Origin: an uncultured Ignavibacteriota bacterium
GTDB lineage: Bacteria > Bacteroidota > Ignavibacteria > UBA10030 > UBA8401
Assembly: GCA_903861125.1 (NCBI GenBank)
Contig: CAIOTF010000014.1
Coordinates: forward strand, 54,497-118,496
Length of the DNA: 64,000 bases
Direction of reading: 5' to 3'
In this document: in pieces, positions 1-64,000 of the stretch
How the letters are laid out: every line of letters begins with the position of its first letter
Position numbering within the stretch: position 1 is the first letter of the stretch
Notes under the pieces: generated by a model
Seen by the model: the letters and a program-made list of their open reading frames with translations, nothing else
Database searches by the model: none
What the model was told of the DNA's origin: nothing
Made by a program: the position numbers and the translations under genes

Positions 1-2053
1 AATTTATAACCCGACCGATTTTTACGTTACTAGGGATGAGTTCACAAAGCGGATACCATTTTTAGATTCGTTGGGGAACATCTTTCCGGACCCGAATAAT
101 CCAGGTTTTCCTTATTACTCTGATGACCCGCGTTTGGGTTCAAATAGTTCGCCCTATTATTTCAATCCGCTCGGTCGAAAACTTACATATAGGAATTTCG
201 GTTTCGTTCAGGCTCCAACCATCGATAGGCTTGGAAAACCTTCAGGGGACAGTGCTTTAATTCCGCTGAACACAAGCCAATCCTATAATATCCAGGGAAA
301 TCTTGCGTATCGCTTATCTTCAACGATGCGTTTGAAATATGAAGTTGTCTACGATAATGCGGAAAGCAAAAGTGCGTCATATTATGCCTTCCGGTTCAAT
401 CCGGACGGTAGACCGACCAATTACAGTAATGGCCTCGTTCAGGCATTGGATTGGACGCATACATTAAGCAATTCCATGTTCTATACTATCAAACTTTCTT
501 CCGGATACAGTGAAGATAAAACGTATGCGTATGAAAATATCAATGATCCTCGCTACCTTCCTGCATTCTACCAAACGACATTGCCGATCGTCGGATTTTA
601 TACCGGCGGTGTTTCGCTCGGCAGAACATTCCGCACATCGCAATCAAATGGCGGGAAGATCGATCTGCAGGCGCAATTGTTCGGCGATCATGAAGTGAAA
701 GTAGGAGCCGAAGTACGTCTTCATACCATTAAACTGGAATCGTACGATCTTGAATTTTACGATGTGAATAATCCAAGCCGCATCGTGGATGATTTTCAGG
801 ATGTGTACAGCGACAGTATAAAATATGCTGCCCGTAAACCTGACGTGAAATCAGGATATATAAATTTCGAGAAAACACCGAAACAGATTTCGATGTATGT
901 TCAGGACAAAATCGAACTTGAAAAATCGCTGATACTGAATGTCGGATTGCGGTACGAATATTTTGATCCGGCATCGAAGTTCAATCCGAAATTAAGCGAT
1001 GCACTTTCTGCCCGTGACACCACATTCCTTACCAAAGATCTTGTCAACGCAGAAGTGAAACACACATTCAGCCCTCGTATCAGCATCGCGTATCCGATTA
1101 CTGATCAAGGAGTGATCCGGTTCTCCTACGGTCACTTTTATCAGCTTGGCAATCTGTCATCACTGTATACAAATTCAAATTTCCGCGTGGCAGGTTCACA
1201 GCCGATTTTTGGAAACGCAGATGTAAAACCGCAGCGAAGTGTTCAATATGAAATAGGTCTTCAACAGGGATTAACGCCTGATCTCCGGTTGGAGGTTGTC
1301 GGGTTCTACAAAGATGTCCGCGATTATATCTTCAGGCAAATCGTCGTTACGGCAAAAGGGGATATCTCATACGAAGTATTGACCAACTTGGATTATGCGA
1401 ATTCACGCGGTCTTACAGTTTCTCTTTATCAAAGAAGAATGCCGGGAAGCATTTTCTCTTCTTCGATTGATTATACGTTCTCTGTAGCGGAGGGGAATAG
1501 AACAGAACCACGTGCCGACTTTTTCTTCAGCGAAAAGTCTGGAAAGAGTGCGGAAACATTTCTTGTCCCTCAGAGTTTCGACAGAACACACATCCTGAAT
1601 ACGACGATGAATTTCAGCGAATCTGATAATTACTCCGTAAGTCTTATCAGCCGTATGCAATCCGGCGCGCCGTATACTGCAAGTATTCCTGCCAGTCTTG
1701 CAACACAGCTTTCGCAGTTCATTCAGAACAGTTCAGTAAAGCCGTTCCAATGGTCCGTTGATGTGAAGATGGAAAAATATATTATGTTCGGTGGTTTCCG
1801 GTATTCATTATTTGTGCAAGTGGATAATCTTTTCGATACACGAAGCGAAACCGATGTGTACTCGAACAGTGGTAAAGCATTATATAATGCAAATCAAGTG
1901 GCAAATCCGAAGGAGTTTCAGGATATCCGACATAGGATAACCAATGGTGATCCCGGCATGATTCCGTTATCAGCTGTCGATAATTATTATATGAATCCCC
2001 AAAATGTCAGTCGTCCGCGCTTAGCTCGCTTCGGCTTTTCAGTACTTTTTTAA
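1..2053 (+). CDS. Outer-membrane beta-barrel protein, probably the C-terminal part of a TonB-dependent receptor; the 5' end is truncated by the window edge
   Basis: The frame is open from nt 2 with no stop, and the first in-frame start candidate is TTG at 71. The alternating amphipathic beta-strand pattern and the C-terminal ...RFGFSVLF ending in Phe are the usual barrel signature. The gene lies directly upstream of a large surface protein, as in receptor/cargo loci. Confidence 0.5.
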   Translation, partial: IYNPTDFYVTRDEFTKRIPFLDSLGNIFPDPNNPGFPYYSDDPRLGSNSSPYYFNPLGRKLTYRNFGFVQAPTIDRLGKPSGDSALIPLNTSQSYNIQGNLAYRLSSTMRLKYEVVYDNAESKSASYYAFRFNPDGRPTNYSNGLVQALDWTHTLSNSMFYTIKLSSGYSEDKTYAYENINDPRYLPAFYQTTLPIVGFYTGGVSLGRTFRTSQSNGGKIDLQAQLFGDHEVKVGAEVRLHTIKLESYDLEFYDVNNPSRIVDDFQDVYSDSIKYAARKPDVKSGYINFEKTPKQISMYVQDKIELEKSLILNVGLRYEYFDPASKFNPKLSDALSARDTTFLTKDLVNAEVKHTFSPRISIAYPITDQGVIRFSYGHFYQLGNLSSLYTNSNFRVAGSQPIFGNADVKPQRSVQYEIGLQQGLTPDLRLEVVGFYKDVRDYIFRQIVVTAKGDISYEVLTNLDYANSRGLTVSLYQRRMPGSIFSSSIDYTFSVAEGNRTEPRADFFFSEKSGKSAETFLVPQSFDRTHILNTTMNFSESDNYSVSLISRMQSGAPYTASIPASLATQLSQFIQNSSVKPFQWSVDVKMEKYIMFGGFRYSLFVQVDNLFDTRSETDVYSNSGKALYNANQVANPKEFQDIRHRITNGDPGMIPLSAVDNYYMNPQNVSRPRLARFGFSVLF

Positions 2054-2060
2054 ATAGATC

Positions 2061-5000
2061 ATGAACAAGGGAACTATTCGTATGAAGAAAAGTTTGTTAA
2101 TAACTCTTCTGGTTTTATTTTCAATAGCAGCATCACAGGAATCGAAGATCGACTTCCGCACTGCCGATATCAAATTTATGAATAAGCAGCAGCTGCGCGA
2201 ATTTCAGCGCTGGCGTGAAGACCAGTTCCGAATGATGAAATCGTCGGGCATGCAGTCCGAAGTGAAGAGTCTTGTAATTCAGGGAAATAAGATTCGTTCT
2301 ATTATTTACAACACAGGCGCCATCAGTAATCCCGGTGTTACAGGGAACGTGTTGGATCTTGTATGGAATGGTCTTGGCTATGGGTATGAGTTTGGTCCGC
2401 TCGTCACTTCCCGCGTTCCTCGGTCTGCTAATCCTAATGATTCAGTGAATATTGTTATTGACGGATTCGGAGGATCGAGTCGAAGCACAGCAGACGGTGA
2501 TTTTGCTCCCGATGGAGTTACCAAATGGGGCTGGCTGCCCAAAGGAGGGTATTCAGCGGCTGGACAAAATGATCTTGCCAGTTGGGGTGCACGAACATCT
2601 GACCTTCGAATCAAACCGAAATCGTGGCCGGAAACATGGTATAATTCCATTATAGGTGAATATATCTATCCTTCGTTCCTTGGTGGTAATGCAACAGTAC
2701 CGGATGAAGAAGTGTATTACGTTGTAGATGACTCAACGGATGCTGAATTTGATTATTTCCCGATGACAAGCAATACTGCTCATCGTGGACTTGGTATTAA
2801 TTTGGAAGTAAGGACATTTCAATTTGCAAATCCTTTGGCCGAAGATATTATTTTTCTTGTTTATACCGCAGAGAATGATCCAAAATCAAAAATGCTTCCA
2901 AAAGTCTATTTTGGTATGTTTGGCGACCCGCACGTTGGTGGTTATAATAATTTTGCAGATGATGCCGCAGAATTTATTCCTGCCCGCCCAATCGGTATTT
3001 CGGCATTTGATATGCGCTTGATACAGGACGGGAAAACAACTACTCCGTTGTCACGTAACATGGTGTATACATGGGATCCGGACGGCAAAAGTGATGTATC
3101 TACAATTGCGCCGGGATATTTTGGATATAAATTTCTGGAAAGCCCGAATAACAGCATTGATGGAATCGACAATGATGATGACGGTTTGAAAGATGAAAGT
3201 CCATATAATGACAAAGGAACTTTTATTGATGGTGTCAACGTCCCCTTAACAACTGGTATATTTGATACAACAAAATATATTGCATTGTATGGTACACCGA
3301 AACCGCGTTGGTCCGGTGATGAAGATGGAGATTGGGATAAAGAAAAGGATGACCTTGGCGTAGATGGAATTTTTGGGACCGGCGATTTCGGAGAAGGGAA
3401 CGGTGTCCCTGATCAATTGATAGGTCCAGACGGTTCATGGCTCGGTTCGGAACCGAACTTTGGATTCCGTGATGTTAACGAATCTGATCAGATCGGTTTG
3501 AGAAGCTTTTGGTCCTTGACCTTCGGCGGTAACAATCGTCCGAAAAACGATAATTTGATGTACAACAGTATTGTTGCACAATTCGATACGGCAGCACTTT
3601 CGACACTATATAGAACAGATCCGGCTAATCTTGGTGATTATATATTTCTCTATGGTTCAGGTCCGTTTGAAATGGATCCTGGTCATCGGGAGCGTTTTTC
3701 TATTGCACTGTTGATGGGGCAGGACCTTAAAGATCTTTTGTTGAATTCTGAGACAGCACAACTAGTACTGGCGGCAAACTATCGTTTCGCGCAGCCTCCT
3801 CCAAAACCAAAAGTAACAGCTGTGGCTGGTAACGGACGCGTAACATTATATTGGGATAATTCTGCCGAGAACGCGAGTGATCCGTTTTCCGGAAAAAAAG
3901 ATTTTGAAGGATATAAAATCTATCGCAGTCAGGACTTTACATTCAAAGATGTTTTCAGTATTACCGATGGCAACGGGTATGCGTTCCTGGGCAAAGCATT
4001 GTATGATCAGCAGGCAAGGAAATCAGCATTGTGGCATCGTCCTTGGACAAAAGCTGAACAGGATAAATATCTCGGTGGGTTTATGCCGGTGGAATATCGC
4101 GGACGCTACATAAAATATTATATGGGTGAACCGAGCGATGCATCGGGTATTCTGCATGAGTATGTCGACTCGACCGTTACCAACGGAATCAACTATTATT
4201 ACGCCGTTGTATCGTTCGATCACGGTGACGACAGTCTCCAACTTCCGCCGTCTGAAAGCCAGTCGATCATTCAGCGTGATGCCGTTACGCAGGAATTCAA
4301 ATTTGATGTGAACACAGTTTCCGTCGTGCCGAATTCCGAAGCAAAAGGTCTTGTCAGTACAAAGTCAGAACTGCAAAACGGAATGTCTCTCACTCATCCA
4401 AAAGGAGCCGGTACTGGGAGCATTCATTTTAAGGTATTGAACGAATTAGCACTGACAAACGGACAGTATAAAGTAACATTTGCAAAGACGAAGGTTGGGT
4501 CTGATACGGTTATTTCCTACAGCATCCTCAGAACTACTCCAGCTGTTGAGCATGTCACTGGTAACGAAAATTTATTTATTAATTTGCAGAATAAAAATTT
4601 TGTTTCGTCCAGCGTAAAGATATATGACGGTGCCGATACCACGGCGCCGCTCGTTGCCTCCACGTCGATCTTTGCTGATTCTGCTAATGGGAGACTACGG
4701 GCAACGGCAACAGGAGTTTTATTGCGAACAAAGACCTATACCGTAGCATATCAATATTATCCTGTTGCGAACAGTAGCTATTATAAAGCGAATGATTCCA
4801 ATCCGGTATTCGACGGTATCCGAACATATTTCATAGACGATTCGCTGATGCTGGACGGGACAAACACGGGATTCACCTCGAAAGCTAACTCGGATAGTAT
4901 GTCGGTAAATATTTCTTCTACTTTCTCCACATTGAAAAATAAACTGCATCCGATCGATTATAAGATAACGTTCATGTGCACTACCGCTGATACGAATGCA

Positions 5001-5702
5001 AGCGGTAATTACAGCGCACCGGCGGATTCGTTTGTTTCGTCTGCAACATTCCCATCGGCGAATAAAGCTTATGTGAAAACGCCATTCAAAGTGGAGAACG
5101 TTACCGACACAACCAAATTGACGATCATCATCCAGGACAAAACGGGACCGTTGAATAAGGCCGGACGATGGGACCTTGGTGAAGAAATTATTATAATGGA
5201 ATTGGCGACGCCTGTTTTACAATCAAAAATATTCCATAATATATCGATAACAAAGAAGAGCAGCGTGCTCAATTATGTAATACAGGCAGGCTCTGTCTTT
5301 AATATCAAAATGAAAAAACCTTTTAATGTGAATGATGTATTCGGATTCACAACCAAAGCGATGACGTACAATGCAGCGATTGGTGATCAGCAGCTGCAGA
5401 ATATAATTGTTGTACCGAATCCTTATGTGATCAGTAGTGCATTCGAATTACCGTCGAACAGACCTGATTTACGAGGGGATAGAGCCCTTCAGTTCAGAAA
5501 CCTTCCGAAGGAATGCACGATCCGTATCTACACTATCACAGGGGAATTGGTACAGACACTACGAAAAAATGATAACACTTCATATATGAACTGGGACCTT
5601 CTTTCATCTGAAAGCGCTCGTGTCGGGTATGGTGTTTATATTTATCATATTGAAACGCCGACCGGCGGTACGAAGATCGGTCGTCTTGGAATCATTAAAT
5701 AA
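2061..5702 (+). CDS. Large secreted cell-surface protein (1213 aa) with a type A T9SS C-terminal sorting domain; function unknown
   Basis: N-terminal signal peptide MKKSLLITLLVLFSIAASQ. Acidic DGIDNDDDGLKDE, which is Ca-binding-like. The last ~80 aa (VVPNPYV...IRIYTITGELV...GVYIYHIETPTGGTKIGRLGIIK) fit a Por secretion tail. Confidence 0.65.
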   Translation: MNKGTIRMKKSLLITLLVLFSIAASQESKIDFRTADIKFMNKQQLREFQRWREDQFRMMKSSGMQSEVKSLVIQGNKIRSIIYNTGAISNPGVTGNVLDLVWNGLGYGYEFGPLVTSRVPRSANPNDSVNIVIDGFGGSSRSTADGDFAPDGVTKWGWLPKGGYSAAGQNDLASWGARTSDLRIKPKSWPETWYNSIIGEYIYPSFLGGNATVPDEEVYYVVDDSTDAEFDYFPMTSNTAHRGLGINLEVRTFQFANPLAEDIIFLVYTAENDPKSKMLPKVYFGMFGDPHVGGYNNFADDAAEFIPARPIGISAFDMRLIQDGKTTTPLSRNMVYTWDPDGKSDVSTIAPGYFGYKFLESPNNSIDGIDNDDDGLKDESPYNDKGTFIDGVNVPLTTGIFDTTKYIALYGTPKPRWSGDEDGDWDKEKDDLGVDGIFGTGDFGEGNGVPDQLIGPDGSWLGSEPNFGFRDVNESDQIGLRSFWSLTFGGNNRPKNDNLMYNSIVAQFDTAALSTLYRTDPANLGDYIFLYGSGPFEMDPGHRERFSIALLMGQDLKDLLLNSETAQLVLAANYRFAQPPPKPKVTAVAGNGRVTLYWDNSAENASDPFSGKKDFEGYKIYRSQDFTFKDVFSITDGNGYAFLGKALYDQQARKSALWHRPWTKAEQDKYLGGFMPVEYRGRYIKYYMGEPSDASGILHEYVDSTVTNGINYYYAVVSFDHGDDSLQLPPSESQSIIQRDAVTQEFKFDVNTVSVVPNSEAKGLVSTKSELQNGMSLTHPKGAGTGSIHFKVLNELALTNGQYKVTFAKTKVGSDTVISYSILRTTPAVEHVTGNENLFINLQNKNFVSSSVKIYDGADTTAPLVASTSIFADSANGRLRATATGVLLRTKTYTVAYQYYPVANSSYYKANDSNPVFDGIRTYFIDDSLMLDGTNTGFTSKANSDSMSVNISSTFSTLKNKLHPIDYKITFMCTTADTNASGNYSAPADSFVSSATFPSANKAYVKTPFKVENVTDTTKLTIIIQDKTGPLNKAGRWDLGEEIIIMELATPVLQSKIFHNISITKKSSVLNYVIQAGSVFNIKMKKPFNVNDVFGFTTKAMTYNAAIGDQQLQNIIVVPNPYVISSAFELPSNRPDLRGDRALQFRNLPKECTIRIYTITGELVQTLRKNDNTSYMNWDLLSSESARVGYGVYIYHIETPTGGTKIGRLGIIK

Positions 5703-5722
5703 AAACCTGGAGAACTGGCTCA

Positions 5723-6756
5723 TGAAATTTGCTATTCGTTTATCGGTAATCGTACTTGTTCTCGCTACGGTACATGTTGCCTCTGCGCAGATCAGCAGAA
5801 CGACAACAAAAGTAGGGACGACTGTAGCGCAGTTCCTTAAAATCGGGGCCGGTGCGCGTGCCGTTGCAATGGGAGGCAGCGCTGCCGCAATGGATGGGGA
5901 TGTTTATTCCATTTACTGGAATCCTGGTTCTCTTGCCCGTCTTAAAACGCCCGGAGAAGCTTCGTTCAATCATACTCAGTGGCTCGCCGACATCAACTAT
6001 AACTATGCAGCTGCCGGTTTAACGATTGATGGCGTAGGAACACTCGGACTTTCTGTAACGTCGGTCACTATGCCTGAAGAAATTGTCCGGACTGAAATCA
6101 ATCCAGAGGGTGACGGACGTCGGTGGAGCTATAGCGCATTCGCTATGGGACTTTCTTTTGCCCGATCCTTAACAGACAGATTTTCGATCGGATTCACGAC
6201 TAAATATGTTCATGAAGGTATTTGGAATATGGCTGCTTCCGGATTTGCTTTCGATATTGGAACGATCTATACGACCACGTTCAATGGTTTGAAAATCGGT
6301 GCTAGTATTTCCAATTTCGGAACAAAAATGAGACTAGACGGACAGGATATTTCGTTCAATAATTTCCCGACAGGTGAACAGGGTCAAGGTCCGCAAAATA
6401 TCCAATCGTTATATAAAACAGAAGCGTATGATATTCCATTACAATTCCGCATCGGTTTTGCGATGGATGTACTGAATATGGATGTCATTCGGGCTACGGC
6501 TTCGGTCGATGCAACGCATCCGAACGATAACGTGGAATACGTAAATTCGGGTATGGAATTGGCATACGATGAAATGTTCTTTGCCCGCGTGGGATATAAT
6601 TCAATGTTCAATGAAAATTCCGAACAGGGATTAACCTGGGGTGTTGGTATGTATTTCCAGGTGACAAATCTCAACGGCATTAAAGTTGATTACGCATTTG
6701 CCGACCAGGGACGTCTCACTAATGTGCAATATGTTTCAGTGAGTGTGACCTACTAA
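5723..6756 (+). CDS. FadL/TodX/PorV-like outer-membrane beta-barrel protein (possible T9SS PorV/PorQ-family shuttle)
   Basis: The ATG at 5723 gives a clean signal peptide MKFAIRLSVIVLVLATVHVASAQ, whereas the ORF-track start at 5620 overlaps the upstream gene. The N-terminal motif GAGARAVAMGGSAAAMDGDVYSIYWNPGSLA resembles the FadL-family consensus (G-L-G-R-A-x-S-G-E-A-A...N-P-A). The C-terminus is aromatic-rich. Confidence 0.5.
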
Positions 6757-6781
6757 AAAATAACCTGTAATGAAACATTAT

Positions 6782-6826
6782 GACCTTGCAGAGAATAATT
6801 CTTTGCAAGGTCTTTTTATTTTAAGT
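6782..6826 (+). terminator. Rho-independent terminator downstream of the barrel gene
   Basis: Hairpin gaccttgcagag...ctttgcaaggtc followed by tctttttatttt. Confidence 0.5.
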
Positions 6827-7197
6827 ATGATCATAAAAGTATTGCACGTTAGCACACGTCCGGGAAACTAGATAAGAATTCTATCATCATTAGTATTACG
6901 TCTGGCACAGTGTCTTATTCTCTAATGGGCATATACCTTGATGTTTGTCTGAAGCACTTCTTCGTGGCGTTGAAATATAAATCATTATGCCGAACTTGTT
7001 TCAATTTTCGGAATCCACACTCCGGACCCCGAAATGCTTCTGTGCGGCATGCCGTATGAAGAGACAAGTTCAGTATGAGGCAGCAAATACACCGCAGCAT
7101 GTCTGTTGGACCACCTCGTGGAGTTGTGGTGATGATGTATTCAATTGTTTTGAATAGTGCCTATAAGTTCAGATCTCATAAAACATGCACAAAAGAT

Positions 7198-7232
7198 CAA
7201 AAAAAAACCTGAGTTCATCACTCAGGTTTTTT
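7198..7232. terminator. Bidirectional intrinsic terminator
   Basis: An A9 run, then cctgagt-tcatc-actcagg, then a T6 run. It reads as a hairpin plus U-tract on both strands and sits 3' of the minus-strand gene that ends at 7251. Confidence 0.55.
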
Positions 7233-7250
7233 ACGGTAAACATGAAAATA

Positions 7251-9161
7251 TTATTTAACCATTAACATTTTAATGTTCTTCTCAACGTTACCGGCCTTCA
7301 TTGTTGCAATATAAGCACCCGTTGCAACCGTTTTGCCGCTCTTATCTTTTCCATTCCATGTAACATTGTGCGAACCTTTTGCATACTCTTCATTGTTTGC
7401 CAATGTTACAACTTCCTTGCCGAGCATATCATAAACGCGTAAAGAAATTTTCTTGGTCAAGGGGAGAACAAAATTGATTGTTGTCGACGGGTTGAACGGA
7501 TTCGGGAAATTCTGATTCAACTCGTAATCGTCCGGAGTGATCACTGTAAGATCTTTCGTGGAGACCGATCCTACGACATCTGCTTCTAACGATCTGATGA
7601 TCCATTTCTTAGCGTTGGTCACATTCTTTGATGAATCCACGACGAATGCCTGTGTATTAATGTCGAATTTCTGCCAGGAATATGTCGTTGAATCTATCAA
7701 CGCCTGATAAGGAAGAATAACTTCCATCTTGCCATCACCATCAACATCCATTGGTTTGGACATTTTTGATACAAAACCTTCACCGAGTGTTTTTACTGTA
7801 TCCTTAATTCCCATAGAATCACGATAACTAACTGTTGCAAGAATATCAGCTTCGCCTTTATAATACACTTTGCGGATGTAACTTGACGAGTCTCTCAGTG
7901 AACCGGTCCCTTTATATTCAATGGCAACCACATTACTGGGATACGATGAACCAACAAGGATCTCTGATTTTCCATTTCTGTCGAGGTCAGCGACAACACC
8001 GGTAAAATTAGACATTCCTACACCCGACGTTGTTTGAGCAACTTTCGCTGCTATACGGACTGCATGTGTCGAATCAGATTTCTGAACATTATCGCTGGTG
8101 TTATAGTCAACAACATACATAGCACCGTCAAGATCACTCAAACCGCCATACAGAGGAAAATACACTTCAAAATTTTTATCCTTGTCAAGGTCTGCAACTA
8201 CTCCGCCGAATAATGCAACATAATCATTACCGGGGGTCATTTGATAATATTGATTGTTATTTACCGGAGCTGTAGTGTCCGGCATAACATACGTATCCGG
8301 TCCGGTTACTTTTATTACCCAATAATCAGAAAAATTCCAATTATGGCAGACAATTTCCATTTTCCCGTCGCCATTAAGGTCGGCAGGATGAACGGCATAC
8401 GGAGATCCGCCGCCGAATTTAGAACTCGCCATCAGGAGTGAACTTCCTTCAATTTCAAATGTTGCGAAACCCTGACTTTCGAAATCCCATCCGCCGACAG
8501 CATGGATAATCAGAAAATCATCATTTGCAGATCCTGTAACATTTTTGGGTGTCAATAATTCCTGTTGTCCGTCACCGTCAACATCGGTTACTTCAAACTG
8601 TTCTACCGTCAGTTGCAGACCAATTTCAACCGGTGTTCCTGCCCGCGTACCGAAATTTGCACCATACGCAACAGTATTTGATATCATTGCTGAAGGAACT
8701 TTTCCAAATTTGTGGCTGCCATTGACACCGTCCCATTCAAAAATTAGGATACCGCCCGCTGTACCGGCGCGGGGGAATATAATTTCGCCTCTACCATCGC
8801 CATCCATATCGCCTGAGCGGATAGTTCGTGGAGTTGAACTGCCTCCAGCACCATACGGAAGACCTGCCAGGGTATCTAAACGCGGAGAAGACCAAATCCA
8901 TTCCAATGTATCGTTTCCTGCTGCCTGGAAGACGTGAACACGACCAGTTTTAGTATAATCAGTTATAATAATTTCAGGTTTTCCATCGTGGTCGAGATCG
9001 GGAGCGACCCAGCATCCGCGGACACCAATATCGCCGAAATATGCACTGTCAGGTTTAACAAACGTCTTTTTTGGAACAAATTTTGCGCCTACGTGGGTCT
9101 GACCGAAGGCAAACGCCGCGACCAAGATGGATAAAAAAATCAGTATATTTGTTCTTTTCAT
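7251..9161 (-). CDS. Secreted protein with FG-GAP/integrin-like repeats and a type A T9SS C-terminal sorting domain
   Basis: Signal peptide MKRTNILIFLSILVAAFAFGQ. At least 7 repeats of the D-x-D/N-x-D-G-x-x-E-I/L Ca-binding FG-GAP motif (DLDHDGKPEII, DMDGDGRGEII, DVDGDGQQELL, DLNGDGKMEIV, DLDRNGKSEIL, DVDGDGKMEVI). C-terminal NFPNPFNPSTTINF...LRVYDMLGKEV...GAYIATMKAG matches a Por_Secre_tail. Confidence 0.7.
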   Translation of the reverse strand: MKRTNILIFLSILVAAFAFGQTHVGAKFVPKKTFVKPDSAYFGDIGVRGCWVAPDLDHDGKPEIIITDYTKTGRVHVFQAAGNDTLEWIWSSPRLDTLAGLPYGAGGSSTPRTIRSGDMDGDGRGEIIFPRAGTAGGILIFEWDGVNGSHKFGKVPSAMISNTVAYGANFGTRAGTPVEIGLQLTVEQFEVTDVDGDGQQELLTPKNVTGSANDDFLIIHAVGGWDFESQGFATFEIEGSSLLMASSKFGGGSPYAVHPADLNGDGKMEIVCHNWNFSDYWVIKVTGPDTYVMPDTTAPVNNNQYYQMTPGNDYVALFGGVVADLDKDKNFEVYFPLYGGLSDLDGAMYVVDYNTSDNVQKSDSTHAVRIAAKVAQTTSGVGMSNFTGVVADLDRNGKSEILVGSSYPSNVVAIEYKGTGSLRDSSSYIRKVYYKGEADILATVSYRDSMGIKDTVKTLGEGFVSKMSKPMDVDGDGKMEVILPYQALIDSTTYSWQKFDINTQAFVVDSSKNVTNAKKWIIRSLEADVVGSVSTKDLTVITPDDYELNQNFPNPFNPSTTINFVLPLTKKISLRVYDMLGKEVVTLANNEEYAKGSHNVTWNGKDKSGKTVATGAYIATMKAGNVEKNIKMLMVK

Positions 9162-9340
9162 TGTAGCTCCTAAATGATGAAAGATGATGTGGATTGTTGT
9201 TTCATACCGTAGTGTTACATCATTGCCTTAAAAATAGTCAAACTCTTATAGTGAATCAAGATTTCTATTGAATATTTTATCTTCATTTATTTGAATTGTG
9301 AGGGTTATTTGGTATTTTTTGATACATATTATGGATATGA

Positions 9341-10369
9341 GTGAATAAAGAATCGGTTTTTCATACTGTAAAGAATCTATTACTGATCAAACCCCGTGCC
9401 ATCGGAGATATTCTTCTTTCTACGCCAGTTATCAAGAATTTGAAAATTCAATTTCCAGATATTCAGATTGACTTCCTGTGTGAAAATTTTGCCCTTGATG
9501 TTGTTATGGGGAATCCCTATCTGCGAGAGGTGTTGGCGTTTGATAAAAAAAAGGATTCAACAGTATCGGTAATCAGTCGCATTCGTCAAAAAAAATACGA
9601 TATGGTAATCGATCTTTTTAGTAACCCGCGAACAGCACTGATGACCCGGTTCAGCGGTGCAAAACACAGGGTAGGTTTTCCATTCAGGGGACGTGCCTAC
9701 GCTTATAATATCCATATATCTCCTCGTGGTGGCGAAGTCCACAATATTGATTTTAACCTTGATGTGTTGCGTCATTTTGGTTTGACTATTGAGGATCCCC
9801 GGCCGGATTTTTTTGTTGGCAGTAGAGAGGATTTAACGGCGCAGACTTGGTTCAAAGAGCGTAATTTCTTGCCTGGTAGTATTGTCGGGATCAATCCAAG
9901 CGGAGGGTGGTATACAAAAAAATGGAATTCTGATTCATACGCACGCTTAGCTGACCGGATTATTGTGAATGATAAAAAGAATATAGTATTCTTCTGGGGT
10001 CCGGGAGAATATGACGATGTTCAAAAAATACGCGAGCAGATGATTCACAAGAGTGAAATAATTCCAAAAACCAACTTAAAAGAAATGGCTGCATTCCTTC
10101 AATCATGTACATATCTAATCAGCAACGATTCTGGCCCGATGCATATCGCCGCATCACTTGGCGTTCCAACGCTTGGTATCTATGGACCGACAAATCCTTA
10201 TTTGCAAGGCCCGTATGGAAAAAATAACCATTGGGTAAGACATGAAGCATTGGATTGCTTGGAATGTAATCTTACCGAATGCCCGATCGGTAATGTCTGT
10301 ATGAAAGACCTTTCTGTAGATACAGTGTATAATGCTTATCAACTGATCAAAAATATTAATTCGAAATAG
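9341..10369 (+). CDS. Glycosyltransferase family 9 (ADP-heptose:LPS heptosyltransferase-like)
   Basis: Motifs LLIKPRAIGDILLSTPVIKNLK and C-terminal SNDSGPMHIAASLGVPTLGIYGPTNP are typical of the RfaF/WaaC/WaaQ family. GTG start. Confidence 0.75.
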   Translation: MNKESVFHTVKNLLLIKPRAIGDILLSTPVIKNLKIQFPDIQIDFLCENFALDVVMGNPYLREVLAFDKKKDSTVSVISRIRQKKYDMVIDLFSNPRTALMTRFSGAKHRVGFPFRGRAYAYNIHISPRGGEVHNIDFNLDVLRHFGLTIEDPRPDFFVGSREDLTAQTWFKERNFLPGSIVGINPSGGWYTKKWNSDSYARLADRIIVNDKKNIVFFWGPGEYDDVQKIREQMIHKSEIIPKTNLKEMAAFLQSCTYLISNDSGPMHIAASLGVPTLGIYGPTNPYLQGPYGKNNHWVRHEALDCLECNLTECPIGNVCMKDLSVDTVYNAYQLIKNINSK

Positions 10370-10370
10370 T

Positions 10371-11525
10371 ATGGCAAAAAAAATAATTCGTAAGAAAAAA
10401 TCGTCAAAAAAACTTTTCATCCCCGATTGTAAACGGTTTACTGGATACAAACCGTGCTTTCCCGGGACGGCTTGTTATAAAGAATGTGTAGATCATCAGC
10501 CCATCGGGAAGAAAATACTCATTGTAAATTTAGATGCTATGGGGGCTGTAGTGCAAACAACTGCGATGCTTCCTGCAATTAAAAGAAAATATCCTAATAG
10601 TCATATCTCATGGATTACGCTGAAAAATTCGTACCGTTTGCTTGATAATAATCCGCTGCTCGATGCCGTATACGTGTGGGAACCGGAAAATTGGCTCATC
10701 CTTCAGCAGATTGAATTCGACGTTGTTTACCAAACGGACAAAACGAAACGGTCGTGTGCCTTCGGAAATACTCTGAAAGCAAAGGAAAAGATAGGTTTTG
10801 GACTGAATAAAAGCGGTCAGATCGTTCCCTTGAACAAAGAAGCCGAATACAGCTACATTCTTGGTCTTGATGACGATCTGAAATTCCATAAAAACGAACA
10901 ATACGGCACTCAGATTCTCCAGGAATCGATGAAATTGAAATTCAAAAGAGACGAGTACATTCTTGAATTGTCTGCGGAAGAGAAACAATTCTGTGACAAC
11001 TATAAGAGCGAAAACGGTTTGAACAACGGAGATCTGATCGTTGGGTTCAATACCGGATGCTCATATCTCTATCAGAACAAAAAAATGACGATTGATCAGC
11101 ATGTACAATTGATCAATACAATGTATTCACTGAAGGGTATCCGGCTGGTGATAGTCGGCGGACCCGAAGATACGGAACGAAACGCAGAGATCGTCAGAAG
11201 GGTTGGGGAGAAGGTTTTAAGCACGCCAACGACTGAAGGAGTGCGCAGAGGAATCTGTTACGAAAATATCTGCGATGTAATTATTACCGGTGATTCGTTC
11301 GGCATGCATGTTGCCATAGGACTGAAAAAACAAGTTATCGCATGGTTCGGTTTAAGCTGCTGGAACGAAATTGACGTGTACGATCGTGGAATTAAACTTA
11401 TTCCTACGGGATTGTTTTGTGCACCATGCTGGAAAAAACAATGTCCGCATAATCTGGAATGTATCTCAATGATTGATCAACACGTCATTGTCTCAGAAGT
11501 GAAACGGATGGCGGCAAAAAAGTAA
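10371..11525 (+). CDS. Glycosyltransferase family 9 (heptosyltransferase-like) with extra N- and C-terminal cysteine clusters
   Basis: KILIVNLDAMGAVVQTTAMLPAIKRKYPNSHISWIT and ITGDSFGMHVAIGLKKQVIAWFG place it in GT9. The N-terminus has C-x8-C-x5-C-x3-C and the C-terminus has C-x2-C-x4-C-x5-C. Confidence 0.7.
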   Translation: MAKKIIRKKKSSKKLFIPDCKRFTGYKPCFPGTACYKECVDHQPIGKKILIVNLDAMGAVVQTTAMLPAIKRKYPNSHISWITLKNSYRLLDNNPLLDAVYVWEPENWLILQQIEFDVVYQTDKTKRSCAFGNTLKAKEKIGFGLNKSGQIVPLNKEAEYSYILGLDDDLKFHKNEQYGTQILQESMKLKFKRDEYILELSAEEKQFCDNYKSENGLNNGDLIVGFNTGCSYLYQNKKMTIDQHVQLINTMYSLKGIRLVIVGGPEDTERNAEIVRRVGEKVLSTPTTEGVRRGICYENICDVIITGDSFGMHVAIGLKKQVIAWFGLSCWNEIDVYDRGIKLIPTGLFCAPCWKKQCPHNLECISMIDQHVIVSEVKRMAAKK

Positions 11526-11572
11526 TTCTTTAAAATCACGACCGGTCAACCTTCCTCAGATGATCGGAATGA

Positions 11573-12058
11573 TCACGGCTTTACCCCTTTTTCCAAAAGG
11601 TAATCTGGAAATTTTTTCTTCTCGTATTGATTTTCCGCAATAAAACTCAACACATAGATGAACCTGCCTGGCTCAATGTAACCGGGTAGCATGGTGATAG
11701 CTTCGCCATTGCTTTTCAGGAACAGTGTTGCAGGATAACCGGTAATGCTCATCCCTTGCACGAAGTCAGATGGTCTCATCTTATGTCCTGAATAGGTTAT
11801 TGTGTCTTTGGCTTCTGCATTTAATTTGATGATAACAAAATTCTTTTCAAGATATTCCGTTATGTGCTTGTCGGAATATGTTTTGGAATCCATGGTCTTA
11901 CACCAGGTGCACCAATCCGTATACACATCTATCAAGATCTTTTTCCCGGAAATTCTTGCTATGTTTAATCCTTCATCGAATTTATTCCAACGAGGGGTTT
12001 TTGCGACTGACATAGTTGAGATGAAGAGCACAAGCAGAATAAGCAGAGTTTTTTTCAT
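11573..12058 (-). CDS. Periplasmic thioredoxin-fold thiol:disulfide oxidoreductase
   Basis: Signal peptide MKKTLLILLVLFISTMSVA and the WCTWC (CxxC) active-site motif. It is the last gene of the long minus-strand operon. Confidence 0.65.
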   Translation of the reverse strand: MKKTLLILLVLFISTMSVAKTPRWNKFDEGLNIARISGKKILIDVYTDWCTWCKTMDSKTYSDKHITEYLEKNFVIIKLNAEAKDTITYSGHKMRPSDFVQGMSITGYPATLFLKSNGEAITMLPGYIEPGRFIYVLSFIAENQYEKKKFPDYLLEKGVKP

Positions 12059-12097
12059 AATGATTGTTGTTGAGGATAAATAAAAAAGTGAAAATAA

Positions 12098-13132
12098 TTA
12101 ATTTCCATTGAACGATTGCTGCAAAATCATGTCAATACGCGAAAGAACCGAGCCGATAGGAATCTCATCAAATGTACACATTTTTGGATCGCCGGGACAT
12201 CGCTGCTGGCAAAATCCTGCGGTCGGTTCTATCACTTCCGATCTGTTTCCAAGTGAACCCCACAATTTTGACGAACAAGCAGGAAGAGGACAAAACATTG
12301 TTACTGTGGGTACTTTTAATGCGGCAGCAATATGCTGTGTACCGGTGCTGGATGAGACCAACACTGAAAGCATGCTGCAGAGTGCAATCAATTCCCGAAG
12401 GTCGCTACCCGAATAGACAATATGCTTTTTTTTGAATTGTTCGAATTGGTTCTCCATATGAGTGTTTGCAACACCAATATTGATGAACAATTGGTGTCGA
12501 TCTGAGAGTTTTTCGCACAGATTTACATATTGTTCAGGTTTCCAGTTCGGCACTGAATTATTTGAACTGGGATTGATACCAATAACCGGTTTATCCGGAT
12601 CGAAGCCTCGTTCAGCCAAAAAATTCTTCGCGTGTTCTTTTTCTTCGTTAGTGACAAATAATTCTGTTGCGATATCATCGACAGTTATGCCGATCTTTCT
12701 GCCAAGATCCATCACATAGTCAGCCTCGTGACGAAGAGGAATGTATTTATTTCTGCTCACTGTTTTTGTTCCGGTGAGGATCTGATAAATTTTTCCACCA
12801 ACCCCGATCCGCTGTTGTATTCCTGCAAGGAACATCATCCATGCATGCCGTTCACGCGGTAGCGGCATTAGTCCTGTATCGAACTTCAGCGAACGCAGAT
12901 GAGCAACTTGATTCCAAAACCCCTTTCTTCCAGAATTAGCACCGTGCGGATCGTCGGTAATCAGAAGGTCAATGTTAGGGTTATTCTTAAGCAAAACGCC
13001 TGAAACTGAATTTACCATCACACCGACAAAGGAATTCGGAAACGATTGTTTCACAGCGCGGATGAGAGGAGTTGTGAGAACAACATCACCGATACGGTCC
13101 GGACGGATGATAAGAATTCGGCGTGGTGTCAT
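12098..13132 (-). CDS. Glycosyltransferase family 9 (heptosyltransferase-like)
   Basis: RILIIRPDRIGDVVLTTPLIRAVKQSFPNSFVGVMV and VSSSTGTQHIAAALKVPTVTMFCP. Confidence 0.75.
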   Translation of the reverse strand: MTPRRILIIRPDRIGDVVLTTPLIRAVKQSFPNSFVGVMVNSVSGVLLKNNPNIDLLITDDPHGANSGRKGFWNQVAHLRSLKFDTGLMPLPRERHAWMMFLAGIQQRIGVGGKIYQILTGTKTVSRNKYIPLRHEADYVMDLGRKIGITVDDIATELFVTNEEKEHAKNFLAERGFDPDKPVIGINPSSNNSVPNWKPEQYVNLCEKLSDRHQLFINIGVANTHMENQFEQFKKKHIVYSGSDLRELIALCSMLSVLVSSSTGTQHIAAALKVPTVTMFCPLPACSSKLWGSLGNRSEVIEPTAGFCQQRCPGDPKMCTFDEIPIGSVLSRIDMILQQSFNGN

Positions 13133-14160
13133 TGCAGAACTTGTTTATAGACAGCAAGTGTTTTTTCTGCTACGGTGCTCCAAAGGAATTCCTTTTTAAT
13201 ATGTTCTCTGAGGGCCGAAGTCTTTTGAGCATTCAACGCATGTATAATGCCATTCCTGATCGATTCTACGGAACGCGGTTCAACATAAACCGCATGTGAT
13301 TCGAAATAATCTTTGGTGCCGCCGTACGGAGTGATAACAATCTTTGCTCCGGCAAGTGCTGCTTCGAGAGCCGCAATACCGGGTGTCTCAAAAAGAGAAG
13401 GAAGGGCGAAAACACTGCATGCTGCATATGCCGAGGCAAGCATTTCTGAATCGTTCTCAAGTCCGTCAATGAGGAGAATGTTCTTCGAAAGTTTTGTCTC
13501 TTCCAGACATTGTTTTCCTTCGGAAGTTCCTGAGATTTTTCCGATGATGACTGCCGGATGATCGACATTTTTTAACGCTTTGATGAGTTGAAGTACATTC
13601 TTTCGTGCGGGACCGATATGACCGACATTAAGAATGAAATTATCGATGCCGTATTTTTTTTTGAACAAAGAAGGATCACCGTGTTCAAAGCGTGCTTCAA
13701 CTCCGTTGGGCACAACCGATATCTTTCCGGGTGCAATACCTAATCCGTTACCAAGCAGTGTTGCCTCATCACGCGTATTCGGCAGAACTGATTTAGACCA
13801 ATTGCAAATCTGCTGCGTATAATCATAACTCGTCCAGATACCGGATTTGAAATGTTTCAAAGTCTTTGATATCCCGAGGATCGTCCGGATATATGCCGGA
13901 GAATGCTCGGTGAAAAAAATCGATGAACTTACGAAGGGAATATTGAAATTATTCATTACACTTGCCAAATGAAATGTTCCCAGGTTAGCCGAGAATAGAT
14001 GAACGAGATCGCACGATGTGCGGTCAAACTGTTCCCACGGATGGAAAAGGGAGACATGTACGCCGAGTTTTTCCAGTTCATTCTTTGTTTGCAGGATCTG
14101 GACACGCGGTCCGCCATGCAGCAGGGATAATGATTGATATGTTGCAAAAGTTATGTTCAT
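13129..14160 (-). CDS. Glycosyltransferase family 4 (GT-B, group 1)
   Basis: C-terminal E-x7-E region ETPGIAALEAALAGAKIVITPYGGTKDYF. There are 4-nt overlaps with both neighbouring genes. Confidence 0.7.
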   Translation of the reverse strand: MNITFATYQSLSLLHGGPRVQILQTKNELEKLGVHVSLFHPWEQFDRTSCDLVHLFSANLGTFHLASVMNNFNIPFVSSSIFFTEHSPAYIRTILGISKTLKHFKSGIWTSYDYTQQICNWSKSVLPNTRDEATLLGNGLGIAPGKISVVPNGVEARFEHGDPSLFKKKYGIDNFILNVGHIGPARKNVLQLIKALKNVDHPAVIIGKISGTSEGKQCLEETKLSKNILLIDGLENDSEMLASAYAACSVFALPSLFETPGIAALEAALAGAKIVITPYGGTKDYFESHAVYVEPRSVESIRNGIIHALNAQKTSALREHIKKEFLWSTVAEKTLAVYKQVLQ

Positions 14161-15680
14161 TCAGTAGTCTTTATCCACCAATCAAGTGCATTCTGAAGTA
14201 TATGACGTGCATCGAATGTGCGGGAACTCATAATATTTTTAGGTGATTCTATCTCTCTTTTGACCATGGTGAAGGAAACTTTGTTCAAATCAATTTTCCC
14301 ATTGATGCTGATGATTGCTTCACTGAGATCAGGTAAAATGATACGGCAGTAAGTGTCACCCGACGAAGATTCTATCGTTCCGTCTGAAAATCTTAATTGT
14401 GGAAGCGTTGAAGACCGTTGTTTCCACCAGTCTGAATATTGTGTATACGAAAGTTTCAGAATATTTCGCTCGTTAATATAACGAAAAACTTCTTCAAAGA
14501 CTCCGTTGTGTTCATGCGTGGGGTGATGATACAGACAGATCGGTTCGTTTAGCAGTATGTTTGTATCGATCACAGTCCGGTAATGTGCCGCCATTTCCTC
14601 ATCGCTCATCCGGGCGCGAAGCATCGTCCCGATACAGACCGGATGGATGGGGAGCTGCGGGAACGGTAGAAACCGGTTCTTCATGAACGGATATGAAGGG
14701 AGATTATCGTAATCATATGCAAATTCGGATGAATATTGAAATCCGAGCGACTCAATAGCCTCTGCATATTCTTTGTTCCATTCACCTGTGGGTGCTGTAA
14801 TGCCCTTTGGATTCAGATTGTTCTTACGGAGAAGCATAAGTGCTTTTTCGAAATTCTCTCTGTTCAATATTGTGCTGCGGTGCAGCAGATGTTCATAACA
14901 ATGAACGCCGATCTCCTGGTGCTCGAATTTTTTGAAATAGGGAAGCCACGATTCATGGCTTTTTACGTCCAGGAACCATGTGGTTGGAATATAGTGGCGC
15001 TCGCTCAACTGATAGATCTGTTCGATCTGACTTTGCGTACCCTTGTCTGAATCGATCCTCATCGTGAATACAGTCGGTTCGGAATCGGGGTAATACCATT
15101 GATGAACAAAGGGCATCTGTTGAAGATGATGAAGTTTCTGTATTAGAGAAAAGATCAGTTGTCTTAGCGTGCCTTTGCTGCGCAAGGCCACAGTTTCGTT
15201 GGGCATTCTTCCGGTATTTCGGTAGAAATTATTTCTTTGCGAATTAGTAGAGATAGCCACATTGATATCTATCCCAAGGTATGCTTTCCATCCATCGCCG
15301 AATGGTTCAACGTCGGCAAAGTCGTTATTATGGAAAAAAGAAACGCGGGAAAACAAATCAAGGATGCCGTTGAATTGGTAGAGATCATTTTTTGATGGCG
15401 GTAAAGAGCGAACGAATGATTTCGATACGGTCCTGTCATCTACTGCATTTACAGAATTCGTTGTATACAACACGGATCCGCCGCGGCGAACAAAATCCTC
15501 TAAACTAGTTTGCAGGAACGTATCCATTGTGCCGTTGACAATGATAACGGAAAAATCATTCAGCAGGTTAGAACCATCTGACACAACAGAAAAAGGAATG
15601 CCGATCTGGCGTAAGACCAATTCCCAGACCGGTTCGTAACGAACCAACCCGATCTGCATTATGAAAGGATTATTTCGCAT
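14157..15680 (-). CDS. Hypothetical protein with a divergent polysaccharide-deacetylase-like (CE4/NodB-fold) signature
   Basis: Loose matches to CE4 motifs: RIDSD, HCYEH (an H-x3-H), and LYHHPTHE. It sits between two GT4 genes. The similarity is weak. Confidence 0.35.
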   Translation of the reverse strand: MRNNPFIMQIGLVRYEPVWELVLRQIGIPFSVVSDGSNLLNDFSVIIVNGTMDTFLQTSLEDFVRRGGSVLYTTNSVNAVDDRTVSKSFVRSLPPSKNDLYQFNGILDLFSRVSFFHNNDFADVEPFGDGWKAYLGIDINVAISTNSQRNNFYRNTGRMPNETVALRSKGTLRQLIFSLIQKLHHLQQMPFVHQWYYPDSEPTVFTMRIDSDKGTQSQIEQIYQLSERHYIPTTWFLDVKSHESWLPYFKKFEHQEIGVHCYEHLLHRSTILNRENFEKALMLLRKNNLNPKGITAPTGEWNKEYAEAIESLGFQYSSEFAYDYDNLPSYPFMKNRFLPFPQLPIHPVCIGTMLRARMSDEEMAAHYRTVIDTNILLNEPICLYHHPTHEHNGVFEEVFRYINERNILKLSYTQYSDWWKQRSSTLPQLRFSDGTIESSSGDTYCRIILPDLSEAIISINGKIDLNKVSFTMVKREIESPKNIMSSRTFDARHILQNALDWWIKTTE

Positions 15681-16653
15681 TGATCAAGGAGTCAATGTGG
15701 GAGGTTAGTTGTTGTTCCCGTTTATGTTTTGTAAATAATGTTGCAATACGTTCACGAGCCGATGAATTATTATTTTGCGCTAACCCAGTCATTACGGCTT
15801 TCACAGCATCTTGAACATTCCCATAGTCTATAATGCTGCCGGATTCTCCAATCGCTGTAGGAATACCTCCAACATTGGTCCCAATGGGGTAACATTCGCA
15901 CAACATCGCTTCGCAGACTGTGTTTGGCAATCCTTCGCGTAGCGATGGTTGCAGGTACACAGATGCTTTCTGATAGTATGCCAGCAGTTCAGTTTGCGGA
16001 ACAAATTCAATAACTACAATATTAGAAGGGATGGCAAATTGTTTTGTAATCTCATTTTTCATTCCAACAAGAACGAACGATTGCTTCGGCATTGCAGAAG
16101 CAATATCGAATAAAAAATCTATTCCTTTGATCCTAACACGTGTAAGACTGTCGCACTGTGCAACGGTCAGAATGATCTTTTCTTTTGTTCTTCCCGGTTC
16201 CCAACGGCCGGAATCGTATCCGGTGGGAACGATATGAATATTCTTCCCGTCATACCGGGCAAGCCGTATCGCATCTTGTCTTAGAGAATCATCAACGGCG
16301 AGGACAATGTCAGCATTCATGATTCCATATCGTACGATCTTCGATTTCCACCTACTGTTCCAAATACCGTAGTCCAATTCATGCATGTTCGCAACATCCA
16401 CTCCGCCAAGGACAATGATCGATTCTTTGCCGAATAACTTCGCAAGGAAAACAAGGACAGATGAGTAGACTGAGGCGAACCAGGAAAATGTTACATCGGA
16501 GGAGGGGAGTGCAAAAAGAAATTTTATAAAAGTTAATGGGCCTGAAGAAATGATTTCTTTAACAGAATACCGTGAGCGAAGAAAAGAAAAATCTTCCCGA
16601 ATGAAGGATGTAGAGAATGCTGCTGTGAACAATATTTTCGATTTTTTGTTCAC
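15670..16653 (-). CDS. Glycosyltransferase family 4
   Basis: REGLPNTVCEAMLCECYPIGTNVGGIPTAIGESGSIID, a GT4 E-x7-E motif. Confidence 0.7.
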   Translation of the reverse strand: MNKKSKILFTAAFSTSFIREDFSFLRSRYSVKEIISSGPLTFIKFLFALPSSDVTFSWFASVYSSVLVFLAKLFGKESIIVLGGVDVANMHELDYGIWNSRWKSKIVRYGIMNADIVLAVDDSLRQDAIRLARYDGKNIHIVPTGYDSGRWEPGRTKEKIILTVAQCDSLTRVRIKGIDFLFDIASAMPKQSFVLVGMKNEITKQFAIPSNIVVIEFVPQTELLAYYQKASVYLQPSLREGLPNTVCEAMLCECYPIGTNVGGIPTAIGESGSIIDYGNVQDAVKAVMTGLAQNNNSSARERIATLFTKHKREQQLTSHIDSLINAK

Positions 16654-16664
16654 GAAAGATCAGT

Positions 16665-17558
16665 CTAAAGACTAAACGTGATCGAAAATATATGGTTGGG
16701 GGAAAAGGCCCCGCTCATTGGAACGAAAGCGTAATCCAATCGAAGAATGCCGTATAGAACACCCGCACCTGTCGAAAATGATTTCGTCTCATATCCGGTT
16801 TGATATCCTCCGCGCAGCATGAACATTGAATCGTACACAGCCTCGGCTCCCAGTTGCAGATGAGTACCGTCGTCGTTCAATGTTTTTACGGCATCGCCGG
16901 CAGTGAGCAACAAAATTTCATTTGTAAGCGACAAGCCATAGGAAGCGCCAATCCGAACGGTTGTAGGAAGCACCGAACGTTCTGAACGTAAAATACCCAT
17001 CTTCCCGAGGTTAAGAAGGCTCATGCCGATATTAAGATTATCGAGTGCTTTATAGAAAATGCCGGCGTCAAATCCATAACCGCTTGCTTCATCAACGAAG
17101 ATCTTTTCATATAGTAATTTCCCGGTGAGACCGACCGTCAACTTATCCGATACAGAAAAAGCAGCGCCGATACCAAGGGCACCGTTGCGGGCTCCGAATG
17201 TTCCTTCGGCATCACCGGGGCGCAAGCGGACTTCAATGTTATTCACAGAAGTTGTATATGCAGAAATCCCGATTGAAACATCATTTCCCGGTATAGTTGC
17301 ACCGATATAATCAGCGGTTGTTTCGGCAAAACCTTGCCGATGGCTTATCATTAATTGTCGACCGGAGAAACGAATCGACGCAGGATTATAACCATACGAA
17401 GAGTGATCGTTAGTCACCGAAGTAAATGATTCACCCATTGCTACGGAACGAGCATCATTTCCTTGTTTGAGGAACGTCAAACCGGTATTGATACTTTGAG
17501 CGAAAGCAGAAAACGAGCAGAAGAGGAGAATAAATAATATGGTTCGTATCTTCGTCAT
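16665..17558 (-). CDS. FadL/PorV-like outer-membrane beta-barrel protein
   Basis: Signal peptide MTKIRTILFILLFCSFSAFAQ. N-terminal motif ARSVAMGESFTSVTNDHSSYGYNPASI is shared with ORFs 5723-6756 and 17555-18526. C-terminal aromatic residue. Confidence 0.5.
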   Translation of the reverse strand: MTKIRTILFILLFCSFSAFAQSINTGLTFLKQGNDARSVAMGESFTSVTNDHSSYGYNPASIRFSGRQLMISHRQGFAETTADYIGATIPGNDVSIGISAYTTSVNNIEVRLRPGDAEGTFGARNGALGIGAAFSVSDKLTVGLTGKLLYEKIFVDEASGYGFDAGIFYKALDNLNIGMSLLNLGKMGILRSERSVLPTTVRIGASYGLSLTNEILLLTAGDAVKTLNDDGTHLQLGAEAVYDSMFMLRGGYQTGYETKSFSTGAGVLYGILRLDYAFVPMSGAFSPNHIFSITFSL

Positions 17559-18526
17559 ATTCTTATCGAAAGAGAAATTACGTGAATGGAGAACAGACCG
17601 TACGGTTCAAGAATATAGGCATAATTCACAGAAGGTTTCCAATCCGTATAATCCGTCCGTACGGTAAATCCGAAAGAGGGGTGAGCTTGATCGGGTTTTT
17701 TCAGATCCCAACCGTCGATACCGGCACGAATGGTTATTGCTTCTATCGGGGTGACTTCGCCGCCAGCACGAATGATCAGAGTGGATCTGTTGCTACGTTC
17801 AAGTTCCGCTGAAAGCAATCCTCCAAAATCATCGAAGGCATAGGAGATACCCACTGCTTGCCGTTCCGGGAATTTATCGATAGTTGAATTTCCCAGCTGT
17901 CCGTAAAGATCGGAGGTATCCCATCGGTATTTTGCATTCACATCTTTATATGTACCGGCGATCATTAGTTTTGAGGTGATAGGATAGATGAAACCGAAAT
18001 CAAATCCGGCTCCGGTGGATGACAGTTTATCGAAAAGAGAGAAATAATATAATTTTGTTGTGAGTCCAATCGTCAATTTCCTGATCCGTAGTGCGAACGA
18101 CAGGGAGAATTGATTTTCGGAAACGGAATAGGTCTCAGTTTTGTAACCATCGTTATCCCGTCCGTCGATGTTTGACACTCCTGCATTAAGAATACCGAAT
18201 GAAATTCCGGCATTGGTATCGATCGGTTGAGAATAGTAGATCGAATTCAAACTTCGGTCGAGCGACAATATACCGTACGAAACAGACGCACTGTTGTTTT
18301 TCAGCAGGGCAATGGCGGCCGGATTATAGTAACCGGAATTCTCTCCTTCTTTTACAGCAGTTAAAGCATTTCCCATGCCCATTCCTCTTGCACCGAAACC
18401 CATGCGCGAAAATGCTCCGGGAGTTCCTGCAAGTTGTGCCGATGAGATTACGGTACACAACAATAATGCTGCCGATAGTATGGTTGCTCTATTGAATGAC
18501 AAGTATTTTTCCCCAGCGTGGTTCAT
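17555..18526 (-). CDS. FadL/PorV-like outer-membrane beta-barrel protein (paralog of the gene downstream)
   Basis: Signal peptide ...AALLLCTVISSAQ. Motif GARGMGMGNALTAVKEGENSGYYNPAAIA. The annotated start overlaps the upstream gene by 38 nt, so the true start may be later. Confidence 0.5.
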   Translation of the reverse strand: MNHAGEKYLSFNRATILSAALLLCTVISSAQLAGTPGAFSRMGFGARGMGMGNALTAVKEGENSGYYNPAAIALLKNNSASVSYGILSLDRSLNSIYYSQPIDTNAGISFGILNAGVSNIDGRDNDGYKTETYSVSENQFSLSFALRIRKLTIGLTTKLYYFSLFDKLSSTGAGFDFGFIYPITSKLMIAGTYKDVNAKYRWDTSDLYGQLGNSTIDKFPERQAVGISYAFDDFGGLLSAELERSNRSTLIIRAGGEVTPIEAITIRAGIDGWDLKKPDQAHPSFGFTVRTDYTDWKPSVNYAYILEPYGLFSIHVISLSIRI

Positions 18527-20051
18527 CGTTGTCTATTACGATCTGATAAAAATATACACCATTGGTAACCAAAGAGTTGTTCTCATTTCTTCCATCCCAT
18601 AGTTCGTCATGTTCGCGCGTAGATTCGCGTACTGCGTTCTGAACGACGGTCCGGACTAGATTCATTCCAAAATCAAAAATACGTAACGTTACTTTGGCAG
18701 CCGACGGTTTTCCTGTTGCATAATGGATGCGCACTGTCTCGTCGTCCGGTGCAAAAGGATTCGGATATGCATATGTTTCCGAGGTGGACGGAAGTTTTAA
18801 TGATGCGTGTAGGATCGTCCAATTGCTGCCGAACGGTGTATTGATGTTGTCGATCGTCTTCACTGCACCGTCAGCGCCGCCAAACCAGGCGGTGTCGCCC
18901 GATGATGCAGCCGCAAAGAATTTGCTCTGTGTATACCGTTGACGTGTAGACTTATCGTAGATCGATCCTGTCTGTATCCAGGATTGTCCGAAGTCGCTTG
19001 AACGGAAGATACCGTTGTCTGTCGGAACATACACAACATCTCCCTTGAAACCGAAATTGTGAGGGAATTCTCCGAGCAATGCTTGTTTCCACGAGATACC
19101 GCCATCTTCGGTAAAACTGACGCCGCGTTTTTCAGTATTGTCCGAAGCATTTATTGTCGCTGCCCAGATGATATTTTTTGTTGAAGTTTTTTGCTTGCCT
19201 ATGCCCACAATAAAATTGCCTGAAATGGGATTGAGTTGAGTTTGTTTGGTAAATTTCGTCCAGGACAATCCTCTATTTGTTGTTTTATTGATGCCGCCGG
19301 CCGATCCAATCCAAACCGTGGAATCGTTCTCCGCAAAAACAGAGAATGCCCTGTGGTTCAAATTGTTCTGCAATCCTAATGCTCCGCCGGAAGGAGAGAG
19401 ATCGAAGACGAGAGAATCATTCGGTGAGATGGATGTAAGATTATCCGGCGGCAGGATGACGCGTTTCCATGTTTTGCCGGTATCGTTTGTCACTCGCGCC
19501 ATGCCGGCGAACGAGCAGATATAAACGGAACTTCCTGCAATGGCGATATCGTACGTGATATTATTGATCGCCGTTGTAATTCCTAATGCGCGGATCGTGC
19601 TTTTCGAATTCCAGAATAACGTATCAACATTTTTTGTATCCAATGGCTGCGCGATTACTTTCCACGTCTCACCGCCGTCAGAAGAATACCGCAATCCGCT
19701 TCCTTCTGGTAAGGATTGGTTATCACGCACCACAGAGTGTGCGGTTGCAACCCACACATTTTTCCCTCTTACTGCCAATGCCGAAATATCTTCTTTGCCG
19801 AATTCCGGTGAATCATAATAATTTTTCCAGGTTCGTCCGCCGTCCGCCGATCTGCTCAAGCCTTTACCGGTGCCGAGCCAAATTGTATCATTACTGATGA
19901 CGATATCGGTAATGCTGTTGCCTGCCTGAAGCGTCGGTAATGAATTTGATTGTGAAAGCTTGAACGATTGTTCTGAAAGAATGTGTGGCTGTGCAATCGC
20001 AATTCTCAGACACGCAAATATATATAGCAAACGTGAAATAGGTTTTTTCAT
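18489..20051 (-). CDS. BNR/Asp-box repeat beta-propeller protein with a type A T9SS C-terminal sorting domain
   Basis: Signal peptide. At least 5 S-x-D-x-G-x-T/S-W repeats (SADGGRTWK, SSDGGETWK, TNDTGKTWK, TNRGLSWT, SSDFGQSWI). C-terminal YAYPNPFAPDDETVRIHY...GVYFYQIVIDNDEPRWGKILVIQ. Confidence 0.65.
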   Translation of the reverse strand: MKKPISRLLYIFACLRIAIAQPHILSEQSFKLSQSNSLPTLQAGNSITDIVISNDTIWLGTGKGLSRSADGGRTWKNYYDSPEFGKEDISALAVRGKNVWVATAHSVVRDNQSLPEGSGLRYSSDGGETWKVIAQPLDTKNVDTLFWNSKSTIRALGITTAINNITYDIAIAGSSVYICSFAGMARVTNDTGKTWKRVILPPDNLTSISPNDSLVFDLSPSGGALGLQNNLNHRAFSVFAENDSTVWIGSAGGINKTTNRGLSWTKFTKQTQLNPISGNFIVGIGKQKTSTKNIIWAATINASDNTEKRGVSFTEDGGISWKQALLGEFPHNFGFKGDVVYVPTDNGIFRSSDFGQSWIQTGSIYDKSTRQRYTQSKFFAAASSGDTAWFGGADGAVKTIDNINTPFGSNWTILHASLKLPSTSETYAYPNPFAPDDETVRIHYATGKPSAAKVTLRIFDFGMNLVRTVVQNAVRESTREHDELWDGRNENNSLVTNGVYFYQIVIDNDEPRWGKILVIQ

Positions 20052-20899
20052 TGAATGAATATCCTTTTGATGATCACATTGGAATATGCATTCGACTGAT
20101 CTTTTGCGGCAAAAATGAAATCCCGGTAAGTGTTCCGGGTGGTAGAATTGAATATTGGGACAATAATTGAATAGATTCCGTCACCTGCCAGACTATCACC
20201 GCTTGTCAATCCAAATTGGGGGAGCACCGTCTTCCCGCCGTCATCAGAAAGTGAAAATGTTCCTACAACGGATGAATCAGGACGTTGAGATGTCAATATA
20301 ACTGATACGATGTCGTTCAATCCCTGCTGATCGGACACTCCAAGCGAGATATAAATCAGATTCACGGAATCAGCACTGTTCGGAACCCGCACGGAATCCG
20401 GAGATGAAAGATTGAAAATGGTCGGTGCGTTGTTCGTCGATAAAATGATATTGAGAGGAATGTTGAATGTATTGCTTGAGAAGCCTTCTTTGTCAGTTGC
20501 AGTGAACTGGACATTATAGATACCGATGACATCTTTTGGTAATTTAAGATCGATCTGCGCATTATATTTGCCATCCGATGCATTTACATCAGGTGCTATG
20601 CCATTGTCATGCAATGTTCCCGAAGTGAACAATTTTCCCGAAGGCGAGATCACTCTGAACGATATCGTTGCAATATCAGCTAGACCGTTATCGTCGCCTG
20701 CATAGACGTATCCAAGCATTGAAATATCGATCGTAGTTCCTGTTGAGGATATTTTCCCAAAATCTACGATGGCTGGGGCGATACTTGCTTCGATGATTGA
20801 AGGAGGTATTTGTGTGTCAATAACAGCGTTATCACTCGGAGCTTTGCATCCGGCGATTGCTATAACGGCACACAATAATAGGCGAAGTGTTCGGTCCAT
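20048..20899 (-). CDS. Lipoprotein, probably with Ig-like folds; first gene of the long minus-strand operon
   Basis: Lipobox LLCAVIAIAGC after the N-terminal Met. Beta-rich, Ser/Thr/Asn-rich sequence. 4-nt ATGA overlap with the BNR gene. Confidence 0.5.
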   Translation of the reverse strand: MDRTLRLLLCAVIAIAGCKAPSDNAVIDTQIPPSIIEASIAPAIVDFGKISSTGTTIDISMLGYVYAGDDNGLADIATISFRVISPSGKLFTSGTLHDNGIAPDVNASDGKYNAQIDLKLPKDVIGIYNVQFTATDKEGFSSNTFNIPLNIILSTNNAPTIFNLSSPDSVRVPNSADSVNLIYISLGVSDQQGLNDIVSVILTSQRPDSSVVGTFSLSDDGGKTVLPQFGLTSGDSLAGDGIYSIIVPIFNSTTRNTYRDFIFAAKDQSNAYSNVIIKRIFIQ

Positions 20900-20901
20900 A
20901 T

Positions 20902-20932
20902 CAAAAAAAAACCGAGGACTTTATCCTCGGTT
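20902..20932 (-). terminator. Intrinsic terminator for the upstream minus-strand operon that ends with the M50 protease
   Basis: On the minus strand the sequence reads ccgagga-uaaag-uccucgg followed by U9. The U-tract ends 3 nt before the ATG of the lipoprotein gene. Confidence 0.5.
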
Positions 20933-21070
20933 AGAATAAAGCAATCTGCAATTAAAAAGTTGTTCGCAAAAATTTGTATCGGAATCTAATGTATCGAACT
21001 TTTCTATGGCAGACTGCAATTGTTATTGAATTCTTTAACAATAATAATAAAATTTTGTTTGAGAGTCAAA

Positions 21071-22003
21071 CTAAAAGGCAATATTGAACGGTGATGGCGT
21101 AAAACTAATGACTAAAATTCCAAATGTAAGCCAACCAATAAGACGACGGTTTGCATCTAATTCAGTTTCATCTTCAACCGGAGGATGATATAATTTTACC
21201 ACGAACAGCAGTATCAATGTCCAAAAGACCCATCCGGACCAACCGATAGTAGTTTCAACACCAAGCAGCGGTAATAATCCGGCCGCACCAAGAAGAAAAA
21301 TAAAGCCAAATGAGACATTTGCGACCATGGTATGATTTCTTCCAAACATCGTGTAGGAAAGATGTCCGCCGTCCAGTTGTCCGATGGGAATCAAATTCAT
21401 TGCGGTAACAAAAAGCCCGAACCATCCTGTGCAAAGGAAGGGATAATGATACATCTCGCTCATCGGCGGTATGAAATCTGTAGCACCGTTTGTCAGTATA
21501 AGTCCGAAAAAATTATACAACAGGGAATGTCCAAAAGTCAATCCGATTCCTTGCTGTGTCTGAGTGAAATAATCGGGATGAATCTTAAGAATGAATTCTT
21601 TACCAGGAAGGTGCGTGAATCCGTATATCAATATTGCGATCGTTGCAAAAAATCCGGCGATCGGACCGGCAACGCCGATGTCGAACATCACCTTCTTGGA
21701 GGGGATAGGAGACTGCGTTTTAATTATTGCACCGAATGTACCGAAATTCATAAAACCTGGCACCGATGGAGTAGGGATGAAGAACGGCAGCGTTGCATCA
21801 ACACCGTGATAACGCGCGGCAAAATAATGTCCGAACTCGTGACAGGTGAGAATGAAAAGGATTGAAAACGAATACGGCAGACCGTACGCAAAATTGGAAA
21901 GTTCAAACGGATCGATATTGAGCCAAGCCACACCGGCCACCGTTGTAGTAAAGAAAGTTGCAATGAACAGAGAAAGATGGAGAAGAATTTTTCTGATAGT
22001 CAT
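21071..22003 (-). CDS. Site-2-protease-like integral-membrane zinc metallopeptidase (M50 family)
   Basis: The HExxH motif (HEFGHYFAARYHG) lies in a transmembrane segment and the protein is polytopic, as in RseP/SpoIVFB-type proteases. Confidence 0.6.
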   Translation of the reverse strand: MTIRKILLHLSLFIATFFTTTVAGVAWLNIDPFELSNFAYGLPYSFSILFILTCHEFGHYFAARYHGVDATLPFFIPTPSVPGFMNFGTFGAIIKTQSPIPSKKVMFDIGVAGPIAGFFATIAILIYGFTHLPGKEFILKIHPDYFTQTQQGIGLTFGHSLLYNFFGLILTNGATDFIPPMSEMYHYPFLCTGWFGLFVTAMNLIPIGQLDGGHLSYTMFGRNHTMVANVSFGFIFLLGAAGLLPLLGVETTIGWSGWVFWTLILLFVVKLYHPPVEDETELDANRRLIGWLTFGILVISFTPSPFNIAF

Positions 22004-22006
22004 AAT

Positions 22007-22822
22007 TTAAAAATCAATATTGAATCCAACGCCGGAATATGTATCACTGCGGTCATGATATTCCCCGTGGATGCTGTTGCCGGAATAATAGATGAAGAAA
22101 ACTTTTGTCCCTCGTCCGCTCCAGTTGCCCATCTTTGCTCCCGCTTGAAACTCGTGCCGTGGACGAAGTCCAGTCACCGTAAACTGATAGGCAGCATATC
22201 CATGAACCGAATCGAAAAGAGATTGATGATATTCACCTCCGAAATATTCGGCGAATTTCGGCAATGTAGTCGGATCGACATGCCAAAGATAGAGTGTGCC
22301 GAAATAGATTCGAAGAGAACTGACAGGTTCATAACTGACGGCAAGATCAAAAAATTCCCTGCTGTACACCCTTGGATGTATGCCATCTTTCCATAATCCT
22401 TGTGTACCGTCATAATGTCCGTCAACAAAGTGTGCGCTGATGTGGCTCAGTCGCAATCGTGATGAGAAGAGACCGCAATCCAGAGAATCAGCGTAATTGA
22501 TATTGAAACCGAAGAGATAATCCACAGCATCTACGGGAAAATGAAAATCCTTTTCTCCGCGAAGCAAGGTGAATGTAAAGAAATCTGATCCGATTGTAAG
22601 ATGCTTTCGGCTCTCCTGGAAAGTGTATTGAAATAAATCAACGGAATTGCCGATATCCAGTCTCAACCGGTTATCGTTTGCATGCCAGATCAGTCCCACG
22701 CGCGGTTCGAATGTTTGTGCTGTCAACGGTCTGAAAAGAAGAGGTCCGGATGCAAATGAGAAACCAGATTCCGCTGCAGATGTCAGTGAGACAAGAGAAA
22801 GAAGAAGAAAAATATGTTTCAT
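22007..22822 (-). CDS. Small outer-membrane beta-barrel protein (MipA/OmpV-like); hypothetical
   Basis: Signal peptide MKHIFLLLSLVSLTSA and the alternating pattern ending in ...GVGFNIDF with a C-terminal Phe. The start overlaps the stop of the upstream PHP gene by 1 nt (TAATG). Confidence 0.45.
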   Translation of the reverse strand: MKHIFLLLSLVSLTSAAESGFSFASGPLLFRPLTAQTFEPRVGLIWHANDNRLRLDIGNSVDLFQYTFQESRKHLTIGSDFFTFTLLRGEKDFHFPVDAVDYLFGFNINYADSLDCGLFSSRLRLSHISAHFVDGHYDGTQGLWKDGIHPRVYSREFFDLAVSYEPVSSLRIYFGTLYLWHVDPTTLPKFAEYFGGEYHQSLFDSVHGYAAYQFTVTGLRPRHEFQAGAKMGNWSGRGTKVFFIYYSGNSIHGEYHDRSDTYSGVGFNIDF

Positions 22823-24432
22823 TACGGTTGAATCCAAATCGGGTTTGTATAACAGAATCCGTCACGGTCTATTCCGTGTCCATGCTGAGTGTATGCCTCT
22901 GCTCTAATATACGAAAAGAATTCCGCTTGATGCCAATCGCTTATCTGATGAATGGAATACGGATTCCTGAACTGCCTGATCTCAAAAAGTATGCGTTCAC
23001 CTTTGCCGATGATCCCTATAAAAATTTTGATGTGAGTGAATGTTCCGAATTCATCCGTTGTTTCACCGTGAAATTTTACAACAAATTTTTTTCCACTCAC
23101 TGTTTCTCCAATCCTGCCTACGTCTGGCGAATCCGTTTCCATTTCGATCGTCAGCAAAGGACCATTGGTAATAACAGTTCTCCCTTTTCCCATTGCATCA
23201 ATCACATCAGATTCCGTTAAGGCCGAAACAAGCGCAGCCGTCTTCATTTTGCCAAAGAGCTGAGCTTCATTTTCTCTGAACATGACCATCGGAATTCCGA
23301 TCTGAACAAAGCGGTTAAAGTTTCCATGGGCATCGTTTCCGGCAAGGATGAATTTTTTTTCTCCCCGGTTGAGCATCCATTTCCAAACGTCCATGCCTCG
23401 GTAAAAACCGTCCGAACGCGATCCGTTTAAGATTTGAATACCTGAGAGTTCTTTTTCACTCATATCTTTCAAGGACCATTCGTCCCGCTTCAGCAATACT
23501 TTCTGCAGGGACGAAACATCCTCCGTCGGATGAGCAGCATATGCTACGACATTATTTTCTTTTTGTGAGAGAATTTCACCAATGGTAAACTCGCTTTCGG
23601 TGGTGAACCATTTTTCAGCTCCATCACCTGAGCCATGAAAGAAACGGCGGTTACCGAAGAGAAGAAAATGCACATTATAGTTCTCCGAATTTGTGCAGGA
23701 GACTTCTTCTCCGCGAATTACGGCGAAATCTTTTTCTCTCGCGTTTACCTGGTCGATCTCATTCTGGTATTCTTTCCATTTTGGGATTTCCGGATCGTTT
23801 ATAAGATAATTATCGGCTGAATCATCAAGATCATAAGAATGATCGGTAACTCCCACGAACGACAATCCCATAGAGCGGCACAAATGGGGTGCGGCAGCGA
23901 CCGGAGAACCGAATTCAACCTGATCCTCGGTATACGTAGAATGTGTATGTGTATCTCCGTAGATCCAGCCGTTTACCGACGGTAAATATGTCTTAGAACG
24001 ATAGAATTTCAGAGGTGGTTTAGAAGTGAATCGATGGTTGTTATTGTGGGTAATTTTTATTTTTCCTTTTTGTTTCGTGACAATCTCAACATCAACATGC
24101 ATCATGCCATACTTTGAAGCCAAATTACCCGTAAAGTTCAGGTCCAGGATCTTCCACCAGAAGTGAGATCTGATCATTAATGCAGGCGAAAATTCAAATG
24201 TGTGTGTATACTCCTGCCTCGCATTGTGTGAGATGGTTACGGTGATGCTCAACAACTGAATCGGATAGATATCGGCATCTTTGATTAGGATGAGTACCGG
24301 ATACGGTTTGTCCGGGTCTAAACGGTGAGGACCGTCGGCAATAATCTCTGGTTCGGAATTATTGTACAGACTGAAGAAATATTTGAAACGATAATGAGTC
24401 TCAGCATATAAGAAGAAAGGAAGAAGGAACAT
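22822..24432 (-). CDS. PHP-domain metal-dependent phosphoesterase-like protein with an N-terminal domain of unknown function
   Basis: GDTHTHSTYTED...VGVTDHS and later HP/NDAHG histidine clusters are typical of the PHP (polymerase/histidinol-phosphatase) fold. Confidence 0.5.
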   Translation of the reverse strand: MFLLPFFLYAETHYRFKYFFSLYNNSEPEIIADGPHRLDPDKPYPVLILIKDADIYPIQLLSITVTISHNARQEYTHTFEFSPALMIRSHFWWKILDLNFTGNLASKYGMMHVDVEIVTKQKGKIKITHNNNHRFTSKPPLKFYRSKTYLPSVNGWIYGDTHTHSTYTEDQVEFGSPVAAAPHLCRSMGLSFVGVTDHSYDLDDSADNYLINDPEIPKWKEYQNEIDQVNAREKDFAVIRGEEVSCTNSENYNVHFLLFGNRRFFHGSGDGAEKWFTTESEFTIGEILSQKENNVVAYAAHPTEDVSSLQKVLLKRDEWSLKDMSEKELSGIQILNGSRSDGFYRGMDVWKWMLNRGEKKFILAGNDAHGNFNRFVQIGIPMVMFRENEAQLFGKMKTAALVSALTESDVIDAMGKGRTVITNGPLLTIEMETDSPDVGRIGETVSGKKFVVKFHGETTDEFGTFTHIKIFIGIIGKGERILFEIRQFRNPYSIHQISDWHQAEFFSYIRAEAYTQHGHGIDRDGFCYTNPIWIQP

Positions 24433-25514
24433 TAGGATATCGCCGTTAAGAGATGATCAATGCGCTGACGTAGCACTGAATAATCATTGTGAAATTGTGT
24501 AAATCCGGAATATGAATTGAATTGCTCCATCGCACGCGTCAGTGAAAATTCTTTTTGTGATTCAAAATAGCAGATCTTTTGATCCTTCAGCCGCTGAGCC
24601 AAATATATCTGCTCAGTTTGCTGCGGGGTCGGAACAAAAACAGCATTGGCACCGAGATGTGACAGATCCATGATGGTGCTGTATCCCGGCCGTGAAATGA
24701 TGATATGTGATGCAGCAATTGCTTCCGACAATTCACCGGAAGTAAGGGAACCTATTAATGTGAGAGTGTCCGAGAGTTTCATCTTTAAGAATCTCTCCGG
24801 AGTGCCACGTACAACCAGCGCACGCAGTGTAGTCGTTTTTAGCTGATCCGTAATTAATGTTTCAAATAATGTTCGCTGAGGTTCCGGTCCGGAAAGAATC
24901 ACAAGAACATCGAGCTCTTTTTTTGTTGCGGCAATCCGCTTCAGACGTGAAAGGGGACCGATGAAAAAAGAATTTTGTGGAAGGACGGAATCGTGCGAAA
25001 GTTCTCCGCTGAGATTGTTCTCAGATTCGATATCAGGAATCCATACTTCGCTAAATGGCCTCATCAAATGTTTGTTTGCGTAATCAACAATCCCTTGTCC
25101 CCAGCGTAAATACGCGGAGAGTAGGATCCTGAGCTGATGCACCACGTATACTGATGGGACATTTACAGAATATGCACCCCAGCGGTTATCCGAAATAACG
25201 GCATCAATGCCATGGTCATTCACTATCTTTTCCAGTAATCGATGTTCATCGCCGATTCCTTTGAATAGTTTCGGCAGTTGACGGAACATCGTCCACGCCA
25301 TATTTGCGTTCACTGGATATTGTATCGCATACCCGGGATACCGGATATGCTCAAGGTCGGGGAATTCTTTTTTCAGCAATTCTGCCGGACGATTGTCGGC
25401 CGCGATTATGACCTCAGCCCCTTTCGCAATCAGTTCTTGGATGATCGGGATACACCTGGTAGCATGGCCAAGTCCCCAATCAAGCGGAGCGATCAGAATC
25501 CGTTTCTTCCTCAT
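24432..25514 (-). CDS. GT-B glycosyltransferase (GT1/GT28-like, MJ1255-type)
   Basis: N-terminal RILIAPLDWGLGHATRCIPIIQELIAKGAEVIIA is the nucleotide-sugar-binding Gly-rich loop of MurG/UGT-like enzymes. Confidence 0.55.
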   Translation of the reverse strand: MRKKRILIAPLDWGLGHATRCIPIIQELIAKGAEVIIAADNRPAELLKKEFPDLEHIRYPGYAIQYPVNANMAWTMFRQLPKLFKGIGDEHRLLEKIVNDHGIDAVISDNRWGAYSVNVPSVYVVHQLRILLSAYLRWGQGIVDYANKHLMRPFSEVWIPDIESENNLSGELSHDSVLPQNSFFIGPLSRLKRIAATKKELDVLVILSGPEPQRTLFETLITDQLKTTTLRALVVRGTPERFLKMKLSDTLTLIGSLTSGELSEAIAASHIIISRPGYSTIMDLSHLGANAVFVPTPQQTEQIYLAQRLKDQKICYFESQKEFSLTRAMEQFNSYSGFTQFHNDYSVLRQRIDHLLTAIS

Positions 25515-26164
25515 CGTATTGCTCCAAACGAGTATCCGCGCCGTTTGATTTCCGGTATCACACTATCAAGGATGTCAACGATCCGGCGTTGAGTGAGATC
25601 ATTATCATGATATACAAGGATTGCGCCATCCGAAAGATTTTTTAGCGAAACGCGTACGACCCGGTCATGTGTCCATTGCCGGAAATCGCCGGTCAGGCAG
25701 CTCCACATCACAAGAATGCAGCCAAGTTCACGTGCCGCTAAGATGGTCTTTCGGGAAAAAAATCCAAATGGCGGACGAAACAAACGTACATTTTGGTGGA
25801 TTATATCCGCGATGATTTTTTTCGTTTGGAGTATCTCTTCCTTAGTTTTTGTCTCGGATAATGCAAGCGATCGGGAATGATTGAATGCATGGATTCCGAT
25901 GGAATGGCCCTCATCTGCAATACGGCGGACAATCTCCTCGCGTCCCTGTATGTTTTTCCCGGAAAGAAAAAACGTTGCACGGACTTCATGTTTTTTCAAA
26001 AGATCCAGTACAGCTGGTGTTGCAGCAGTATGCGGTCCGTCATCGAACGTAAGGTACACTTTTTTGCCGGGCATTCGCCAGAGCAAAGAAGGAAAGAGTA
26101 TCTGATGTATAATGCCGGTATGCGAGATCATGCTGATTCTTTTTTTAACGTGCGCTCTTTCCAT
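25511..26164 (-). CDS. Polysaccharide deacetylase (CE4, NodB homology domain), cytoplasmic and NodB-sized
   Basis: Canonical motifs: YLTFDDGP (motif 1), HSIGIHAFNHS (H-x-x-x-H, motif 2), and VLVMWS/LVYHDND. 217 aa with no signal peptide. Confidence 0.8.
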   Translation of the reverse strand: MERAHVKKRISMISHTGIIHQILFPSLLWRMPGKKVYLTFDDGPHTAATPAVLDLLKKHEVRATFFLSGKNIQGREEIVRRIADEGHSIGIHAFNHSRSLALSETKTKEEILQTKKIIADIIHQNVRLFRPPFGFFSRKTILAARELGCILVMWSCLTGDFRQWTHDRVVRVSLKNLSDGAILVYHDNDLTQRRIVDILDSVIPEIKRRGYSFGAIR

Positions 26165-27279
26165 TCAAAAGAAAAAAAATATCCGCCGATAGTTGAAATA
26201 AGAACAAAGGGAATATGGATGATCGCCGTAACAATAAAATATTTCATCGCATCAGAGGTTTTTGTTATGGTTGCAAACCGATGCATAATCAGATAATCGG
26301 TCAAAAATTTTCCCGTCACGACGATCCAGGGGATGATATTCCATTCAACCAGTGTCAGTGGTAACGCTATCGTCAACGCAACGTACATAATAAATGTGCA
26401 GATCATAAAGAACATCATATACGGCGGATAATAAGCGGTCTGTCCGACCCAACGCATGCGCTGATGAAAAACTGCTTTCCATGTCATAACCGGATGCGTT
26501 GAAATAGCTGCATCATCATCGAAGGCAAACCGCGCCTTCCATTTTCCTGACGCTGCGATCTTTTGTGCGAGTAATGAATCATCCCCCGTATTAATGTGGG
26601 TCAACGCATCAAATCCATCTGCTTCATCGAATGCTTCAATACTGAATGCCATATTGCTTCCGTTGCTGACCAAAACCCGCTTCATCCCTATGGCGCCGGC
26701 AGCAATTGCCGTGTAGGAAATAAAATCCAGGAATTGAATTCCCCAAAACGGCGACGAGATACGGTCATCCTTTCCGTACTTTGTCAGTCCTGTAACGACT
26801 CCGACATTCTCTTCAAAATACGAATTGATCGCTGAAATCCAGCCGGGAGAGGCGATGCAATCTGCATCGGTGGTAATGATGATCTCGCTCGCAGAATGCT
26901 GGATCCCCAATGTCATCGCACGGATCTTCGGGGAACGTATCGTTGAGGTGATATCGGATTTCAAGAGTGTTATTGTTACGGTGGATCGTTGTGCAATTTC
27001 TTTTACTATTTCAGGGGTTCTGTCCGTTGATTGATCGTCGATAACGATGATCGCAAGTTTTTCTTTGGGATAATCCTGAATGAGCAGAGAGTTCAGGATG
27101 CGTTCAATATAATTCTCCTCGTTACGGGCCGGAATGATGACGGTAACGGAATGTTGAACCGTGTTTTTTCCTTTTGTCAATCGGGCGAGACCGCGAAAGA
27201 AGAATAGAATTTGGCGTACATACACTGCCAGCAGAAAAATCAAAAGAACGGAGGTATATTCAATGAATATCCTCATCAT
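26128..27279 (-). CDS. Membrane-embedded processive GT2 glycosyltransferase (NodC/PgaC/chitin-synthase-like)
   Basis: N-terminal TM segment, then VTVIIPARNEENYIERILNSLLIQDYP, a DD motif and QRMRW (the Q-x-x-R-W of processive beta-glycan synthases), with 3-4 C-terminal TM helices. Confidence 0.7.
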   Translation of the reverse strand: MMRIFIEYTSVLLIFLLAVYVRQILFFFRGLARLTKGKNTVQHSVTVIIPARNEENYIERILNSLLIQDYPKEKLAIIVIDDQSTDRTPEIVKEIAQRSTVTITLLKSDITSTIRSPKIRAMTLGIQHSASEIIITTDADCIASPGWISAINSYFEENVGVVTGLTKYGKDDRISSPFWGIQFLDFISYTAIAAGAIGMKRVLVSNGSNMAFSIEAFDEADGFDALTHINTGDDSLLAQKIAASGKWKARFAFDDDAAISTHPVMTWKAVFHQRMRWVGQTAYYPPYMMFFMICTFIMYVALTIALPLTLVEWNIIPWIVVTGKFLTDYLIMHRFATITKTSDAMKYFIVTAIIHIPFVLISTIGGYFFSFEWKERTLKKESA

Positions 27280-28220
27280 TTTCTTTTCAATTTTAAAACA
27301 AGTATCGCACCAATTGCCGTAGGAACAATGACATTTGCGAACGACATGATGATGGATGCATTGAATGCTACTGCCGCACTTGCGCCGACCTTCTCAAAAA
27401 AGAAAACCGCGGCACTTTCGCGGACGCCAAGATCGCCGAACGATATCGGCAGTATCACAGCCTTCACAAAAAAAACCGAGGCGGCACAGATCATCGTATC
27501 GGAGAGCGAAACATTCCCGAAAGCGGAAGCTAAAAAATAAAATTCGAACAAGATAACAGCATACAGCATTGAAGTTAAAACAAATAACACTCTCGCGTTG
27601 GAATTGTGAAATTCATCTTCAATCACCCGGAACATTTCATAAAACCGGTGTGCTCGTATTCTTTCCGGAAGCAATTGAAGAAAAATTTTCACCTTCTCAG
27701 GAAAAAGATACAGGATAGCGATTAAACTCAAGATAATAATGATGAAAATGGTGTAGTAAGGATTCCAATATTCAATAAAATAGTTTGAAACGAACATCAG
27801 CAAACCAACACCGCCAATAATAAATGTTAAAGCTGCCCAGTATAATTTGTCTACGATAGTTATGCCGATGATTTTTGCTTTATGTACATTTGGGTGACTC
27901 GCAATCCTTCCTGCAAATTCCCCCAATTGAGCAGGCGTGAAGAATCCTGCCATAAACCCTACAAACAATGATGTGAATACTTCATCGTTGGAAATATCCT
28001 TTGAAACAAGGCGGAGCAAATATCTCCAACGGTAAAAATGAACGATCAACTGAATTACCGCCAAAGCAAATCCAGCAGACAGGTAGAACGTATTTGCATG
28101 CTGGAATGATTGAACTACTGCACGAACATCAATGTAGTAGATCAAACCACCAAGCAGTATCGTTGAGACAAGAATTTTTGCAGCCGTTAATACGGCTGGA
28201 TGCGAAAAAAATGCTTTCAC
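27276..28220 (-). CDS. Flippase-like polytopic membrane protein (UPF0104 / lysyl-PG-synthase TM-domain family)
   Basis: About 8 predicted TM helices and no catalytic motifs. Such proteins are often found between GT2 genes. Confidence 0.5.
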   Translation of the reverse strand: MKAFFSHPAVLTAAKILVSTILLGGLIYYIDVRAVVQSFQHANTFYLSAGFALAVIQLIVHFYRWRYLLRLVSKDISNDEVFTSLFVGFMAGFFTPAQLGEFAGRIASHPNVHKAKIIGITIVDKLYWAALTFIIGGVGLLMFVSNYFIEYWNPYYTIFIIIILSLIAILYLFPEKVKIFLQLLPERIRAHRFYEMFRVIEDEFHNSNARVLFVLTSMLYAVILFEFYFLASAFGNVSLSDTMICAASVFFVKAVILPISFGDLGVRESAAVFFFEKVGASAAVAFNASIIMSFANVIVPTAIGAILVLKLKRK

Positions 28221-29320
28221 GTGTTGGCGGATCCTTTCCAGTCAAATTTCATAAGAACGCCAAGCGGAGCGATGCAAAAAGAATACAAGACCAGAAGAGT
28301 TTCATCTGCAGCGAATTCGGGGACGGAAAATTCTTCGCCTAATAATTTCTTGCCGTGTGAAATAAAAGCAGCATCCGCATTGAATTTAACCATCAAAGCA
28401 ATCAATGAGAAGAGTGGTGTAAAAAAAAATCCTGCGAACACAGCGAGGTGGAACAAATGGATCAGCGAATACATCAATTGAATTTTTTTCGGATAAAAAA
28501 TGCTTGCAGAGACATGCCGTGTGCGCTGGCTGACAAACTGTTTGAATGAAGCAGGTGGTACAGTACGGATATAGCTTTCAAGTGACGTCATATACCGGAT
28601 TTTCCACAGGGTCTTGCGCTGTACGAGCTGCAGGAACAAATCGTCATCTCCACTAATGGAATGTTTGATCTTTTCAAACCCGCCGACCTCTTCAAAAACT
28701 TCCCTGCGATATGCAAAATTTCTGCCTGTACACATAAATGCATTTTGCAGCCCGATCGCTGAAGCTGCAATCAACGAATTTTTAAATTCTTCGTACCGCA
28801 GGAAACTATTCGGCGCGGCAGGCATATACGGACTGTATCCGGCAACCACGCCAACATCGTTGGTAAAATTTTCTGAAATTTCATTCAACCAGTTTTTCGG
28901 TACAAGACAGTCAGCATCTGTGAATGCAAAAATGTTAAATTTGGATTGTGCGATGGCTGTGCGAAGTGCATTTTTTTTATGAGGCATGTCGCTGCTGTTC
29001 GATGTAATATTTATCGTCCGAACGTTACCATGCCGATGGGCGAATAATTCTGCTATTGATGCCGTCGAATCTGTCGATCGGTCGTTAACAACAAGAATTT
29101 CAAACTGTTCTGAAGGATATTTCTGCTCTACAAGCGATTGCAGCAGGGAGGAAATATTTTTTTCCTCATTCCTGGCCGCAACAATAACGGAAATTCCTTG
29201 ATGGCCATTGGTATGTTTCGGACTTGAAAGTCTTGTTAAGCCGAGCCACAATATGTAATGAATGCCAACATATACAGCACAGAGTGGGAGAAGGACCCAG
29301 AAATCAAATAGTTCAACCAT
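28217..29320 (-). CDS. Membrane-associated GT2 glycosyltransferase
   Basis: ISVIVAARNEEKNISSLLQSLVEQKYPSEQFEILVVNDRSTDST and a DxD region, flanked by TM segments. It is the first gene of the minus-strand operon. Confidence 0.7.
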   Translation of the reverse strand: MVELFDFWVLLPLCAVYVGIHYILWLGLTRLSSPKHTNGHQGISVIVAARNEEKNISSLLQSLVEQKYPSEQFEILVVNDRSTDSTASIAELFAHRHGNVRTINITSNSSDMPHKKNALRTAIAQSKFNIFAFTDADCLVPKNWLNEISENFTNDVGVVAGYSPYMPAAPNSFLRYEEFKNSLIAASAIGLQNAFMCTGRNFAYRREVFEEVGGFEKIKHSISGDDDLFLQLVQRKTLWKIRYMTSLESYIRTVPPASFKQFVSQRTRHVSASIFYPKKIQLMYSLIHLFHLAVFAGFFFTPLFSLIALMVKFNADAAFISHGKKLLGEEFSVPEFAADETLLVLYSFCIAPLGVLMKFDWKGSANT

Positions 29321-29433
29321 GAAAGAAAAATAGCCAAAGATTTGATGCTATTCAATACAATAGAAAATGTTTTGCAGAAAGCAAATAACAGGTAATTAGC
29401 GTTTGCTTTCTCGTTTTCTTCAATTATATTCAT

Positions 29434-30075
29434 TTGTCTAAAAAAGGAAAGAGAACGATGCGCCAATTAGTGATAGGAATTGCTGGAGGAACAGGGTCCG
29501 GAAAGACTTCAGTAACAAATAAAATTCTTGAACGATTGCATTTTACCGAGAATGTTGTTGTTATACAGCATGACTCCTATTATCGTGATCTCACGTCGTA
29601 TGGCGGACTGACACCCGATCATATCAATTTCGATCATCCGGATTCGCTCGAAACATCACTGCTGACAGAACACATAAAAAATCTGCGAAAAGGAAATGCT
29701 ATCGAGCAGCCGTTGTATAATTTTACAACGCATTCACGGATGAAAGAAACCCGTCATCTTGAACCGAAAGACATCATTATCATCGAAGGAATTTTGATCT
29801 TTGCATCCCTGGAACTGCGTAATCTGATGGATATAAAGATCTTTATTGACACCGATGCAGATGAACGCCTGCTGCGCCGTCTGAAACGTGATATCATAGA
29901 AAGGGGCCGTTCAATAGATTCTGTCATGAATCAATATGTTGCCACCGTGAAGCCGATGCATCTGGAATTTGTTGAACCAAGCAAGCGGTATGCCGATGTG
30001 ATCATACCGTCGGGAAGCGAGAATCTTGTCGGTATTGATATGGTAGCCGTGAAGATCGGAACCATGCTGAAATAA
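29434..30075 (+). CDS. udk: Uridine kinase
   Basis: P-loop VIGIAGGTGSGKTSV and VIQHDSYYRD. The true start may be the internal Met at about 29458. Confidence 0.85.
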   Translation: MSKKGKRTMRQLVIGIAGGTGSGKTSVTNKILERLHFTENVVVIQHDSYYRDLTSYGGLTPDHINFDHPDSLETSLLTEHIKNLRKGNAIEQPLYNFTTHSRMKETRHLEPKDIIIIEGILIFASLELRNLMDIKIFIDTDADERLLRRLKRDIIERGRSIDSVMNQYVATVKPMHLEFVEPSKRYADVIIPSGSENLVGIDMVAVKIGTMLK

Positions 30076-30218
30076 GGACTTTCCGGCCTGAATTTATGCA
30101 CATATTAATAATTATACATGCGGATTAAGAAAAGCTAACGTCCCAAAATTTTCTTTTTACTTTTCTAAAATTACTATATCTTCATCACGCGAATTCAATT
30201 GAAAGTTAACAACTGAGA

Positions 30219-31499
30219 ATGACTAGTAGAAGCAAACTATCGTATACGGGTCCTGCAGTACATCAGTCGTATAAAAAAACGACTCTCGCCAACGGCATTC
30301 GTGTTCTCAGCGAAGAAATTTCCTCAGTAAAATCTGCATCAATCGGCATTTGGATCGACACAGGCTCGTGTAATGAAACAGAACTCACCAATGGAATATC
30401 ACATTTCATCGAACACATGATGTTCAAAGGAACCGATAAACGTAATTACCAGCAGATCGCGCAAAGTCTGGAATCGGTCGGTGGTTACATGAACGCATTC
30501 ACGACCAAAGAGCATACCTGCTATTACGCCCGTGTGCTTGATGAATATGTGGAGAAGGCGGTTGATGTACTTTCAGATATGGTGCTGCATTCAATATTCC
30601 CCGTTAGGGAAATGGAGAAAGAAAAGACCGTAATTCTCGAAGAGATAAAACGTTCCGAGGATGACCCGGATGATCTGGTGCAGGAATATTTTGAGAAACA
30701 TTTGTTCGGCGGACATCCGTTTGCACGCCCTATCATCGGATCAGCGGAAAACGTTTCGCGGTTTACACGCGACAATCTCTTTGATTACACAAAGAAATTC
30801 TATACGAACAAAAATATCATTCTCGCAGCGGCCGGAAATATCACGCACGATCAAATGGTAAAACTCGCTGAAAAGTATCTGACGCAGAAGAGGACCGCCG
30901 GAGAAAAATTCAAAACATTTTCGGCAGTAAAACCGAAGCTGAATTCGCAGGAATATTCCAAGCCGATCCAGCAGGCGCATCTCTGCACCGGCACGATTGC
31001 CTTCAGCGTACACGATAAAATGCGTTATCCTGCGTTGGTGATGAATTCAGTTCTTGGCGATGGAATGAGTTCGCGTTTGTTCCAGCAGATTCGCGAGAAA
31101 CATGGATTGGCGTACAGCGTTTATTCGTTCCTGGGACTAATGAAGGATACCGGTTCATTCGGCATTTATCTCGGCACAGATAAAAAATCCGTTCAAAAAG
31201 CTCTTGATCTTTCCTACAAAGAACTGATAAAATTGAAAACAAAACTAATGGCAGCCTCTGAACTACAGAGGGCAAAGGCGCAGTTAAAGGGAAGTATGCT
31301 CTTAAGCCTGGAGAGCACATCGAACCGTATGATGCGTCTTGCCAATGGGGAATTATATTATGGAGAATACACTCCGCTTGATTCGATTGTAAAAAATATT
31401 GATTCCGTCACGATCGATGACGTTCAAGCCGTATCACATCAACTGTTCGATATTGAGAAATTTACCACCGTAATACTAAATCCGGAAATGAAAAACTAA
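30219..31499 (+). CDS. M16 family zinc peptidase (insulinase-like)
   Basis: Inverted zincin motif H-x-x-E-H (GISHFIEHMMFKGT) and a downstream Glu. Confidence 0.8.
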   Translation: MTSRSKLSYTGPAVHQSYKKTTLANGIRVLSEEISSVKSASIGIWIDTGSCNETELTNGISHFIEHMMFKGTDKRNYQQIAQSLESVGGYMNAFTTKEHTCYYARVLDEYVEKAVDVLSDMVLHSIFPVREMEKEKTVILEEIKRSEDDPDDLVQEYFEKHLFGGHPFARPIIGSAENVSRFTRDNLFDYTKKFYTNKNIILAAAGNITHDQMVKLAEKYLTQKRTAGEKFKTFSAVKPKLNSQEYSKPIQQAHLCTGTIAFSVHDKMRYPALVMNSVLGDGMSSRLFQQIREKHGLAYSVYSFLGLMKDTGSFGIYLGTDKKSVQKALDLSYKELIKLKTKLMAASELQRAKAQLKGSMLLSLESTSNRMMRLANGELYYGEYTPLDSIVKNIDSVTIDDVQAVSHQLFDIEKFTTVILNPEMKN

Positions 31500-31538
31500 A
31501 TTACCACAACAATTAACTTAAACAAGTGAGATGAAACT

Positions 31539-32654
31539 ATGATTATCGGGATTCCAAAAGAGATAAAAACAAATGAAAACCGTGTAGGATTTGTACCTGT
31601 CGGTGTCGAGACTCTGCGCCAATTCGGACACACCGTATTCGTCGAAACCAAAGCCGGAGTCGGCAGCGGTTTTGAAGATTCAGCATACATTGAAGCAGGT
31701 GCAAAGATCGCAAAGAATGCAAAGGAATTGTATCACAAAGCCGACATGATCATCAAAGTGAAAGAACCGATCAAACAGGAATATAACCTTATCCGCCGCG
31801 ATCAGATTGTTTTCACGTATTTCCATTTTGCTGCGAGCAAAGAATTGACCGTTGCAATGGTGAAATCGCAAGCTGTCTGTATTGCATACGAGACCGTACA
31901 GAAGGACGATGGTTCGCTGCCACTTCTTATTCCGATGAGTGAAGTTGCCGGACGTATGGCACCGCAGGAGGGAGCAAAATATCTTGAACGCACAATGGGC
32001 GGAAGAGGGATTTTACTCGGCGGAGTTCCTGGCACCGAACCTGCAAACGTAGTTGTTATCGGCGGTGGAATTGTCGGAACGCAGGCAGCAAAGATCGCCG
32101 CCGGTTTCGGCGCCAAGGTGACGATCCTTGACAATAATCTGTATCGTCTGCGACAGCTCGATGATTTTATGCCGAAGAACGTTACGACGATGATGAGCAA
32201 TGCATACAATATTCGTAAGATTATTCAAACTGCCGATCTCGTCATCGGTGCAGTGTTAATCCCTGGTGCTAAAGCGCCGAAACTGATCAAGAAAGAAATG
32301 TTGAAAACAATGAAGCCGGGCTCGGTGATTGTAGACGTTGCCGTAGATCAGGGCGGATGCATTGAAACATGTAAACCGACCACCCATGAGAATCCGACAT
32401 TTGTTATCGATAATGTGATCCACTACTGCGTGGCGAACATGCCGGGCGCAGTACCGTTCACATCAACGATCGCTTTGACAAATGCTACGCTGCCGTACGC
32501 AGTGGAACTGGCAAACAAAGGATGGGAAAAAGCGGTACAGCAGAATAAGGAATTGAAGCTCGGCTTGAATATGGTTGACGGTCTTATCACCTACAAAGGT
32601 GTGGCTGATGCGTTCAACATGAAATACACGCCGGTCGACACGATCCTCCGTTAA
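31539..32654 (+). CDS. ald: Alanine dehydrogenase
   Basis: MIIGIPKEIKTNENRVGFVPVGVETL... and the GGGIVGTQAAKIAAGFGAKVTILD Rossmann fold. 371 aa. Confidence 0.9.
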   Translation: MIIGIPKEIKTNENRVGFVPVGVETLRQFGHTVFVETKAGVGSGFEDSAYIEAGAKIAKNAKELYHKADMIIKVKEPIKQEYNLIRRDQIVFTYFHFAASKELTVAMVKSQAVCIAYETVQKDDGSLPLLIPMSEVAGRMAPQEGAKYLERTMGGRGILLGGVPGTEPANVVVIGGGIVGTQAAKIAAGFGAKVTILDNNLYRLRQLDDFMPKNVTTMMSNAYNIRKIIQTADLVIGAVLIPGAKAPKLIKKEMLKTMKPGSVIVDVAVDQGGCIETCKPTTHENPTFVIDNVIHYCVANMPGAVPFTSTIALTNATLPYAVELANKGWEKAVQQNKELKLGLNMVDGLITYKGVADAFNMKYTPVDTILR

Positions 32655-32666
32655 TATCCGATACAA

Positions 32667-32700
32667 AAACCTTCCGGAGAATCTCCGGAAGGTTTTTTAT
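32667..32700 (+). terminator. Intrinsic terminator after ald
   Basis: aaccttccggaga-at-ctccggaaggtt followed by a T-run. Confidence 0.55.
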
Positions 32701-32810
32701 TTTAAACAACCGGCAATTTTCCCCTTCCATTCTTGATTTTTTTTTGATACATTTGTTCAATGTTATATAAAGTAATTGTTTAACGCTCGACACAAATCTT
32801 TCTGATACCA

Positions 32811-34484
32811 ATGCCTAACGTAAAAATTACTCTTGACGGCGCTCAATACGAAGTAGATAATAAAAAGACGATCCTTGAAGCCGCGCGCGACAATAAGATC
32901 CATATCCCTCATTTTTGCTATCACGATAAACTTTCTGCATCCGGTAACTGCCGAATTTGTCTGGTCGAAGTCGAAAAAATGCCGAAACTTGCGATATCGT
33001 GCATGACGCAAGTAGCCGAAGGGATGATCATCAATACAAAGAATGAACGGGTCATTAATGCTCGCGAAGCAGTGATGGAATTCATTCTTATCAACCATCC
33101 ATTGGATTGTCCCATCTGCGACGAAGCAGGCGAATGCAAATTGCAGGATTACGCATACAAATACAGCAAAGGGTTTAGCAGATTTGTAGATACAAAGAAT
33201 CATAAAGAAAAACGCGTCGAGATCGGTCCGCGCGTGATGTTCGATGCAGAACGCTGCATATCATGCTCGCGATGCATCAGATTTTGCGATGAGATCGCCG
33301 GTGTTCATCAATTGCAATTTGTCAATCGCGGCGATAGAGTAACCATCCAAACATTCCCTGGCGAATCGCTGGATAATCCATATTCCATGAACGTGGTGGA
33401 TATCTGTCCTGTCGGTGCATTAACAAATAAAGATTTCCGTTTCAAATCGCGCGTATGGGAAATGTCATTTACCGATTCGGTCTGTCACGGTTGCGCACGG
33501 GGATGTAATATAGAGATCGGTGTGCGAAACAACGAAATTCTTCGTTTGAATCCGCGACGGAATGATGATGTGAACAGTGCATGGATGTGCGATCACGGCC
33601 GATTGAACACCTGGAAAAATGTAAACGCAGAGAATCGGATCAAATCTTCCAAAATCAGAAAAGAAGGTCAGTTGGTCGAAGTGGGTTGGGACGAAGCGAT
33701 CGCAAAAGCTGCGTCGGAATTGAAATCATTCGGTAAAAATGAGATCGCAGTGCTTGGTTCCGCTTTTGCCACTAACGAAGATAATTATGTCTTTGCTAAA
33801 TTTGCCCGTGAAGTTCTCGGCACCCGCAATATAGATTTCTGTCCTCATGTTGAAGGGACTGATGATGCCGTTCTTATTAGAGCTGATAAAACGCCGAACG
33901 CTTCCGGAGCAGAACTTGTAGGGATTGTTCCGCAAGAGAACGGAATGGATTTTCAGCAGATTATTTCCGCCATCAAAGCCGGAAAGATTAAAGCGTTGTA
34001 TTGTCTTGAAGATGACATTGCTTCAGTGCCTGGTATCGAAGATGCGTTATCGAATCTCGAATTTTTTGCCGTTCACGCGACCAATCACAGTAAAACAACA
34101 CAGTATGCTCATGTAGTTTTCGCAGCTTCAACCTATGCAGAAAAGAACGGTACCGTAACAAATTTCCAAAAACGTGTTCAGCGCGTTCGCCCTGCAGTGA
34201 CAACATTCGAGCAGGACCGGGCGTTGGATAATTTTGAAATGAGTCGTTGGGACAAATTTGCCGCACATAACGACAAATGGGGGAAAGGTCCCCGCCGTGA
34301 TGCACGTCCTTCATGGAAGATCATCACAAGTATTGCCGGTGTGATGGGAACGAAATATAAATTCAACAATGCCGACGATGTCTTCAATGAAATATGTCAA
34401 AAGATTGACGGTTTCAAAGGACTTTCATATTTAAAGGTGGGTGTAAAAGGTGCGGTTGTAAAACAAAATCATGTTGCAGTCTAA
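32811..34484 (+). CDS. nuoG: NADH-quinone oxidoreductase subunit G-like, short form (2Fe-2S and 4Fe-4S N-terminal domains, truncated molybdopterin domain)
   Basis: CYHDKLSASGNCRICLVEV, HPLDCPICDEAGECKLQD, CISCSRCIRFC. Only 557 aa. Confidence 0.8.
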   Translation: MPNVKITLDGAQYEVDNKKTILEAARDNKIHIPHFCYHDKLSASGNCRICLVEVEKMPKLAISCMTQVAEGMIINTKNERVINAREAVMEFILINHPLDCPICDEAGECKLQDYAYKYSKGFSRFVDTKNHKEKRVEIGPRVMFDAERCISCSRCIRFCDEIAGVHQLQFVNRGDRVTIQTFPGESLDNPYSMNVVDICPVGALTNKDFRFKSRVWEMSFTDSVCHGCARGCNIEIGVRNNEILRLNPRRNDDVNSAWMCDHGRLNTWKNVNAENRIKSSKIRKEGQLVEVGWDEAIAKAASELKSFGKNEIAVLGSAFATNEDNYVFAKFAREVLGTRNIDFCPHVEGTDDAVLIRADKTPNASGAELVGIVPQENGMDFQQIISAIKAGKIKALYCLEDDIASVPGIEDALSNLEFFAVHATNHSKTTQYAHVVFAASTYAEKNGTVTNFQKRVQRVRPAVTTFEQDRALDNFEMSRWDKFAAHNDKWGKGPRRDARPSWKIITSIAGVMGTKYKFNNADDVFNEICQKIDGFKGLSYLKVGVKGAVVKQNHVAV

Positions 34485-34500
34485 CCGATAGATTATAGTT

Positions 34501-35580
34501 ATGGAAATTTCACCAGTAATAGAAGCTCTTATTAAGATTATTGTAGTCATCTTTTTTATCCTTCTGCCGTGCGTTGCTTATCTCGGTGTTCAGTTGGAGA
34601 GAAAACTCAGCGCGTGGATCCAAAACAGGGTTGGTCCGAATCGTGTCGGTCCGTATGGACTGCTGCAGCCGCTTGCCGATATTCCGAAATTATTTTTCAA
34701 GGAAGATATTGTACCGGCTGCGGCGAATAAATTTGTTCATTCCCTCGGACCGCTCATTTCATTGACGATCGCATTTTCAACGTTTGCTGTTATGCCGTTC
34801 GGCGATACGCTACCTATTGTTGTCAATGGAGTGGTGCATAACATAAGTCTGCAAATTGCCAATGTAAATATCGGCGTGCTGTACGTTCTTGCACTTTCTT
34901 CACTTGCAGTGTACGGCATCACATTAAGCGGATGGTCGTCCAACAATAAATATTCTTTGCTCGGCGGTATTCGGTCTTCGGCGCAGATGATCAGTTATGA
35001 ACTTTCCCTTGGGTTATCGATTATCGGCATCGTGATGCTCAGCAACACGTTGCAGCTTAATGACATTGTAAAGGCGCAAAGTGGATATTATCTTTTTGGC
35101 TTTTTACCGAACTGGAATATCTTTGTGCAGCCGATCGGTTTCATCACCTTCTTTGTTGCGATGTTTGCGGAGACGAACCGTCTACCGTTCGATCTGCCCG
35201 AAGCAGAGCCGGAACTAGTTGCCGGATACCATACGGAATACACCGGAATGAAATTTGGAATGTTCATGCTTTCCGAATTCCTTGCTATGTTCGCGGCTGC
35301 AGGCATGATTACCACATTGTATCTTGGCGGCTGGCAGGCACCATATATTGAATATCTCAATCTGTCGCCGTTCGTTGTGAGTCTTGTTCAAGTTGGTGCA
35401 TTCTTCACGAAGTTTGCACTTATCGTAGTGTTCTTCATGATCGTCCGATGGTCCATGCCGAGGTTCCGCTATGATCAACTGATGAACATCGGATGGAAAG
35501 TGATGATTCCGCTCTCACTCCTGAACATCGCTCTTACTGGATTGTTTATTCTTAAACCTATTCACACTTGGTTCAATTAA
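34501..35580 (+). CDS. nuoH: NADH-quinone oxidoreductase subunit H
   Basis: QNRVGPNRVGPYGLLQPLADIPKLFFKED and an 8-TM profile. Confidence 0.9.
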   Translation: MEISPVIEALIKIIVVIFFILLPCVAYLGVQLERKLSAWIQNRVGPNRVGPYGLLQPLADIPKLFFKEDIVPAAANKFVHSLGPLISLTIAFSTFAVMPFGDTLPIVVNGVVHNISLQIANVNIGVLYVLALSSLAVYGITLSGWSSNNKYSLLGGIRSSAQMISYELSLGLSIIGIVMLSNTLQLNDIVKAQSGYYLFGFLPNWNIFVQPIGFITFFVAMFAETNRLPFDLPEAEPELVAGYHTEYTGMKFGMFMLSEFLAMFAAAGMITTLYLGGWQAPYIEYLNLSPFVVSLVQVGAFFTKFALIVVFFMIVRWSMPRFRYDQLMNIGWKVMIPLSLLNIALTGLFILKPIHTWFN

Positions 35581-35581
35581 T

Positions 35582-36097
35582 ATGAACGACGATAAACTAT
35601 TAGCAAAAAGTGAAGTGATCCGCGTAAAAGACCTTACGTTTTTACAACGGGCGTACGTCTTTGAGATTCTCAAAGGTATGTTCAAAGCGGCCAGACAGAT
35701 ATTCCAGCCATCATTCACGATAGAATATCCCGAAGTGAGATCAGAACGTGCAGCGTCGTTCCGCGGACGCCCTGTTCTTGTTGAAGAGAACGGCGTTGAG
35801 CGTTGTGTTGCGTGCGGATTATGCGCAAGGGTATGTCCGGCATTGGCGATTGAAGTGCAGGCGGCTCCTACGGAACTTGCGAAAGAACGATATCCCGAAA
35901 AATTTGAAATTAATATGACGCGCTGTATCTTCTGCGGATTCTGCGAAGAAGTTTGCCCTGAAGAAGCGATTATTATGAGCAATGAGTATGAACTTGCATT
36001 CTCCAGTCAGCAGGAATCGATCTTTGGCAAAGACAAACTGCTGAAATCGGCTGAAATAATGAAACCGCGGCTTGATTTTTTGCGCGATCACCGATGA
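35582..36097 (+). CDS. nuoI: NADH-quinone oxidoreductase subunit I (2x[4Fe-4S])
   Basis: CVACGLCARVCP and CIFCGFCEEVCP. Confidence 0.85.
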   Translation: MNDDKLLAKSEVIRVKDLTFLQRAYVFEILKGMFKAARQIFQPSFTIEYPEVRSERAASFRGRPVLVEENGVERCVACGLCARVCPALAIEVQAAPTELAKERYPEKFEINMTRCIFCGFCEEVCPEEAIIMSNEYELAFSSQQESIFGKDKLLKSAEIMKPRLDFLRDHR

Positions 36098-36203
36098 CCT
36101 CATAAGCAAATCGAATTATTTTGGAACTTTACAATGCGCTGGATATATTATCGGCGCATTGAAGTTTTAAACAAATTCAGTCATACTTCCGCAATAATAA
36201 AGG

Positions 36204-37775
36204 ATGTTCATCGTTGCAAGTCTTGCGCAAAGAACAGTTATGCTAACCACAGTATTTTCCGCAGCAACATACGGCATCAACGCCTACCTTATTGAAATCG
36301 AAACGAACATAGAAAACACTGTTCCAAATTTTTTCCTAGTCGGACTTCCGGACAATGCGGTGAAGGAATCGCGGGAACGTGTAGCAACTGCAATAAAGAA
36401 TTCTGCATACACATATCCGAATAAAAGAATCACCATTAATCTTGCACCAGCAGATGTAAAAAAGGAAGGCTCTGCATTCGATCTGCCGATTGCCATTGGT
36501 ATGCTGGGATCCAGCGGTCAGGTAAGAGAGGATCGGCTGAAAGAATTCATTATTCTTGGCGAACTTTCTTTGGAAGGAACTTTGAGACCAATCCACGGTG
36601 CGCTGCCTATTGCGGTAGAGATGAAGAAAAAAGGTATTCGCGGTGTTATTCTGCCGAAGCAGAACGCAAATGAAGCGGCGATGGTGGAAGGGATAGATGT
36701 GTATGGTGTTGAGACAATGACCGATGCTGTAGAGGTCCTTGAGGGAAAATCGGAGATCGAACCGCTGCGGCTCGATCTCCGAAAAGTATTTGCTGTGGAA
36801 CAAAAGTATCATCAGGATTTTTCCGACGTAAAAGGGCAGGAGAATGTGAAACGGGCGCTGGAAGTGGCTGCTGCAGGTGGCCACAATATTATTATGATTG
36901 GTCCTCCGGGATCAGGAAAGACAATGCTTGCACGCCGGTTGCCGAGCATCCTTCCACCAATGACATTTGAAGAAAGTATAGAGACGACGAAAATCCATTC
37001 TGTTTCCGGTTTACTCCCGCCCGGTTCGGCGCTTGTTGTGCAGCGTCCGTTCCGCTCTCCGCATCATACGATTTCCGATTCCGCACTTGTCGGCGGCGGT
37101 ACAATTCCTCGCCCCGGCGAGATATCTCTTTCACATCATGGCGTTTTGTTTTTGGATGAGCTTCCCGAATTTGCACGCAATGTGCTGGAAGTGATGCGCC
37201 AGCCGCTGGAAGATGGGAAAGTAACGATCAGCCGTTCAAAGATGTCGGTGGATTATCCGGCAAATTTCATGCTCGTTTGCGCTATGAATCCTTGTCCCTG
37301 TGGAAATTATGGGAATCCAAATCATGAATGTACATGTACGCCGATGATGATCCAGAAATATATGGCAAAGATCTCCGGTCCATTGCTCGACAGGATCGAT
37401 ATCCATATTGAAGTTCCTGCAGTGAAAGTGGTAGAACTCGCACAGAAGAAACAGGGAGAACCGTCGTAACACGTGCGAGATAGAGTGATGCATGCAAGAG
37501 AATTACAACTGAAACGGTTTACGGTACAGAAAAATCTCTTTTCCAATGCCGCAATGCAGTCAAAAGAAATACGTGAATTTTGCAGGATCGATCCGGCAGG
37601 TGAGGAATTGCTGAAAATGGCAATGACCAAACTCGGATTATCAGCTCGAGCATATGACAGGATCCTTAAAGTTTCACGAACGATCGCTGATCTTTCTGGC
37701 AGTGCAGAGATAGGGACAGAACATTTAAGCGAAGCGATCCAATATCGAAGTTTAGACAGGAATTTGTGGGTATAA
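36204..37775 (+). pseudogene. comM: YifB/ComM-family Mg-chelatase-like AAA+ ATPase reading frame interrupted by one in-frame TAA at 37467-37469 (421 aa N-terminal part plus 100 aa C-terminal part in the same frame)
   Basis: N-terminal Lon-like domain; P-loop GPPGSGKT; C-terminal Mg_chelatase_C-like LSARAYDRILKVSRTIADLSG. The ORF-track coordinates 36204 and 37473 differ by 1269, which is 3 x 423, so the two parts are in the same frame. Confidence 0.6.
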
Positions 37776-37988
37776 AGTTAGCAAAAAACCTTGCTTGGTT
37801 ATGAAAATTAGCTCTTACCTTGACAAAGGATTCCCTTCCGAAGTGATAAAACAATTGTAACAAAAGCATATTCTCGCTACATTCGTTGTAACTTCATTTC
37901 AATATTTTCGTAAACTCATCCCGCTATCGTGCTATTACTCTTAATCAATTTTTCATTGCTGCATATTCACAATCTTCAAGGAGATGAT

Positions 37989-40772
37989 ATGAAGACATTC
38001 GGTCTATTCCTTCTGGCTGCGGTTATTTCACTTTCACAGGTGAAAGCACAGACCAAAAGTATGGTTGCAGACATTAACATCCCGTACGAAAAATTCACAC
38101 TTGATAACGGTCTAACCGTGCTAGTCCACGAGGACCATAAGGCGCCTATCGTGGCTGTTAACGTATGGTATCACGTCGGATCAAAAAATGAAAAACCCGG
38201 CAGGACCGGATTTGCACATCTCTTTGAACATTTAATGTTCAACGGCTCTGAGAATTTTGATACGGACTATTTCCAAGCTTTGGAACGGATCGGTGCAACG
38301 GATCTAAACGGAACAACAAGTAATGACAGAACAAATTATTTCCAGAATGTTCCTACGCCTGCACTGGATATTGTTCTTTGGATGGAGTCTGACCGAATGG
38401 GACATTTGACCGGTGCTATCAGTCAGGCAAAACTTGATGAACAAAGGGGAGTAGTGCAGAATGAAAAACGGCAAGGCGATAATCAACCGTATTCTATCGC
38501 TGAAGAACTAACCACCAAAGCGACATATCCTGCCGGACATCCATATTCATGGACGGTGATCGGTTCACTGGAAGATCTGAATGCAGCGTCATTGGATGAT
38601 GTGAAAGAATGGTTCCGCAATTACTACGGCACAGCAAACGCAGTGATAGTTCTTGCCGGCGATATTGACCTGAAAACGGCAAAAGAAAAAATGCAGAAAT
38701 ATTTTGGCGATATACCTTCCGGTCCTCCGGTTGCTAAATATGATGAAAATGTTGCCAAGAGAACGGGAACAATTCGCCAACGTGCAGAAGACCGTGTTCC
38801 GCAAGCCCGATTCTTCAAAGTATGGAATACTCCAAAATATGCTTCGGCAGAAAATACATATCTCGATTTATTCGCAGATATTCTCGCATCAGGGAAAACA
38901 TCCAGATTATATAAACGCCTGGTGTATGACGAACAAATAGCGACAAATGTTTCTGCTTATGTTGACTCACGGGAGATCGGAAGTCAATTTAATATTGATG
39001 CAACGGCAAAACCTGGTGTGGATCTAGCAAAAATTGAAAAAGCGATTAACGAAGAAATGAAATTGCTGCTTGAAAAAGGACCCACCGAAAAAGAATTGCA
39101 GCGGGTGAAAACTCAATCCATCGCAGGATTTGTTCGCGGCATTGAACGCATCGGAGGATTCGGCGGAAAATCAGACATCCTTGCGAATTCGGAAGTCTTT
39201 GCCGGTTCACCGGATTATTATAAAACATATTTAAGCAATCTTAATGAAGCAACGGTTCAGAATATTGTCGCAACGGCAAATAAATGGCTAACCGATGGTG
39301 ATTACATTCTTGAAATTCACCCATTCCCTCAATTCAAGAACGATCAAACAGATTCTACCGTTCGGAAATCAATGCCGAAGATGGCAGCAGCAGCCGAAGC
39401 AAAATTTCCGAAGATTGAAAGAACAACCCTTTCAAACGGACTGAAAGTTATCCTTACCGAACGTTCTTCAGTTCCCGTAGTAAATTTTTCATTGCAAGTT
39501 GATGCCGGTTTTGCAGCAGATCAATTCTCAATTCCCGGCACGGCAAATTTAGCAATGGATGTTCTTGATGAAGGGACAAAAACCCGCAGTGCATTAGCTA
39601 TAAGCGAAGAACTTGCCCTTCTTGGTGCCAATCTTAATTCCGGATCAAATCTGGATAATTCGTCGGTTCGAATGTCGTCTTTGAAGGCAAATCTTGATGC
39701 GTCATTGAACATATTCGCCGATGTTATTCTGAATCCTTCTTTCCCGGATGAGGACTATAAACGATTACAGAAACAAAAGATCGCCGGGATTCAGCGTGAG
39801 AAAGTCACTCCAATCCAAATGGCGCTTCGTGTATTTCCGAAGATTCTCTATGGAACGGAACATGCGTACGGAAATCCTTTAACTGGTTCCGGCACGGAAC
39901 TGACGATGGCGAGCATTAAGCGCGATGACCTTATTAAATTTCATAAGACATGGTTCAAACCAAACAATGCAACATTAATTGTTGTCGGTGCAACGACGAT
40001 GAATGAAATTAAACCGAAACTTGAAAAATTATTTAAGGATTGGAAGTCGGGTGATGTTCCCAAAAAGAATATTGCGAAAGTGGAACAGCAATCGAAATCA
40101 ACTGTTTATATTGTCGATAAGCCCGGTTCGCAGCAGTCAATAATATTTGCAGGACACGTTTCGCTTCCCAAATCAAATCCGGATGAACTTGCCATTACCA
40201 TGATGAATGACGCTTTGGGTGGCGCTTTTACATCACGCGTTAATATGAATCTTCGGGAAGATAAACATTGGTCATATGGTGCCAGCACATTGTTCTATGC
40301 TGCCCGCGGACAGCGTCCGTTTTTAACATATGCGTCGGTGCAGACCGATAAGACAAAAGAATCAATGGTTGAAGTTGTAAAAGAGCTTAAAGAAGTTACT
40401 ACTACCCGACTGATAACGAAGGAAGAATTTGAAAAAGTTCAAAAAAATGCTGTGCTTGAGCTTTCAGGTTCGTGGGAAACAAACAATGCAGTTCTTGGTT
40501 CGCTGGCAGACATGGTATCGTATGGCTATGCGGATGATTATTACAGTACATATTCAAAAAAATTGAATGAACTAAGCTATGAGGAAGTGAAAAATTCCGC
40601 CGGAAAAGCGATTCATCCTGATAATCTTGTATGGGTTATTGTCGGCGACAAGGAAAAGATCGAGCAGGGGATTAAGGATTTGAATTATGGAGCAGTAAAA
40701 TACCTTGATGCTGATGGTAATGACGTGAATCAGCTTCAGCAAAAGGATCAGCCGATAGAAAAAAAGAAATAA
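37989..40772 (+). CDS. Secreted two-module M16 family zinc peptidase (PqqL-like)
   Basis: aaggag Shine-Dalgarno 7 nt upstream of the ATG at 37989. Signal peptide MKTFGLFLLAAVISLSQVKAQ. HxxEH motif (FAHLFEHLMFNGSENF). A second inactive M16 module follows. The ORF-track start at 37929 is probably too early. Confidence 0.8.
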   Translation: MKTFGLFLLAAVISLSQVKAQTKSMVADINIPYEKFTLDNGLTVLVHEDHKAPIVAVNVWYHVGSKNEKPGRTGFAHLFEHLMFNGSENFDTDYFQALERIGATDLNGTTSNDRTNYFQNVPTPALDIVLWMESDRMGHLTGAISQAKLDEQRGVVQNEKRQGDNQPYSIAEELTTKATYPAGHPYSWTVIGSLEDLNAASLDDVKEWFRNYYGTANAVIVLAGDIDLKTAKEKMQKYFGDIPSGPPVAKYDENVAKRTGTIRQRAEDRVPQARFFKVWNTPKYASAENTYLDLFADILASGKTSRLYKRLVYDEQIATNVSAYVDSREIGSQFNIDATAKPGVDLAKIEKAINEEMKLLLEKGPTEKELQRVKTQSIAGFVRGIERIGGFGGKSDILANSEVFAGSPDYYKTYLSNLNEATVQNIVATANKWLTDGDYILEIHPFPQFKNDQTDSTVRKSMPKMAAAAEAKFPKIERTTLSNGLKVILTERSSVPVVNFSLQVDAGFAADQFSIPGTANLAMDVLDEGTKTRSALAISEELALLGANLNSGSNLDNSSVRMSSLKANLDASLNIFADVILNPSFPDEDYKRLQKQKIAGIQREKVTPIQMALRVFPKILYGTEHAYGNPLTGSGTELTMASIKRDDLIKFHKTWFKPNNATLIVVGATTMNEIKPKLEKLFKDWKSGDVPKKNIAKVEQQSKSTVYIVDKPGSQQSIIFAGHVSLPKSNPDELAITMMNDALGGAFTSRVNMNLREDKHWSYGASTLFYAARGQRPFLTYASVQTDKTKESMVEVVKELKEVTTTRLITKEEFEKVQKNAVLELSGSWETNNAVLGSLADMVSYGYADDYYSTYSKKLNELSYEEVKNSAGKAIHPDNLVWVIVGDKEKIEQGIKDLNYGAVKYLDADGNDVNQLQQKDQPIEKKK

Positions 40773-40789
40773 CTGGTCAAGATAGTATA

Positions 40790-40828
40790 AAAAAAGTGCA
40801 GCACGCTAAAATGTGCCTGCACTTTTTT
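40790..40828. terminator. Probable bidirectional terminator between convergent genes
   Basis: An A7 run, then agtgcag...ctgcact, then a T6 run. Confidence 0.45.
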
Positions 40829-40916
40829 ATGTAATAAACAAATTCCGCGGTTATTTATAACCATCGTGATGCAGTGCCGGACAAGACGATCACCCGATTC
40901 AAGCAAATTTTATCTG

Positions 40917-42623
40917 TTAAATTTCCCTGCCGTACAACTTTAAAAATTTAGCTTCGCCGGTATTATCGGCGATAAGTATGATCTCCGAATTTGGAAGGAA
41001 TCGTGTCTCACCCGAAGTGATTTGTTCTGCTTTCCCCTCCGTTGAAATTCCTACGACATGGCATCCGATCGTTTCGCGCAGTTGAATGTCGTCAATGGTT
41101 TTTCCGATAAAACTCGATGGCGTCTTAACCTTGAAAACATCAACTCCTTCGGACAGCATCAGATACGTGCCATGCTTAAGATGATTGATGATAAAATTCG
41201 ATCCGAAAGACGCATACGAAAGAACGATATCGCATCCGGCCCGATGAAGAAGAGAGACGCTGCGTTCCGATGTTGCCCTGCTGATGATCTGAATATCCTT
41301 GCGCAAACTTCGATACAACGTGGCGAGATAAATATTTCTGTCATCGTTATGTGTGGCGATGATGATGGCCGGTGCTTTATTGAATCCTGATTTTTCCAAC
41401 ACGTCTGTTTGTGCTGCATCGCACACAATAACGTTTGCTACGTTGAGCGCTTTCTGTGGATTGATTTCCAGAACTTTGTAATCCAATCCATGTTCGTCAA
41501 AAGAACGGGCAACCCATCTGCCGACATTTCCTGCTCCGACGATCAGAATCGGATCGTCGGAAGAGTTATAGATGCAGAATAATTCATTGTATCGGGCAAT
41601 TGATGACTGATTGCCCGCGATGACGAGAATGGATTGTTTTGAAATTACGGTGTCAGGTGTCGGCAAATGGAAATGCGGTCCATCAAGAATGCCGATTACT
41701 GTAACACCGGTAATTTTTCGTAAATTTGTGTCTTTCAATTTCTTATTGACAAGCGGCGTTGCACATGCAGCGGCTTCTACAATAAAAAGTCCGTCGAACT
41801 GACCGAGTGGGTGAGCAATGGCATCACCGGCTATTGTTCGTCGTGCGAGAGACTGACCCATTGTTTCATCAAGTGTCAATACTTCGTTGGCACCGGCTGC
41901 AAGTAAGATATTATACGATTCCTGTTCAGTTGCAGTTGCAAGAATATGTATAGATTCCGATTTCTGACGTACCGCATGGATGATGGTTGTATTGGTGACA
42001 TCATCGTGCGTGGATGCGATCAGAGCGGCATGTTCTACGGAAAGTTGTTCATACGTCTCCGCATCGTCAAGATCACCCAGAATGGCACGCACACCATGAT
42101 CCCGCAGTTCCGAAGCTTCCTGTAAATTTGATGTGATTAGGAAATAGGGATAGGAGTAGTAGGCAAGTTTTTCTATCAATACGCTGGTGACCGGTCCGTA
42201 ATGTGTTAGAATGATATGTCCTCGCATACCCAAAGGCACTTCACGAGGGACGCGTGCTGTGGATTGAAATAGTTGAATGAGAGTGAACGGAATAATGACA
42301 AGAAGGAAAAATATTCCGGAGACGATCACAAAAACAGAAAAGACATATCCCGGTACTGTGGAAAAAACAATATCGCCGTATCCAACCGTCGTCATCGTTG
42401 CAAGTGTCCAATATACACCGACGAACCAATGGAACGATTTCCCTTCGTGCAGCATCATGTAATGGAATGTTGTTGAATAAAGTGCAAGCACAAAAGCAAA
42501 CAAAGAAAAGAGCCGCACTAACAGAAGTGCATTGCGCCGGCTCATCATCCGTTCTAGAAAAAACAGGGGACGACTTCGAAGTACTTTGAATCGCCGATAT
42601 GGGTATTGCAGGATCCGTTTCAT
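40917..42623 (-). CDS. Potassium channel with a TVGYGD selectivity filter and two RCK (TrkA-N/TrkA-C) domains
   Basis: N-terminal TM helices with the TTVGYGD pore signature. Two Rossmann-type GxGxxG RCK domains (LIVGAGNVGR; IVIAGHGR-like). Confidence 0.75.
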   Translation of the reverse strand: MKRILQYPYRRFKVLRSRPLFFLERMMSRRNALLLVRLFSLFAFVLALYSTTFHYMMLHEGKSFHWFVGVYWTLATMTTVGYGDIVFSTVPGYVFSVFVIVSGIFFLLVIIPFTLIQLFQSTARVPREVPLGMRGHIILTHYGPVTSVLIEKLAYYSYPYFLITSNLQEASELRDHGVRAILGDLDDAETYEQLSVEHAALIASTHDDVTNTTIIHAVRQKSESIHILATATEQESYNILLAAGANEVLTLDETMGQSLARRTIAGDAIAHPLGQFDGLFIVEAAACATPLVNKKLKDTNLRKITGVTVIGILDGPHFHLPTPDTVISKQSILVIAGNQSSIARYNELFCIYNSSDDPILIVGAGNVGRWVARSFDEHGLDYKVLEINPQKALNVANVIVCDAAQTDVLEKSGFNKAPAIIIATHNDDRNIYLATLYRSLRKDIQIISRATSERSVSLLHRAGCDIVLSYASFGSNFIINHLKHGTYLMLSEGVDVFKVKTPSSFIGKTIDDIQLRETIGCHVVGISTEGKAEQITSGETRFLPNSEIILIADNTGEAKFLKLYGREI

Positions 42624-42761
42624 TATTGTCCCTATGATCGTATGCAGAGTATAACGTAAAGATTAAAAAATATCAATCATGAAAAATAAATAAATCTGCC
42701 TACTTGACAAATGAACTCTATTTGCTATATTATATACAGTTCTTTTACAGCAATTATTGCA

Positions 42762-42873
42762 TTCATCAAGAGTGGACGAGGGACTGACCTGAAGACTCCA
42801 CAGCAACCGGCGATTCACACAGCGTCGTGCAGGTGCTAATTTCAGATTCTCTGCAAAGAGAACAACGATGAAC
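42762..42873 (+). promoter_or_regulatory. SAM-I (S-box) riboswitch aptamer
   Basis: ttcatcaagagtggacgagggactgacctgaagactccacagcaaccgg...gtgctaatttcagattctctgcaaagagaacaacgatgaa matches the S-box consensus (P1 uucauc/gaugaa, the AGAGNGGNGGAGGGACUGGCCCNAUGAAGCC core, the GCAACC pseudoknot element). It lies upstream of metY-metX. Confidence 0.8.
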
Positions 42874-42895
42874 TAAAAGTCTGAGCTTTTATATA

Positions 42896-42937
42896 AAACC
42901 TCTTTTAGTTTATTGTCTAAAAGGGGTTTTTTCGTTT
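42896..42937 (+). terminator. Riboswitch expression-platform terminator
   Basis: aacctcttttag...ctaaaaggggtt followed by ttttcgtttt, immediately 3' of the aptamer. Confidence 0.6.
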
Positions 42938-43099
42938 TAAATCATAGTCACCATGAATATTTCCAGTTTACACCTTTTCTACGCATCTCGGCCCGTTCTG
43001 GAGCATTCCTCGTCGTATTTCGACGGTAATTTTCTCTGTTGACGCTGACATCTATTCCTTAATCTACCGCGTAATTATTTGCTGCGCTGATTCAAATAG

Positions 43100-44482
<1,383 letters not shown>

Positions 44483-44528
44483 CGAATTGGCAATCAACCG
44501 TTACCTTTGAGTATTGAAGGTCTTTTAG

Positions 44529-45668
44529 GTGACGGTATTTTATCGACTTATCATGACAAAACATACAATAGTAAAAACGAACTTCGTTCAGTTATTTGAC
44601 GCAATAGATCCGTTACACATGGATTGCGGTGATTCTTTTTCTCCGGTGACTGTTGCATATGAAACGTACGGAACCTTGAATAAAGCAGGTGACAACGCCA
44701 TCGTTGTCTGCCATGCGCTTACGGGAAGTGCTCATGCTGCCGGATATTCGTCGGAAGATCCAAAATCGATCGGATGGTGGGACTCATTCATCGGTGAAGG
44801 TAAACCGCTTGATACAAAAAAATATTTCGTTATATGTTCAAATTTTCTCGGCGGATGTTATGGCACGACCGGTTCAAAATCTGTTGATCCGGCAACCGGA
44901 AAACCTTACGGATTAACATTCCCCCAAATGACGGTTCGGGATATGGTTCGGGTGCAAAAAAAGCTCGTCACATATCTTGGAGTTAATAAAATAAAAACAG
45001 TCATCGGCGGTTCGCTGGGAGGTATGCAGGTACTCGAGTGGGCCGTTTTGTTTCCAGACTTCGTTCAATCAATCATTCCGATTGCAACCTCGGTGCAGCA
45101 TTCACCGTGGGCGATCGGTTTGAACAATCTCTCGCGTCTTGCCATTATGAATGACCCTGACTGGAAAGATGGAAATTATTATGGATTTCCTCAACCGGAG
45201 AAAGGATTTTCACTCGCCAGGCAAATTGCGATGATCTCTTATCGAAGCGAAAAAGAATTTACACAACGTTTTTCCCGAGATCGTATTGTGAATGAAATTG
45301 ACTCATCGAATCGTTTTGATACGTCGAATATTTTCCAAGTGGAACGGTATCTTCACTATCAGGGAACAAAACTTGTTAATCGCTTTGATGCTAACACATA
45401 CATCTATATTTCAAGAGCTATGGATATTCATGATCTTGCATACGGCAGGGGAACCGTCCACGATGTATTGGGTTCTATATCAATTCCTGCACTCTGTATC
45501 GGTATAGATTCAGATATTCTCTATCCTGCAACAGAACAGCAAAGGATGGCTTCATTGCTGCCGAATTCAACATACCGGGAGATTTCATCGCCATATGGAC
45601 ACGATGCATTTCTCATCGAATTTGACCAAATGGAGGCACATGCAAGGAATTTTCTGTCAATAGTGTAA
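44529..45668 (+). CDS. metX: Homoserine O-acetyltransferase
   Basis: Alpha/beta hydrolase with the nucleophile elbow GGSLGGMQVLEW and an N-terminal MetX-type region. The start may be the internal Met at about 44556. Confidence 0.85.
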   Translation: MTVFYRLIMTKHTIVKTNFVQLFDAIDPLHMDCGDSFSPVTVAYETYGTLNKAGDNAIVVCHALTGSAHAAGYSSEDPKSIGWWDSFIGEGKPLDTKKYFVICSNFLGGCYGTTGSKSVDPATGKPYGLTFPQMTVRDMVRVQKKLVTYLGVNKIKTVIGGSLGGMQVLEWAVLFPDFVQSIIPIATSVQHSPWAIGLNNLSRLAIMNDPDWKDGNYYGFPQPEKGFSLARQIAMISYRSEKEFTQRFSRDRIVNEIDSSNRFDTSNIFQVERYLHYQGTKLVNRFDANTYIYISRAMDIHDLAYGRGTVHDVLGSISIPALCIGIDSDILYPATEQQRMASLLPNSTYREISSPYGHDAFLIEFDQMEAHARNFLSIV

Positions 45669-45681
45669 ACGTTACCCATTA

Positions 45682-45724
45682 CAAAAAATCCCGTCAGGAG
45701 AAGATCAGGACGGGATTTTTTTTG
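45682..45724 (+). terminator. Intrinsic terminator after metX
   Basis: atcccgtc-aggagaagatcag-gacgggat followed by a T8 run. Confidence 0.55.
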
Positions 45725-45764
45725 TCCATTATATTTCGTATTTTGGTGTAAATAGAAAGAAAAA

Positions 45765-47084
45765 ATGTCAAAACCTATCGTAGCAATTGTTGGCCGTCCT
45801 AACGTCGGGAAATCAACCTTATTCAATCGTCTCATTGGCTTGCAAACGGCCATTGTTGACGATGCACCGGGCATTACGCGTGATCGTCATTACGCCGAAG
45901 CAGAATGGACAGGGAAACCGTTCACAATTATAGATACGGGAGGATTTGTACCGGATTCCGATGAGATATTTGAAAAAGCAATACGAGAACAGACGCAGAT
46001 AGCCATCGAGGAATCGGACAAGATTATTTTTGTCGTTGATGGAAAAGAGGGACTGAATCACATCGACAAAGAATTGGCGAATATCCTCCGAAAAGAAAAC
46101 AAAAAAGTTATCCTTGTTGTCAATAAGATCGACTCTGCTCGCGAGGAAGCTCACTCAGCACAGTTCCATTCTCTTGGACTTGGAGATCTGTACACGATGA
46201 GTGCTCTCGGCGGAAGGAAGATCGGCGATTTTCTCGATGTTTTGACAGAGGAATTTGTCATTGATACTGGCGACCTTAAGGAAGATTCGCAACTGCGTAT
46301 TGCCATTATTGGAAAACCAAATGTTGGCAAATCGTCGATGGTGAATGCTCTGATCGGCAAGGAACGTTCTATAGTTACACCCATAGCCGGAACAACAAGA
46401 GATTCGATAGATTCAATCTACAATTATAACGGTGAAGAGATCTTGCTGGTGGATACCGCAGGATTGATGAGGAAAAGTAAAATACGGCAAAATGTAGATT
46501 TTTATTCTACGTTACGCACGCTGAAAGCAATCGACCGGTGTAATCTGGCCATTATTCTTTTTGACGCAAGCATCCCATTGGAAAAACAGGATTTTCGCAT
46601 TGTTCAAACGGCAGCGGAAAAGAACATCGGTGTTGTGTTAGGAATAAACAAATGGGATGCAGTGGAAGACAAGGATACGAATACTACCATCCGGTATGAA
46701 GCATCGCTTCGCGAAAAACTAAGGCAGTACGATTATATTCCGGTATTGTTTGTTTCGGCAAAAACGAAACAGCGTCTGCCGAAACTTTTAGACCTGGCAA
46801 AGAAAGTACACACAAATCGTGCAATGAGGATTCCAACCAGTTCGTTGAACGATACGCTCCTTACTGACATTGCACGGTATCCTCCGTCAACTAAAACGGG
46901 GAAAGATGTGAAATTGAATTATGTAACTCAGGTTAAAACATCACCGCCGGTATTTGCATTTTTTGCGAATGAACCCGAAATGGTCTCCGAGTCGTATAAA
47001 GGATTTTTACGAAACCGGATCCGTCATCATTACGGATTTGAAGGGGTGCCGCTGACGCTGGTCTTTAAGAAAAAAAGGAAATAG
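45765..47084 (+). CDS. der: Ribosome-biogenesis GTPase Der (EngA) with two G domains and a KH domain
   Basis: [16 protein letters not shown] and a second [17 protein letters not shown]-loop. Confidence 0.9.
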
Positions 47085-47103
47085 TTTACACTTTGGAGTT
47101 TCT

Positions 47104-47730
47104 ATGAGCACACTCACCGTTATTGACCACCCGCTTGTGCAGCGTGATGTTTCCATTCTTCGGGATAAAGACACTCCGAACCATCAGTTCCGAACCGTCC
47201 TCAATCGTATTGCAGGTATGATGGCTTTCGAAGTGACTCATGATTTTTCTTTAAAAGAATATTCCCTTGATACGCCGTTGGAAAAGACGAGCGGCGTGAA
47301 ACTAAAAGAACATATTGTTATCGTTCCGATTCTGCGTGCAGGTCTCGGCATGGTAGAAGGCTTTATGAATGTGCTGCCGGAAGCAAAAGTCGGTCATGTG
47401 GGTCTGTATCGCGATGAAGAAACATTGGAACCGGTGGACTATTATTCCAAATTTCCCAAAACACTTTCGAAAAGTTTGGTACTCCTTATCGATCCCATGC
47501 TGGCCACCGGCGGTAGTGCAAAAGCGGCTTTGACCTTTCTGAAAAATAAAGGGGCGGCCAATATCCGGTTTGTGTGTCTTGTTGCTTCACCTGCCGGCGT
47601 GAAGATCGTTCAAAAAAACCATCCAGATGTCGATATATATTGCGCTGTTGTTGACAGAGGATTGAACAACAACGGATATATCCTTCCCGGACTTGGCGAT
47701 GCAGGTGACAGGGTCTTTGGAACGGAGTGA
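47104..47730 (+). CDS. upp: Uracil phosphoribosyltransferase
   Basis: LTVIDHPLVQ...; PRPP-binding LLIDPMLATGGSA. Confidence 0.9.
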   Translation: MSTLTVIDHPLVQRDVSILRDKDTPNHQFRTVLNRIAGMMAFEVTHDFSLKEYSLDTPLEKTSGVKLKEHIVIVPILRAGLGMVEGFMNVLPEAKVGHVGLYRDEETLEPVDYYSKFPKTLSKSLVLLIDPMLATGGSAKAALTFLKNKGAANIRFVCLVASPAGVKIVQKNHPDVDIYCAVVDRGLNNNGYILPGLGDAGDRVFGTE

Positions 47731-48746
47731 ACGTGCGGAAAAACTTTTTCTTCATTGTAACCCTGCTGATAATTACCGCTACAACATTTCTCCAATCTCA
47801 GCTTCTTGAGGACAAACGGCAGCATTCACTACTTCTGCGCGGAATAGATCTGACCCTTCAGCAGCAATATGATTCGGCGGAAACGGTTTTTAAATCAATC
47901 ATCGCAGAATTTCCACGACATCCCGCAGGATACTTGTACCTGGCCGGACTGTTGCAGGCACGAAACACGGATTACGGGGACTGGTTCAATGCGAAACGAT
48001 ATGATTCATTACTCACAATCGTAGAAAATCTTTCTTTACCATTGATCAACAATAAAGGGACGGAAGCATTCGGGCATTACTATACCGGAAGTGCAGAAGC
48101 GTTTCGTTCGTACACGAAATCTGAAAATGGCAATCTTCCGTCCGGAATATACTACGGAATGTCTGCGGGCGCTTCACTTGAGCGGTGTGTCGCAATCGAT
48201 TCGAGTTTTACGGAAGCTAAAAATATTCTTGGTTCATTCTATTTCTGGCGGAGCAAGATGGCTTGGATTCCGTTCATTTCTGACAGAAGCGAAGAAGGTA
48301 TTCGTCTCATCACAGAGTCGTTTTCTCATCCGTACGAAAAACATCTTGCTTCACACAATTTGATGGTTATCTTTACTGAACAGAAACGATATGCCGATGC
48401 GGAAAAATACGGCAGGATCATGCTGAAGGAATACCCGGACAACCGTTTATTCCTGTGGAATATGATGACGGTTTATGAACAGTGGAATAAAAAGAAGGAG
48501 TTGCAGGACGTTGTTGTACGATTACTTAGCAGCACTATGAAAGGACAAGTGATCAACCGTTATGCTGAGGCGGTCTGCAGATTGAAATTGGCCCGATTTG
48601 CATTGGATGAGAATAATCCCGGAACAGCAAAAAAAGAACTGAATATGGTGATCGCTCTGCGGCCGTTCATCGGCAATGTAAAAGGAAACCTTAAGAAGAA
48701 GATCTCCGATGCAGAGGATCTTCTGGAAACGATAGAACATCAATAA
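47727..48746 (+). CDS. TPR-like repeat protein with an N-terminal signal or anchor; hypothetical
   Basis: Hydrophobic N-terminus FFFIVTLLIITATTFLQSQ and a helical-repeat composition. Confidence 0.4.
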   Translation: MNVRKNFFFIVTLLIITATTFLQSQLLEDKRQHSLLLRGIDLTLQQQYDSAETVFKSIIAEFPRHPAGYLYLAGLLQARNTDYGDWFNAKRYDSLLTIVENLSLPLINNKGTEAFGHYYTGSAEAFRSYTKSENGNLPSGIYYGMSAGASLERCVAIDSSFTEAKNILGSFYFWRSKMAWIPFISDRSEEGIRLITESFSHPYEKHLASHNLMVIFTEQKRYADAEKYGRIMLKEYPDNRLFLWNMMTVYEQWNKKKELQDVVVRLLSSTMKGQVINRYAEAVCRLKLARFALDENNPGTAKKELNMVIALRPFIGNVKGNLKKKISDAEDLLETIEHQ

Positions 48747-50938
48747 TGCTTCAAGCCAAACATAAAAAAAAATTAGATGATCTTCTGGCAGTATGCCATA
48801 AGAATCTGGCAAAAGTGAACGACGATCTCATCACTCGTGCATTTGAGATGAGTGTGGAAGCGCACAAACATGATATTCGAAGTTCCGGTGAACCGTTTTT
48901 CGGTCATCCGTTTGAAGTAGCGATGGTGGTTGCAAAGGAAATTGCTCTTGATGATATTTCTGTGGTTTCTGCGCTGCTGCATGATGTTGTGGAAGATACC
49001 GATATTGATATCCATGTGATCCGTAAAGAATTCGGCGATACCATCGCCGAGATTGTTGACGGTGCCACGAAGATCAGTAATATCTTCGATAGTCATGAGA
49101 TCACACAAGCGGAAAATTACCGCAAACTGCTTCTCTCCATGGTCAATGATATCCGTGTAATGATCATTAAATTTGCGGATCGTCTGCATAACATGCGTAC
49201 GCTGGAATATCTTCCCCCCGAAAAACAGCAGCGCATCGCAAAGGAAACGCTCGATATCTATGCGCCGTTTGCGCACCGCTTCGGTCTTGCGAAAATCAAA
49301 TGGGAACTTGAAGACCTTGCATTCAAACATCTGCACAGAAAAGAATATGAAGAGATTGCACACGGTCTAAATTCCAAAAGACGTGAACGGGAACATTATA
49401 TCCGTAAATTCATTGTTCCGGTGGAGTCACGGCTGCGTCAAAGCAATGTGAAGTTCGAAATCGAAGGTCGGCCGAAACATCTGTATAGCATCTATAACAA
49501 GATGGTGAAACGGAGTAAACCTCTTGAAGAGATCTACGATATGTTTGCTGTCCGTATAGTTTTGCTCACACCGGACAATAATGAATGCTTCACAGTCTAT
49601 GGGATTATTTCAGAAATCTATAAGCCGATCCCTGAGCGCTTTAAGAATTATATTTCCATCCCGAAAAAGAACGGTTACCAATCTCTTCACACCACCGTAG
49701 TTGGTCCGGAAGGAAAAATGGTCGAAGTACAGATCCGTACGCGCCTGATGCATGAGATCGCAGAACGCGGCGTTGCGGCCCACTGGTATTACAAGGAGAA
49801 TGGTTCGCAAGCGCCGCTGGACAAAGAACTGGAGAACTGGATCAATTGGGTCCGTGAAATGTTCGACCAGAAACATGCGGATGAAAATGTAACGCCAAAA
49901 GAACTCATCGAAAGTTTCAAACTCAATCTCTACCAGGACGAGATTTATGTTTTTACTCCGAAAGGAGATCTGAAAATCCTGCCCAAAGGTGCGACGGCAA
50001 TTGATTTCGCGTTTGAAATCCATTCCGATGTTGGGTTCCATACGATCGGAGCAAAAGTGAATGGAAGAATCGTTCCGCTGAACACTATTCTTCGCAGCGG
50101 AGATCAGGTTGAAGTGATCACTTCAAAGAAACAAAAACCGAATTTCGATTGGGAAAAATTTGCAATTACACATAAAGCAAAATCACATATTCGCCGTTAT
50201 ATCAAAGAAGAAGAACGTCTTCTGATAGATGCTGGGAAAGAGATCTGGGAGAAAAAAGCGAAGAAAGCAAAACTGCACATCAACGATGACGATTTGACAA
50301 AATTCGTCCATACAAAACGGTTTGATAATCTTCAGTTGTTCTATCTTGCCATCAAGAACGAAGATATCGACGCCGACGTTGTGATCAACGAGTTGACCGA
50401 TACGAAACAAAAAAGTGAAGGGGAAGTAAAAGCCGAAGAATCGACATCGATGTTTAACAAATTTGTCGATACTGCGCGGAATCTTACCACCGGGATATCG
50501 ATCTTCGGCACAAAGGGTGATATGCTCTACACCTACGCCAAATGCTGTAATCCCATTCCAGGCGACGATATTGTAGGATATGTTACGACGGGCGAAGGGA
50601 TAAAAATTCACAGAAAAAGCTGCAAAAATGTACAATCGATGCTGAGCAATGCGGAACAACGGATTGTGCGGGTCGACTGGCCGGAATCCGGCGCAGGTGA
50701 TTTTATTGCCGGTATCAAGATCTCCGGAAACGATCGAAGCGGTTTGTTGAATGATGTCACCAATGCGATATCCAATTTCAACAATACGAATATTCGCGGG
50801 GTAACGATCAATACCAAGGATTCATTCTTCGACGGTCAATTCATTCTGTATGTACAAGACATTGCTCATTTGAACAGCGTCATCGACCGGATACGGCGGG
50901 TAAAAAATATTACGAAGGTTGAGCGTTATGATGAATAA
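48746..50938 (+). CDS. rel: Bifunctional (p)ppGpp synthetase/hydrolase (RelA/SpoT family)
   Basis: HD hydrolase motif HDVVEDT, synthetase domain, and TGS and ACT domains. 730 aa. Confidence 0.9.
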   Translation: MLQAKHKKKLDDLLAVCHKNLAKVNDDLITRAFEMSVEAHKHDIRSSGEPFFGHPFEVAMVVAKEIALDDISVVSALLHDVVEDTDIDIHVIRKEFGDTIAEIVDGATKISNIFDSHEITQAENYRKLLLSMVNDIRVMIIKFADRLHNMRTLEYLPPEKQQRIAKETLDIYAPFAHRFGLAKIKWELEDLAFKHLHRKEYEEIAHGLNSKRREREHYIRKFIVPVESRLRQSNVKFEIEGRPKHLYSIYNKMVKRSKPLEEIYDMFAVRIVLLTPDNNECFTVYGIISEIYKPIPERFKNYISIPKKNGYQSLHTTVVGPEGKMVEVQIRTRLMHEIAERGVAAHWYYKENGSQAPLDKELENWINWVREMFDQKHADENVTPKELIESFKLNLYQDEIYVFTPKGDLKILPKGATAIDFAFEIHSDVGFHTIGAKVNGRIVPLNTILRSGDQVEVITSKKQKPNFDWEKFAITHKAKSHIRRYIKEEERLLIDAGKEIWEKKAKKAKLHINDDDLTKFVHTKRFDNLQLFYLAIKNEDIDADVVINELTDTKQKSEGEVKAEESTSMFNKFVDTARNLTTGISIFGTKGDMLYTYAKCCNPIPGDDIVGYVTTGEGIKIHRKSCKNVQSMLSNAEQRIVRVDWPESGAGDFIAGIKISGNDRSGLLNDVTNAISNFNNTNIRGVTINTKDSFFDGQFILYVQDIAHLNSVIDRIRRVKNITKVERYDE

Positions 50939-51362
50939 TGAATATTCACGTATCCTTGGTATCGATTACGGGACTGTCCGAATTGGATTGTCGGTGAGCG
51001 ATCCGTTAAAGATTATTGCGCAAGGATTAAAAACCATCCGCAATGATGCGAACAGCCTTCTGGAGATTAGTGCAGTGATCGCTCAGCAAAATATTGAGAA
51101 GATCATTGTCGGAAATCCTTTGAATTTGAAAGGTGAGGTGGGTACAAAGGCGGAAGAGGTGAACGAATTCGTCAAAAAATTGAAAGAGACGACCACTGTG
51201 GAGGTGATGCTTCTCGATGAACGGTTCACATCTGTTATGGCTCAACGGGCGATCATCAGCATGGGTACCAAGAAAAAGCAACGCGAAAACAACAAAGGGA
51301 AAGTGGACGAGGTTGCCGCTGCAATTCTGCTGCAGGGATACCTTGATTCACAGAAACGGTAA
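50919..51362 (+). CDS. ruvX: Putative pre-16S rRNA nuclease / Holliday-junction resolvase-like protein YqgF
   Basis: ILGIDYGTVRIGLSVSD RNase H-like fold. The true start is probably the Met near 50937. Confidence 0.8.
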   Translation: MSVMMNNEYSRILGIDYGTVRIGLSVSDPLKIIAQGLKTIRNDANSLLEISAVIAQQNIEKIIVGNPLNLKGEVGTKAEEVNEFVKKLKETTTVEVMLLDERFTSVMAQRAIISMGTKKKQRENNKGKVDEVAAAILLQGYLDSQKR

Positions 51363-51363
51363 C

Positions 51364-52113
51364 GTGGAGCAAAAAATTACTCAAGATATCGTTCGCGCGA
51401 ATATGGATCGAATTCTGCGGTGGATCAAAAAGAACAAAATCGCATCGATTGCTATTTCTGTCGCCGGTATTCTGTTCCTGCAGTATCTCGCACTTCCAAA
51501 TAATAGCCTGCAGTCGCTTCGCAAAAATAATCCGGGGAAAACGGCGATGATGGCGCAGCGTGAAGATGAGGCAGCAGAGTCCGGAAAGAAATTTCTGATA
51601 CAGCAGAATTGGGTGCCGTTATCCCGGATTTCAAAACACCTTGTCAATGCGGTCATCGTTTCGGAAGACGGAATGTTCTATGAACACGAAGGGGTGGATT
51701 GGTACGAGGTTGGTGAATCGATCGAAAAAAATTTTGAAAAAGGAAAAGCAGCCCGCGGGGGCAGTACGATCTCTCAGCAATTGTCAAAGAATTTATATCT
51801 TTCCACATCCAAAGACCCTATCCGTAAATTAAAGGAATTGATCATCACTTTACGCATGGAACGTATGTTGTCCAAACGGAGAATACTGGAAATCTATTTG
51901 AACGCAATTGAATGGGGCGACGGAGTATTTGGAGCAGAAGCGGCCTCGAAACGGTACTTCGGCAAATCCGCATCACAATTAACAAGAGAGGAAGCAGCGC
52001 AAATGGCTGCCGTGATACCAAGTCCCCGGAAACATCAGCCGAACGTGTTGTCCAAATACGTTGCGCGCCGTTCATCGATCATTCTCAGCCGGATGAGTGC
52101 AAGAGGCATGTGA
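51364..52113 (+). CDS. mtgA: Monofunctional biosynthetic peptidoglycan transglycosylase (GT51)
   Basis: IVSEDGMFYEHEGVDW and GGSTISQQLSKNLYL. GTG at 51364 follows directly after the ruvX stop; the ATG at 51403 is an alternative start. The ORF-track start at 51217 overlaps ruvX. Confidence 0.75.
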   Translation: MEQKITQDIVRANMDRILRWIKKNKIASIAISVAGILFLQYLALPNNSLQSLRKNNPGKTAMMAQREDEAAESGKKFLIQQNWVPLSRISKHLVNAVIVSEDGMFYEHEGVDWYEVGESIEKNFEKGKAARGGSTISQQLSKNLYLSTSKDPIRKLKELIITLRMERMLSKRRILEIYLNAIEWGDGVFGAEAASKRYFGKSASQLTREEAAQMAAVIPSPRKHQPNVLSKYVARRSSIILSRMSARGM

Positions 52114-52808
52114 TGAACATTCATGATGTGAAGATGTTGATCGACGAAGGCGAAGGATTTGAATTGGAATTCAAGCGGAAAGTCTCTTCGCCAAAAAAGA
52201 TTGCTAAGACATTATCGTCGTTTGCCAATACCAAAGGTGGAATTATCCTTTTCGGTGTTGACGATGACGGCTCGATCGTTGGAGTTGAAAGCGAGAAAAC
52301 AGAGCTAAGTTTGATTGAAGAGTCTGCTCAGATCAATTGCGAACCCCCCGTTATCGTTTCAATCAAGATCGTCCCACACAACCGTCTCGATGTTATTGTT
52401 GCTACCGTTAATGAGAGTGGTACAAAACCTCACTATGTAGTTGATGATGACGGTATGCGAAAAGTATTCATCCGCGTGAACGATAATACGGTGATTGCGA
52501 GTAAGGAAGTTATTAAAGTGTTACGGGACGAGCGTCCTGAAAAGCCGCCGCTTAAATTAACGATAGGTGAGAATGAAAAAAGGCTGTTCGAGTATCTAGA
52601 AAACCATTCACGCATTACCGTTTCGGAATTCTCCGTTCTGATCAATGTATCGCTTCGCCGCGCATCGAGGATCCTTACAACACTCGTACGTGCCGGCGTG
52701 GTCAGGATCCACACACTTGAGAAGACCGATTTCTTCACCCTTGCTTCCGATGATGAAGTATTCGCAGACAGTCGTATAAAACAATCCCGTACGCAACAGC
52801 CACGTTGA
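52113..52808 (+). CDS. AlbA_2 (Schlafen-like) domain putative transcriptional regulator with a C-terminal winged helix
   Basis: MNIHDVKMLIDEGEGFELEFKRKV...FANTKGGIILFGVDDDGSIVGV, with a C-terminal HTH-like RITVSEFSVLINVSLRRASRIL. The ATG at 52113 overlaps the mtgA stop codon. Confidence 0.5.
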   Translation: MNIHDVKMLIDEGEGFELEFKRKVSSPKKIAKTLSSFANTKGGIILFGVDDDGSIVGVESEKTELSLIEESAQINCEPPVIVSIKIVPHNRLDVIVATVNESGTKPHYVVDDDGMRKVFIRVNDNTVIASKEVIKVLRDERPEKPPLKLTIGENEKRLFEYLENHSRITVSEFSVLINVSLRRASRILTTLVRAGVVRIHTLEKTDFFTLASDDEVFADSRIKQSRTQQPR

Positions 52809-53280
52809 GCGATTGTTTAATACCATACATAGGTATTTCAACCCCCATATCTGCCTGTTCAATAATTTCCTTTGATACGCCGGTTATTTCATTTCCGAAA
52901 ACCAGACACAACGGAAAATCTTCTTGAGAAAGATCATAATAGGGAACACTTTTGTTTGTCAGTTCAAGCACGCAAATCTTGATATTCTGCTCCTTCAGTT
53001 TTGCAACCGCTTCCATTGGATTCATATGATACTCCCATGGAACTGTCTGTGTCGATCCGAGAGCTGTTTTATCGATCTCTTTTCTTGGGGGATAAGGGGT
53101 AAATCCTGTAAGATACAGTTTGTTCACTAAAGCGCCGTCGGAACTTCGGAAAATGGAACCGACGTTATAGAGGCTGCGAATATTGTCGGCCAAAGCGTAG
53201 ATCGGATTACGCTGGACCGAATCAATTTCGTCTATTTTCTTCCTGTTTATTGATATTTCGGCATGGGACAGTTTATGCAT
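52735..53280 (-). CDS. SpoU/TrmH-family RNA 2'-O-methyltransferase
   Basis: NVGSIFRSSDGALVNKLYLTGFT and the SPOUT knot motifs near the C-terminus. Confidence 0.7.
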   Translation of the reverse strand: MHKLSHAEISINRKKIDEIDSVQRNPIYALADNIRSLYNVGSIFRSSDGALVNKLYLTGFTPYPPRKEIDKTALGSTQTVPWEYHMNPMEAVAKLKEQNIKICVLELTNKSVPYYDLSQEDFPLCLVFGNEITGVSKEIIEQADMGVEIPMYGIKQSLNVAVAYGIVLYDCLRILHHRKQG

Positions 53281-53355
53281 GGGTATATAATATTTTTGGA
53301 TGAGAATTCTAAAATGAGTATATTCTTATTCAATTTAAGCCAAAAAAAGTGAGAT

Positions 53356-54030
53356 TTGAAGAAAATAATTATAGCCATTGATGGTCCGGCCGCATCGGGG
53401 AAAAGTTCTACCGCAAAACTTGTTGCAGCTACGCTTGGATATTTACATATCGATACAGGCGCTATGTACCGAGCAATGGCTCTGAAAATTCTTCGAAGTA
53501 AAGTCGATCCGAATGATACAGTGAAGATATCGGCGTTGGCGACGCGAACGTCGGTGCGACTTGCTTTACGTGAGGGCAAAATAAGAGTGGTATTGGATGG
53601 CGAAGAAGTGAGCGGAGAGATCAGGCTGCCTGAAGTAACGAATATTGTAAGTCCTATCAGCACCGTCTCTGATGTTCGGAAATTGATGGTGCATGAACAG
53701 CGAGCGATGGGACGTGAAGGCGGGATTGTGTTGGAAGGACGTGATATCGGGTCAGTAGTTTTCCCGAATGCCGAATTGAAGATCTTTATGGTGGCCGATG
53801 CACGCGAACGTGCGGTTCGACGAAGAAAAGAACTGGGAACAAAAGGTGTTGAGATCTCCGTTGAAGAACTGGAAAAAGAGATTTTGGAAAGGGACCGTAT
53901 AGATTCCGGTCGTTCCGTTAGTCCTTTGTTAAAAGCGGATGACGCAATAGAATTGGATACGACAAATCTTTCCATAGAAGAACAAGTGGAATTCATCGTA
54001 GAGAAAGCGCGGAAGATCATAGAACAATGA
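53356..54030 (+). CDS. cmk: Cytidylate kinase
   Basis: IIIAIDGPAASGKSSTAKLVA...IDTGAMYRA. Confidence 0.9.
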   Translation: MKKIIIAIDGPAASGKSSTAKLVAATLGYLHIDTGAMYRAMALKILRSKVDPNDTVKISALATRTSVRLALREGKIRVVLDGEEVSGEIRLPEVTNIVSPISTVSDVRKLMVHEQRAMGREGGIVLEGRDIGSVVFPNAELKIFMVADARERAVRRRKELGTKGVEISVEELEKEILERDRIDSGRSVSPLLKADDAIELDTTNLSIEEQVEFIVEKARKIIEQ

Positions 54031-54911
54031 AAGTGACCGTCGATAATAATTCGGGATTTTGCTGGGGGGTTGTACGAACGGTTGATATTGCCGAACAGGA
54101 ACTTGCCGAAACGGGTAAACTGTATTCGCTAGGCGAGATCATCCATAATCCTGTAGAGATTGGCCGGCTGGAAAAGAAAGGTTTGCGGACGGTGCGCCAT
54201 GAGGATCTGCGCAATCTGAAAGATGCCAAAGTATTAATCCGGGCACACGGCGAACCTCCCGAAACATTCCGGAAGATGAAGGAATGGGGTATTGATGTTA
54301 TCGATGCAACTTGTCCGGTCGTGACTAAGGTGCAGGAACGGATAAGAAAATTTTTCGATAAACAATTTCAGATAGTCATCTTTGGAAAAAAGGACCATGC
54401 TGAAGTGATCGGTTTGGTCGGTCATACGAATGGAACGGCAATCGTCATCAAATCGGTAGCCGAACTGGACAAACTCGATTTTACAAAAAAGACCGTCCTC
54501 TTTTCCCAGACAACAATGGACAAAGAGACGTTCTATGCAATACGTGATGCGATTAGAGAGAGGATCATAGCCGAATTTGAGGTGGGAACATTCGAAGAGA
54601 TGGCGGTCGATTTCCATGCAAAGGATACGATCTGCGGACAAGTATCGGGGCGGGATAAAAAATTACGCGATTTTTCCAAAAGCAATGATGTTATGATCTT
54701 TGTTGCTGGCAAAATGAGTTCGAACGGTAAAGTGCTGTATGAAATTGCACGATCTGAGAATCCGCGAACATATTTTATTGAGAGTGAAATTGAACTGAAA
54801 CAGGAATGGTTCAATGGAGCTGAGACAACCGGTATCAGTGGCGCGACGTCAACACCGCAATGGCTTATGGAGCGGGTAAAAAAAGAAATTGAAACAAAGT
54901 ATTCAAAGTAA
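54027..54911 (+). CDS. ispH: 4-hydroxy-3-methylbut-2-enyl diphosphate reductase
   Basis: GFCWGVVRTVDIAE, and conserved Cys at about positions 12, 96 and 196 that bind the 4Fe-4S cluster. Confidence 0.9.
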   Translation: MKVTVDNNSGFCWGVVRTVDIAEQELAETGKLYSLGEIIHNPVEIGRLEKKGLRTVRHEDLRNLKDAKVLIRAHGEPPETFRKMKEWGIDVIDATCPVVTKVQERIRKFFDKQFQIVIFGKKDHAEVIGLVGHTNGTAIVIKSVAELDKLDFTKKTVLFSQTTMDKETFYAIRDAIRERIIAEFEVGTFEEMAVDFHAKDTICGQVSGRDKKLRDFSKSNDVMIFVAGKMSSNGKVLYEIARSENPRTYFIESEIELKQEWFNGAETTGISGATSTPQWLMERVKKEIETKYSK

Positions 54912-55068
54912 TATCTGGTCATCCAAAACAAACTAAATCATACACTAATCAGTAATCGATTGTTGTTGTTGTGCAGAGTTAAATTCTGATGACCGTTTAA
55001 CAAAACGCAAAAACAATGGTCTGGTTCTCGTTCTAGCAGTCTCAGAACAGAGAACATGGAGACACGTA

Positions 55069-56817
55069 ATGTCACAAAAAGAAGAAATAGATGTACTCAT
55101 CGACGAGAAGCCGTATTCCGATGAGGAAATGAAACAGTTGATGGAAATGTACGAAGGAACTTTGGGTAAAATTACCCAGGGTGAGATCGTTAAAGGAAAG
55201 ATCGTATTCATCGGACATAATGATGTCGTGTTGGATATCGGTTTCAAATCCGAAGGTACAGTTCCGATCGGCGAATTTCCAAACATTAAAGATCTGAAGA
55301 TCGGCGATGAAGTTGAGGTATTTCTCGAAAGCATCGAAGATAAAGACGGTCAGATGGTTCTTTCACGCAAACGCGCTGATTTCATGCGTGTATGGGAAAA
55401 GGTTACACGATCATACACCAGCGGTGAAGTGGTGCAAGGCAAGATCATCCGCCGTATCAAAGGGGGACTTGTTGTAGATGTGATGGGCATCGATGCATTC
55501 CTGCCCGGTTCACAGATCGACGTTCGTCCTGTTCGTGATTTTGATGCATTACTTGGAAAAGAAATGGATTTCCGCGTGGTGAAGGTTAATCATCCGTCGG
55601 AAAATATTGTTGTCAGTCATAAGATCCTTGTTGAAGAGGAACTTTCTGGACAAAGAAAAACGATCCTTTCCGGCCTTGAAAAAGGTCAGATCCTTGAAGG
55701 TATCGTTAAAGCAATCGCTGATTTCGGTGTGTTCATCGATCTCGGCGGAGTTGACGGTCTTGTGCATATTACAGACCTGTCGTGGGGACGTATCAACCAT
55801 CCTTCAGAAGTTGTAAAACTTGATCAGACGCTGAATGTGGTTGTTCTTGATTTCGATCAGGAAAAGAAACGTATCTCGCTGGGCATGAAACAACTGCAGC
55901 CGCATCCATGGGAAAAGATCGACGAACGTTATCCGATCGGCCAAAAGGTCAGCGGAAAAGTCGTATCGCTTACGGATTACGGTGCATTCATTGAAATTGA
56001 AAAAGGAATTGAAGGTCTTATCCATATTTCTGAAATGAGCTGGACCCAGCATGTAAAGCATCCGTCACAGATGGTTTCCATGGGTCAGGTGATCGAAGCG
56101 GTCATTTTGTCGCTCGATGCAGCCGGTAAAAAGATCTCGCTCGGAATGAAACAACTCGAACCCGATCCCTGGAGTTCGCTGATGGTGAAATATCCGATTG
56201 GATCCAAACATACCGGAACGGTACGCAACTTGACGAACTTCGGCGTCTTCGTCGAACTCGAACAGGGAATTGACGGTCTTATTCACATTTCTGATCTGTC
56301 GTGGACGAAGAAAATCCGTCACCCAGGCGAAATTGTGAAGAAAGGCGACAGCATCGAAGTGATTATTCTCGGTGTTGATGTTGATCAACGCCGTATCTCG
56401 CTCGGACACAAACAGATGAACGATAATCCGTGGGATACGTTCGGCAGTCAGTACAAAGTCAATACCGAGGTTGAGGGTAAAGTGGTTCGCATCATCGAAA
56501 AAGGTGTGATCGTTGAACTTCCGCTTGGCGTAGATGGTTTTGTTCCGCTGTCGCAGTTGTCGCAAACACCGATCAAGAATCTTGCAGAAGCATTCCAGGT
56601 CGGCGACAAACTTCCGATGTCTGTCATCGAGTTTGACGGCGAAAGTAAAAAAATCGTTCTTTCCGTCGTAGAGTATCTGCGCGGCAAAGAGCAGAAGATC
56701 ATTGATGACTATGTTGCAAAGCATAAGCTTCCTCCTATTACTCTGAAAGATGCGCTCCCAGTGGAGATGACACCTGAAGAGAAAAGGGCGGCAGATGAAG
56801 AAGCATCATTGAAATAA
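55069..56817 (+). CDS. rpsA: 30S ribosomal protein S1 (six S1 domains)
   Basis: Repeated S1 motifs G-x-V-x-x-I-x-x-F/Y-G-x-F-V...G-L-x-H-I-S. This is the cmk-ispH-rpsA arrangement. Confidence 0.9.
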   Translation: MSQKEEIDVLIDEKPYSDEEMKQLMEMYEGTLGKITQGEIVKGKIVFIGHNDVVLDIGFKSEGTVPIGEFPNIKDLKIGDEVEVFLESIEDKDGQMVLSRKRADFMRVWEKVTRSYTSGEVVQGKIIRRIKGGLVVDVMGIDAFLPGSQIDVRPVRDFDALLGKEMDFRVVKVNHPSENIVVSHKILVEEELSGQRKTILSGLEKGQILEGIVKAIADFGVFIDLGGVDGLVHITDLSWGRINHPSEVVKLDQTLNVVVLDFDQEKKRISLGMKQLQPHPWEKIDERYPIGQKVSGKVVSLTDYGAFIEIEKGIEGLIHISEMSWTQHVKHPSQMVSMGQVIEAVILSLDAAGKKISLGMKQLEPDPWSSLMVKYPIGSKHTGTVRNLTNFGVFVELEQGIDGLIHISDLSWTKKIRHPGEIVKKGDSIEVIILGVDVDQRRISLGHKQMNDNPWDTFGSQYKVNTEVEGKVVRIIEKGVIVELPLGVDGFVPLSQLSQTPIKNLAEAFQVGDKLPMSVIEFDGESKKIVLSVVEYLRGKEQKIIDDYVAKHKLPPITLKDALPVEMTPEEKRAADEEASLK

Positions 56818-56831
56818 TCATGTTCCGAACG

Positions 56832-56869
56832 GTGCCGCTCGCTTTGGTGTGAGCGGCACTTCTATTTTT
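56832..56869 (+). terminator. Intrinsic terminator after rpsA
   Basis: gtgccgctc-gctttggtgt-gagcggcac followed by ttctatttttg. It ends about 5 nt before the mtaB ATG. Confidence 0.5.
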
Positions 56870-56874
56870 GAAAA

Positions 56875-58227
56875 ATGAAAGCATCGTTCTATACATTGGG
56901 CTGTAAATTGAATTATGCCGAGACTGCATCTCTGGAGCGTCAGTTTACAGACCGCGGATTCGATGTCGTTCCATTTTCAGATCCGTCTGACGTGTGTATC
57001 ATCAATACCTGCACGGTAACGGAGCGAGCAGACAGAGAAGCGCGTCAGATCGTTCGGCGCGCATTGCGCAGGTCGCCGAATGCTTTCATTGCCGTTGTAG
57101 GGTGTTATGCACAGCTGGATCCGGAAACAATTGCCTCTATTGACGGAGTTGATATCGTTCTTGGAGCAAGCGAGAAATTCCGGATGTTTGATTTTGCAGG
57201 ATCATTCCAAAAATATTCTTCTCCCAAAGTATTTGTTTCGCCAATTGCGACCGTGAATGATTTCGGACCTGCGTTTTCCGGAGGAGTGGATGACCGCACT
57301 CGGGCTTTTCTAAAAGTTCAGGATGGCTGCGATTACACATGTGCATTCTGTACTATTCCACTGGCCCGAGGGGAAAGCCGGAGTCAATCCATTGATGCGT
57401 GTGTTTCACAGGCGCGTCAACTGGTTGAGATGGGATATAAGGAGATCGTTCTAACAGGGGTCAATGTCGGAGATTTTGGGAAAAAGGACGGACGGTCGCT
57501 TTTGCAATTGCTCAAACGGTTGAATTCAGTGGACGGCATCGAACGCATCAGGGTAAGTTCAATCGAACCGAATTTACTGAATGATGAATTGATCGATTTT
57601 TGGCTCGGATCAGAAAAAATATGCGATCATTTCCATATCCCATTGCAGAACGGAACAAATGAGATTCTTCGTGCTATGCGCAGGCGTTACACTTCGGAAG
57701 ATTACCAGAAGTTGATACTGAATATTCGCGAAAAATCACCCGATGCCGGTATCGGCATTGATGTAATTGTTGGTTTTCCCGGTGAGACTGAGCAGTTGTT
57801 CGAAAAAAATTTCAAAGTTATTCACGAACTTCCGGTAAGTTATTTACATGTTTTCACGTATTCAGAACGGCCCAATACGCCGTCGATCGATTTTCCCGGA
57901 AGGATAGAACCGCGAGTTCGTTATACACATAGCGATAAACTGAGAATACTGGGTCAGATGAAGAGGTCGGCTTTCTATCATTCACAAAAAGACAGTATTC
58001 GGCCTGTATTGATTGAAGGTACGATAGAAGAAAATATGCTTTCGGGATATACGGATAATTATGTGCGCGTACGGGTGCCGTATCACCCTTCACTTGAAAA
58101 TTCCGTCGCTATGGTTCGTATCGGCACTCATTCCGGAGAAGTGTGCGACGGTGAGATTATCAGTGTAAAATCAAAACAATCGTTGATTAATCCAATGCTT
58201 CCCATTCTTAATTCTGTCATACGGTAG
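56875..58227 (+). CDS. mtaB: Radical-SAM tRNA methylthiotransferase (MtaB/YqeV-like)
   Basis: N-terminal MTTase domain FYTLGCKLNYAE, radical-SAM CDYTCAFC, and a C-terminal TRAM-like region. Confidence 0.7.
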   Translation: MKASFYTLGCKLNYAETASLERQFTDRGFDVVPFSDPSDVCIINTCTVTERADREARQIVRRALRRSPNAFIAVVGCYAQLDPETIASIDGVDIVLGASEKFRMFDFAGSFQKYSSPKVFVSPIATVNDFGPAFSGGVDDRTRAFLKVQDGCDYTCAFCTIPLARGESRSQSIDACVSQARQLVEMGYKEIVLTGVNVGDFGKKDGRSLLQLLKRLNSVDGIERIRVSSIEPNLLNDELIDFWLGSEKICDHFHIPLQNGTNEILRAMRRRYTSEDYQKLILNIREKSPDAGIGIDVIVGFPGETEQLFEKNFKVIHELPVSYLHVFTYSERPNTPSIDFPGRIEPRVRYTHSDKLRILGQMKRSAFYHSQKDSIRPVLIEGTIEENMLSGYTDNYVRVRVPYHPSLENSVAMVRIGTHSGEVCDGEIISVKSKQSLINPMLPILNSVIR

Positions 58228-58348
58228 AGGGATAAAAAAGGAACTTGATACTACTTCAATCAAACAATATCTTAATAGCAGAACAGAAATGTTTATCTGT
58301 TCTCATAATGATCAGCAGTGTATGTCTGATCGCTTTTTGAGGAGTAGT

Positions 58349-59077
58349 ATGAAATCATTACGCTTGATAGTCATTCTTTTAATGACCAGTTATCCGGTCT
58401 TTGCTCAAGAACATCTTTATCAATTTCGTGCCGAACTGTCTGCAGCAAACAATTCTTCGGTGCAATCACACGAAGTATCTACTGTTTCCAAAAAATCTCC
58501 TGTCATGGCTGTTGTCTATTCGCTGCTGCTTCCGGGTATGGGAGAATTATATGCCGATGGATTTAGTCAAGGTAGGTATTCGTTGCTCGCCGAAGGCGGA
58601 TTGTGGATGACCTATTTTTCTTTCCGCCAGTACGGGGCATGGATACAGAATGATTCCCGTAATTTTGCAGCATCGCATGCCGGTGCTCAGGTCAACGGTA
58701 AGGACGATCAATATTTTGTGAACATTGGAAATTTCGGAGACACGTATGAGTACAATGAAAAAAAACTACGTGACAGGGAACTGGCGAAAGTATACGATGT
58801 GAATGCCGGATATGCATGGAAGTGGGATAGCGATGCGAGTAGAAAAGAATTCAGGACAATGCGCGTTTCGAGCGAGCGTGTGCTGAATAACTCACGGTTC
58901 GTCATTGCATCGATTGTTGTTAACAGGGTCATCAGTGCTATCAACGCTGCACGGTTGACGAGAATGTTTAATCAGCGGGTGAATGATGAACTCGGCTCCT
59001 GGTGGATCGAATCGTCGCTGATCAATGAGGGGCTTAAGCCTGACGGAATGAAACTGAGTATTGTACACAGATTTTAA
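58349..59077 (+). CDS. Hypothetical secreted protein
   Basis: The ATG at 58349 is preceded by ggag and encodes the signal peptide MKSLRLIVILLMTSYPVFAQ. The earlier in-frame starts lack a signal peptide. Confidence 0.4.
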   Translation: MKSLRLIVILLMTSYPVFAQEHLYQFRAELSAANNSSVQSHEVSTVSKKSPVMAVVYSLLLPGMGELYADGFSQGRYSLLAEGGLWMTYFSFRQYGAWIQNDSRNFAASHAGAQVNGKDDQYFVNIGNFGDTYEYNEKKLRDRELAKVYDVNAGYAWKWDSDASRKEFRTMRVSSERVLNNSRFVIASIVVNRVISAINAARLTRMFNQRVNDELGSWWIESSLINEGLKPDGMKLSIVHRF

Positions 59078-59083
59078 ACCAAA

Positions 59084-59107
59084 CCCCGCTGAGCGGGGCT
59101 TTTTTTT
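59084..59107 (+). terminator. Intrinsic terminator
   Basis: ccccgc-tga-gcgggg followed by a T8 run, directly abutting the truA ATG. Confidence 0.5.
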
Positions 59108-59839
59108 ATGAAACGGAACATTAAACTTTTAATAGAATACGACGGAACAGATTTTGTCGGCTGGCAGCGGCAATTGAACGGAAGGACTGTGCAGGAAGAG
59201 ATCGAAAAAGCTTTGAAGACGATCACGCTTGAAGAAATAGGTATTGTCGGCGCCGGAAGAACGGACAGCGGTGTTCATGCACGCGGACAGGTAGCAAATT
59301 TTAATACATCCAGTATCCTTACGCTGAATGATTTTTATCGTGGATTGAATGGTATTGTTCCGGACGACATCGTGATAAGGAAAGCCGAGGAAGCCGATGA
59401 AAAATTTTCTGCTCGGTACAGTGCTACGGCGAGAGAATATCGCTATGTCATTTCAAAGAATCCTACTGCTATTGATAGAAAATACTGCTGGCAGATCGGC
59501 TATCAGTTTGATATCGAGAAAATGAACCGTATTGCATTATCAATACTCGAAATGCAGGATTTTCAATCTTTTTGTAAATCCGATTCAGAGGTAAAACATT
59601 ATCTATGTCAGATTTATGAATCACGGTGGTATGAAGAAGATTCCAAATTGATCTATTTGGTTCGTGCTAATCGTTTTCTGCAAGGGATGGTAAGAGCTCT
59701 TGTAGGAACCATGGTGGATATTGGACGAGGACATGTTCTGGAAGATCAATTTCAACAAATAGTAAAATCAAAAGACCGCTCAAAAGCAGGACAGGCGGCA
59801 CCTGCACGCGGATTGTTTCTGGACCGCGTAACTTATTGA
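59108..59839 (+). CDS. truA: tRNA pseudouridine(38-40) synthase
   Basis: IEYDGTDFVGWQRQ and the GAGRTDSGVHA catalytic Asp region. Confidence 0.85.
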   Translation: MKRNIKLLIEYDGTDFVGWQRQLNGRTVQEEIEKALKTITLEEIGIVGAGRTDSGVHARGQVANFNTSSILTLNDFYRGLNGIVPDDIVIRKAEEADEKFSARYSATAREYRYVISKNPTAIDRKYCWQIGYQFDIEKMNRIALSILEMQDFQSFCKSDSEVKHYLCQIYESRWYEEDSKLIYLVRANRFLQGMVRALVGTMVDIGRGHVLEDQFQQIVKSKDRSKAGQAAPARGLFLDRVTY

Positions 59840-59870
59840 ATATCAACGAGTTTTAGAGTAAATTCAGTGT

Positions 59871-60881
59871 ATGATACAAGAAGCTCTGCATAAATTGATC
59901 GAAAAAACAGACTTGTCAAAGCAGGAATCGTACGACTGTATTAAAGAAATCATGTCGGGAAGGGCATCTGATGCTTTGATATCTGCATTTCTGACAGGAA
60001 TGAGGATGAAGGGTGAAACTTCCTTGGAAATTGCAGGATGTGCCCTCGCAATGCGTGAGCTATCCACTCAGATCAAAACTAAGCATCATAAAGTCATTGA
60101 CACTTGTGGCACCGGTGGAGACGGTTTGGGCACTTTCAATATCTCTACAGCTTCGGCTATCGTTGCATCTGCCGCAGGTGCTATTGTTGCAAAACACGGC
60201 AACCGCGCAATTTCCAGTAAATGTGGAAGTGCGGATGTATTGAAAGCGCTTGGCGTAAAAATCGAAATCGAAAAAGAAAAAGTAGAAAGCTGTTTGGATG
60301 AAATCGGGATAGCATTTCTATTTGCACCGCTTCTTCATGGCTCAATGAAACATGCCATGCCTGTCCGCCGCCAATTAGGTATCAGAACCGTTTTTAATGT
60401 TCTCGGACCGCTGACAAACCCTGCAGGAGCCAAACGGCAGGTGTTAGGGGTCTTTCGCAGGGGATTGACAGAGACATTGGCTAATGTGCTGCTTGAACTA
60501 GGAACGGAACGTGCAATGGTTGTTCATGGAAGCGGCGGGATGGATGAACTATCAACAATCGGTGAAACAAAAATCAGTGAGATCAAGAATAGGAATATTG
60601 AGACATACACATTTTCTCATGAATCAGTAGGGATTTCCGGAACTGATTTATCTGCAATTGCCGGAGGCGATGCGGAAGAAAATGCAAGGATACTAACAGC
60701 GGTTTTTGATGGAGCAAAAGGTGCACCTCGCGATATTGTTGTACTAAATGCAGGTGCGGCAATCTATATATCTGGCATCACAAGTTCAATTAAAGATGGT
60801 GTTCACGTTGCACAGGATGCAATTGAAAACGGGGCTGCCAGAAAAAAAATGAAGGAGTTGATTGAGTTTACAAACTCTTAA
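59871..60881 (+). CDS. trpD: Anthranilate phosphoribosyltransferase
   Basis: DTCGTGGDGLGTFNISTASAIVASAAGAIVAKHGNRA. Confidence 0.9.
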   Translation: MIQEALHKLIEKTDLSKQESYDCIKEIMSGRASDALISAFLTGMRMKGETSLEIAGCALAMRELSTQIKTKHHKVIDTCGTGGDGLGTFNISTASAIVASAAGAIVAKHGNRAISSKCGSADVLKALGVKIEIEKEKVESCLDEIGIAFLFAPLLHGSMKHAMPVRRQLGIRTVFNVLGPLTNPAGAKRQVLGVFRRGLTETLANVLLELGTERAMVVHGSGGMDELSTIGETKISEIKNRNIETYTFSHESVGISGTDLSAIAGGDAEENARILTAVFDGAKGAPRDIVVLNAGAAIYISGITSSIKDGVHVAQDAIENGAARKKMKELIEFTNS

Positions 60882-61737
60882 TATGTTAATTCAAAGCAAA
60901 CATATACCTTTCTATCGATCGGTGCTGCAAAAGTTTCCTTTCTTTAAGAAGAAAGAAGTTTCAGAAGAACAGGTCATTCAAGTGCTGGAAGAGGGAGAAC
61001 GCAGCGGTGCTATAGACAAGACAGAGCATGAATTGATCAAAAGTATTCTTGAGTTTACCGACACAACCGTGAAGGAAGTGATGGTTCCGCGAACGGATGT
61101 GTTTGCGGTTGATATTACGATGCAGAGGGATAGACTTCTTCAGTCGTTGATCGATCAAGGCTATACCAGGGTTCCGGTGTACAGGGAATCGATCGATAAT
61201 ATTGTTGGTATCATTTACACAAAAGATCTGATCGGCATGCTGGAACATCGCGACCTCATCATTCTGCAGGATATCATCCGGCCTGCATATATGGTTCCTG
61301 AATCAAAAAAGATAAGTCTTTTGCTGAAAGAACTTCAAAAAAATCGCCAGCATATGGCCATCGTCATCGATGAATTTGGCGGAACAGAAGGGATCGTCAC
61401 TGCCGAAGATATCATCGAAGAGATCGTCGGGGAGATCAGAGATGAATATGATGATGAACAGAGCGACGATGTTACATTCAGCGATGGTGCGACCGTTGTC
61501 AGCGGTGGCATGAGCATTCATAATTTTAACGAACAATTTTCGACAGATATTCCCGAAGACTCACAGTATGATACCATTAGCGGTTTTCTCCATCAGTTGA
61601 CAGAAAGAATACCTGAACTTCACGAAGAGATCAAATATGAGAATGTCTCATTCACTGTTGTGAAGAAGAATGAGCGCCGCATTCGTCAAGTGAAGATCAA
61701 AATAAAGCCTAAAGAAACTGACCAAACACATGAATAA
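60862..61737 (+). CDS. CBS-pair plus CorC_HlyC domain protein (CorC/TlyC family; a cytosolic module normally associated with a transporter)
   Basis: Two CBS motifs (VKEVMVPRTDVF...; IVGIIYTKDL) and the C-terminal transporter-associated domain. The start is probably the internal Met at about 60883, just after the trpD stop. Confidence 0.65.
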   Translation: MSLQTLNMLIQSKHIPFYRSVLQKFPFFKKKEVSEEQVIQVLEEGERSGAIDKTEHELIKSILEFTDTTVKEVMVPRTDVFAVDITMQRDRLLQSLIDQGYTRVPVYRESIDNIVGIIYTKDLIGMLEHRDLIILQDIIRPAYMVPESKKISLLLKELQKNRQHMAIVIDEFGGTEGIVTAEDIIEEIVGEIRDEYDDEQSDDVTFSDGATVVSGGMSIHNFNEQFSTDIPEDSQYDTISGFLHQLTERIPELHEEIKYENVSFTVVKKNERRIRQVKIKIKPKETDQTHE

Positions 61738-62527
61738 CAAGTTATCGGAAATACTGGCACATAAAATACTCGAAGTTGAAAAACGAAAACTGGAAATTTC
61801 GTTTGATGAACTTATTGAGAAAGCATGGCAATCTCCGGCAGCGCTCGATTTTGAAGATGCACTGAAGCAAGAGAACGGCATTGCGTGTATCGCCGAGATA
61901 AAAAAAGCATCACCATCTAAGGGAATCATCACGAAGGATTTTGTTCCCACAAAAATTGCACGAGAATATAAGGAAGGCGGAGCGAGTGCGATCTCAGTAT
62001 TGACCGATGAAAAATATTTTCACGGCAAATCGGAATATATTGCAGCTGCAAAAAGCGCCTCTTTTTTGCCGATCCTGCGCAAGGATTTCATTATCGATGA
62101 ATATCAGATCTATGAAACGCGATGCATTGGCGCCGATGCAATACTGCTGATTGTCAGTGCATTGACCGATATACAACTCCGTTCTTTTCTTACCACGGCG
62201 GATGATCTGTCACTTTCCACGCTTGTAGAATGCCATTCCAAAGAAGAGATCGAAAGAGCTTTGGACGCGGGTGCTAAGATCATCGGTATCAATAACCGTG
62301 ATTTGCAGTCATTCAGTGTCAATGTCGATCTTTCTCTGATGCTCAAAAATTTCATCCCCAATTCATGTACTACCGTAAGCGAAAGCGGCATTAAGAACTT
62401 TAATACCGTTCAGCGTCTTTCACAGGCCGGCTTTGATGCAGTCTTGGTCGGTGAACAATTAATGGCTCAGTCCGATAGGCGTAAAGCACTGGAAGAGCTG
62501 CTCGGACCGCGTGAGCGTGAACAGTGA
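61730..62527 (+). CDS. trpC: Indole-3-glycerol phosphate synthase
   Basis: ILAHKILEV...IAEIKKASPSKG...NNRDL. Confidence 0.85.
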   Translation: MNNKLSEILAHKILEVEKRKLEISFDELIEKAWQSPAALDFEDALKQENGIACIAEIKKASPSKGIITKDFVPTKIAREYKEGGASAISVLTDEKYFHGKSEYIAAAKSASFLPILRKDFIIDEYQIYETRCIGADAILLIVSALTDIQLRSFLTTADDLSLSTLVECHSKEEIERALDAGAKIIGINNRDLQSFSVNVDLSLMLKNFIPNSCTTVSESGIKNFNTVQRLSQAGFDAVLVGEQLMAQSDRRKALEELLGPREREQ

Positions 62528-63159
62528 GTCCGTATTTCATAAAAATATGCGGTATTACAACCTATGACGATGCGGTGATGGCGATAGAGGCAGGAGCAAC
62601 AGCTATCGGATTCAATTTCTATTCGAAGAGTAAACGGTATATTCAACCGGAACGTGCCAAAGAGATTGCCGATAGGATCCGGGGAAAAATATCGATCGTC
62701 GGGATATTTGTAAACGAAGATGCGGCTGCCGTACGGGCGATCGGTGCATCGGTGAAACTTACCTATTGTCAATTCCATGGCGATGAAGAACCGGAATATG
62801 TAAATAGGTTCTCGAATGCGATTAAGTCATTCCGTGTGAACGAATCGCTGAAGAATGTATATTTCGACGATTACAAAACTGCTGCATTTTTACTTGATGC
62901 ATATGATGAAAAAGAATTTGGCGGTACGGGGAAAACTTTCAATTGGCTTCTTGCTCGGGAAGCCAACGAATTCGGTAAGATCATTTTGGCAGGCGGATTG
63001 AACGACGCGAATGTGATAGATGCTATTGAAACCGTTGAACCGTGGGGCGTAGATGTGAGCAGCGGTGTAGAGATCGAACCCGGAAAGAAAGATGCAGAAA
63101 AAGTAAAGAAGTTTGTTGTGAACGCCCGTAATGCATTTGAACGATCATTGGAAATTTAA
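62524..63159 (+). CDS. trpF: Phosphoribosylanthranilate isomerase
   Basis: [34 protein letters not shown]. Confidence 0.85.
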
Positions 63160-63161
63160 GA

Positions 63162-64000
63162 ATGAACTTTGAGAGTCGCATATATCCTGATGTTCCCGAT
63201 GCACAAGGTCATTTTGGTGATTTTGGAGGACGGTATATACCCGAAACACTTCTGCCGGCATCGGAAGAACTGACGGCTTGGTATGCAAAAGTGAAGAATG
63301 ACGAAACTTTCCAAAAAGAATTTCAATATTATCTGAAATATTTTGTTGGCCGTGAGACGCCGTTGTTTTTTGCTGAACGGCTGACAATGCATGCCGGCGG
63401 AGCGAAAATTTATCTTAAGCGTGAAGATTTGTGCCACACAGGGGCGCATAAGATAAACAATACAATTGGTCAGATCCTGATCGCTCAGCGGATGGGAAAA
63501 AAACGTATTATTGCAGAAACAGGTGCAGGTCAGCATGGAGTAGCAACGGCAACAGTTTGTGCTTTGTTTGGTTTGCAGTGTGTTGTGTATATGGGTGAAG
63601 AGGATATGGAGCGTCAGGCGCCGAATGTATATCGTATGAAATTGCTCGGCGCTGAAGTGCGGGCGGTTTCTTCCGGTAGTAAAACATTGAAGGATGCAAC
63701 CAGTGAAGCAATCCGTGACTGGGTTACAAATGTGCAAGATACATTTTATATCATCGGTTCTGTTGTAGGCATGCATCCGTATCCGATGATGGTAAGGGAT
63801 TTTCAATCGGTGATCGGTAAAGAAACACGACAACAGATCCTTGAGTGCGAACATTCTCTGCCGGATGCCATTATAGCATGTGTTGGTGGAGGTAGCAACG
63901 CTATGGGTATTTTCTATCCTTTCCTGAATGATACTCCGGCAGTGAAATTGATCGGCGTTGAGGCGGCGGGATACGGATTGGATTCCGGAAAACATTCTGC
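63162..64000 (+). CDS. trpB: Tryptophan synthase beta chain, 3' end truncated by the window edge
   Basis: [23 protein letters not shown]...[16 protein letters not shown]...[10 protein letters not shown]. There is no stop before the window end, so it is absent from the ORF track. The 279 aa minus-strand ORF at 63156-63995 is its antisense shadow. Confidence 0.85.

Follow-up and report, generated by a model that had tools for sequence, protein, structure and literature searches.

The window, a 64,000-nt stretch of DNA from an uncultured Ignavibacteriota bacterium, begins with three genes on the same strand, and its list of open reading frames confirmed all three as the original prediction had given them (Table 1). 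The first ORF (2..2053, +), which is open from the window edge, encodes a barrel of the TonB-dependent-receptor type (Pfam TonB_dep_Rec_b-barrel, E 1e-29); this fragment ends with FSVLF and also matches OMP_b-brl_4 (E 2e-22). The second ORF encodes a protein of 1213 aa, whose predicted signal peptide was found to be a cleavable Sec signal without a lipobox. The spacing between these two genes, previously put at 8 nt, measured 7 nt to the ATG at 2061, or 28 nt to the ATG at 2082, the codon of M8, which is the likely true start according to the orthologues and gene call P0001 and gives a protein of 1206 aa. The third gene, likely starting at 5722 and ending at 6756, encodes the expected FadL/PorV-like barrel and is followed by the expected strong terminator at 6782-6812, whose 14-bp stem contains 6 GC pairs and precedes TTTTTATTTT with its T run. 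No conservation outside the same genome was detected in the 389-nt non-coding gap at 6813-7201. A canonical T9SS cargo gene lies 495 nt from the triad and encodes an FG-GAP protein (FG-GAP_3, E 2e-23) that scored 29.4 bits against TIGR04183, over the cut-off of 23.

Table 1. Features at the start of the window, with positions in the window
Feature	Position	Strand	Basis
TonB-dependent receptor, C-terminal 683 codons of 984 aa	1..2053	+	Pfam barrel matches
Large secreted surface protein	2061..5702	+	ORF, orthologue starts, homologues
Large protein, N-terminal domain: galactose-mutarotase-like beta-supersandwich with long acidic loop insertions (predicted)	2316..3803	+	
Large protein, FN3/Ig-like beta-sandwich with insertion (predicted)	3804..4340	+	Model secondary structure, Foldseek, conservation
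Large protein, variable middle beta-sandwich region (predicted)	4341..5399	+	Model, low identity, swaps in relatives
Large protein, C-terminal domain homologous to the T9SS type-A sorting domain	5400..5699	+	
PorV/PorQ-family outer-membrane barrel, 344 aa	5722..6756	+	NF033709
Intrinsic terminator closing the three-gene unit	6782..6822	+	Stem-loop and T run
FG-GAP repeat protein with canonical T9SS type-A sorting domain	7251..9161	-	FG-GAP_3, TIGR04183

The receptor and the PorV-like barrel

The upstream extension that had been proposed as a check recovered the N-terminus of the receptor. Contig L001 comes from the same genome as the window (1 mismatch in 15,702 nt); it carries the complete receptor gene at 7018-9972, and the window begins at its position 7920. 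The 301 N-terminal residues encoded upstream of the window comprise a signal peptide, a CarboxypepD_reg domain, a TonB-box-like motif and a Plug domain. Against the full receptor, Plug matched with E 3e-11, CarbopepD_reg_2 with E 3e-20 and TonB_dep_Rec_b-barrel with E 2e-29, so that a Plug domain is followed by a 22-strand-type barrel, the arrangement that defines a TonB-dependent transporter. The motif VELNEFIVEG between the CarboxypepD_reg domain and Plug resembles, by eye only, the Bacteroidota ExVVV(T)G box. The full receptor scored 66.1 bits against the SusC/RagA family model TIGR04056 (cut-off 368.25), with a match confined to residues 28-161, which form the N-terminal extension, and its orthologues scored 75-83 bits. 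With a receptor outside the SusC family, the locus falls outside the definition of a PUL. The protein adjacent to the receptor gave no Pfam or NCBIfam match to SusD/RagB, and its fold is beta-rich, with no lipobox. Since one SusCDE operon has been reported in the Melioribacter genome (PMC3534657), "without SusD" holds for the locus and not for the lineage.

The PorV-like barrel scored 208.9 bits against NF033709 (cut-off 90) over residues 33-343, and its paralogue upstream of the window scored 220 bits. It fell below the equivalog cut-offs of NF033710 (PorV; 90.9 bits against 250), NF033711 (PorQ; 85.2 against 220) and NF052325 (PorV2; 93.4 against 325). To judge from these profile scores, it is a member of the family, yet no orthologue of PorV, PorQ or PorV2. 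Its sole sequence relative in the PDB is PorV of F. johnsoniae (6h3i_F, E 1.3e-10).

Domain structure of the large surface protein

The large protein has more than 1317 full-length homologues, every one named hypothetical. For the module, representative clusters number 7641 at E <= 0.001 and 946 at E <= 1e-30, likewise all annotated as hypothetical. Neither Pfam nor NCBIfam offered a usable family, and a PDB sequence-profile search returned nothing at E <= 1. One match, to the phage tail tube model NF052337 (E 5.5e-4; 19.5 bits against a cut-off of 60), was dismissed as a chance beta-sandwich match. A lipobox is present in 4 of 95 family members.

The acidic DxDxDG motifs had been predicted in the plural. 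We identified an acidic stretch, with 22.5% D/E against 11.3% for the whole protein, which holds a single strict DxDxDG (DNDDDG, aa 370-375, nt 3168-3185) and one DxDxD at aa 420. The columns D-x-D-x-D-G-x-x-D-E are invariant across 96 sequences from two paralogue families, and the acidic loop insertions of the N-terminal domain probably bind Ca. E85, E192, D198/D199, R226, Q229 and R307 are also invariant.

The full-length AF2 model was weak (pTM 0.43), below what a global fold comparison or a domain arrangement needs, and with it Foldseek returned generic Ig/FN3 arrays plus PorZ only; the N-terminal domain was therefore modelled alone with the 96-sequence alignment. This model matched solved galactose-mutarotase-like supersandwich domains, and carbohydrate-active enzymes stood almost exclusively at the top of the match list. 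The remote-homology search that had been suggested thus gave a predicted fold typical of carbohydrate-active enzymes. In most of the top matches the supersandwich is a non-catalytic accessory domain beside an (alpha/alpha)6 barrel. The fold does not prove sugar binding, because YidC P1 and amine oxidases also carry it. Compared with the supersandwich domains of GH94, GH15, GH65, GH116 and galactose mutarotase, the modelled domain shows 6-14% identity, gives no Pfam match and adds about 300 residues of acidic loop insertions, and it is not followed by an (alpha/alpha)6 catalytic domain.

The FN3/Ig-like domain, with the motifs VTLYWD...DFEGYKIYRS...YYYAVVS, is kept throughout the superfamily, including the distant set A3, at 52% identity among distant orthologues. 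The beta structure of the middle region was modelled well (block pLDDT mostly 80-92), while its identity among distant orthologues is just 26%, and in distant relatives Reg_prop beta-propellers stand in its place. A variable or swapped middle between constant ends is the pattern expected of a specificity module.

A T9SS sorting domain had also been predicted, and a homologous domain is indeed present at the C-terminus (aa 1114-1213), though its TIGR04183 score stayed under the cut-off of 23 (18.1 bits for the full-length protein, 22.4 bits for the isolated domain); PF18962 gave no match to the large protein. By hhalign, the domain aligned with 38 canonical sorting domains of neighbouring cargo genes from the same loci (96.4%, E 1.5e-9) over all 75 columns. 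It carries a 16-residue insertion after strand 1 and is the most conserved part of the large protein. Its model has seven strands in an Ig-like 3+4 beta-sandwich at the extreme C-terminus of a protein with a Sec signal, the arrangement that defines such domains, and PorZ is a recurring structural match. We conclude from these alignments that the domain is of type-A sorting-domain ancestry. It scored best against the tails of PorU and PorZ, which are reported as the two retained sorting domains (PMC10202324), and by analogy it would be retained rather than removed. The evidence for T9SS in the window genome is indirect and consists of cargo genes, not core genes; many further cargo genes were found in related loci.

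Linkage, duplication and gene neighbourhoods

Conservation of the adjacency had been set as a check, and the three genes stand together almost without exception. Among the evaluable loci of Ignavibacteria genomes, the receptor lies directly upstream in 71/71 and the PorV-like gene directly downstream in 68/68, on the same strand. Frameshifted or split ORFs occur in L046, L134 and L143, whose receptors are present by tblastn and HMM; L046 is counted as receptor-bearing in the 71/71 on this basis. Among loci collected from metagenomes with distant relatives as seeds, the receptor was found in 65 of 66 and the PorV-like gene in 71 of 72. At five loci the gene order is permuted to receptor, PorV-like gene, large protein, yet all three genes are kept, indicating that the linkage outlasts rearrangement. 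The arrangement is far beyond chance, since it recurs in about 160 loci, those of related lineages not being independent observations, and it spans Ignavibacteria, Marinimicrobia and relatives. We found no description of this triad in the literature; it is an undescribed outer-membrane module.

The triad also duplicates as a whole unit. A second triad stands in tandem upstream of the window copy, with protein identities of 31%, 34% and 45% and no strong terminator between the two; an inverted duplication was found in L003 and L040-L044, and genomes carry multiple diverged copies. Pairwise distances among the three proteins correlate (r 0.92-0.94, 110 triads), a correlation confounded by the species phylogeny. 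Clade agreement is high between the large protein and the receptor and moderate at fine levels for the PorV-like barrel (ARI 0.34-0.5), and this comparison was not relied on.

The window copy adjoins LPS glycosyltransferases and housekeeping genes, and no CAZyme or regulator was found among its neighbours. Similarly, the Ignavibacteria orthologues have almost no CAZyme neighbours and stand by LPS heptosyltransferases, endonuclease III and similar genes; GT9 LPS-core heptosyltransferase genes adjoin not only the window copy but also 10 or more of the orthologous loci. Distant members have, on the same strand, a GH94 phosphorylase, a sugar ABC binding protein, LacI, or T9SS cargo with CBM20/48 or CBM9, with at least one such carbohydrate-type neighbour in 25 of 80 distant loci. 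The only homologue without a triad stands between an (alpha/alpha)6 GH and a GH2. Of 164 loci, 32 have a full-length homologue of the FG-GAP protein immediately beside the triad; 8 of these belong to the distant metagenome set, and in 3 of the 32 the homologue immediately precedes the receptor in the same orientation. The FG-GAP protein is possibly a loosely linked fourth component.

Proposed function and relation to known systems

We propose, giving it about an even chance, that the products of the three genes work as a single outer-membrane machine for the capture and import of a nutrient, for which an oligo- or polysaccharide is the most probable candidate. The large protein would pass first through Sec and next through the type IX secretion system. 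Its insertion-bearing C-terminal domain would stay bound to the co-encoded PorV/PorQ-family barrel, keeping the protein at the surface neither lipidated nor released, like PorZ held by PorQ and PorU by PorV; the evidence points to the barrel as the cognate holder of this domain and not a passive third member. The supersandwich, probably Ca-stabilised, and the variable beta-sandwich domains may bind substrate beside the TonB-dependent transporter, which would import it, and from this proposed position the large protein would take the role of the SusD/SusE-type lipoproteins of Bacteroidia PULs. Physical contact among the three proteins, a glycan as ligand and import through the receptor are what we infer. 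As for the substrate-capture or utilisation locus of the original prediction, the full receptor, the CAZyme-type fold, the conserved adjacency and the carbohydrate neighbours of distant members speak for it, while the window copy lacks CAZyme neighbours.

The same tripartite architecture might serve a non-glycan ligand, such as peptides or proteins, a metal or metallophore, or a cofactor, with the acidic Ca-type loops used for binding or stability. RagAB imports peptides or proteins; the best partial NCBIfam matches of the receptor are to haem, siderophore and B12 models, all far under their cut-offs; at one orthologous locus the flanking genes encode a Peptidase_S46, an MFS transporter and an M4 peptidase that carries a sorting domain; and the strongly conserved acidic motifs and the orthologue group of Ignavibacteria without CAZyme neighbours would fit as well. 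We nevertheless regard this reading as unlikely, given that the supersandwich matches carbohydrate-active enzymes almost exclusively among the top matches, that GH94, sugar binding proteins, LacI and CBM cargo recur beside distant members, and that iron- or haem-related genes were found beside none of the triads examined. It is rather improbable that the large protein is instead a surface enzyme (glycanase, lyase or epimerase) whose catalytic supersandwich feeds oligosaccharides to the transporter, and not a passive lid. The His of GDPHVGG is lost in the paralogue family (GMYGDVDVGG), no sequence-level match to GH, PL or epimerase families was found, and the supersandwich is mostly accessory in its top matches, with the (alpha/alpha)6 barrel absent here.

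The large protein and the PorV-like barrel might also form a PorZ/PorQ-type envelope module for the cell's own surface glycan or LPS, acting in delivery, attachment or an S-layer-like coat, with the receptor-like barrel structural. PorZ is a two-propeller protein, and the parallel extends to glycan-type binding domains, a retained sorting domain and a cognate PorV-family barrel; the Reg_prop propellers of distant members, the recurrence of PorZ as a structural match of the C-terminus and the GT9 neighbours described above agree with it. However, a complete TonB-dependent transporter, with Plug and TonB-box-like motif, stands at nearly every locus and would have no role there; multiple diverged copies per genome and the catabolic neighbours of distant members also argue against it, and the GT9 neighbours, which occur in related Ignavibacteria alone, may reflect synteny by descent. 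We consider such a module improbable.

The proposed nutrient-uptake machine shares with the SusC/SusD PULs of Bacteroidia a TonB-dependent transporter with a carboxypeptidase-regulatory-like domain, a large surface-exposed partner and several diverged copies per genome; distant triads also share adjacent regulators, glycan-binding cargo and downstream genes for sugar catabolism or transport. In contrast, the triad receptor lies outside the SusC/RagA family, the partner is a non-lipoprotein without the TPR-like helical SusD fold and with a T9SS-type C-terminal domain, a PorV-family barrel is obligatory, and the window copy has no adjacent CAZymes. In the T9SS attachment complex of Porphyromonas gingivalis, PorQ holds PorZ, and PorV holds PorU, by a C-terminal domain that is kept (PMC10202324). 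The triad would share this binding of a surface protein's C-terminal domain to a PorV-family barrel, its retention being presumed, whereas its barrel is no PorV or PorQ orthologue, the N-terminal two thirds of its large protein are unrelated to PorU or PorZ, and it is tied to a TonB-dependent transporter and present in multiple copies. Similarly, in SprB-SprF and other pairs of Flavobacterium johnsoniae a cargo gene adjoins a dedicated barrel thought to be specific to that cargo (PMC10202324). SprB is a gliding adhesin with a type-B sorting domain and a PorP/SprF barrel; the triad is of type-A ancestry and the PorV/PorQ family, its unit contains a transporter and its cargo is no gliding adhesin. 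A FadL/PorV-like barrel also serves as membrane platform for a surface-exposed protein in BamG-BamH of the Bacteroidota BAM complex, where a 14-stranded barrel holds the protein and does not transport lipid (PMC12578637; PMC12611786). BamH differs in being a lipoprotein bound via its N-terminus in a BamA-based complex, without a T9SS-type domain or a TonB-dependent transporter.

It is plausible, at somewhat less than an even chance, that the triad is the founding example of a phylum-spanning, unnamed class of outer-membrane machines for nutrient uptake in the FCB group outside Bacteroidia (Ignavibacteria, Marinimicrobia and others), whose parts are a TonB-dependent transporter, a supersandwich protein delivered by T9SS, and the private PorV paralogue that holds this protein. 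If so, evolution would have found an alternative to the lipoproteins of SusCD systems by recruiting PorV-family barrels and type-A sorting domains as a permanent, cargo-specific surface anchor of transport complexes, and this would be a third documented use of PorV-family barrels. Glycan foraging in Bacteroidia is explained by SusCD systems. SusD genes are few in their sister lineages, which are dominant in many sediments, in groundwater, in anammox reactors and in the dark ocean, and to our knowledge little has been described of how the TonB-dependent receptors of these lineages acquire substrates. A module annotated as hypothetical could fill this gap and would be a metagenome marker for carbon-substrate use. 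Ignavibacterium album and Melioribacter roseus are culturable, so the system is open to direct testing.

Gene anatomy of the triad and its tandem copy

We found that window 1-6756 is occupied by three ORFs on one strand, encoding the C-terminal part of a TonB-dependent receptor, a large secreted protein and a PorV-like barrel. The original prediction described these ORFs, their domain matches and the terminator correctly except for small details: the large-protein ORF does directly adjoin the receptor gene, but at a spacing of 7 nt instead of 8, and DxDxDG is present, but as a single strict motif. Another 19 nt separate the large-protein stop from the PorV-like gene. Orthologues and the public gene call (P0001) start the large protein at M8 (nt 2082), giving 1206 aa. 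The Pfam scan returned no family for it, and in the NCBIfam scan the PorV-like barrel scored far under the equivalog cut-offs of PorV, PorQ and PorV2. The non-coding gap behind the triad lies between convergent terminators; it was not conserved beyond contigs of the same genome and had no Rfam match.

Features of the window, the complete receptor and two further loci (window positions unless stated otherwise)
Feature	Position	Strand	Description
Receptor fragment	open from window edge to 2053	+	683 residues; TonB_dep_Rec_b-barrel (E 1e-29), OMP_b-brl_4
Large protein ORF	ATG 2061	+	1213 aa; Sec signal peptide
PorV-like barrel	ATG 5722	+	344 aa; signal peptide; NCBIfam PorV/PorQ family 209 bits (cut-off 90 bits)
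Terminator	6782-6812	+	14-bp stem, 3' of PorV-like gene
Non-coding gap	6813-7201		389 nt
Convergent terminator	7232-7202	-	
FG-GAP repeat protein	7251-9161	-	convergent neighbour; canonical T9SS sorting domain
Cell-envelope glycan cluster	9341-29320		three GT9 (heptosyltransferase-type) genes, DsbH-like thioredoxin, GT4/GT1-type transferases, several no-family ORFs
No-family ORF	18489-20051	-	weak Sortilin-Vps10/BNR-type match only
SAM riboswitch RF00162	42760-42874	+	64.5 bits (gathering score 44.4)
Cys/Met-metabolism PLP enzyme gene	43139-44482		
Carboxypeptidase-regulatory-like domain	receptor 29-117		
Plug	receptor 128-224		
Upstream triad	L001 1-6917		receptor, 1211-aa protein, 338-aa PorV-like
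L102 homologue	L102 3220-12622		packed between (alpha/alpha)6 glycoside hydrolase (GDE_C/GH94-like) and GH2

The upstream sequence was recovered from L001, a locus of the same genome, which from its position 7920 onward overlaps the window with 1 mismatch in 15,702 nt; P0001 was matched exactly on public contigs. This extension, which the original prediction had proposed as a check, yielded the receptor N-terminus. The complete receptor (984 aa) comprises a signal peptide, the expected carboxypeptidase-regulatory-like domain, a TonB-box-like motif (VELNEFIVEG), Plug and barrel, and falls outside SusC/RagA (TIGR04056, 66 bits vs 368, N-terminal extension only). Moreover, a second complete triad lies just 5' of this receptor gene, outside the window, with identities to the window copy of 31% for the receptor, 34% for the large protein and 45% for the PorV-like protein. 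No strong terminator was found between the two tandem triads. Tandem or inverted second copies were also observed in L003, L009, L011, L013, L040-L044, L085, L086 and L098.

Conservation of the linkage and extent of the family

A scan for motifs in one genome from each GTDB species identified 408 relatives of the large protein, of which the best 80 were used; these belong mostly to MAGs titled Ignavibacteria, Ignavibacteriales, Melioribacteraceae or unclassified Bacteroidota. Wherever these loci had enough flank, the large-protein gene was directly preceded by the receptor gene (71/71 loci) and directly followed by the PorV-like gene (68/68), all on one strand; these counts, like those of the metagenome set below, include related lineages and are not fully independent samples. 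A partial second triad was visible in 12 loci. A metagenome scan, seeded with an alignment of distant representatives (mean column identity 28%), some of which cluster with Candidatus Marinimicrobia proteins, returned 80 loci. Of the evaluable loci, 65 of 66 had the receptor and 71 of 72 the PorV-like gene; in five loci the order was permuted to receptor, PorV-like, large protein. Loci were chosen by motifs within the large protein only, so selection does not account for the conserved neighbours. Over 110 complete triads, pairwise distances for the three proteins correlated at r 0.92-0.94, which fits inheritance as one unit, although species phylogeny is a confounder; clade congruence with the large protein was high in the receptor's case and moderate in that of the PorV-like protein.

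Full-length homologues numbered more than 1317 for the window protein and more than 957 for its upstream paralogue, every named one being hypothetical. Searching 1.84 billion representatives with a profile gave 7641 clusters at E <= 0.001, of which 946 reached E <= 1e-30. Many distant members keep profile positions ~60-790 and the C-terminal domain, with Reg_prop beta-propellers in place of the middle region, and some bear N-terminal extensions of ~290 aa (BNR/YCF48-like or DUF11), possibly gene-call fusions; P0255, P0259, P0266, P0286, P0128 and P0009 represent these distant or modular forms. Copies 57-81% identical occur in several MAGs (loci L006, L007, L009, L012, L028) whose titles read Chitinophagaceae, Chitinophaga pinensis, Synechococcus sp. 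or Acidobacteriota. Such names fit poorly with a distribution that is otherwise of Ignavibacteria type, and they look like mistakes of binning or taxonomic assignment.

Fold and C-terminal domain of the large protein

No sequence relatives of the large protein were found in the PDB or NCBIfam. Its full-length AF2 model was mediocre (pLDDT 69.6, pTM 0.43), beta-rich and multi-domain, with a terminal seven-strand sandwich. When mature residues 1-557 were modelled again from 96 sequences, confidence rose (pLDDT 84.3, pTM 0.84) and the result was a galactose-mutarotase-like supersandwich, ~300 residues of which are loop insertions rich in invariant Asp/Glu, including D-x-D-x-D-G-x-x-D-E. The modelled fold, also found in the YidC P1 domain and amine oxidases, suggests sugar binding without proving it.

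The predicted T9SS sorting domain scored narrowly below the TIGR04183 cut-off of 23 bits (18.1 bits whole, 22.4 bits as isolated domain), but its homology was borne out by profile comparison. When 109 family C-termini were compared as a profile with 38 canonical type-A sorting domains taken from nearby cargo genes, the two profiles aligned end to end (96.4% probability, E 1.5e-9), the family having its own insertion of 16 residues behind strand 1. Among distant orthologues this domain is the most conserved part (60% identity; supersandwich 55%, FN3-like 52%, middle 26%), and even the most distant set retains its motifs. Such conservation is expected of a permanent protein-protein interface and not of a cleaved, discarded signal. 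Just 4/95 members have a lipobox, which indicates that the large protein is not lipidated. A 2023 review describes PorU and PorZ as the two T9SS components that keep their sorting domains; these remain attached to PorV and PorQ, and such domains may be shielded from cleavage by cognate PorV-like barrels (PMC10202324).

Genomic surroundings and proposed function

The FG-GAP protein lies directly beside the triad in 32/164 loci, eight of them in the distant set, in varying orientation (upstream, downstream, convergent, divergent, same strand), and could be a loosely linked fourth component. In this it resembles the VCBS/FG-GAP proteins found beside SusCD pairs in Bacteroidia. Past the window's FG-GAP gene come GT9 heptosyltransferases, whose proximity to the triad is common to at least 10 related loci, and then many glycosyltransferase genes in a long cluster and housekeeping genes; glycoside hydrolases were absent around the window copy. 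Elsewhere in the window, a SAM riboswitch precedes its PLP enzyme gene by ~265 nt, an ordinary arrangement. In the distant set, the genes that recur beside the triad on its strand encode a GH94 phosphorylase that itself contains a supersandwich domain (6 loci), sugar-type ABC binding proteins (6), LacI-family regulators (8), and T9SS cargo with CBM20/CBM48 (6-14) or CBM9 (3), and at least 25/80 distant loci have one or more such neighbours. In L102, the sole locus without receptor and PorV-like genes, an aldo-keto reductase and a PKD-domain protein come after the GH2.

The evidence best supports a three-part outer-membrane capture-and-import unit, in which we infer association of the proteins, retention of the C-terminal domain, ligand identity and import. 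The T9SS would deliver the large protein to the surface, where a private PorV/PorQ-family barrel would retain it via its uncleaved C-terminal domain; the Ca-stabilised supersandwich and variable specificity region would be displayed outside, and the TonB-dependent transporter would take in the substrate. The ligand may instead not be a glycan, the supersandwich may be enzymatic and not binding, with GH174 and mutarotases as precedents, or the triad may have a PorZ/PorQ-like envelope function. All three fit less well than capture and import: they give a poorer account of a complete TonB-dependent transporter linked in nearly every locus, taken together with catabolic neighbours.

The PUL-like reading of the original prediction holds in part: in function the capture-and-import unit would resemble SusCD systems in glycan capture, but the triad is not a PUL by membership because it has no SusC-family receptor and no SusD. 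The proposed anchoring follows the principle of the T9SS attachment complex and also resembles the way the BamG barrel serves as a platform (PMC12578637). Full-text searches found no description of the triad in the literature. We rate it as a combination of known kinds (TonB-dependent nutrient uptake, T9SS cargo and a cognate PorV-like barrel) and not as categorically new; it matters for its breadth of distribution and its testability in cultured Ignavibacteria.

Follow-up and report, generated by a model that had tools for sequence, protein, structure and literature searches.

A PorV/PorQ-family outer-membrane barrel encoded in a conserved three-gene module with a TonB-dependent receptor and a large CTD-bearing protein in Ignavibacteria

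Introduction

PorV-family barrels act as both carriers and anchors in Bacteroidia's type IX secretion system (T9SS). A 64,000-nucleotide stretch of DNA from an uncultured Ignavibacteriota bacterium, which we call the window throughout, codes for three proteins that begin with a PorV/FadL-like signature, and the first of these (P1) is encoded next to a secreted protein of 1213 aa. What does a barrel of this kind do in such company? A sequence-only reading of the window had regarded all three barrels as paralogous shuttles or outer-membrane partners, each dedicated to a T9SS cargo encoded beside it. The answer depends on the family to which P1 belongs, on the genes with which it shares its operon, on the nature of the large protein, and on how far this arrangement of genes is conserved in other genomes.

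Results

The P1 gene and its operon

The features of the P1 locus, in window coordinates and with the strand in brackets, are the following.

1..2053 (+), gene for a TonB-dependent receptor, 3' two-thirds, first of the operon and cut by the left window edge
2061..5702 (+), gene for a secreted protein of 1213 aa; translation probably starts at Met8 (2082), which yields 1206 aa
5391..5699 (+), family-specific type-A-like CTD of the 1213-aa protein, boundaries approximate
5709..5712 (+), GGAG ribosome-binding site of P1, 9 nt 5' of the ATG, read from the sequence
5722..6756 (+), P1, PorV/PorQ-family outer-membrane barrel (NF033709, PF19572, AF2, Foldseek)
6782..6822 (+), intrinsic-terminator-like hairpin with a 14-bp stem and a T-run, 26 nt past the P1 stop, closing the operon
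7251..9161 (-), gene for an FG-GAP repeat protein of 636 aa carrying a canonical type A CTD, convergent with P1 (TIGR04183, 29.4 bits)

The P1 gene starts with an ATG at 5722, ends with the stop codon at 6754-6756 and encodes 344 aa. It begins 19 nt past the stop of the 1213-aa ORF, which bears out its placement directly downstream of that gene in the sequence-only reading. The ORF proposed there also stands, but its start, given as 5723, is 1 nt off, and the frame taken literally from that position contains 17 stops. The product is Sec-exported, with a signal peptide ending in ...ASA/Q, and has a C-terminal Tyr.

The operon runs from the TonB-dependent receptor through the 1213-aa protein to P1 and the terminator, with gaps of 8 nt and 19 nt between the genes. 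The truncated receptor, which has no in-frame stop upstream, matches the Pfam models TonB_dep_Rec_b-barrel (105.7 bits) and OMP_b-brl_4 (81.4 bits), and the full gene in a close relative encodes 990 aa with CarboxypepD_reg, Plug and barrel regions; a SusC/RagA (TIGR04056-type) match is absent from the NCBIfam matches listed for it. The receptor at the head of the operon was a piece of context that the earlier reading had missed. Because of it, the likely role of P1 moves from that of a secretion shuttle to that of a surface anchor in an uptake module. The convergent 636-aa protein (FG-GAP_3 and FlgD_ig in Pfam) varies in position and orientation among loci and is an ordinary T9SS-type cargo outside the operon. 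The operon's neighbors in the window are LPS-core-type glycosyltransferases, not catabolic enzymes, which speaks against a part in uptake.

P1 belongs to the PorV/PorQ family

The NCBIfam cut-offs relevant here are 90 bits for the PorV/PorQ family (NF033709) and 250, 220 and 325 bits for the PorV (NF033710, LptO), PorQ (NF033711) and PorV2 (NF052325) equivalogs. P1 scores 208.9 bits against the family model, over profile positions 1-325 of 326, and 42.5 bits against the Pfam PorV model (PF19572), and its orthologs carry the name "PorV/PorQ family protein." Its equivalog scores stay below the respective cut-offs, with 90.9 bits for PorV, where only the N-terminal ~200 residues are aligned, 85.2 for PorQ and 93.4 for PorV2. 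PF11751 (PorP/SprF; gathering threshold, 22.3 bits) does not match P1, nor does the BamG model NF053685 at E<=0.01. In the PDB, a profile built from P1 orthologs reaches PorV of F. johnsoniae (6h3i_F) at E=3e-18. The AF2 model of P1 (pLDDT 84, pTM 0.78) has 14 long strands and short N-terminal helices corresponding to a hatch, and its top Foldseek matches are PorV 8gl6_F (E=3.5e-16, TM 0.68) and 6h3i_F, ranking above FadL, TodX and BamG. These results confirm P1 as a genuine PorV/PorQ-family outer-membrane barrel, predicted to have 14 strands and an N-terminal hatch. The structural check suggested by the sequence-only reading, namely, whether a 14-strand barrel with a hatch would be predicted, thus finds both elements in the model, and the placement of P1 with PorV rather than with FadL/TodX is upheld by the NCBIfam scores, the ortholog profile and the AF2/Foldseek comparison alike.

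The same data bear on a reading of P1 as a channel of the FadL type that takes up hydrophobic substrates together with the TonB receptor and has no specific relation to the CTD protein or T9SS. The FadL-superfamily fold, the NPA-type YWNPG element in the hatch, the operon shared with an importer and the weak Toluene_X matches in Pfam of some homologs would all fit such a channel. P1 itself, however, has no match to Toluene_X (PF03349; gathering threshold, 29.7 bits) at E<=0.01; the ortholog profile recovers no FadL chain from the PDB at E<=1; and PorV is clearly the better structural match, FadL being reached by Foldseek at E ~1e-9 with TM values of 0.54-0.59. A channel of this sort would also leave unexplained why the gene upstream always encodes a protein whose dedicated CTD is conserved. 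We consider it very unlikely. FadL and TodX have the superfamily fold and the NPA-type hatch motif in common with P1 but differ in their lower structural scores and in their gene context. P1 does retain the hatch/NPA motif found in FadL channels that transport, so that the barrel may have a transport role.

Three barrels of three old subfamilies

The hatch motif of P1 reads ARAVAMGG...YWNPG. When the window's six-frame ORFs of 80 aa or more, 186 in all, were searched for the signature AR..[AG]MG..(12-30)..[YW]NP[AG], it was found in exactly the three (3/186) for which it had been reported earlier, at 5722-6756, 16665-17558 and 17555-18526, whereas 200 residue shuffles of all ORFs yielded a count of 0; a family HMM run over the window found no fourth copy of the barrel. 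The signature is the FadL-superfamily hatch motif, NPA element included: F. johnsoniae PorV bears ARAAGLG...WNPA, and the N33A, P34A and delta-NPA mutants of FadL are present as PDB entries. The two further barrels lie in a second locus, inside a glycan/LPS gene cluster.

16665..17558 (-), P2, a 297-aa PorV/PorQ-family barrel of a separate subfamily (NF033709, 137.4 bits)
17555..18526 (-), P3, a 323-aa distant PorV/PorQ-like barrel of a third subfamily (NF033709, 73.1 bits)
18489..20051 (-), gene for a BNR/Sortilin-type beta-propeller protein of 520 aa whose C-terminus is CTD-like (Sortilin-Vps10, 34.4 bits), immediately upstream of P3 and P2

P2 thus lies above the family cut-off of 90 bits and P3 below it. 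P2 leans to PorQ (78.3 bits, against a cut-off of 220) over PorV (54.7 bits) and PorV2 (45.9 bits); the PorQ and PorV2 scores of P3 (55.7 and 44.6 bits) are under the cut-offs as well. P2 alone touches PF11751, and then only marginally (22.8 against 22.3 bits, residues 157-278). Toluene_X does not match P2 at E<=0.01 and gives 15.4 bits with P3, under its gathering threshold of 29.7. Identity to P1 is 27% for P2 and 22% for P3, and the homologs of P3 are mostly named "hypothetical." The three barrels, previously described as paralogs, are not close ones but members of three old subfamilies, 22-27% identical, each with its own orthologs and its own conserved context. The idea that every one of them stands beside a type A CTD gene fares unevenly: it holds for P1 with a qualification concerning the CTD (see below); for P3, the C-terminus of the adjoining 520-aa protein yields a sub-threshold FlgD_ig match (22.1 bits against 27); and it does not hold for P2, whose neighbors are P3 and a GT4 glycosyltransferase rather than a CTD gene.

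The 1213-aa protein and its CTD

The 1213-aa protein has a signal peptide of the signal peptidase I type, ending in ...AAS/Q and with no lipobox Cys. Its approximate domains are a galactose-mutarotase-like supersandwich core into which acidic D-rich loops are inserted, an FN3-like region, a variable beta-sandwich and the CTD; its predicted model is only moderate (pLDDT 75, pTM 0.56). The supersandwich fold is by itself no proof of glycan binding. The protein belongs to a large, unannotated family, with 935 representative clusters at E<=1e-30, that ranges across Ignavibacteria (where identity is 40-80%) and beyond.

At the C-terminus, TIGR04183 scores 18.1 bits against a cut-off of 23, and Pfam PF18962 (Por_Secre_tail, 27 bits) finds no match. 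A profile of this region searched against the window ORFs picks up the 636-aa FG-GAP protein (E=9e-5) and the 520-aa BNR protein (E=5e-4) and nothing else, and alignment with canonical CTDs reveals an insertion of ~13 residues. Profile comparison therefore supports the homology of this C-terminus to canonical CTDs, although it stays under the curated type A thresholds. Among distant orthologs, the CTD is 58% identical as against 28% for the region before it, and 106/117 full-length representatives still end in it, even where a beta-propeller replaces the distal domains. Rather than an ordinary, interchangeable cargo, the 1213-aa protein is a conserved obligate neighbor of P1 with a distinct and unusually conserved CTD subtype.

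Conservation of the triad

A homolog of the 1213-aa protein lies directly upstream of the P1 ortholog in 75/76 informative Ignavibacteria loci, and a TonB receptor lies upstream of the pair in 56/56; these loci include those of Ignavibacterium album and Melioribacter MAGs. Paralogous modules, made up of a 1199-aa protein and a 338-aa barrel, have a receptor of their own in L027, L029 and L044, and the pairing is paralog specific; the related 338-aa barrel of L082 scores 23.8 bits against the BamG model, the cut-off being 250. Around very distant members of the 1213-aa family, the triad of receptor, large protein and PorV-like barrel was found in seven of eight cases, one of them from a high-GC organism. 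The barrels of these triads form one subfamily, with 34-48% mutual identity as against 17-30% to P2 and P3. One distant family member (P0462 in L090) has a canonical CTD and neither receptor nor barrel as a neighbor; hence, the association has exceptions at the family's margin. Beside some distant triads lie genes for GH16 and GH30 (L091) or for GH2 (L089), and in L088 the neighbors encode nucleoside hydrolases together with a kinase and a sugar transporter. These catabolic neighbors suggest a role in uptake.

The sequence-only reading had made its proposal depend on an association between the barrels and CTD genes outside the window. The link does hold elsewhere, in 75/76 loci and among very distant family members, so that the absence of association that was to speak against the proposal was not observed. 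The same counts contradict the notion that the adjacency of PorV-like and CTD genes is a coincidence in a CTD-rich genome, with the three barrels being merely redundant paralogs. CTD-like ends are found in 3 of ~55 window genes, which makes chance neighbors not very rare, and P2 has no CTD neighbor at all; against this stand the synteny around P1, the retention of the P3-P2-propeller block in the same gene order in L083 and L084, and the existence of separate orthologs for each of barrels so divergent in sequence. A coincidence is barely credible.

Another question is whether P1 is simply the organism's general PorV, which shuttles type A cargo at the SprA translocon, with the 1213-aa protein as the counterpart of PorU and the whole as an ordinary attachment-complex locus. 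In Bacteroidia, the porU and porV genes are adjacent; here, too, the protein encoded upstream of the barrel is PorU-sized with a conserved CTD, the best match of P1 in both sequence and structure is PorV, and the best Foldseek match of the 1213-aa model is PorZ (5m11), which probably arises via the CTD part. Pairing with a PorU C25-type sortase, a feature taken from general background on PorV rather than from a curated definition, is nonetheless absent from the P1 locus: neither Peptidase_C25 nor NF033707 matches the 1213-aa protein, a PDB sequence search with it gives no match, PorU is not among its listed fold matches, and outside the CTD it lacks an invariant Cys. Ignavibacterium and Melioribacter are reported to have homologs of SprA, PorV and Plug (PMC11705866), which would be in line with a general PorV in these organisms. 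However, the score of P1 falls far short of the PorV equivalog cut-off, the modules are duplicated within genomes, each with its own TonB receptor, unlike a single-copy core component, and their diverse catabolic contexts would be unexpected for a core part of the secretion apparatus. We judge this reading to be unlikely.

In the literature on PorV relatives, T9SS of Ignavibacteria and PorV in connection with TonB uptake loci, we found no description of the triad; while the PorV/PorQ family is already known, the three-gene module appears to be new. An apparent mention of "PorV2" in PMC10994853 proved to be a text artefact, "PorV" followed by the reference number 23.

Discussion

The evidence points, with a probability that we put at about 0.55, to P1 being a dedicated outer-membrane partner that holds the 1213-aa protein by its retained CTD beside a TonB-dependent transporter. 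In this arrangement, the large protein would use its CTD to cross the outer membrane, and the CTD would then stay uncleaved and bound to the dedicated PorV-like barrel, much as happens with PorU on PorV and with PorZ on PorQ. The protein would thereby be fixed on the cell surface next to the transporter, where it could capture substrates for import, probably glycans or other nutrients, a role that falls to SusD-type lipoproteins in Bacteroidia. The data establish the family of P1, its predicted fold, the structure of the operon and the conservation of triad and CTD; the binding of the CTD to the barrel, its retention, the surface location, the cooperation with the receptor and the kind of substrate are inferred. 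The dependence of the 1213-aa protein on T9SS is an assumption: no core T9SS gene, SprA included, lies in the window, where a scan of the remainder turned up housekeeping genes only.

The closest parallels are found in the attachment complex of P. gingivalis, where PorU and PorZ retain their CTDs on the PorV-family barrels PorV and PorQ, respectively (PMC10202324, PMC12365241). As in these pairs, a large protein is proposed to keep its CTD and to be held by a PorV-family barrel; the CTD of the 1213-aa protein is unusually conserved, and its gene adjoins that of the barrel. The 1213-aa protein differs in that it lacks a C25 peptidase domain as well as PorZ's double propeller and has no sequence matches to PorU or PorZ. 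P1 and PorV are both 14-strand FadL-superfamily barrels with a hatch of the form ARA.G.G ... WNP[AG], and both are linked to genes for CTD proteins. However, the two are only ~18% identical in structural alignment and differ in length (344 against ~400 aa), and P1 is encoded in a TonB-receptor operon, with several paralogous modules per genome, rather than beside a C25 sortase. Moreover, PorV serves many cargos, binding the CTDs of type A proteins and the SprA/Sov lateral opening, whereas P1 is apparently dedicated to one partner.

The known analogue favored by the sequence-only reading was the pairing of SprF with type B cargo. In PorP/SprF-type systems (SprF-SprB, Fjoh_1677 and others), the cognate barrel encoded after the cargo sets its secretion and final location (PMC12618676, PMC9143113), and the order of cargo gene and cognate barrel gene is the same as that of the 1213-aa gene and P1. 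The principle of this analogy stands but not its closeness, PorU-PorV and PorZ-PorQ being nearer: the SprF-type barrels belong to PF11751 and go with type B CTDs, in contrast to the PorV/PorQ-family barrel and type-A-like CTD seen here, and SprF pairs lack a TonB receptor. With SusC/SusD (RagA/RagB), the triad shares a CarboxypepD_reg-bearing TonB transporter followed by the gene for a surface partner, as well as the GH or nucleoside hydrolase genes near its distant versions. The two are alike in function only: SusD is not matched by the 1213-aa protein, which is a mostly beta protein of ~1200 aa with a signal peptidase I signal rather than a SusD-fold lipoprotein, and its proposed anchoring is via a CTD and a separate barrel. 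An architecture analogous to that proposed for P1 is offered by BamG of the Bacteroidota BAM complex, a FadL-like 14-strand barrel that sits against a larger one and, via extracellular loops, keeps the surface-exposed BamH beside BamA (PMC12578637), although an N-terminal extension is conserved in BamG, its partner is BamA, and P1 does not match its model.

The strict linkage of the three genes also invites a bolder view, in which the triad is an export and anchoring device: the receptor-like barrel, powered by TonB-ExbBD, would help to release the CTD protein or to translocate it, with the PorV-like barrel as the carrier and with TonB standing in for the GldLM/PorLM motor. In Myxococcus, secretion of PopC requires the TonB-dependent transporter Oar, in keeping with this view. 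A BLAST survey of T9SS proteins in Ignavibacterium and Melioribacter recovered homologs of SprA, PorV and Plug only (PMC11705866), and the release of a PorV-bound substrate from the translocon requires energy, as cited in a passage of PMC12365241. Against this, the survey's negative result for other T9SS proteins is that of BLAST only, the receptor's Plug and CarboxypepD_reg architecture is the normal one for importers, and the GH16, GH30, GH2 and nucleoside hydrolase neighbors suit import. We regard a TonB-energized device for self-export and anchoring as quite unlikely, and extend the same doubt to its more modest form, a hitherto unnoticed but widespread class of TonB uptake systems in which a CTD-anchored protein of ~1200 aa on a PorV-like barrel takes the place of the SusD lipoprotein. 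Were the device real, CTD-dependent secretion would have another source of power in organisms where the GldLM/PorLM motor is reported to be missing.

Returning to P1 as a dedicated surface anchor, one subfamily of the PorV family emerges as firmly tied to two partners, a TonB-dependent receptor and a large family of unannotated proteins. If the proposed role is correct, TonB-dependent transporters outside Bacteroidia would have an accessory architecture of a new kind, and the many proteins of the family now called "hypothetical" would gain a first clue to their function. The proposed role would likewise widen the rule that the cognate barrel sets the location of a CTD protein from type B to type-A-like signals. 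The operon is carried by the cultured organisms Ignavibacterium album and Melioribacter roseus, which makes the model directly testable.

Finally, the second locus offers a lesser parallel of its own. An identification of the 520-aa propeller as PorZ was considered and dropped after phmmer against the PDB returned weak sialidase BNR matches only, leaving an analogy: a propeller with a CTD-like end, encoded next to P3 and P2, resembles PorZ-PorQ in outline.

A receptor, a large secreted protein, and a PorV-like barrel form one transcription unit

Three barrel genes of the window had been read as PorV/FadL-like paralogs that each adjoin a gene for a type IX secretion system (T9SS) cargo of type A. 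The features concerned, including genes with a C-terminal sorting domain (CTD), are:

1-2053, forward: TonB-dependent receptor, C-terminal ~680 aa, truncated at the window edge
2061-5702, forward: secreted protein of 1213 aa with a CTD
5722-6756, forward: barrel P1
6782-6812: terminator with a 14-bp stem
7251-9161, reverse: FG-GAP repeat protein of 636 aa
12098-20899, reverse: LPS-core/glycan cluster
16665-17558, reverse: barrel P2
17555-18526, reverse: barrel P3
21071-24432, reverse: Peptidase_M50 (310 aa), DUF1207 (276 aa), and CehA/McbA-like metallohydrolase (536 aa) genes

The frame of P1 is open from 5620 to 6756; its first ATG, at 5722, comes 19 nt past the stop of the 1213-aa ORF and has a GGAG in front of it (5709-5712). 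The sequence-only reading had the correct ORF with a start one base off, at 5723, a frame that contains 17 stops. The product has 344 aa, a signal peptide ending in VHVASA/Q, and a C-terminal Tyr. Upstream, what was listed as an ORF at 71-2053 is the end of the receptor gene: the frame has no in-frame upstream stop within the window, and the TTG start given for it, at 71, only reflects the window edge. In a relative with an 88%-identical P1 ortholog, the receptor is complete at 990 aa and comprises CarboxypepD_reg, Plug, and barrel (OMP_b-brl_4) domains. Given the close packing of the three genes (gaps of 8 and 19 nt) and the terminator 26 nt after the P1 stop, the unit is an operon in the order receptor, 1213-aa protein, PorV-like barrel. 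The 1213-aa neighbour had been recognized before, and the receptor at the operon head had been missed.

The FG-GAP protein gene, convergent with P1, encodes a canonical type A CTD (TIGR04183, 29.4 bits) and occurs near the triad in many loci, in varying position and orientation. For the predicted signal peptides at 2061-2140, 5722-5790, 17490-17558, and 18430-18526, the likely +1 residue is Gln in all four cases (AAS/Q, ASA/Q, AFA/Q, and SSA/Q); this fits the "Bacteroidetes Q-rule," for which Ignavibacterium album has a Q-value of 77% (PMC5837995).

P1 belongs with PorV rather than FadL

The proposed N-terminal signature is real: of the 186 six-frame ORFs with 80 aa or more, exactly three match its regular expression, and 200 residue shuffles give no match. 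This is the motif of the FadL-superfamily hatch, NPA element included; F. johnsoniae PorV has ARAAGLG...WNPA at the position aligned with the P1 motif, and the FadL mutants N33A, P34A, and delta-NPA are among the structural matches of the P1 model. A family HMM search found no fourth copy of the barrel in the window.

NCBIfam scores of the three barrels, in bits (cut-offs: NF033709 PorV/PorQ family protein, 90; PorV equivalog, 250; PorQ equivalog, 220; PorV2 equivalog, 325)
Barrel; NF033709; PorV; PorQ; PorV2
P1 (5722-6756); 208.9; 90.9; 85.2; 93.4
P2 (16665-17558); 137.4; 54.7; 78.3; 45.9
P3 (17555-18526); 73.1; 26.5; 55.7; 44.6

None of the three reaches an equivalog cut-off. In Pfam, P1 matches PF19572 PorV (42.5 bits) and has no match to Toluene_X. 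A profile of P1 orthologs retrieves F. johnsoniae PorV from the PDB (6h3i_F, E=3e-18) and no FadL at E<=1. The AlphaFold2 model of P1 (pLDDT 84, pTM 0.78) is a barrel of 14 long strands, with helices at the N-terminus forming the hatch; its closest structures are PorV 8gl6_F (E=3.5e-16, TM 0.68) and 6h3i_F, with FadL/TodX (~1e-9, TM 0.54-0.59) and BamG (~2e-8) farther away. The family assignment made from the sequence was right, and the grouping with FadL/TodX that would have spoken against it is not seen. The possibility that P1 is a FadL-type lipid channel is weakened by this affinity to PorV and by the link to a CTD protein. The family itself is already known: annotation pipelines name P1, and its database homologs, from Ignavibacteria and Bacteroidota MAGs, are called "PorV/PorQ family protein," with most P3 homologs being "hypothetical."

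The three barrels are not close paralogs; they are 22-27% identical, each with its own orthologs. P2 marginally passes Pfam PorP_SprF (22.8 versus a gathering score of 22.3 bits, residues 157-278) and matches DUF5723 at 24.8 bits, which hints at a subfamily bridging the PorV/PorQ and PorP/SprF families.

The triad is conserved across Ignavibacteria and beyond

Scanning one genome per species yielded 80 P1 loci, all from Ignavibacteria-type MAGs, with Ignavibacterium album (L066) and Melioribacter (L079) among them. By tblastn, 75 of 76 informative loci have the C-terminus of a 1213-aa homolog directly upstream of the P1 ortholog, the lone exception (L077) having a frameshift-like appearance, and the receptor lies upstream of that homolog in 56 of 56. 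These counts contradict a chance adjacency of PorV-like and CTD genes. Across these genomes the large protein is 40-80% identical, comparable to the barrel, and on such sequence grounds it is a conserved partner rather than variable cargo.

Close relatives have a second pair directly upstream, beyond the window, comprising a 1199-aa paralog and a 338-aa barrel; L027, L029, and L044 have a second module on the opposite strand with its own receptor paralog, and L053 a second pair. Pairing is paralog-specific, the 1199-type protein going with the 338-type barrel and the 1213-type with the 344-type. In the relative with the 88%-identical P1 ortholog (L081/L082, 1-3258), the second pair is immediately upstream of the receptor gene; its 1199-aa protein has the same CTD subtype as the 1213-aa protein, and its barrel scores 220.9 bits as a PorV/PorQ family member. 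The window's genome probably carries this pair just past the left edge.

The 1213-aa protein contains a domain of carbohydrate-enzyme type and has a signal peptidase I signal without a lipobox Cys. It matches no Pfam family and no PDB sequence, and its homologs are all "hypothetical"; a 100%-identical database entry begins at Met8 (1206 aa). Identity with PorU was considered and rejected, as the family alignment has no invariant Cys outside the CTD and neither NCBIfam nor Pfam gives a C25 or PorU match. With TIGR04183, its last ~100 residues reach 18.1 bits, under the cut-off of 23; even so, a profile of this stretch picks out, within the window, just the other two ORFs with a CTD, and apart from a ~13-residue insertion the stretch can be aligned with canonical CTDs. 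Between distant orthologs the CTD is 58% identical, versus 28% for the preceding region. Acidic D-rich loops (DGIDNDDDG, GDEDGDWD, and DDLGVDG; 3141-3515, forward; mature residues ~336-460) are 68% identical among distant orthologs; in sequence they resemble calcium-binding DxDxDG repeats, in a part where the model is of low confidence, and match no Pfam repeat family.

With a limit of E<=1e-3, a profile of this family finds 7761 of 1.84 billion cluster representatives; with E<=1e-30 it finds 935. The shared core spans about profile positions 40-820 and the distal part is variable, with a Reg_prop beta-propeller in 4 of 7 distant members scanned. In L085, L087, P0376, P0381, P0388, and P0399, a Reg_prop-type propeller takes the place of the variable beta-sandwich region, with core, CTD subtype, and triad kept. 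Conservation of the CTD subtype is exceptional: of 117 representatives with 900 aa or more, 106 end in it (for the eight members individually listed, E = 1e-22 to 1e-33).

Genomic context of eight distant representatives of the 1213-aa family
Locus; arrangement (triad: receptor, large protein, PorV-like barrel, in this order); neighbours
L085; triad; nothing notable
L086; triad order, both flanking genes truncated at contig ends; nothing notable
L087; triad; nothing notable
L088; triad; CTD-bearing nucleoside hydrolases, PfkB kinase, sugar transporter
L089; triad; GH2
L091; triad; GH16 and GH30
L092 (high-GC organism); triad; rotamase-family gene upstream
L090; neither receptor nor barrel, large protein with canonical CTD; TPR-repeat gene upstream

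Several distant loci thus have catabolic neighbours. The distant-triad barrels are 34-48% identical to P1 and each other and only 17-30% to the P2/P3 types. Gene order and sequence show a strict, ancient link between the receptor, the CTD protein, and the barrel. Because we found no description of them in the full-text literature, a coverage with few subscription journals, the triad and the CTD subtype seem to be new.

A possible surface complex for substrate capture

In PorU-PorV and PorZ-PorQ, the partner protein keeps its CTD, to which the barrel binds (PMC10202324). By analogy, the large protein may keep its CTD, with the dedicated PorV-like barrel binding it; this would fix the protein on the surface beside the TonB-dependent transporter, where it could serve substrate capture, as SusD-type lipoproteins do. 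A structural precedent is BamG-BamH next to BamA, in which a surface protein is held by a FadL-like barrel that adjoins a larger one (PMC12578637). That P1 is instead the general PorV, with the upstream protein as a PorU substitute, is weakened by the duplication of the module, its link to a receptor, and the lack of a peptidase. No core T9SS genes lie within the 64-kb window. A BLAST survey in which Ignavibacterium and Melioribacter yielded no T9SS homologs except those of SprA, PorV, and Plug (PMC11705866) prompts the speculation that the triad is a TonB-energised export device.

P3 and P2 accompany a propeller protein in a glycan cluster

A 283-aa "choice-of-anchor X" protein is followed by a BNR/Sortilin propeller protein of 520 aa that has a CTD-like end, and downstream of the latter come P3 and P2, arranged head to tail. 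This block is embedded in the LPS-core/glycan cluster, which contains three GT9 (heptosyltransferase) and two GT4 genes, a polysaccharide deacetylase-like gene, and a thioredoxin, and it recurs in two diverged genomes (L083 and L084) with P3 orthologs 55% and 60% identical. It recalls in outline PorZ-PorQ, where a propeller protein whose CTD is retained on the PorQ barrel handles A-LPS (PMC8545088, PMC12365241): propeller with CTD-like end, barrels, and glycan supply are all present, with two barrels for the one CTD protein of the block. As we found no sequence link of the 520-aa protein to PorZ, the likeness is kept as an analogy only and not as identity.

The P3 stop and P2 start share a 4-nt ATGA-type overlap (17555-17558, reverse), and P3 as annotated shares its first 38 nt with the end of the 520-aa gene (18489-18526, reverse), which suggests translational coupling or a true P3 start slightly later. 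The CehA/McbA-like assignment scores 79.7 bits, just under the cut-off of 80; this gene and its Peptidase_M50 and DUF1207 neighbours, upstream of the propeller-barrel block, are syntenic in L083 and L084 too.

What the first reader, a model, noticed from the sequence alone, without database searches (positions are those of the whole stretch)
11573..20899. Nine-gene minus-strand operon that joins LPS-core-type glycosyltransferases to T9SS cargo and PorV/FadL-like barrels
All nine genes are joined by 4-nt overlaps or gaps of 10 nt or less, which suggests a single transcript. In order they are: lipoprotein, BNR-propeller T9SS cargo, two paralogous FadL/PorV-like outer-membrane barrels, GT4, a CE4-like protein, GT4, a GT9 heptosyltransferase-like enzyme, and a periplasmic CxxC thioredoxin. 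Two more GT9 genes (9341-11525) sit convergently beside it. In Porphyromonas and Bacteroidetes, type A T9SS cargo is covalently attached to an anionic LPS (A-LPS). PorV shuttles the cargo, and the glycan is built by separate vim/wbp loci. Physical co-operonic linkage of cargo, PorV-like shuttles and heptosyl/GT4 transferases is not a described arrangement, as far as I know. It could encode a dedicated anchor-glycan or cargo-glycosylation module.
Basis: partly seen in the sequence, partly recalled or inferred. Interest (0 to 1): 0.7.

Follow-up and report, generated by a model that had tools for sequence, protein, structure and literature searches.

The report
T9SS-type surface module with glycan cassette
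A tightly packed nine-gene operon of an uncultured Ignavibacteria-type bacterium joins a secreted propeller protein and two PorV/PorQ-type outer-membrane barrels to a swappable set of sugar-building enzymes. This frame is conserved in all 80 related genomes examined, which suggests, without proving, that the operon builds and presents the glycan that tethers secreted proteins to the cell surface.

Summary

The barrels are PorV/PorQ-family, not FadL. The propeller ends in a T9SS type-A-like C-terminal domain (CTD).

Synteny in 80 related species changes the picture:
- The conserved frame is M50 peptidase, lipoprotein, propeller-CTD, two barrels and thioredoxin.
- The GT4-CE4-GT4-GT9 block is one of at least six alternative fillings of a slot between the second barrel and the thioredoxin gene.
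- Other lineages carry FemAB-like (VimA-type), Wzx flippase, ArnT/PMT-like or other GT4 genes there. Some carry nothing.

The propeller protein is 45-88% identical across these species, which looks like a machine part rather than ordinary cargo. I read it as a PorZ/PorQ-like glycan-presenting module. That is an analogy, not membership: it has one propeller, no PorZ sequence match and no PorZ-specific fold match.

The operon also has its own conserved promoter and a 130-nt structured leader. The leader has covarying helices and a terminator/antiterminator switch, and it matches no Rfam family.

Verdict: partly supported; a new variant of a known kind.

The parts
21041..21069 (-). Sigma-70-type promoter-like site (TTGACT-17 nt-TATTAT), directly after the stop codon of the upstream M50 gene.
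   Evidence: Found by the scan. The TTGA of the -35 box is invariant and the -10 box is conserved (consensus TATCAT) in 18 species (alignment A3).
20903..21032 (-). Structured 130-nt leader RNA: a long P1/P2 hairpin, then an intrinsic terminator. It is a candidate attenuator (or sRNA) controlling the operon.
   Evidence: The minimum free energy is -34.9 kcal/mol, z = -5.56. There is no Rfam match above gathering score. Covariation: 6 of 19 pairs are compensatory on a MAFFT alignment, with 0 of 500 shuffles reaching the observed values. On the model-fitted alignment, 15 of 19 pairs are compensatory. Model R1 finds exactly one full-length forward hit per locus, always at this position, in the window and 34 loci within 1.38 Mb.
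20903..20932 (-). Terminator hairpin AACCGAGGAT-AAA-GTCCTCGGTT plus a T-run, ending 3 nt before the first start codon. Its loop and 3' arm can pair instead with the 3' strand of P1 (antiterminator).
   Evidence: Seen. A hairpin with the same CCGAGG/CCTCGG stem is present in about 20 species. The alternative pairing is present with clade-specific sequences.
20048..20899 (-). Lipoprotein (lipobox IAGC) with two choice-of-anchor-X stretches. It is the least conserved member of the frame.
   Evidence: NF041940 scores 39 bits (cut-off 25). Orthologues are 25-81% identical, and no match was found in some loci.
18489..20051 (-). Secreted seven-bladed BNR/sortilin-type beta-propeller (residues ~45-415) with a T9SS type-A-like beta-sandwich CTD (~438-520). 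It is a highly conserved, PorZ-like candidate.
   Evidence: Family hits. It has more than 2100 homologues. The AF2 model has pLDDT 77; fold searches are. The CTD aligns with a TIGR04183-positive CTD at E = 3e-8.
17555..18526 (-). PorV/PorQ-family outer-membrane barrel 1, with a signal peptide ending SSA|Q.
   Evidence: NF033709 scores 73 bits (below the cut-off of 90), PorQ 56 bits, PorV 26 bits. It is 30% identical to barrel 2 over the N-terminal half. It is always adjacent to the propeller gene wherever the contig extends that far.
16665..17558 (-). PorV/PorQ-family outer-membrane barrel 2.
   Evidence: NF033709 scores 137 bits (cut-off 90), PorQ 78 bits, PorV 55 bits. PF11751 PorP_SprF scores 22.8 bits (cut-off 22.3). 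It matches F. johnsoniae PorV (6h3i) at E = 3e-6.
15670..16653 (-). GT4 glycosyltransferase (cassette gene 1).
   Evidence: PF13692 scores 67.6 bits and PF00534 58.6 bits. PDB matches are generic GT4 enzymes.
14157..15680 (-). Cytoplasmic CE4-fold N-deacetylase or deformylase with an extra ~190-aa N-terminal domain (cassette gene 2).
   Evidence: PF01522 scores 22.6 bits (cut-off 23.1). The AF2 model has pLDDT 93.7. The best Foldseek hit is ArnD (8t0j) at E = 1e-10. D210, D212, H260 and H264 are invariant. The family has only 170 members, all in the same lineages.
13129..14160 (-). GT4 glycosyltransferase (cassette gene 3).
   Evidence: PF00534 scores 66 bits. PDB matches are generic GT4 enzymes.
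12098..13132 (-). GT9 (heptosyltransferase-family) glycosyltransferase (cassette gene 4).
   Evidence: PF01075 scores 49.7 bits (cut-off 22). TIGR02195 scores 79.5 bits, below its cut-off of 134.6. PDB matches are 3tov and WaaF 1psw.
11573..12058 (-). Periplasmic thioredoxin-fold protein (DsbH/DUF255-like, WCTWC). It is the last gene of the conserved frame.
   Evidence: PF03190 scores 52.9 bits. In the lineages without a cassette it follows barrel 2 directly.
9341..11525 (+). Two convergent GT9 genes (LPS-core type).
   Evidence: Family hits. The pair is conserved next to the operon. In L055, two GT9 genes at the corresponding position downstream of the barrels lie in a run with a Wzy_C/WaaL-like ligase and MsbA.
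21071..29320 (-). Upstream eight-gene envelope operon, in transcription order: GT2, flippase-like LPG_synthase_TM protein, GT2, CE4, GT28-like, PHP metallohydrolase, DUF1207, M50 peptidase. It is syntenic with the frame in most of the loci long enough to show it.
   Evidence: Family hits. Synteny.

Best explanation
The nine genes form one transcription unit. It has its own promoter and a structured leader that ends in a terminator.

The unit encodes a conserved cell-surface module of Ignavibacteria-type bacteria:
- two PorQ/PorV-family barrels, to which I propose the propeller stays docked through an uncleaved C-terminal domain;
- a lipoprotein and a periplasmic thioredoxin.

A lineage-variable glycan cassette is inserted into this frame. 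In this window it is GT4, a CE4 deacetylase, GT4 and GT9.

Proposed mechanism, by analogy with PorZ-PorQ of Porphyromonas: the cassette builds or modifies an LPS-linked saccharide on the cytoplasmic face. The CE4 enzyme exposes a sugar amine; in other lineages a VimA-type FemAB enzyme would add an amino acid. The surface propeller then binds this glycan and presents it for attachment of T9SS cargo.

Shown: gene content, family assignments, conserved synteny, the variable slot, and the conserved leader with covariation. Inferred: that the CTD is retained, that the propeller docks on the barrels, that it binds glycan, and any role in cargo anchoring.
For: - Packing and families are confirmed.
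- The propeller gene and both barrel genes are adjacent in every one of the 80 loci whose contig extends far enough, apart from L077, where the second barrel fell below threshold. Thioredoxin follows in most.
- The propeller family has more than 2100 members of ~520 aa, 45-88% identical. At least 439 GTDB species encode a relative.
- The CTD is homologous to a bona fide type-A CTD and to the PorU CTD. It is as conserved as the propeller: 70% against 72% mean column identity.
- Both operon barrels score higher against the PorQ model than against the PorV model.
- The best Foldseek hits of the propeller include the BT4663/BT4673 sugar-sensor propellers. Several homologues carry Reg_prop hits.
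- The slot after barrel 2 holds six different fillings, and all the occupied ones are glycan genes: GT4/CE4/GT9; the same plus a Wzx flippase; FemAB-like/GT/PMT; FemAB-like/GT/Wzx/GT4; PMT alone; empty.
- The FemAB-like proteins hit TIGR03019, the family to which VimA is assigned (PMC7468200).
- The CE4-like protein is a confident CE4 fold closest to ArnD, with the metal and catalytic residues invariant.
- The neighbouring GT9 pair is linked to a WaaL-like ligase and MsbA in relatives.
- Published work shows that PorZ binds A-LPS and sits with PorQ in the attachment complex, and that the CTDs of PorU and PorZ are not removed (PMC8545088, PMC10947112, PMC11285876).
- The conserved promoter, leader and terminator delimit the unit.
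Against: - There is no sequence match to PorZ (no 5m11 hit at E <= 1).
- PorZ is absent from the top 50-60 fold hits. The propeller looks generic, with GH74, Ycf48 and WD40 proteins among the best matches.
- The protein has one propeller; PorZ has two.
- Neither barrel reaches the PorQ or PorV equivalog cut-offs, and barrel 1 is below even the family cut-off.
- TIGR04183 itself does not hit the propeller's CTD.
- The match to the PorU CTD does not discriminate, because the ordinary FG-GAP cargo at 7251-9161 hits it too.
- The statement 'CTD as conserved as the body' has no control from an ordinary cargo family.
- In about ten lineages the slot is empty, so the module works without co-encoded glycan enzymes.
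- No PorU, SprA or PorKLMN gene lies in the window, so the presence of a full T9SS in this genome is assumed from CTD-bearing proteins and from the literature (PMC11285876).
- Envelope genes often cluster without direct functional coupling.
Confidence: 0.42

Rival explanations
1. This is a cognate 'surface protein plus dedicated anchor barrel' set, as with SprB/SprF or other CTD/PorP-type pairs. The propeller would be a surface glycan-binding or glycan-processing protein held by its own barrels. It would act on the cell's LPS, exopolysaccharide or S-layer (for example length control, remodelling or adhesion) and would have no role in attaching other cargo.
For: - Barrel 2 also passes the PorP_SprF Pfam cut-off, at 22.8 against 22.3 bits.
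- A second CTD-protein/PorV-family pair lies in the same window at 2082-6756, so cognate pairing seems to be a habit of this genome.
- The module persists in lineages where the slot is empty.
Against: - A single propeller lacks the two-propeller cleft that forms the GH74 active site (established knowledge of that family).
- The CTD is type-A-like, whereas SprF-type partners serve type-B CTDs.
- This reading does not explain why VimA-type and CE4 enzymes, which make an amine-bearing sugar, recur in the slot.
Confidence: 0.27
2. This is ordinary envelope-gene clustering. A conserved T9SS-secreted surface protein and its barrels merely sit beside generic LPS-core and O-antigen genes, and the co-transcription has no mechanistic meaning.
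For: - The whole 9-29 kb region is rich in envelope genes.
- The cassette is replaceable and sometimes absent.
- The GT4 and GT9 proteins match only generic family models.
Against: - Several unrelated glycan cassettes occupy exactly the same slot between barrel 2 and the thioredoxin gene, with junctions of 0-40 nt, rather than anywhere in the neighbourhood.
- The unit has a dedicated promoter and attenuator.
- The CE4-like family is restricted to these lineages.
Confidence: 0.2
3. The cassette glycosylates the propeller protein or the lipoprotein itself (dedicated cargo glycosylation), as the first reader offered as an alternative.
For: - The genes are co-operonic.
- In other lineages the slot holds PMT/ArnT-like GT-C enzymes, which glycosylate periplasmic acceptors from lipid-linked donors.
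Against: - The window's cassette has only cytoplasmic GT-B enzymes and no oligosaccharyltransferase or GT-C.
- The propeller is highly conserved while the cassette varies.
Confidence: 0.08
4. The barrels are FadL-type importers of hydrophobic compounds and have nothing to do with the T9SS.
For: There are weak Toluene_X hits: 15.4 bits for barrel 1 and 18.4 bits for the third barrel.
Against: - These hits are far below the cut-off of 29.7 bits.
- The PorV/PorQ family model scores 137 and 73 bits.
- Barrel 2 hits solved PorV.
- The barrels are always adjacent to a CTD protein.
Confidence: 0.03

Closest known systems
The PorZ-PorQ half of the T9SS attachment complex (PorU-PorV-PorQ-PorZ) of Porphyromonas gingivalis
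   Same: Both have a beta-propeller surface protein ending in a T9SS CTD, paired with a PorV/PorQ-family outer-membrane barrel. PorZ binds the anchor LPS glycan (PMC8545088). Here the propeller gene is embedded in LPS-type glycan genes. The closest Foldseek hits include the BT4663/BT4673 sensor propellers.
   Different: This protein has one propeller (520 aa); PorZ has two. There is no detectable sequence match or specific fold match to PorZ. There are two adjacent barrels rather than one. The genes are co-operonic with each other and with glycan enzymes, an arrangement I found described in none of the literature searches.
The Wbp/Vim linking-sugar pathway (VimA FemAB-like, VimE CE4, VimF GT4) for A-LPS cargo anchoring
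   Same: The same enzyme classes recur in the slot. This window has GT4 and CE4. Other lineages have a FemAB-like protein that hits TIGR03019, the family to which VimA is assigned (PMC7468200).
   Different: Orthology could not be tested because no Vim sequence was available. No lineage seen carries FemAB-like and the long CE4 together in the slot. No Wbp (UDP-sugar oxidation/amination) genes are in the operon. GT9 is present here, but it is not among the A-LPS-specific genes listed in PMC7468200.
Cognate CTD-protein/barrel pairs of gliding Bacteroidota (SprB-SprF, other type-B CTD/PorP-like pairs)
   Same: The gene for a secreted CTD protein lies next to the gene for its presumed outer-membrane partner. 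Barrel 2 just passes the PorP_SprF Pfam model.
   Different: The CTD here is type-A-like. The barrels score much better as PorV/PorQ family. Glycan enzymes share the operon.
O-antigen / LPS-core gene clusters with variable cassettes between conserved flanking genes
   Same: A conserved frame holds a hypervariable glycan-gene slot, and Wzx, WaaL-like and MsbA genes lie in or near the locus in relatives.
   Different: The flanking frame consists of T9SS-type surface components rather than housekeeping genes. Transcription is controlled by a structured leader rather than a JUMPstart/ops element.

Membership tests
PorV/PorQ family (NCBIfam NF033709) | Score at or above the curated cut-off of 90 bits. 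| tested here: met
   Barrel 2 (16665-17558) scores 137.4 bits. Barrel 1 (17555-18526) scores 73.1 bits, below the cut-off. It is 30% identical to barrel 2 over the N-terminal half and is best explained by the same family.
PorQ (NF033711) or PorV (NF033710) equivalogs | Score at or above 220 bits (PorQ) or 250 bits (PorV). | tested here: not met
   PorQ scores are 55.7 and 78.3 bits. PorV scores are 26.5 and 54.7 bits. The barrels are family members but not recognisable orthologues. Both lean towards PorQ.
FadL/TodX transporters (PF03349) | Pfam gathering score of 29.7 bits. | tested here: not met
   Barrel 1 scores 15.4 bits. Barrel 2 has no hit.
T9SS type-A CTD (TIGR04183 / PF18962) | HMM match at the C-terminus. 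| tested here: inconclusive
   Neither model hits at E <= 0.01. However, the last 90 residues align end-to-end with the TIGR04183-positive CTD of the protein at 7251-9161 (E = 3e-8). They also match the PorU CTD (6za2, residues 1058-1139) and FlgD_ig at 22 bits (cut-off 27).
T9SS type-A CTD (TIGR04183 / PF18962) | Ig-like beta-sandwich fold after a flexible linker. | tested here: met
   The AF2 model shows strands over residues 440-518, after a low-confidence linker at 416-437.
PorZ | Two seven-bladed propellers followed by a CTD. | tested here: not met
   The model has a single propeller (residues ~45-415) plus a CTD.
PorZ | Sequence or specific fold similarity to PorZ (5m11). | tested here: not met
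PorZ | Binds the anchor LPS glycan and interacts with PorQ and PorU. | not testable with these tools
   This needs biochemistry. Only gene adjacency to PorQ-like barrels and to glycan genes is shown.
Carbohydrate esterase family 4 | NodB-type fold with the Asp-His-His metal site and a catalytic Asp. | tested here: met
   PF01522 scores 22.6 bits against a cut-off of 23.1. The AF2 model has pLDDT 93.7. Foldseek finds ArnD, HP0310 and other CE4 structures at E from 1e-10 to 1e-6. D210, D212, H260 and H264 are invariant in 20 sequences.
Vim pathway (VimA/VimE/VimF) | Orthology to the P. gingivalis Vim proteins and production of an aminoacyl-amino sugar. | not tested
   No Vim sequences were obtainable with these tools. 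The match is at enzyme-class level only (PMC7468200).
GT9 LPS heptosyltransferases | The Pfam GT9 domain, and the equivalog cut-offs for WaaC, WaaF or WaaQ. | tested here: inconclusive
   PF01075 scores 49.7 bits (cut-off 22), so the domain test is met. The best equivalog, TIGR02195, scores 79.5 bits (cut-off 134.6), so that test is not met. The donor sugar is unknown.
GT4 glycosyltransferases | Pfam Glycos_transf_1 / Glyco_trans_1_4 above the cut-off. | tested here: met
   The two GT4 proteins score 58.6 and 67.6 bits (first) and 66.1 and 52.2 bits (second).
Known RNA families (Rfam 15) | Covariance-model match at gathering score for the leader at 20903-21032. | tested here: not met
   The gathering-score scan of the whole window found only the SAM riboswitch. 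With the E-value threshold, the best match is 20.6 bits against a cut-off of 55, and all matches are generic sRNA models.

The most novel reading that the evidence does not exclude
Ignavibacteria-type bacteria have a minimal, self-contained T9SS attachment locus. A one-propeller functional analogue of PorZ is docked on two PorQ-like barrels. It is co-transcribed with a swappable cassette that makes the amine-bearing anchor glycan. The whole unit is switched by a previously undescribed riboswitch-like attenuator that senses an envelope or nucleotide-sugar signal. The neighbouring orphan 1206-aa CTD protein and its PorV-like barrel would be the missing sortase half.
Probability: 0.2. Interest if true: 0.85.

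Novelty: new variant of a known kind. Interest (0 to 1): 0.6.

Why it matters
In Porphyromonas, the genes for the attachment complex and for the anchor glycan are scattered. Linking cargo anchoring to A-LPS therefore took two decades of genetics.

Here the candidate glycan-presenting protein, its barrels and the glycan enzymes lie in one operon, and evolution has swapped the glycan cassette repeatedly. That gives a natural experiment on how T9SS surface anchoring co-evolves with LPS chemistry outside the classical Bacteroidia.

It also gives a compact locus for heterologous or genetic tests. MAGs labelled Ignavibacterium album carry the module.

Separately, the conserved leader is a candidate new regulatory RNA class tied to envelope glycan genes.

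Tried and rejected
- FadL identity of the barrels. Rejected on HMM scores.
- PorU identity of the 1206/1213-aa neighbour. It has no Pfam, NCBIfam or PDB hit, and more than 1300 homologues are all unannotated. It remains unresolved.
- Foldseek against AFDB50 for the CE4-like protein. The library was unavailable, so I used the PDB instead.
- Orthology to VimE, VimF or VimA. No reference sequences could be fetched.
- A known Rfam family for the leader. None matched.
- A leader peptide. The window's leader contains no ATG, so classical ribosome-mediated attenuation is unlikely.
- A search for T9SS core genes in the rest of the window. I found only housekeeping genes.
- The first automatic RNAalifold consensus of the leader. 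The terminator was misaligned and only part of the structure came out. The hairpin was therefore taken from the single-sequence fold and then tested on the alignments.

Full report
**1. The observation**

The junctions, in order, are: a 4-nt overlap; a 38-nt overlap (14 nt if the first barrel starts at TTG 18502 rather than ATG 18526); a 4-nt overlap; an 11-nt gap; an 11-nt overlap; two 4-nt overlaps; and a 39-nt gap before the thioredoxin gene.

Pfam and NCBIfam scans reproduce every annotation:
- The 283-aa protein has the lipobox IAGC and two choice-of-anchor-X stretches.
- The 520-aa protein has Sortilin/BNR hits and a C-terminal FlgD_ig / PorU-CTD-like domain.
- The two barrels hit the PorV/PorQ family model at 73 and 137 bits (cut-off 90). 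FadL/Toluene_X reaches only 15 bits (cut-off 29.7).
- The remaining genes are GT4, a weak CE4, GT4, GT9, and a signal-peptide thioredoxin with WCTWC.
- The two convergent GT9 genes at 9341-11525 are confirmed.

**2. Surroundings**

The minus-strand run continues upstream as a second tight eight-gene operon (29320→21071). In transcription order it reads GT2, flippase-like LPG_synthase_TM protein, GT2, CE4, GT28-like, CehA/McbA PHP metallohydrolase, DUF1207, M50 peptidase.

Further genes on the other side:
- 7251-9161 encodes an FG-GAP protein with a bona fide TIGR04183 sorting domain.
- 2082-5702 encodes a 1206-aa protein with no Pfam, NCBIfam or PDB match. Read by eye, it has a clear type-A-like CTD.
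- A third PorV-family barrel follows it at 5722-6756 (208 bits).

The rest of the window is housekeeping (NADH dehydrogenase subunits, RelA/SpoT, Der, S1, a SAM riboswitch), so this is a chromosome. GC content is even across the region.

**3. Related sequences**

The propeller protein has more than 2100 homologues, nearly all 505-535 aa and 45-88% identical. All come from uncultured 'Bacteroidota/Ignavibacteria' MAGs. A scan of one genome per GTDB species found 439 species with a relative, and I fetched the 80 best loci with 10-kb flanks.

Mapping all window proteins onto these loci by tblastn gives the key result.
- The invariant frame is [GT2, flippase-like, GT2, CE4, GT2/GT28, PHP, (DUF1207)], M50, (lipoprotein), propeller-CTD, barrel 1, barrel 2 … thioredoxin.
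- What lies between barrel 2 and the thioredoxin gene varies by lineage.

The fillings of that slot are:
- (A) GT4, long CE4, GT4, GT9, as in the window. Twelve loci are complete and several more are cut by contig ends.
- (A') The same with a Wzx-type flippase after the first GT4. Sometimes another GT4 replaces GT9 (about 16 loci).
- (B) FemAB-like, a GT1-like protein, and two PMT/ArnT-like GT-C proteins.
- (C) FemAB-like, GT1-like, Wzx, with a GT4 on the opposite strand.
- (D) One PMT-like gene.
- (E) Nothing. Thioredoxin follows barrel 2 after 40-230 nt.
- (F) No thioredoxin match. A 287-aa protein with a faint GT2-like hit follows; on the opposite strand lie a Wzy_C/WaaL-like ligase, two GT9 genes and MsbA.

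So the co-operonic link between T9SS-type components and glycan enzymes is real and recurrent. But the glycosyltransferase block is a replaceable cassette inside a wider conserved frame.

**4. The propeller protein**

The C-terminal 90 residues align end-to-end with the TIGR04183-positive CTD of the neighbouring FG-GAP cargo (E = 3e-8). The protein is therefore almost certainly a T9SS substrate, even though the TIGR04183 model itself misses it.

Its CTD is as conserved as its propeller: 70% against 72% mean column identity, and 28% against 22% invariant columns. CTDs of PorU, PorZ and PorA are retained after secretion, whereas cargo CTDs are cleaved and sequence-diverse (PMC11285876). I therefore infer, without a control cargo family, that this CTD has a lasting role, most simply docking to the adjacent barrels.

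**5. The barrels**

The two barrels are old paralogues, 30% identical over the N-terminal half. Both score higher on the PorQ model than on the PorV model. The third barrel, at 5722-6756, leans towards PorV/PorV2. None reaches an equivalog cut-off. Barrel 2 hits solved F. johnsoniae PorV and just passes the PorP_SprF Pfam model.

**6. The cassette**

The 507-aa 'CE4-like' protein belongs to a small family of 170 hits restricted to these lineages. Its model is very confident (pLDDT 93.7). The C-terminal ~290 residues form a CE4 fold whose best match is ArnD, the deformylase of undecaprenyl-phosphate-Ara4FN (E = 1e-10). D210, D212, H260 and H264 are invariant. It has no signal peptide, so it should deacylate a nucleotide- or lipid-linked amino sugar on the cytoplasmic side.

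The two GT4 proteins are generic. The GT9 is closest to WaaF-type enzymes but falls below their cut-offs.

In P. gingivalis the linking sugar for cargo is made by VimE (CE4), VimA (FemAB-like, TIGR03019-related) and VimF (GT4) (PMC7468200). The same enzyme classes turn up in the slot, and the FemAB-like proteins of fillings B and C hit TIGR03019. This is a class-level parallel. Orthology could not be tested.

**7. Transcription unit and leader**

The 171-nt spacer between the M50 gene and the lipoprotein gene is conserved at the DNA level in at least 18 species. It contains:
- a conserved TTGACT-17-TAT(C/T)AT promoter directly after the M50 stop codon;
- a ~130-nt leader;
- a strong terminator (10-bp stem plus a T-run), ending 3 nt before the first ATG.

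The leader folds into a long P1/P2 hairpin (-34.9 kcal/mol, z = -5.56).

Covariation evidence:
- On a MAFFT alignment, 90.9% of cells pair, against 37-55% when the partners are slid. Six pairs show compensatory changes, and none of 500 shuffles reaches the observed values.
- A covariance model built from it finds one full-length forward hit per locus, always at this position. The hits cover the window and 34 loci within 1.38 Mb, including 15 loci outside the seed.
- On the expanded alignment, which is fitted to the model, 15 of 19 pairs show compensatory changes. P1 switches from GCAGUCUGC/GCAGAnUGC to CGCAAUCUCU/AGAGACUGCG.

The 3' strand of P1 plus the linker can pair instead with the terminator loop and 3' arm. 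This alternative exists in nearly all sequences, with clade-specific sequences. That is the signature of a terminator/antiterminator switch.

There is no ATG in the window's leader, which argues against a leader peptide. No Rfam family matches. The leader was detected only in the clades that carry the GT4/CE4 cassette; absence elsewhere may simply reflect divergence.

Because no room is left for a promoter between the terminator and the start codon, I read this as an attenuator that gates the nine-gene operon. A terminated sRNA with occasional read-through is not excluded.

**8. Mechanism and rivals**

Best reading (0.42): this is a T9SS-linked surface module that works like PorZ-PorQ. The propeller is exported, stays on the surface through its CTD and the barrels, and binds the LPS-linked glycan that the co-transcribed cassette builds, presenting it for cargo attachment. 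PorZ is known to bind A-LPS and to sit with PorQ (PMC8545088, PMC10947112).

It fails PorZ membership on three counts: one propeller, no sequence match and no specific fold match. The claim is therefore functional analogy only.

Rivals:
- A cognate surface-protein/anchor-barrel set acting on the cell's own glycans without a role in cargo attachment (0.27).
- Mere envelope-gene clustering (0.20).
- Self-glycosylation of the operon's own secreted proteins (0.08).
- FadL-type transport (0.03).

**9. Novelty**

Full-text searches found nothing on this arrangement or on T9SS attachment components in Ignavibacteria. The only relevant statement was that T9SS may exist in that phylum.

I rate it a new variant of a known kind, with moderate-to-high interest. 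The leader RNA is an additional and possibly independent novelty.

Noticed in passing
window 20903-21069 (minus strand); same position in L001-L041 and L064: A conserved promoter is followed by a 130-nt structured leader with covarying P1/P2 helices. It carries a terminator and an alternative antiterminator pairing directly before the first gene of the operon. No Rfam family matches. It is a candidate new cis-regulatory attenuator or sRNA.
   Followed up: yes
window 2082-5702 (+) and 5722-6756 (+): A 1206-aa protein has no Pfam, NCBIfam or PDB match but carries a type-A-like T9SS CTD. It has more than 1300 homologues, 44-82% identical, all 'hypothetical'. In the three contigs examined (L081-L083), which carry the identical protein, a PorV-family barrel follows it (208 bits) and a TonB-dependent receptor precedes it. 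Its size and position recall porU-porV, but no peptidase signature was found.
   Followed up: partly
window 21071-29320 (minus strand): This is a second tight eight-gene operon. In transcription order it reads GT2, flippase-like LPG_synthase_TM protein, GT2, CE4, GT28-like, PHP metallohydrolase, DUF1207, M50 peptidase. It is conserved upstream of the module in most of the loci long enough to show it. Its product, perhaps a glucosamine-type glycolipid, is unknown.
   Followed up: partly
L055 14283-19626; also L047, L050, L060, L066: In lineages without the GT4/CE4 cassette, two GT9 genes lie at the corresponding position downstream of the barrels, on the opposite strand. In L055 they sit in one run with a Wzy_C/WaaL-like ligase and MsbA, which ties these GT9 genes to LPS assembly.
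   Followed up: partly
window 18489-20051, 17555-18526, 16665-17558 (N-termini): The predicted signal-peptide cleavage sites of the propeller and both barrels are followed by Gln (AIA|Q, SSA|Q, AFA|Q). This is the 'Q-rule' described for Bacteroidetes, which is reported not to hold for the entire FCB group (PMC5837995 abstract).
   Followed up: no
window 42760-42874 (+): A SAM riboswitch (RF00162, 64.5 bits) lies upstream of a Cys/Met-metabolism PLP enzyme gene (43139-44482). This is an ordinary arrangement.
   Followed up: no
window 7251-9161 (minus strand): An FG-GAP repeat protein carries a bona fide TIGR04183 sorting domain. It also has a weak, sub-threshold hit to a surface-polysaccharide biosynthesis family (NF046077, 32 bits against a cut-off of 60). 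It lies between the PorV-family barrel and the GT9 pair.
   Followed up: no
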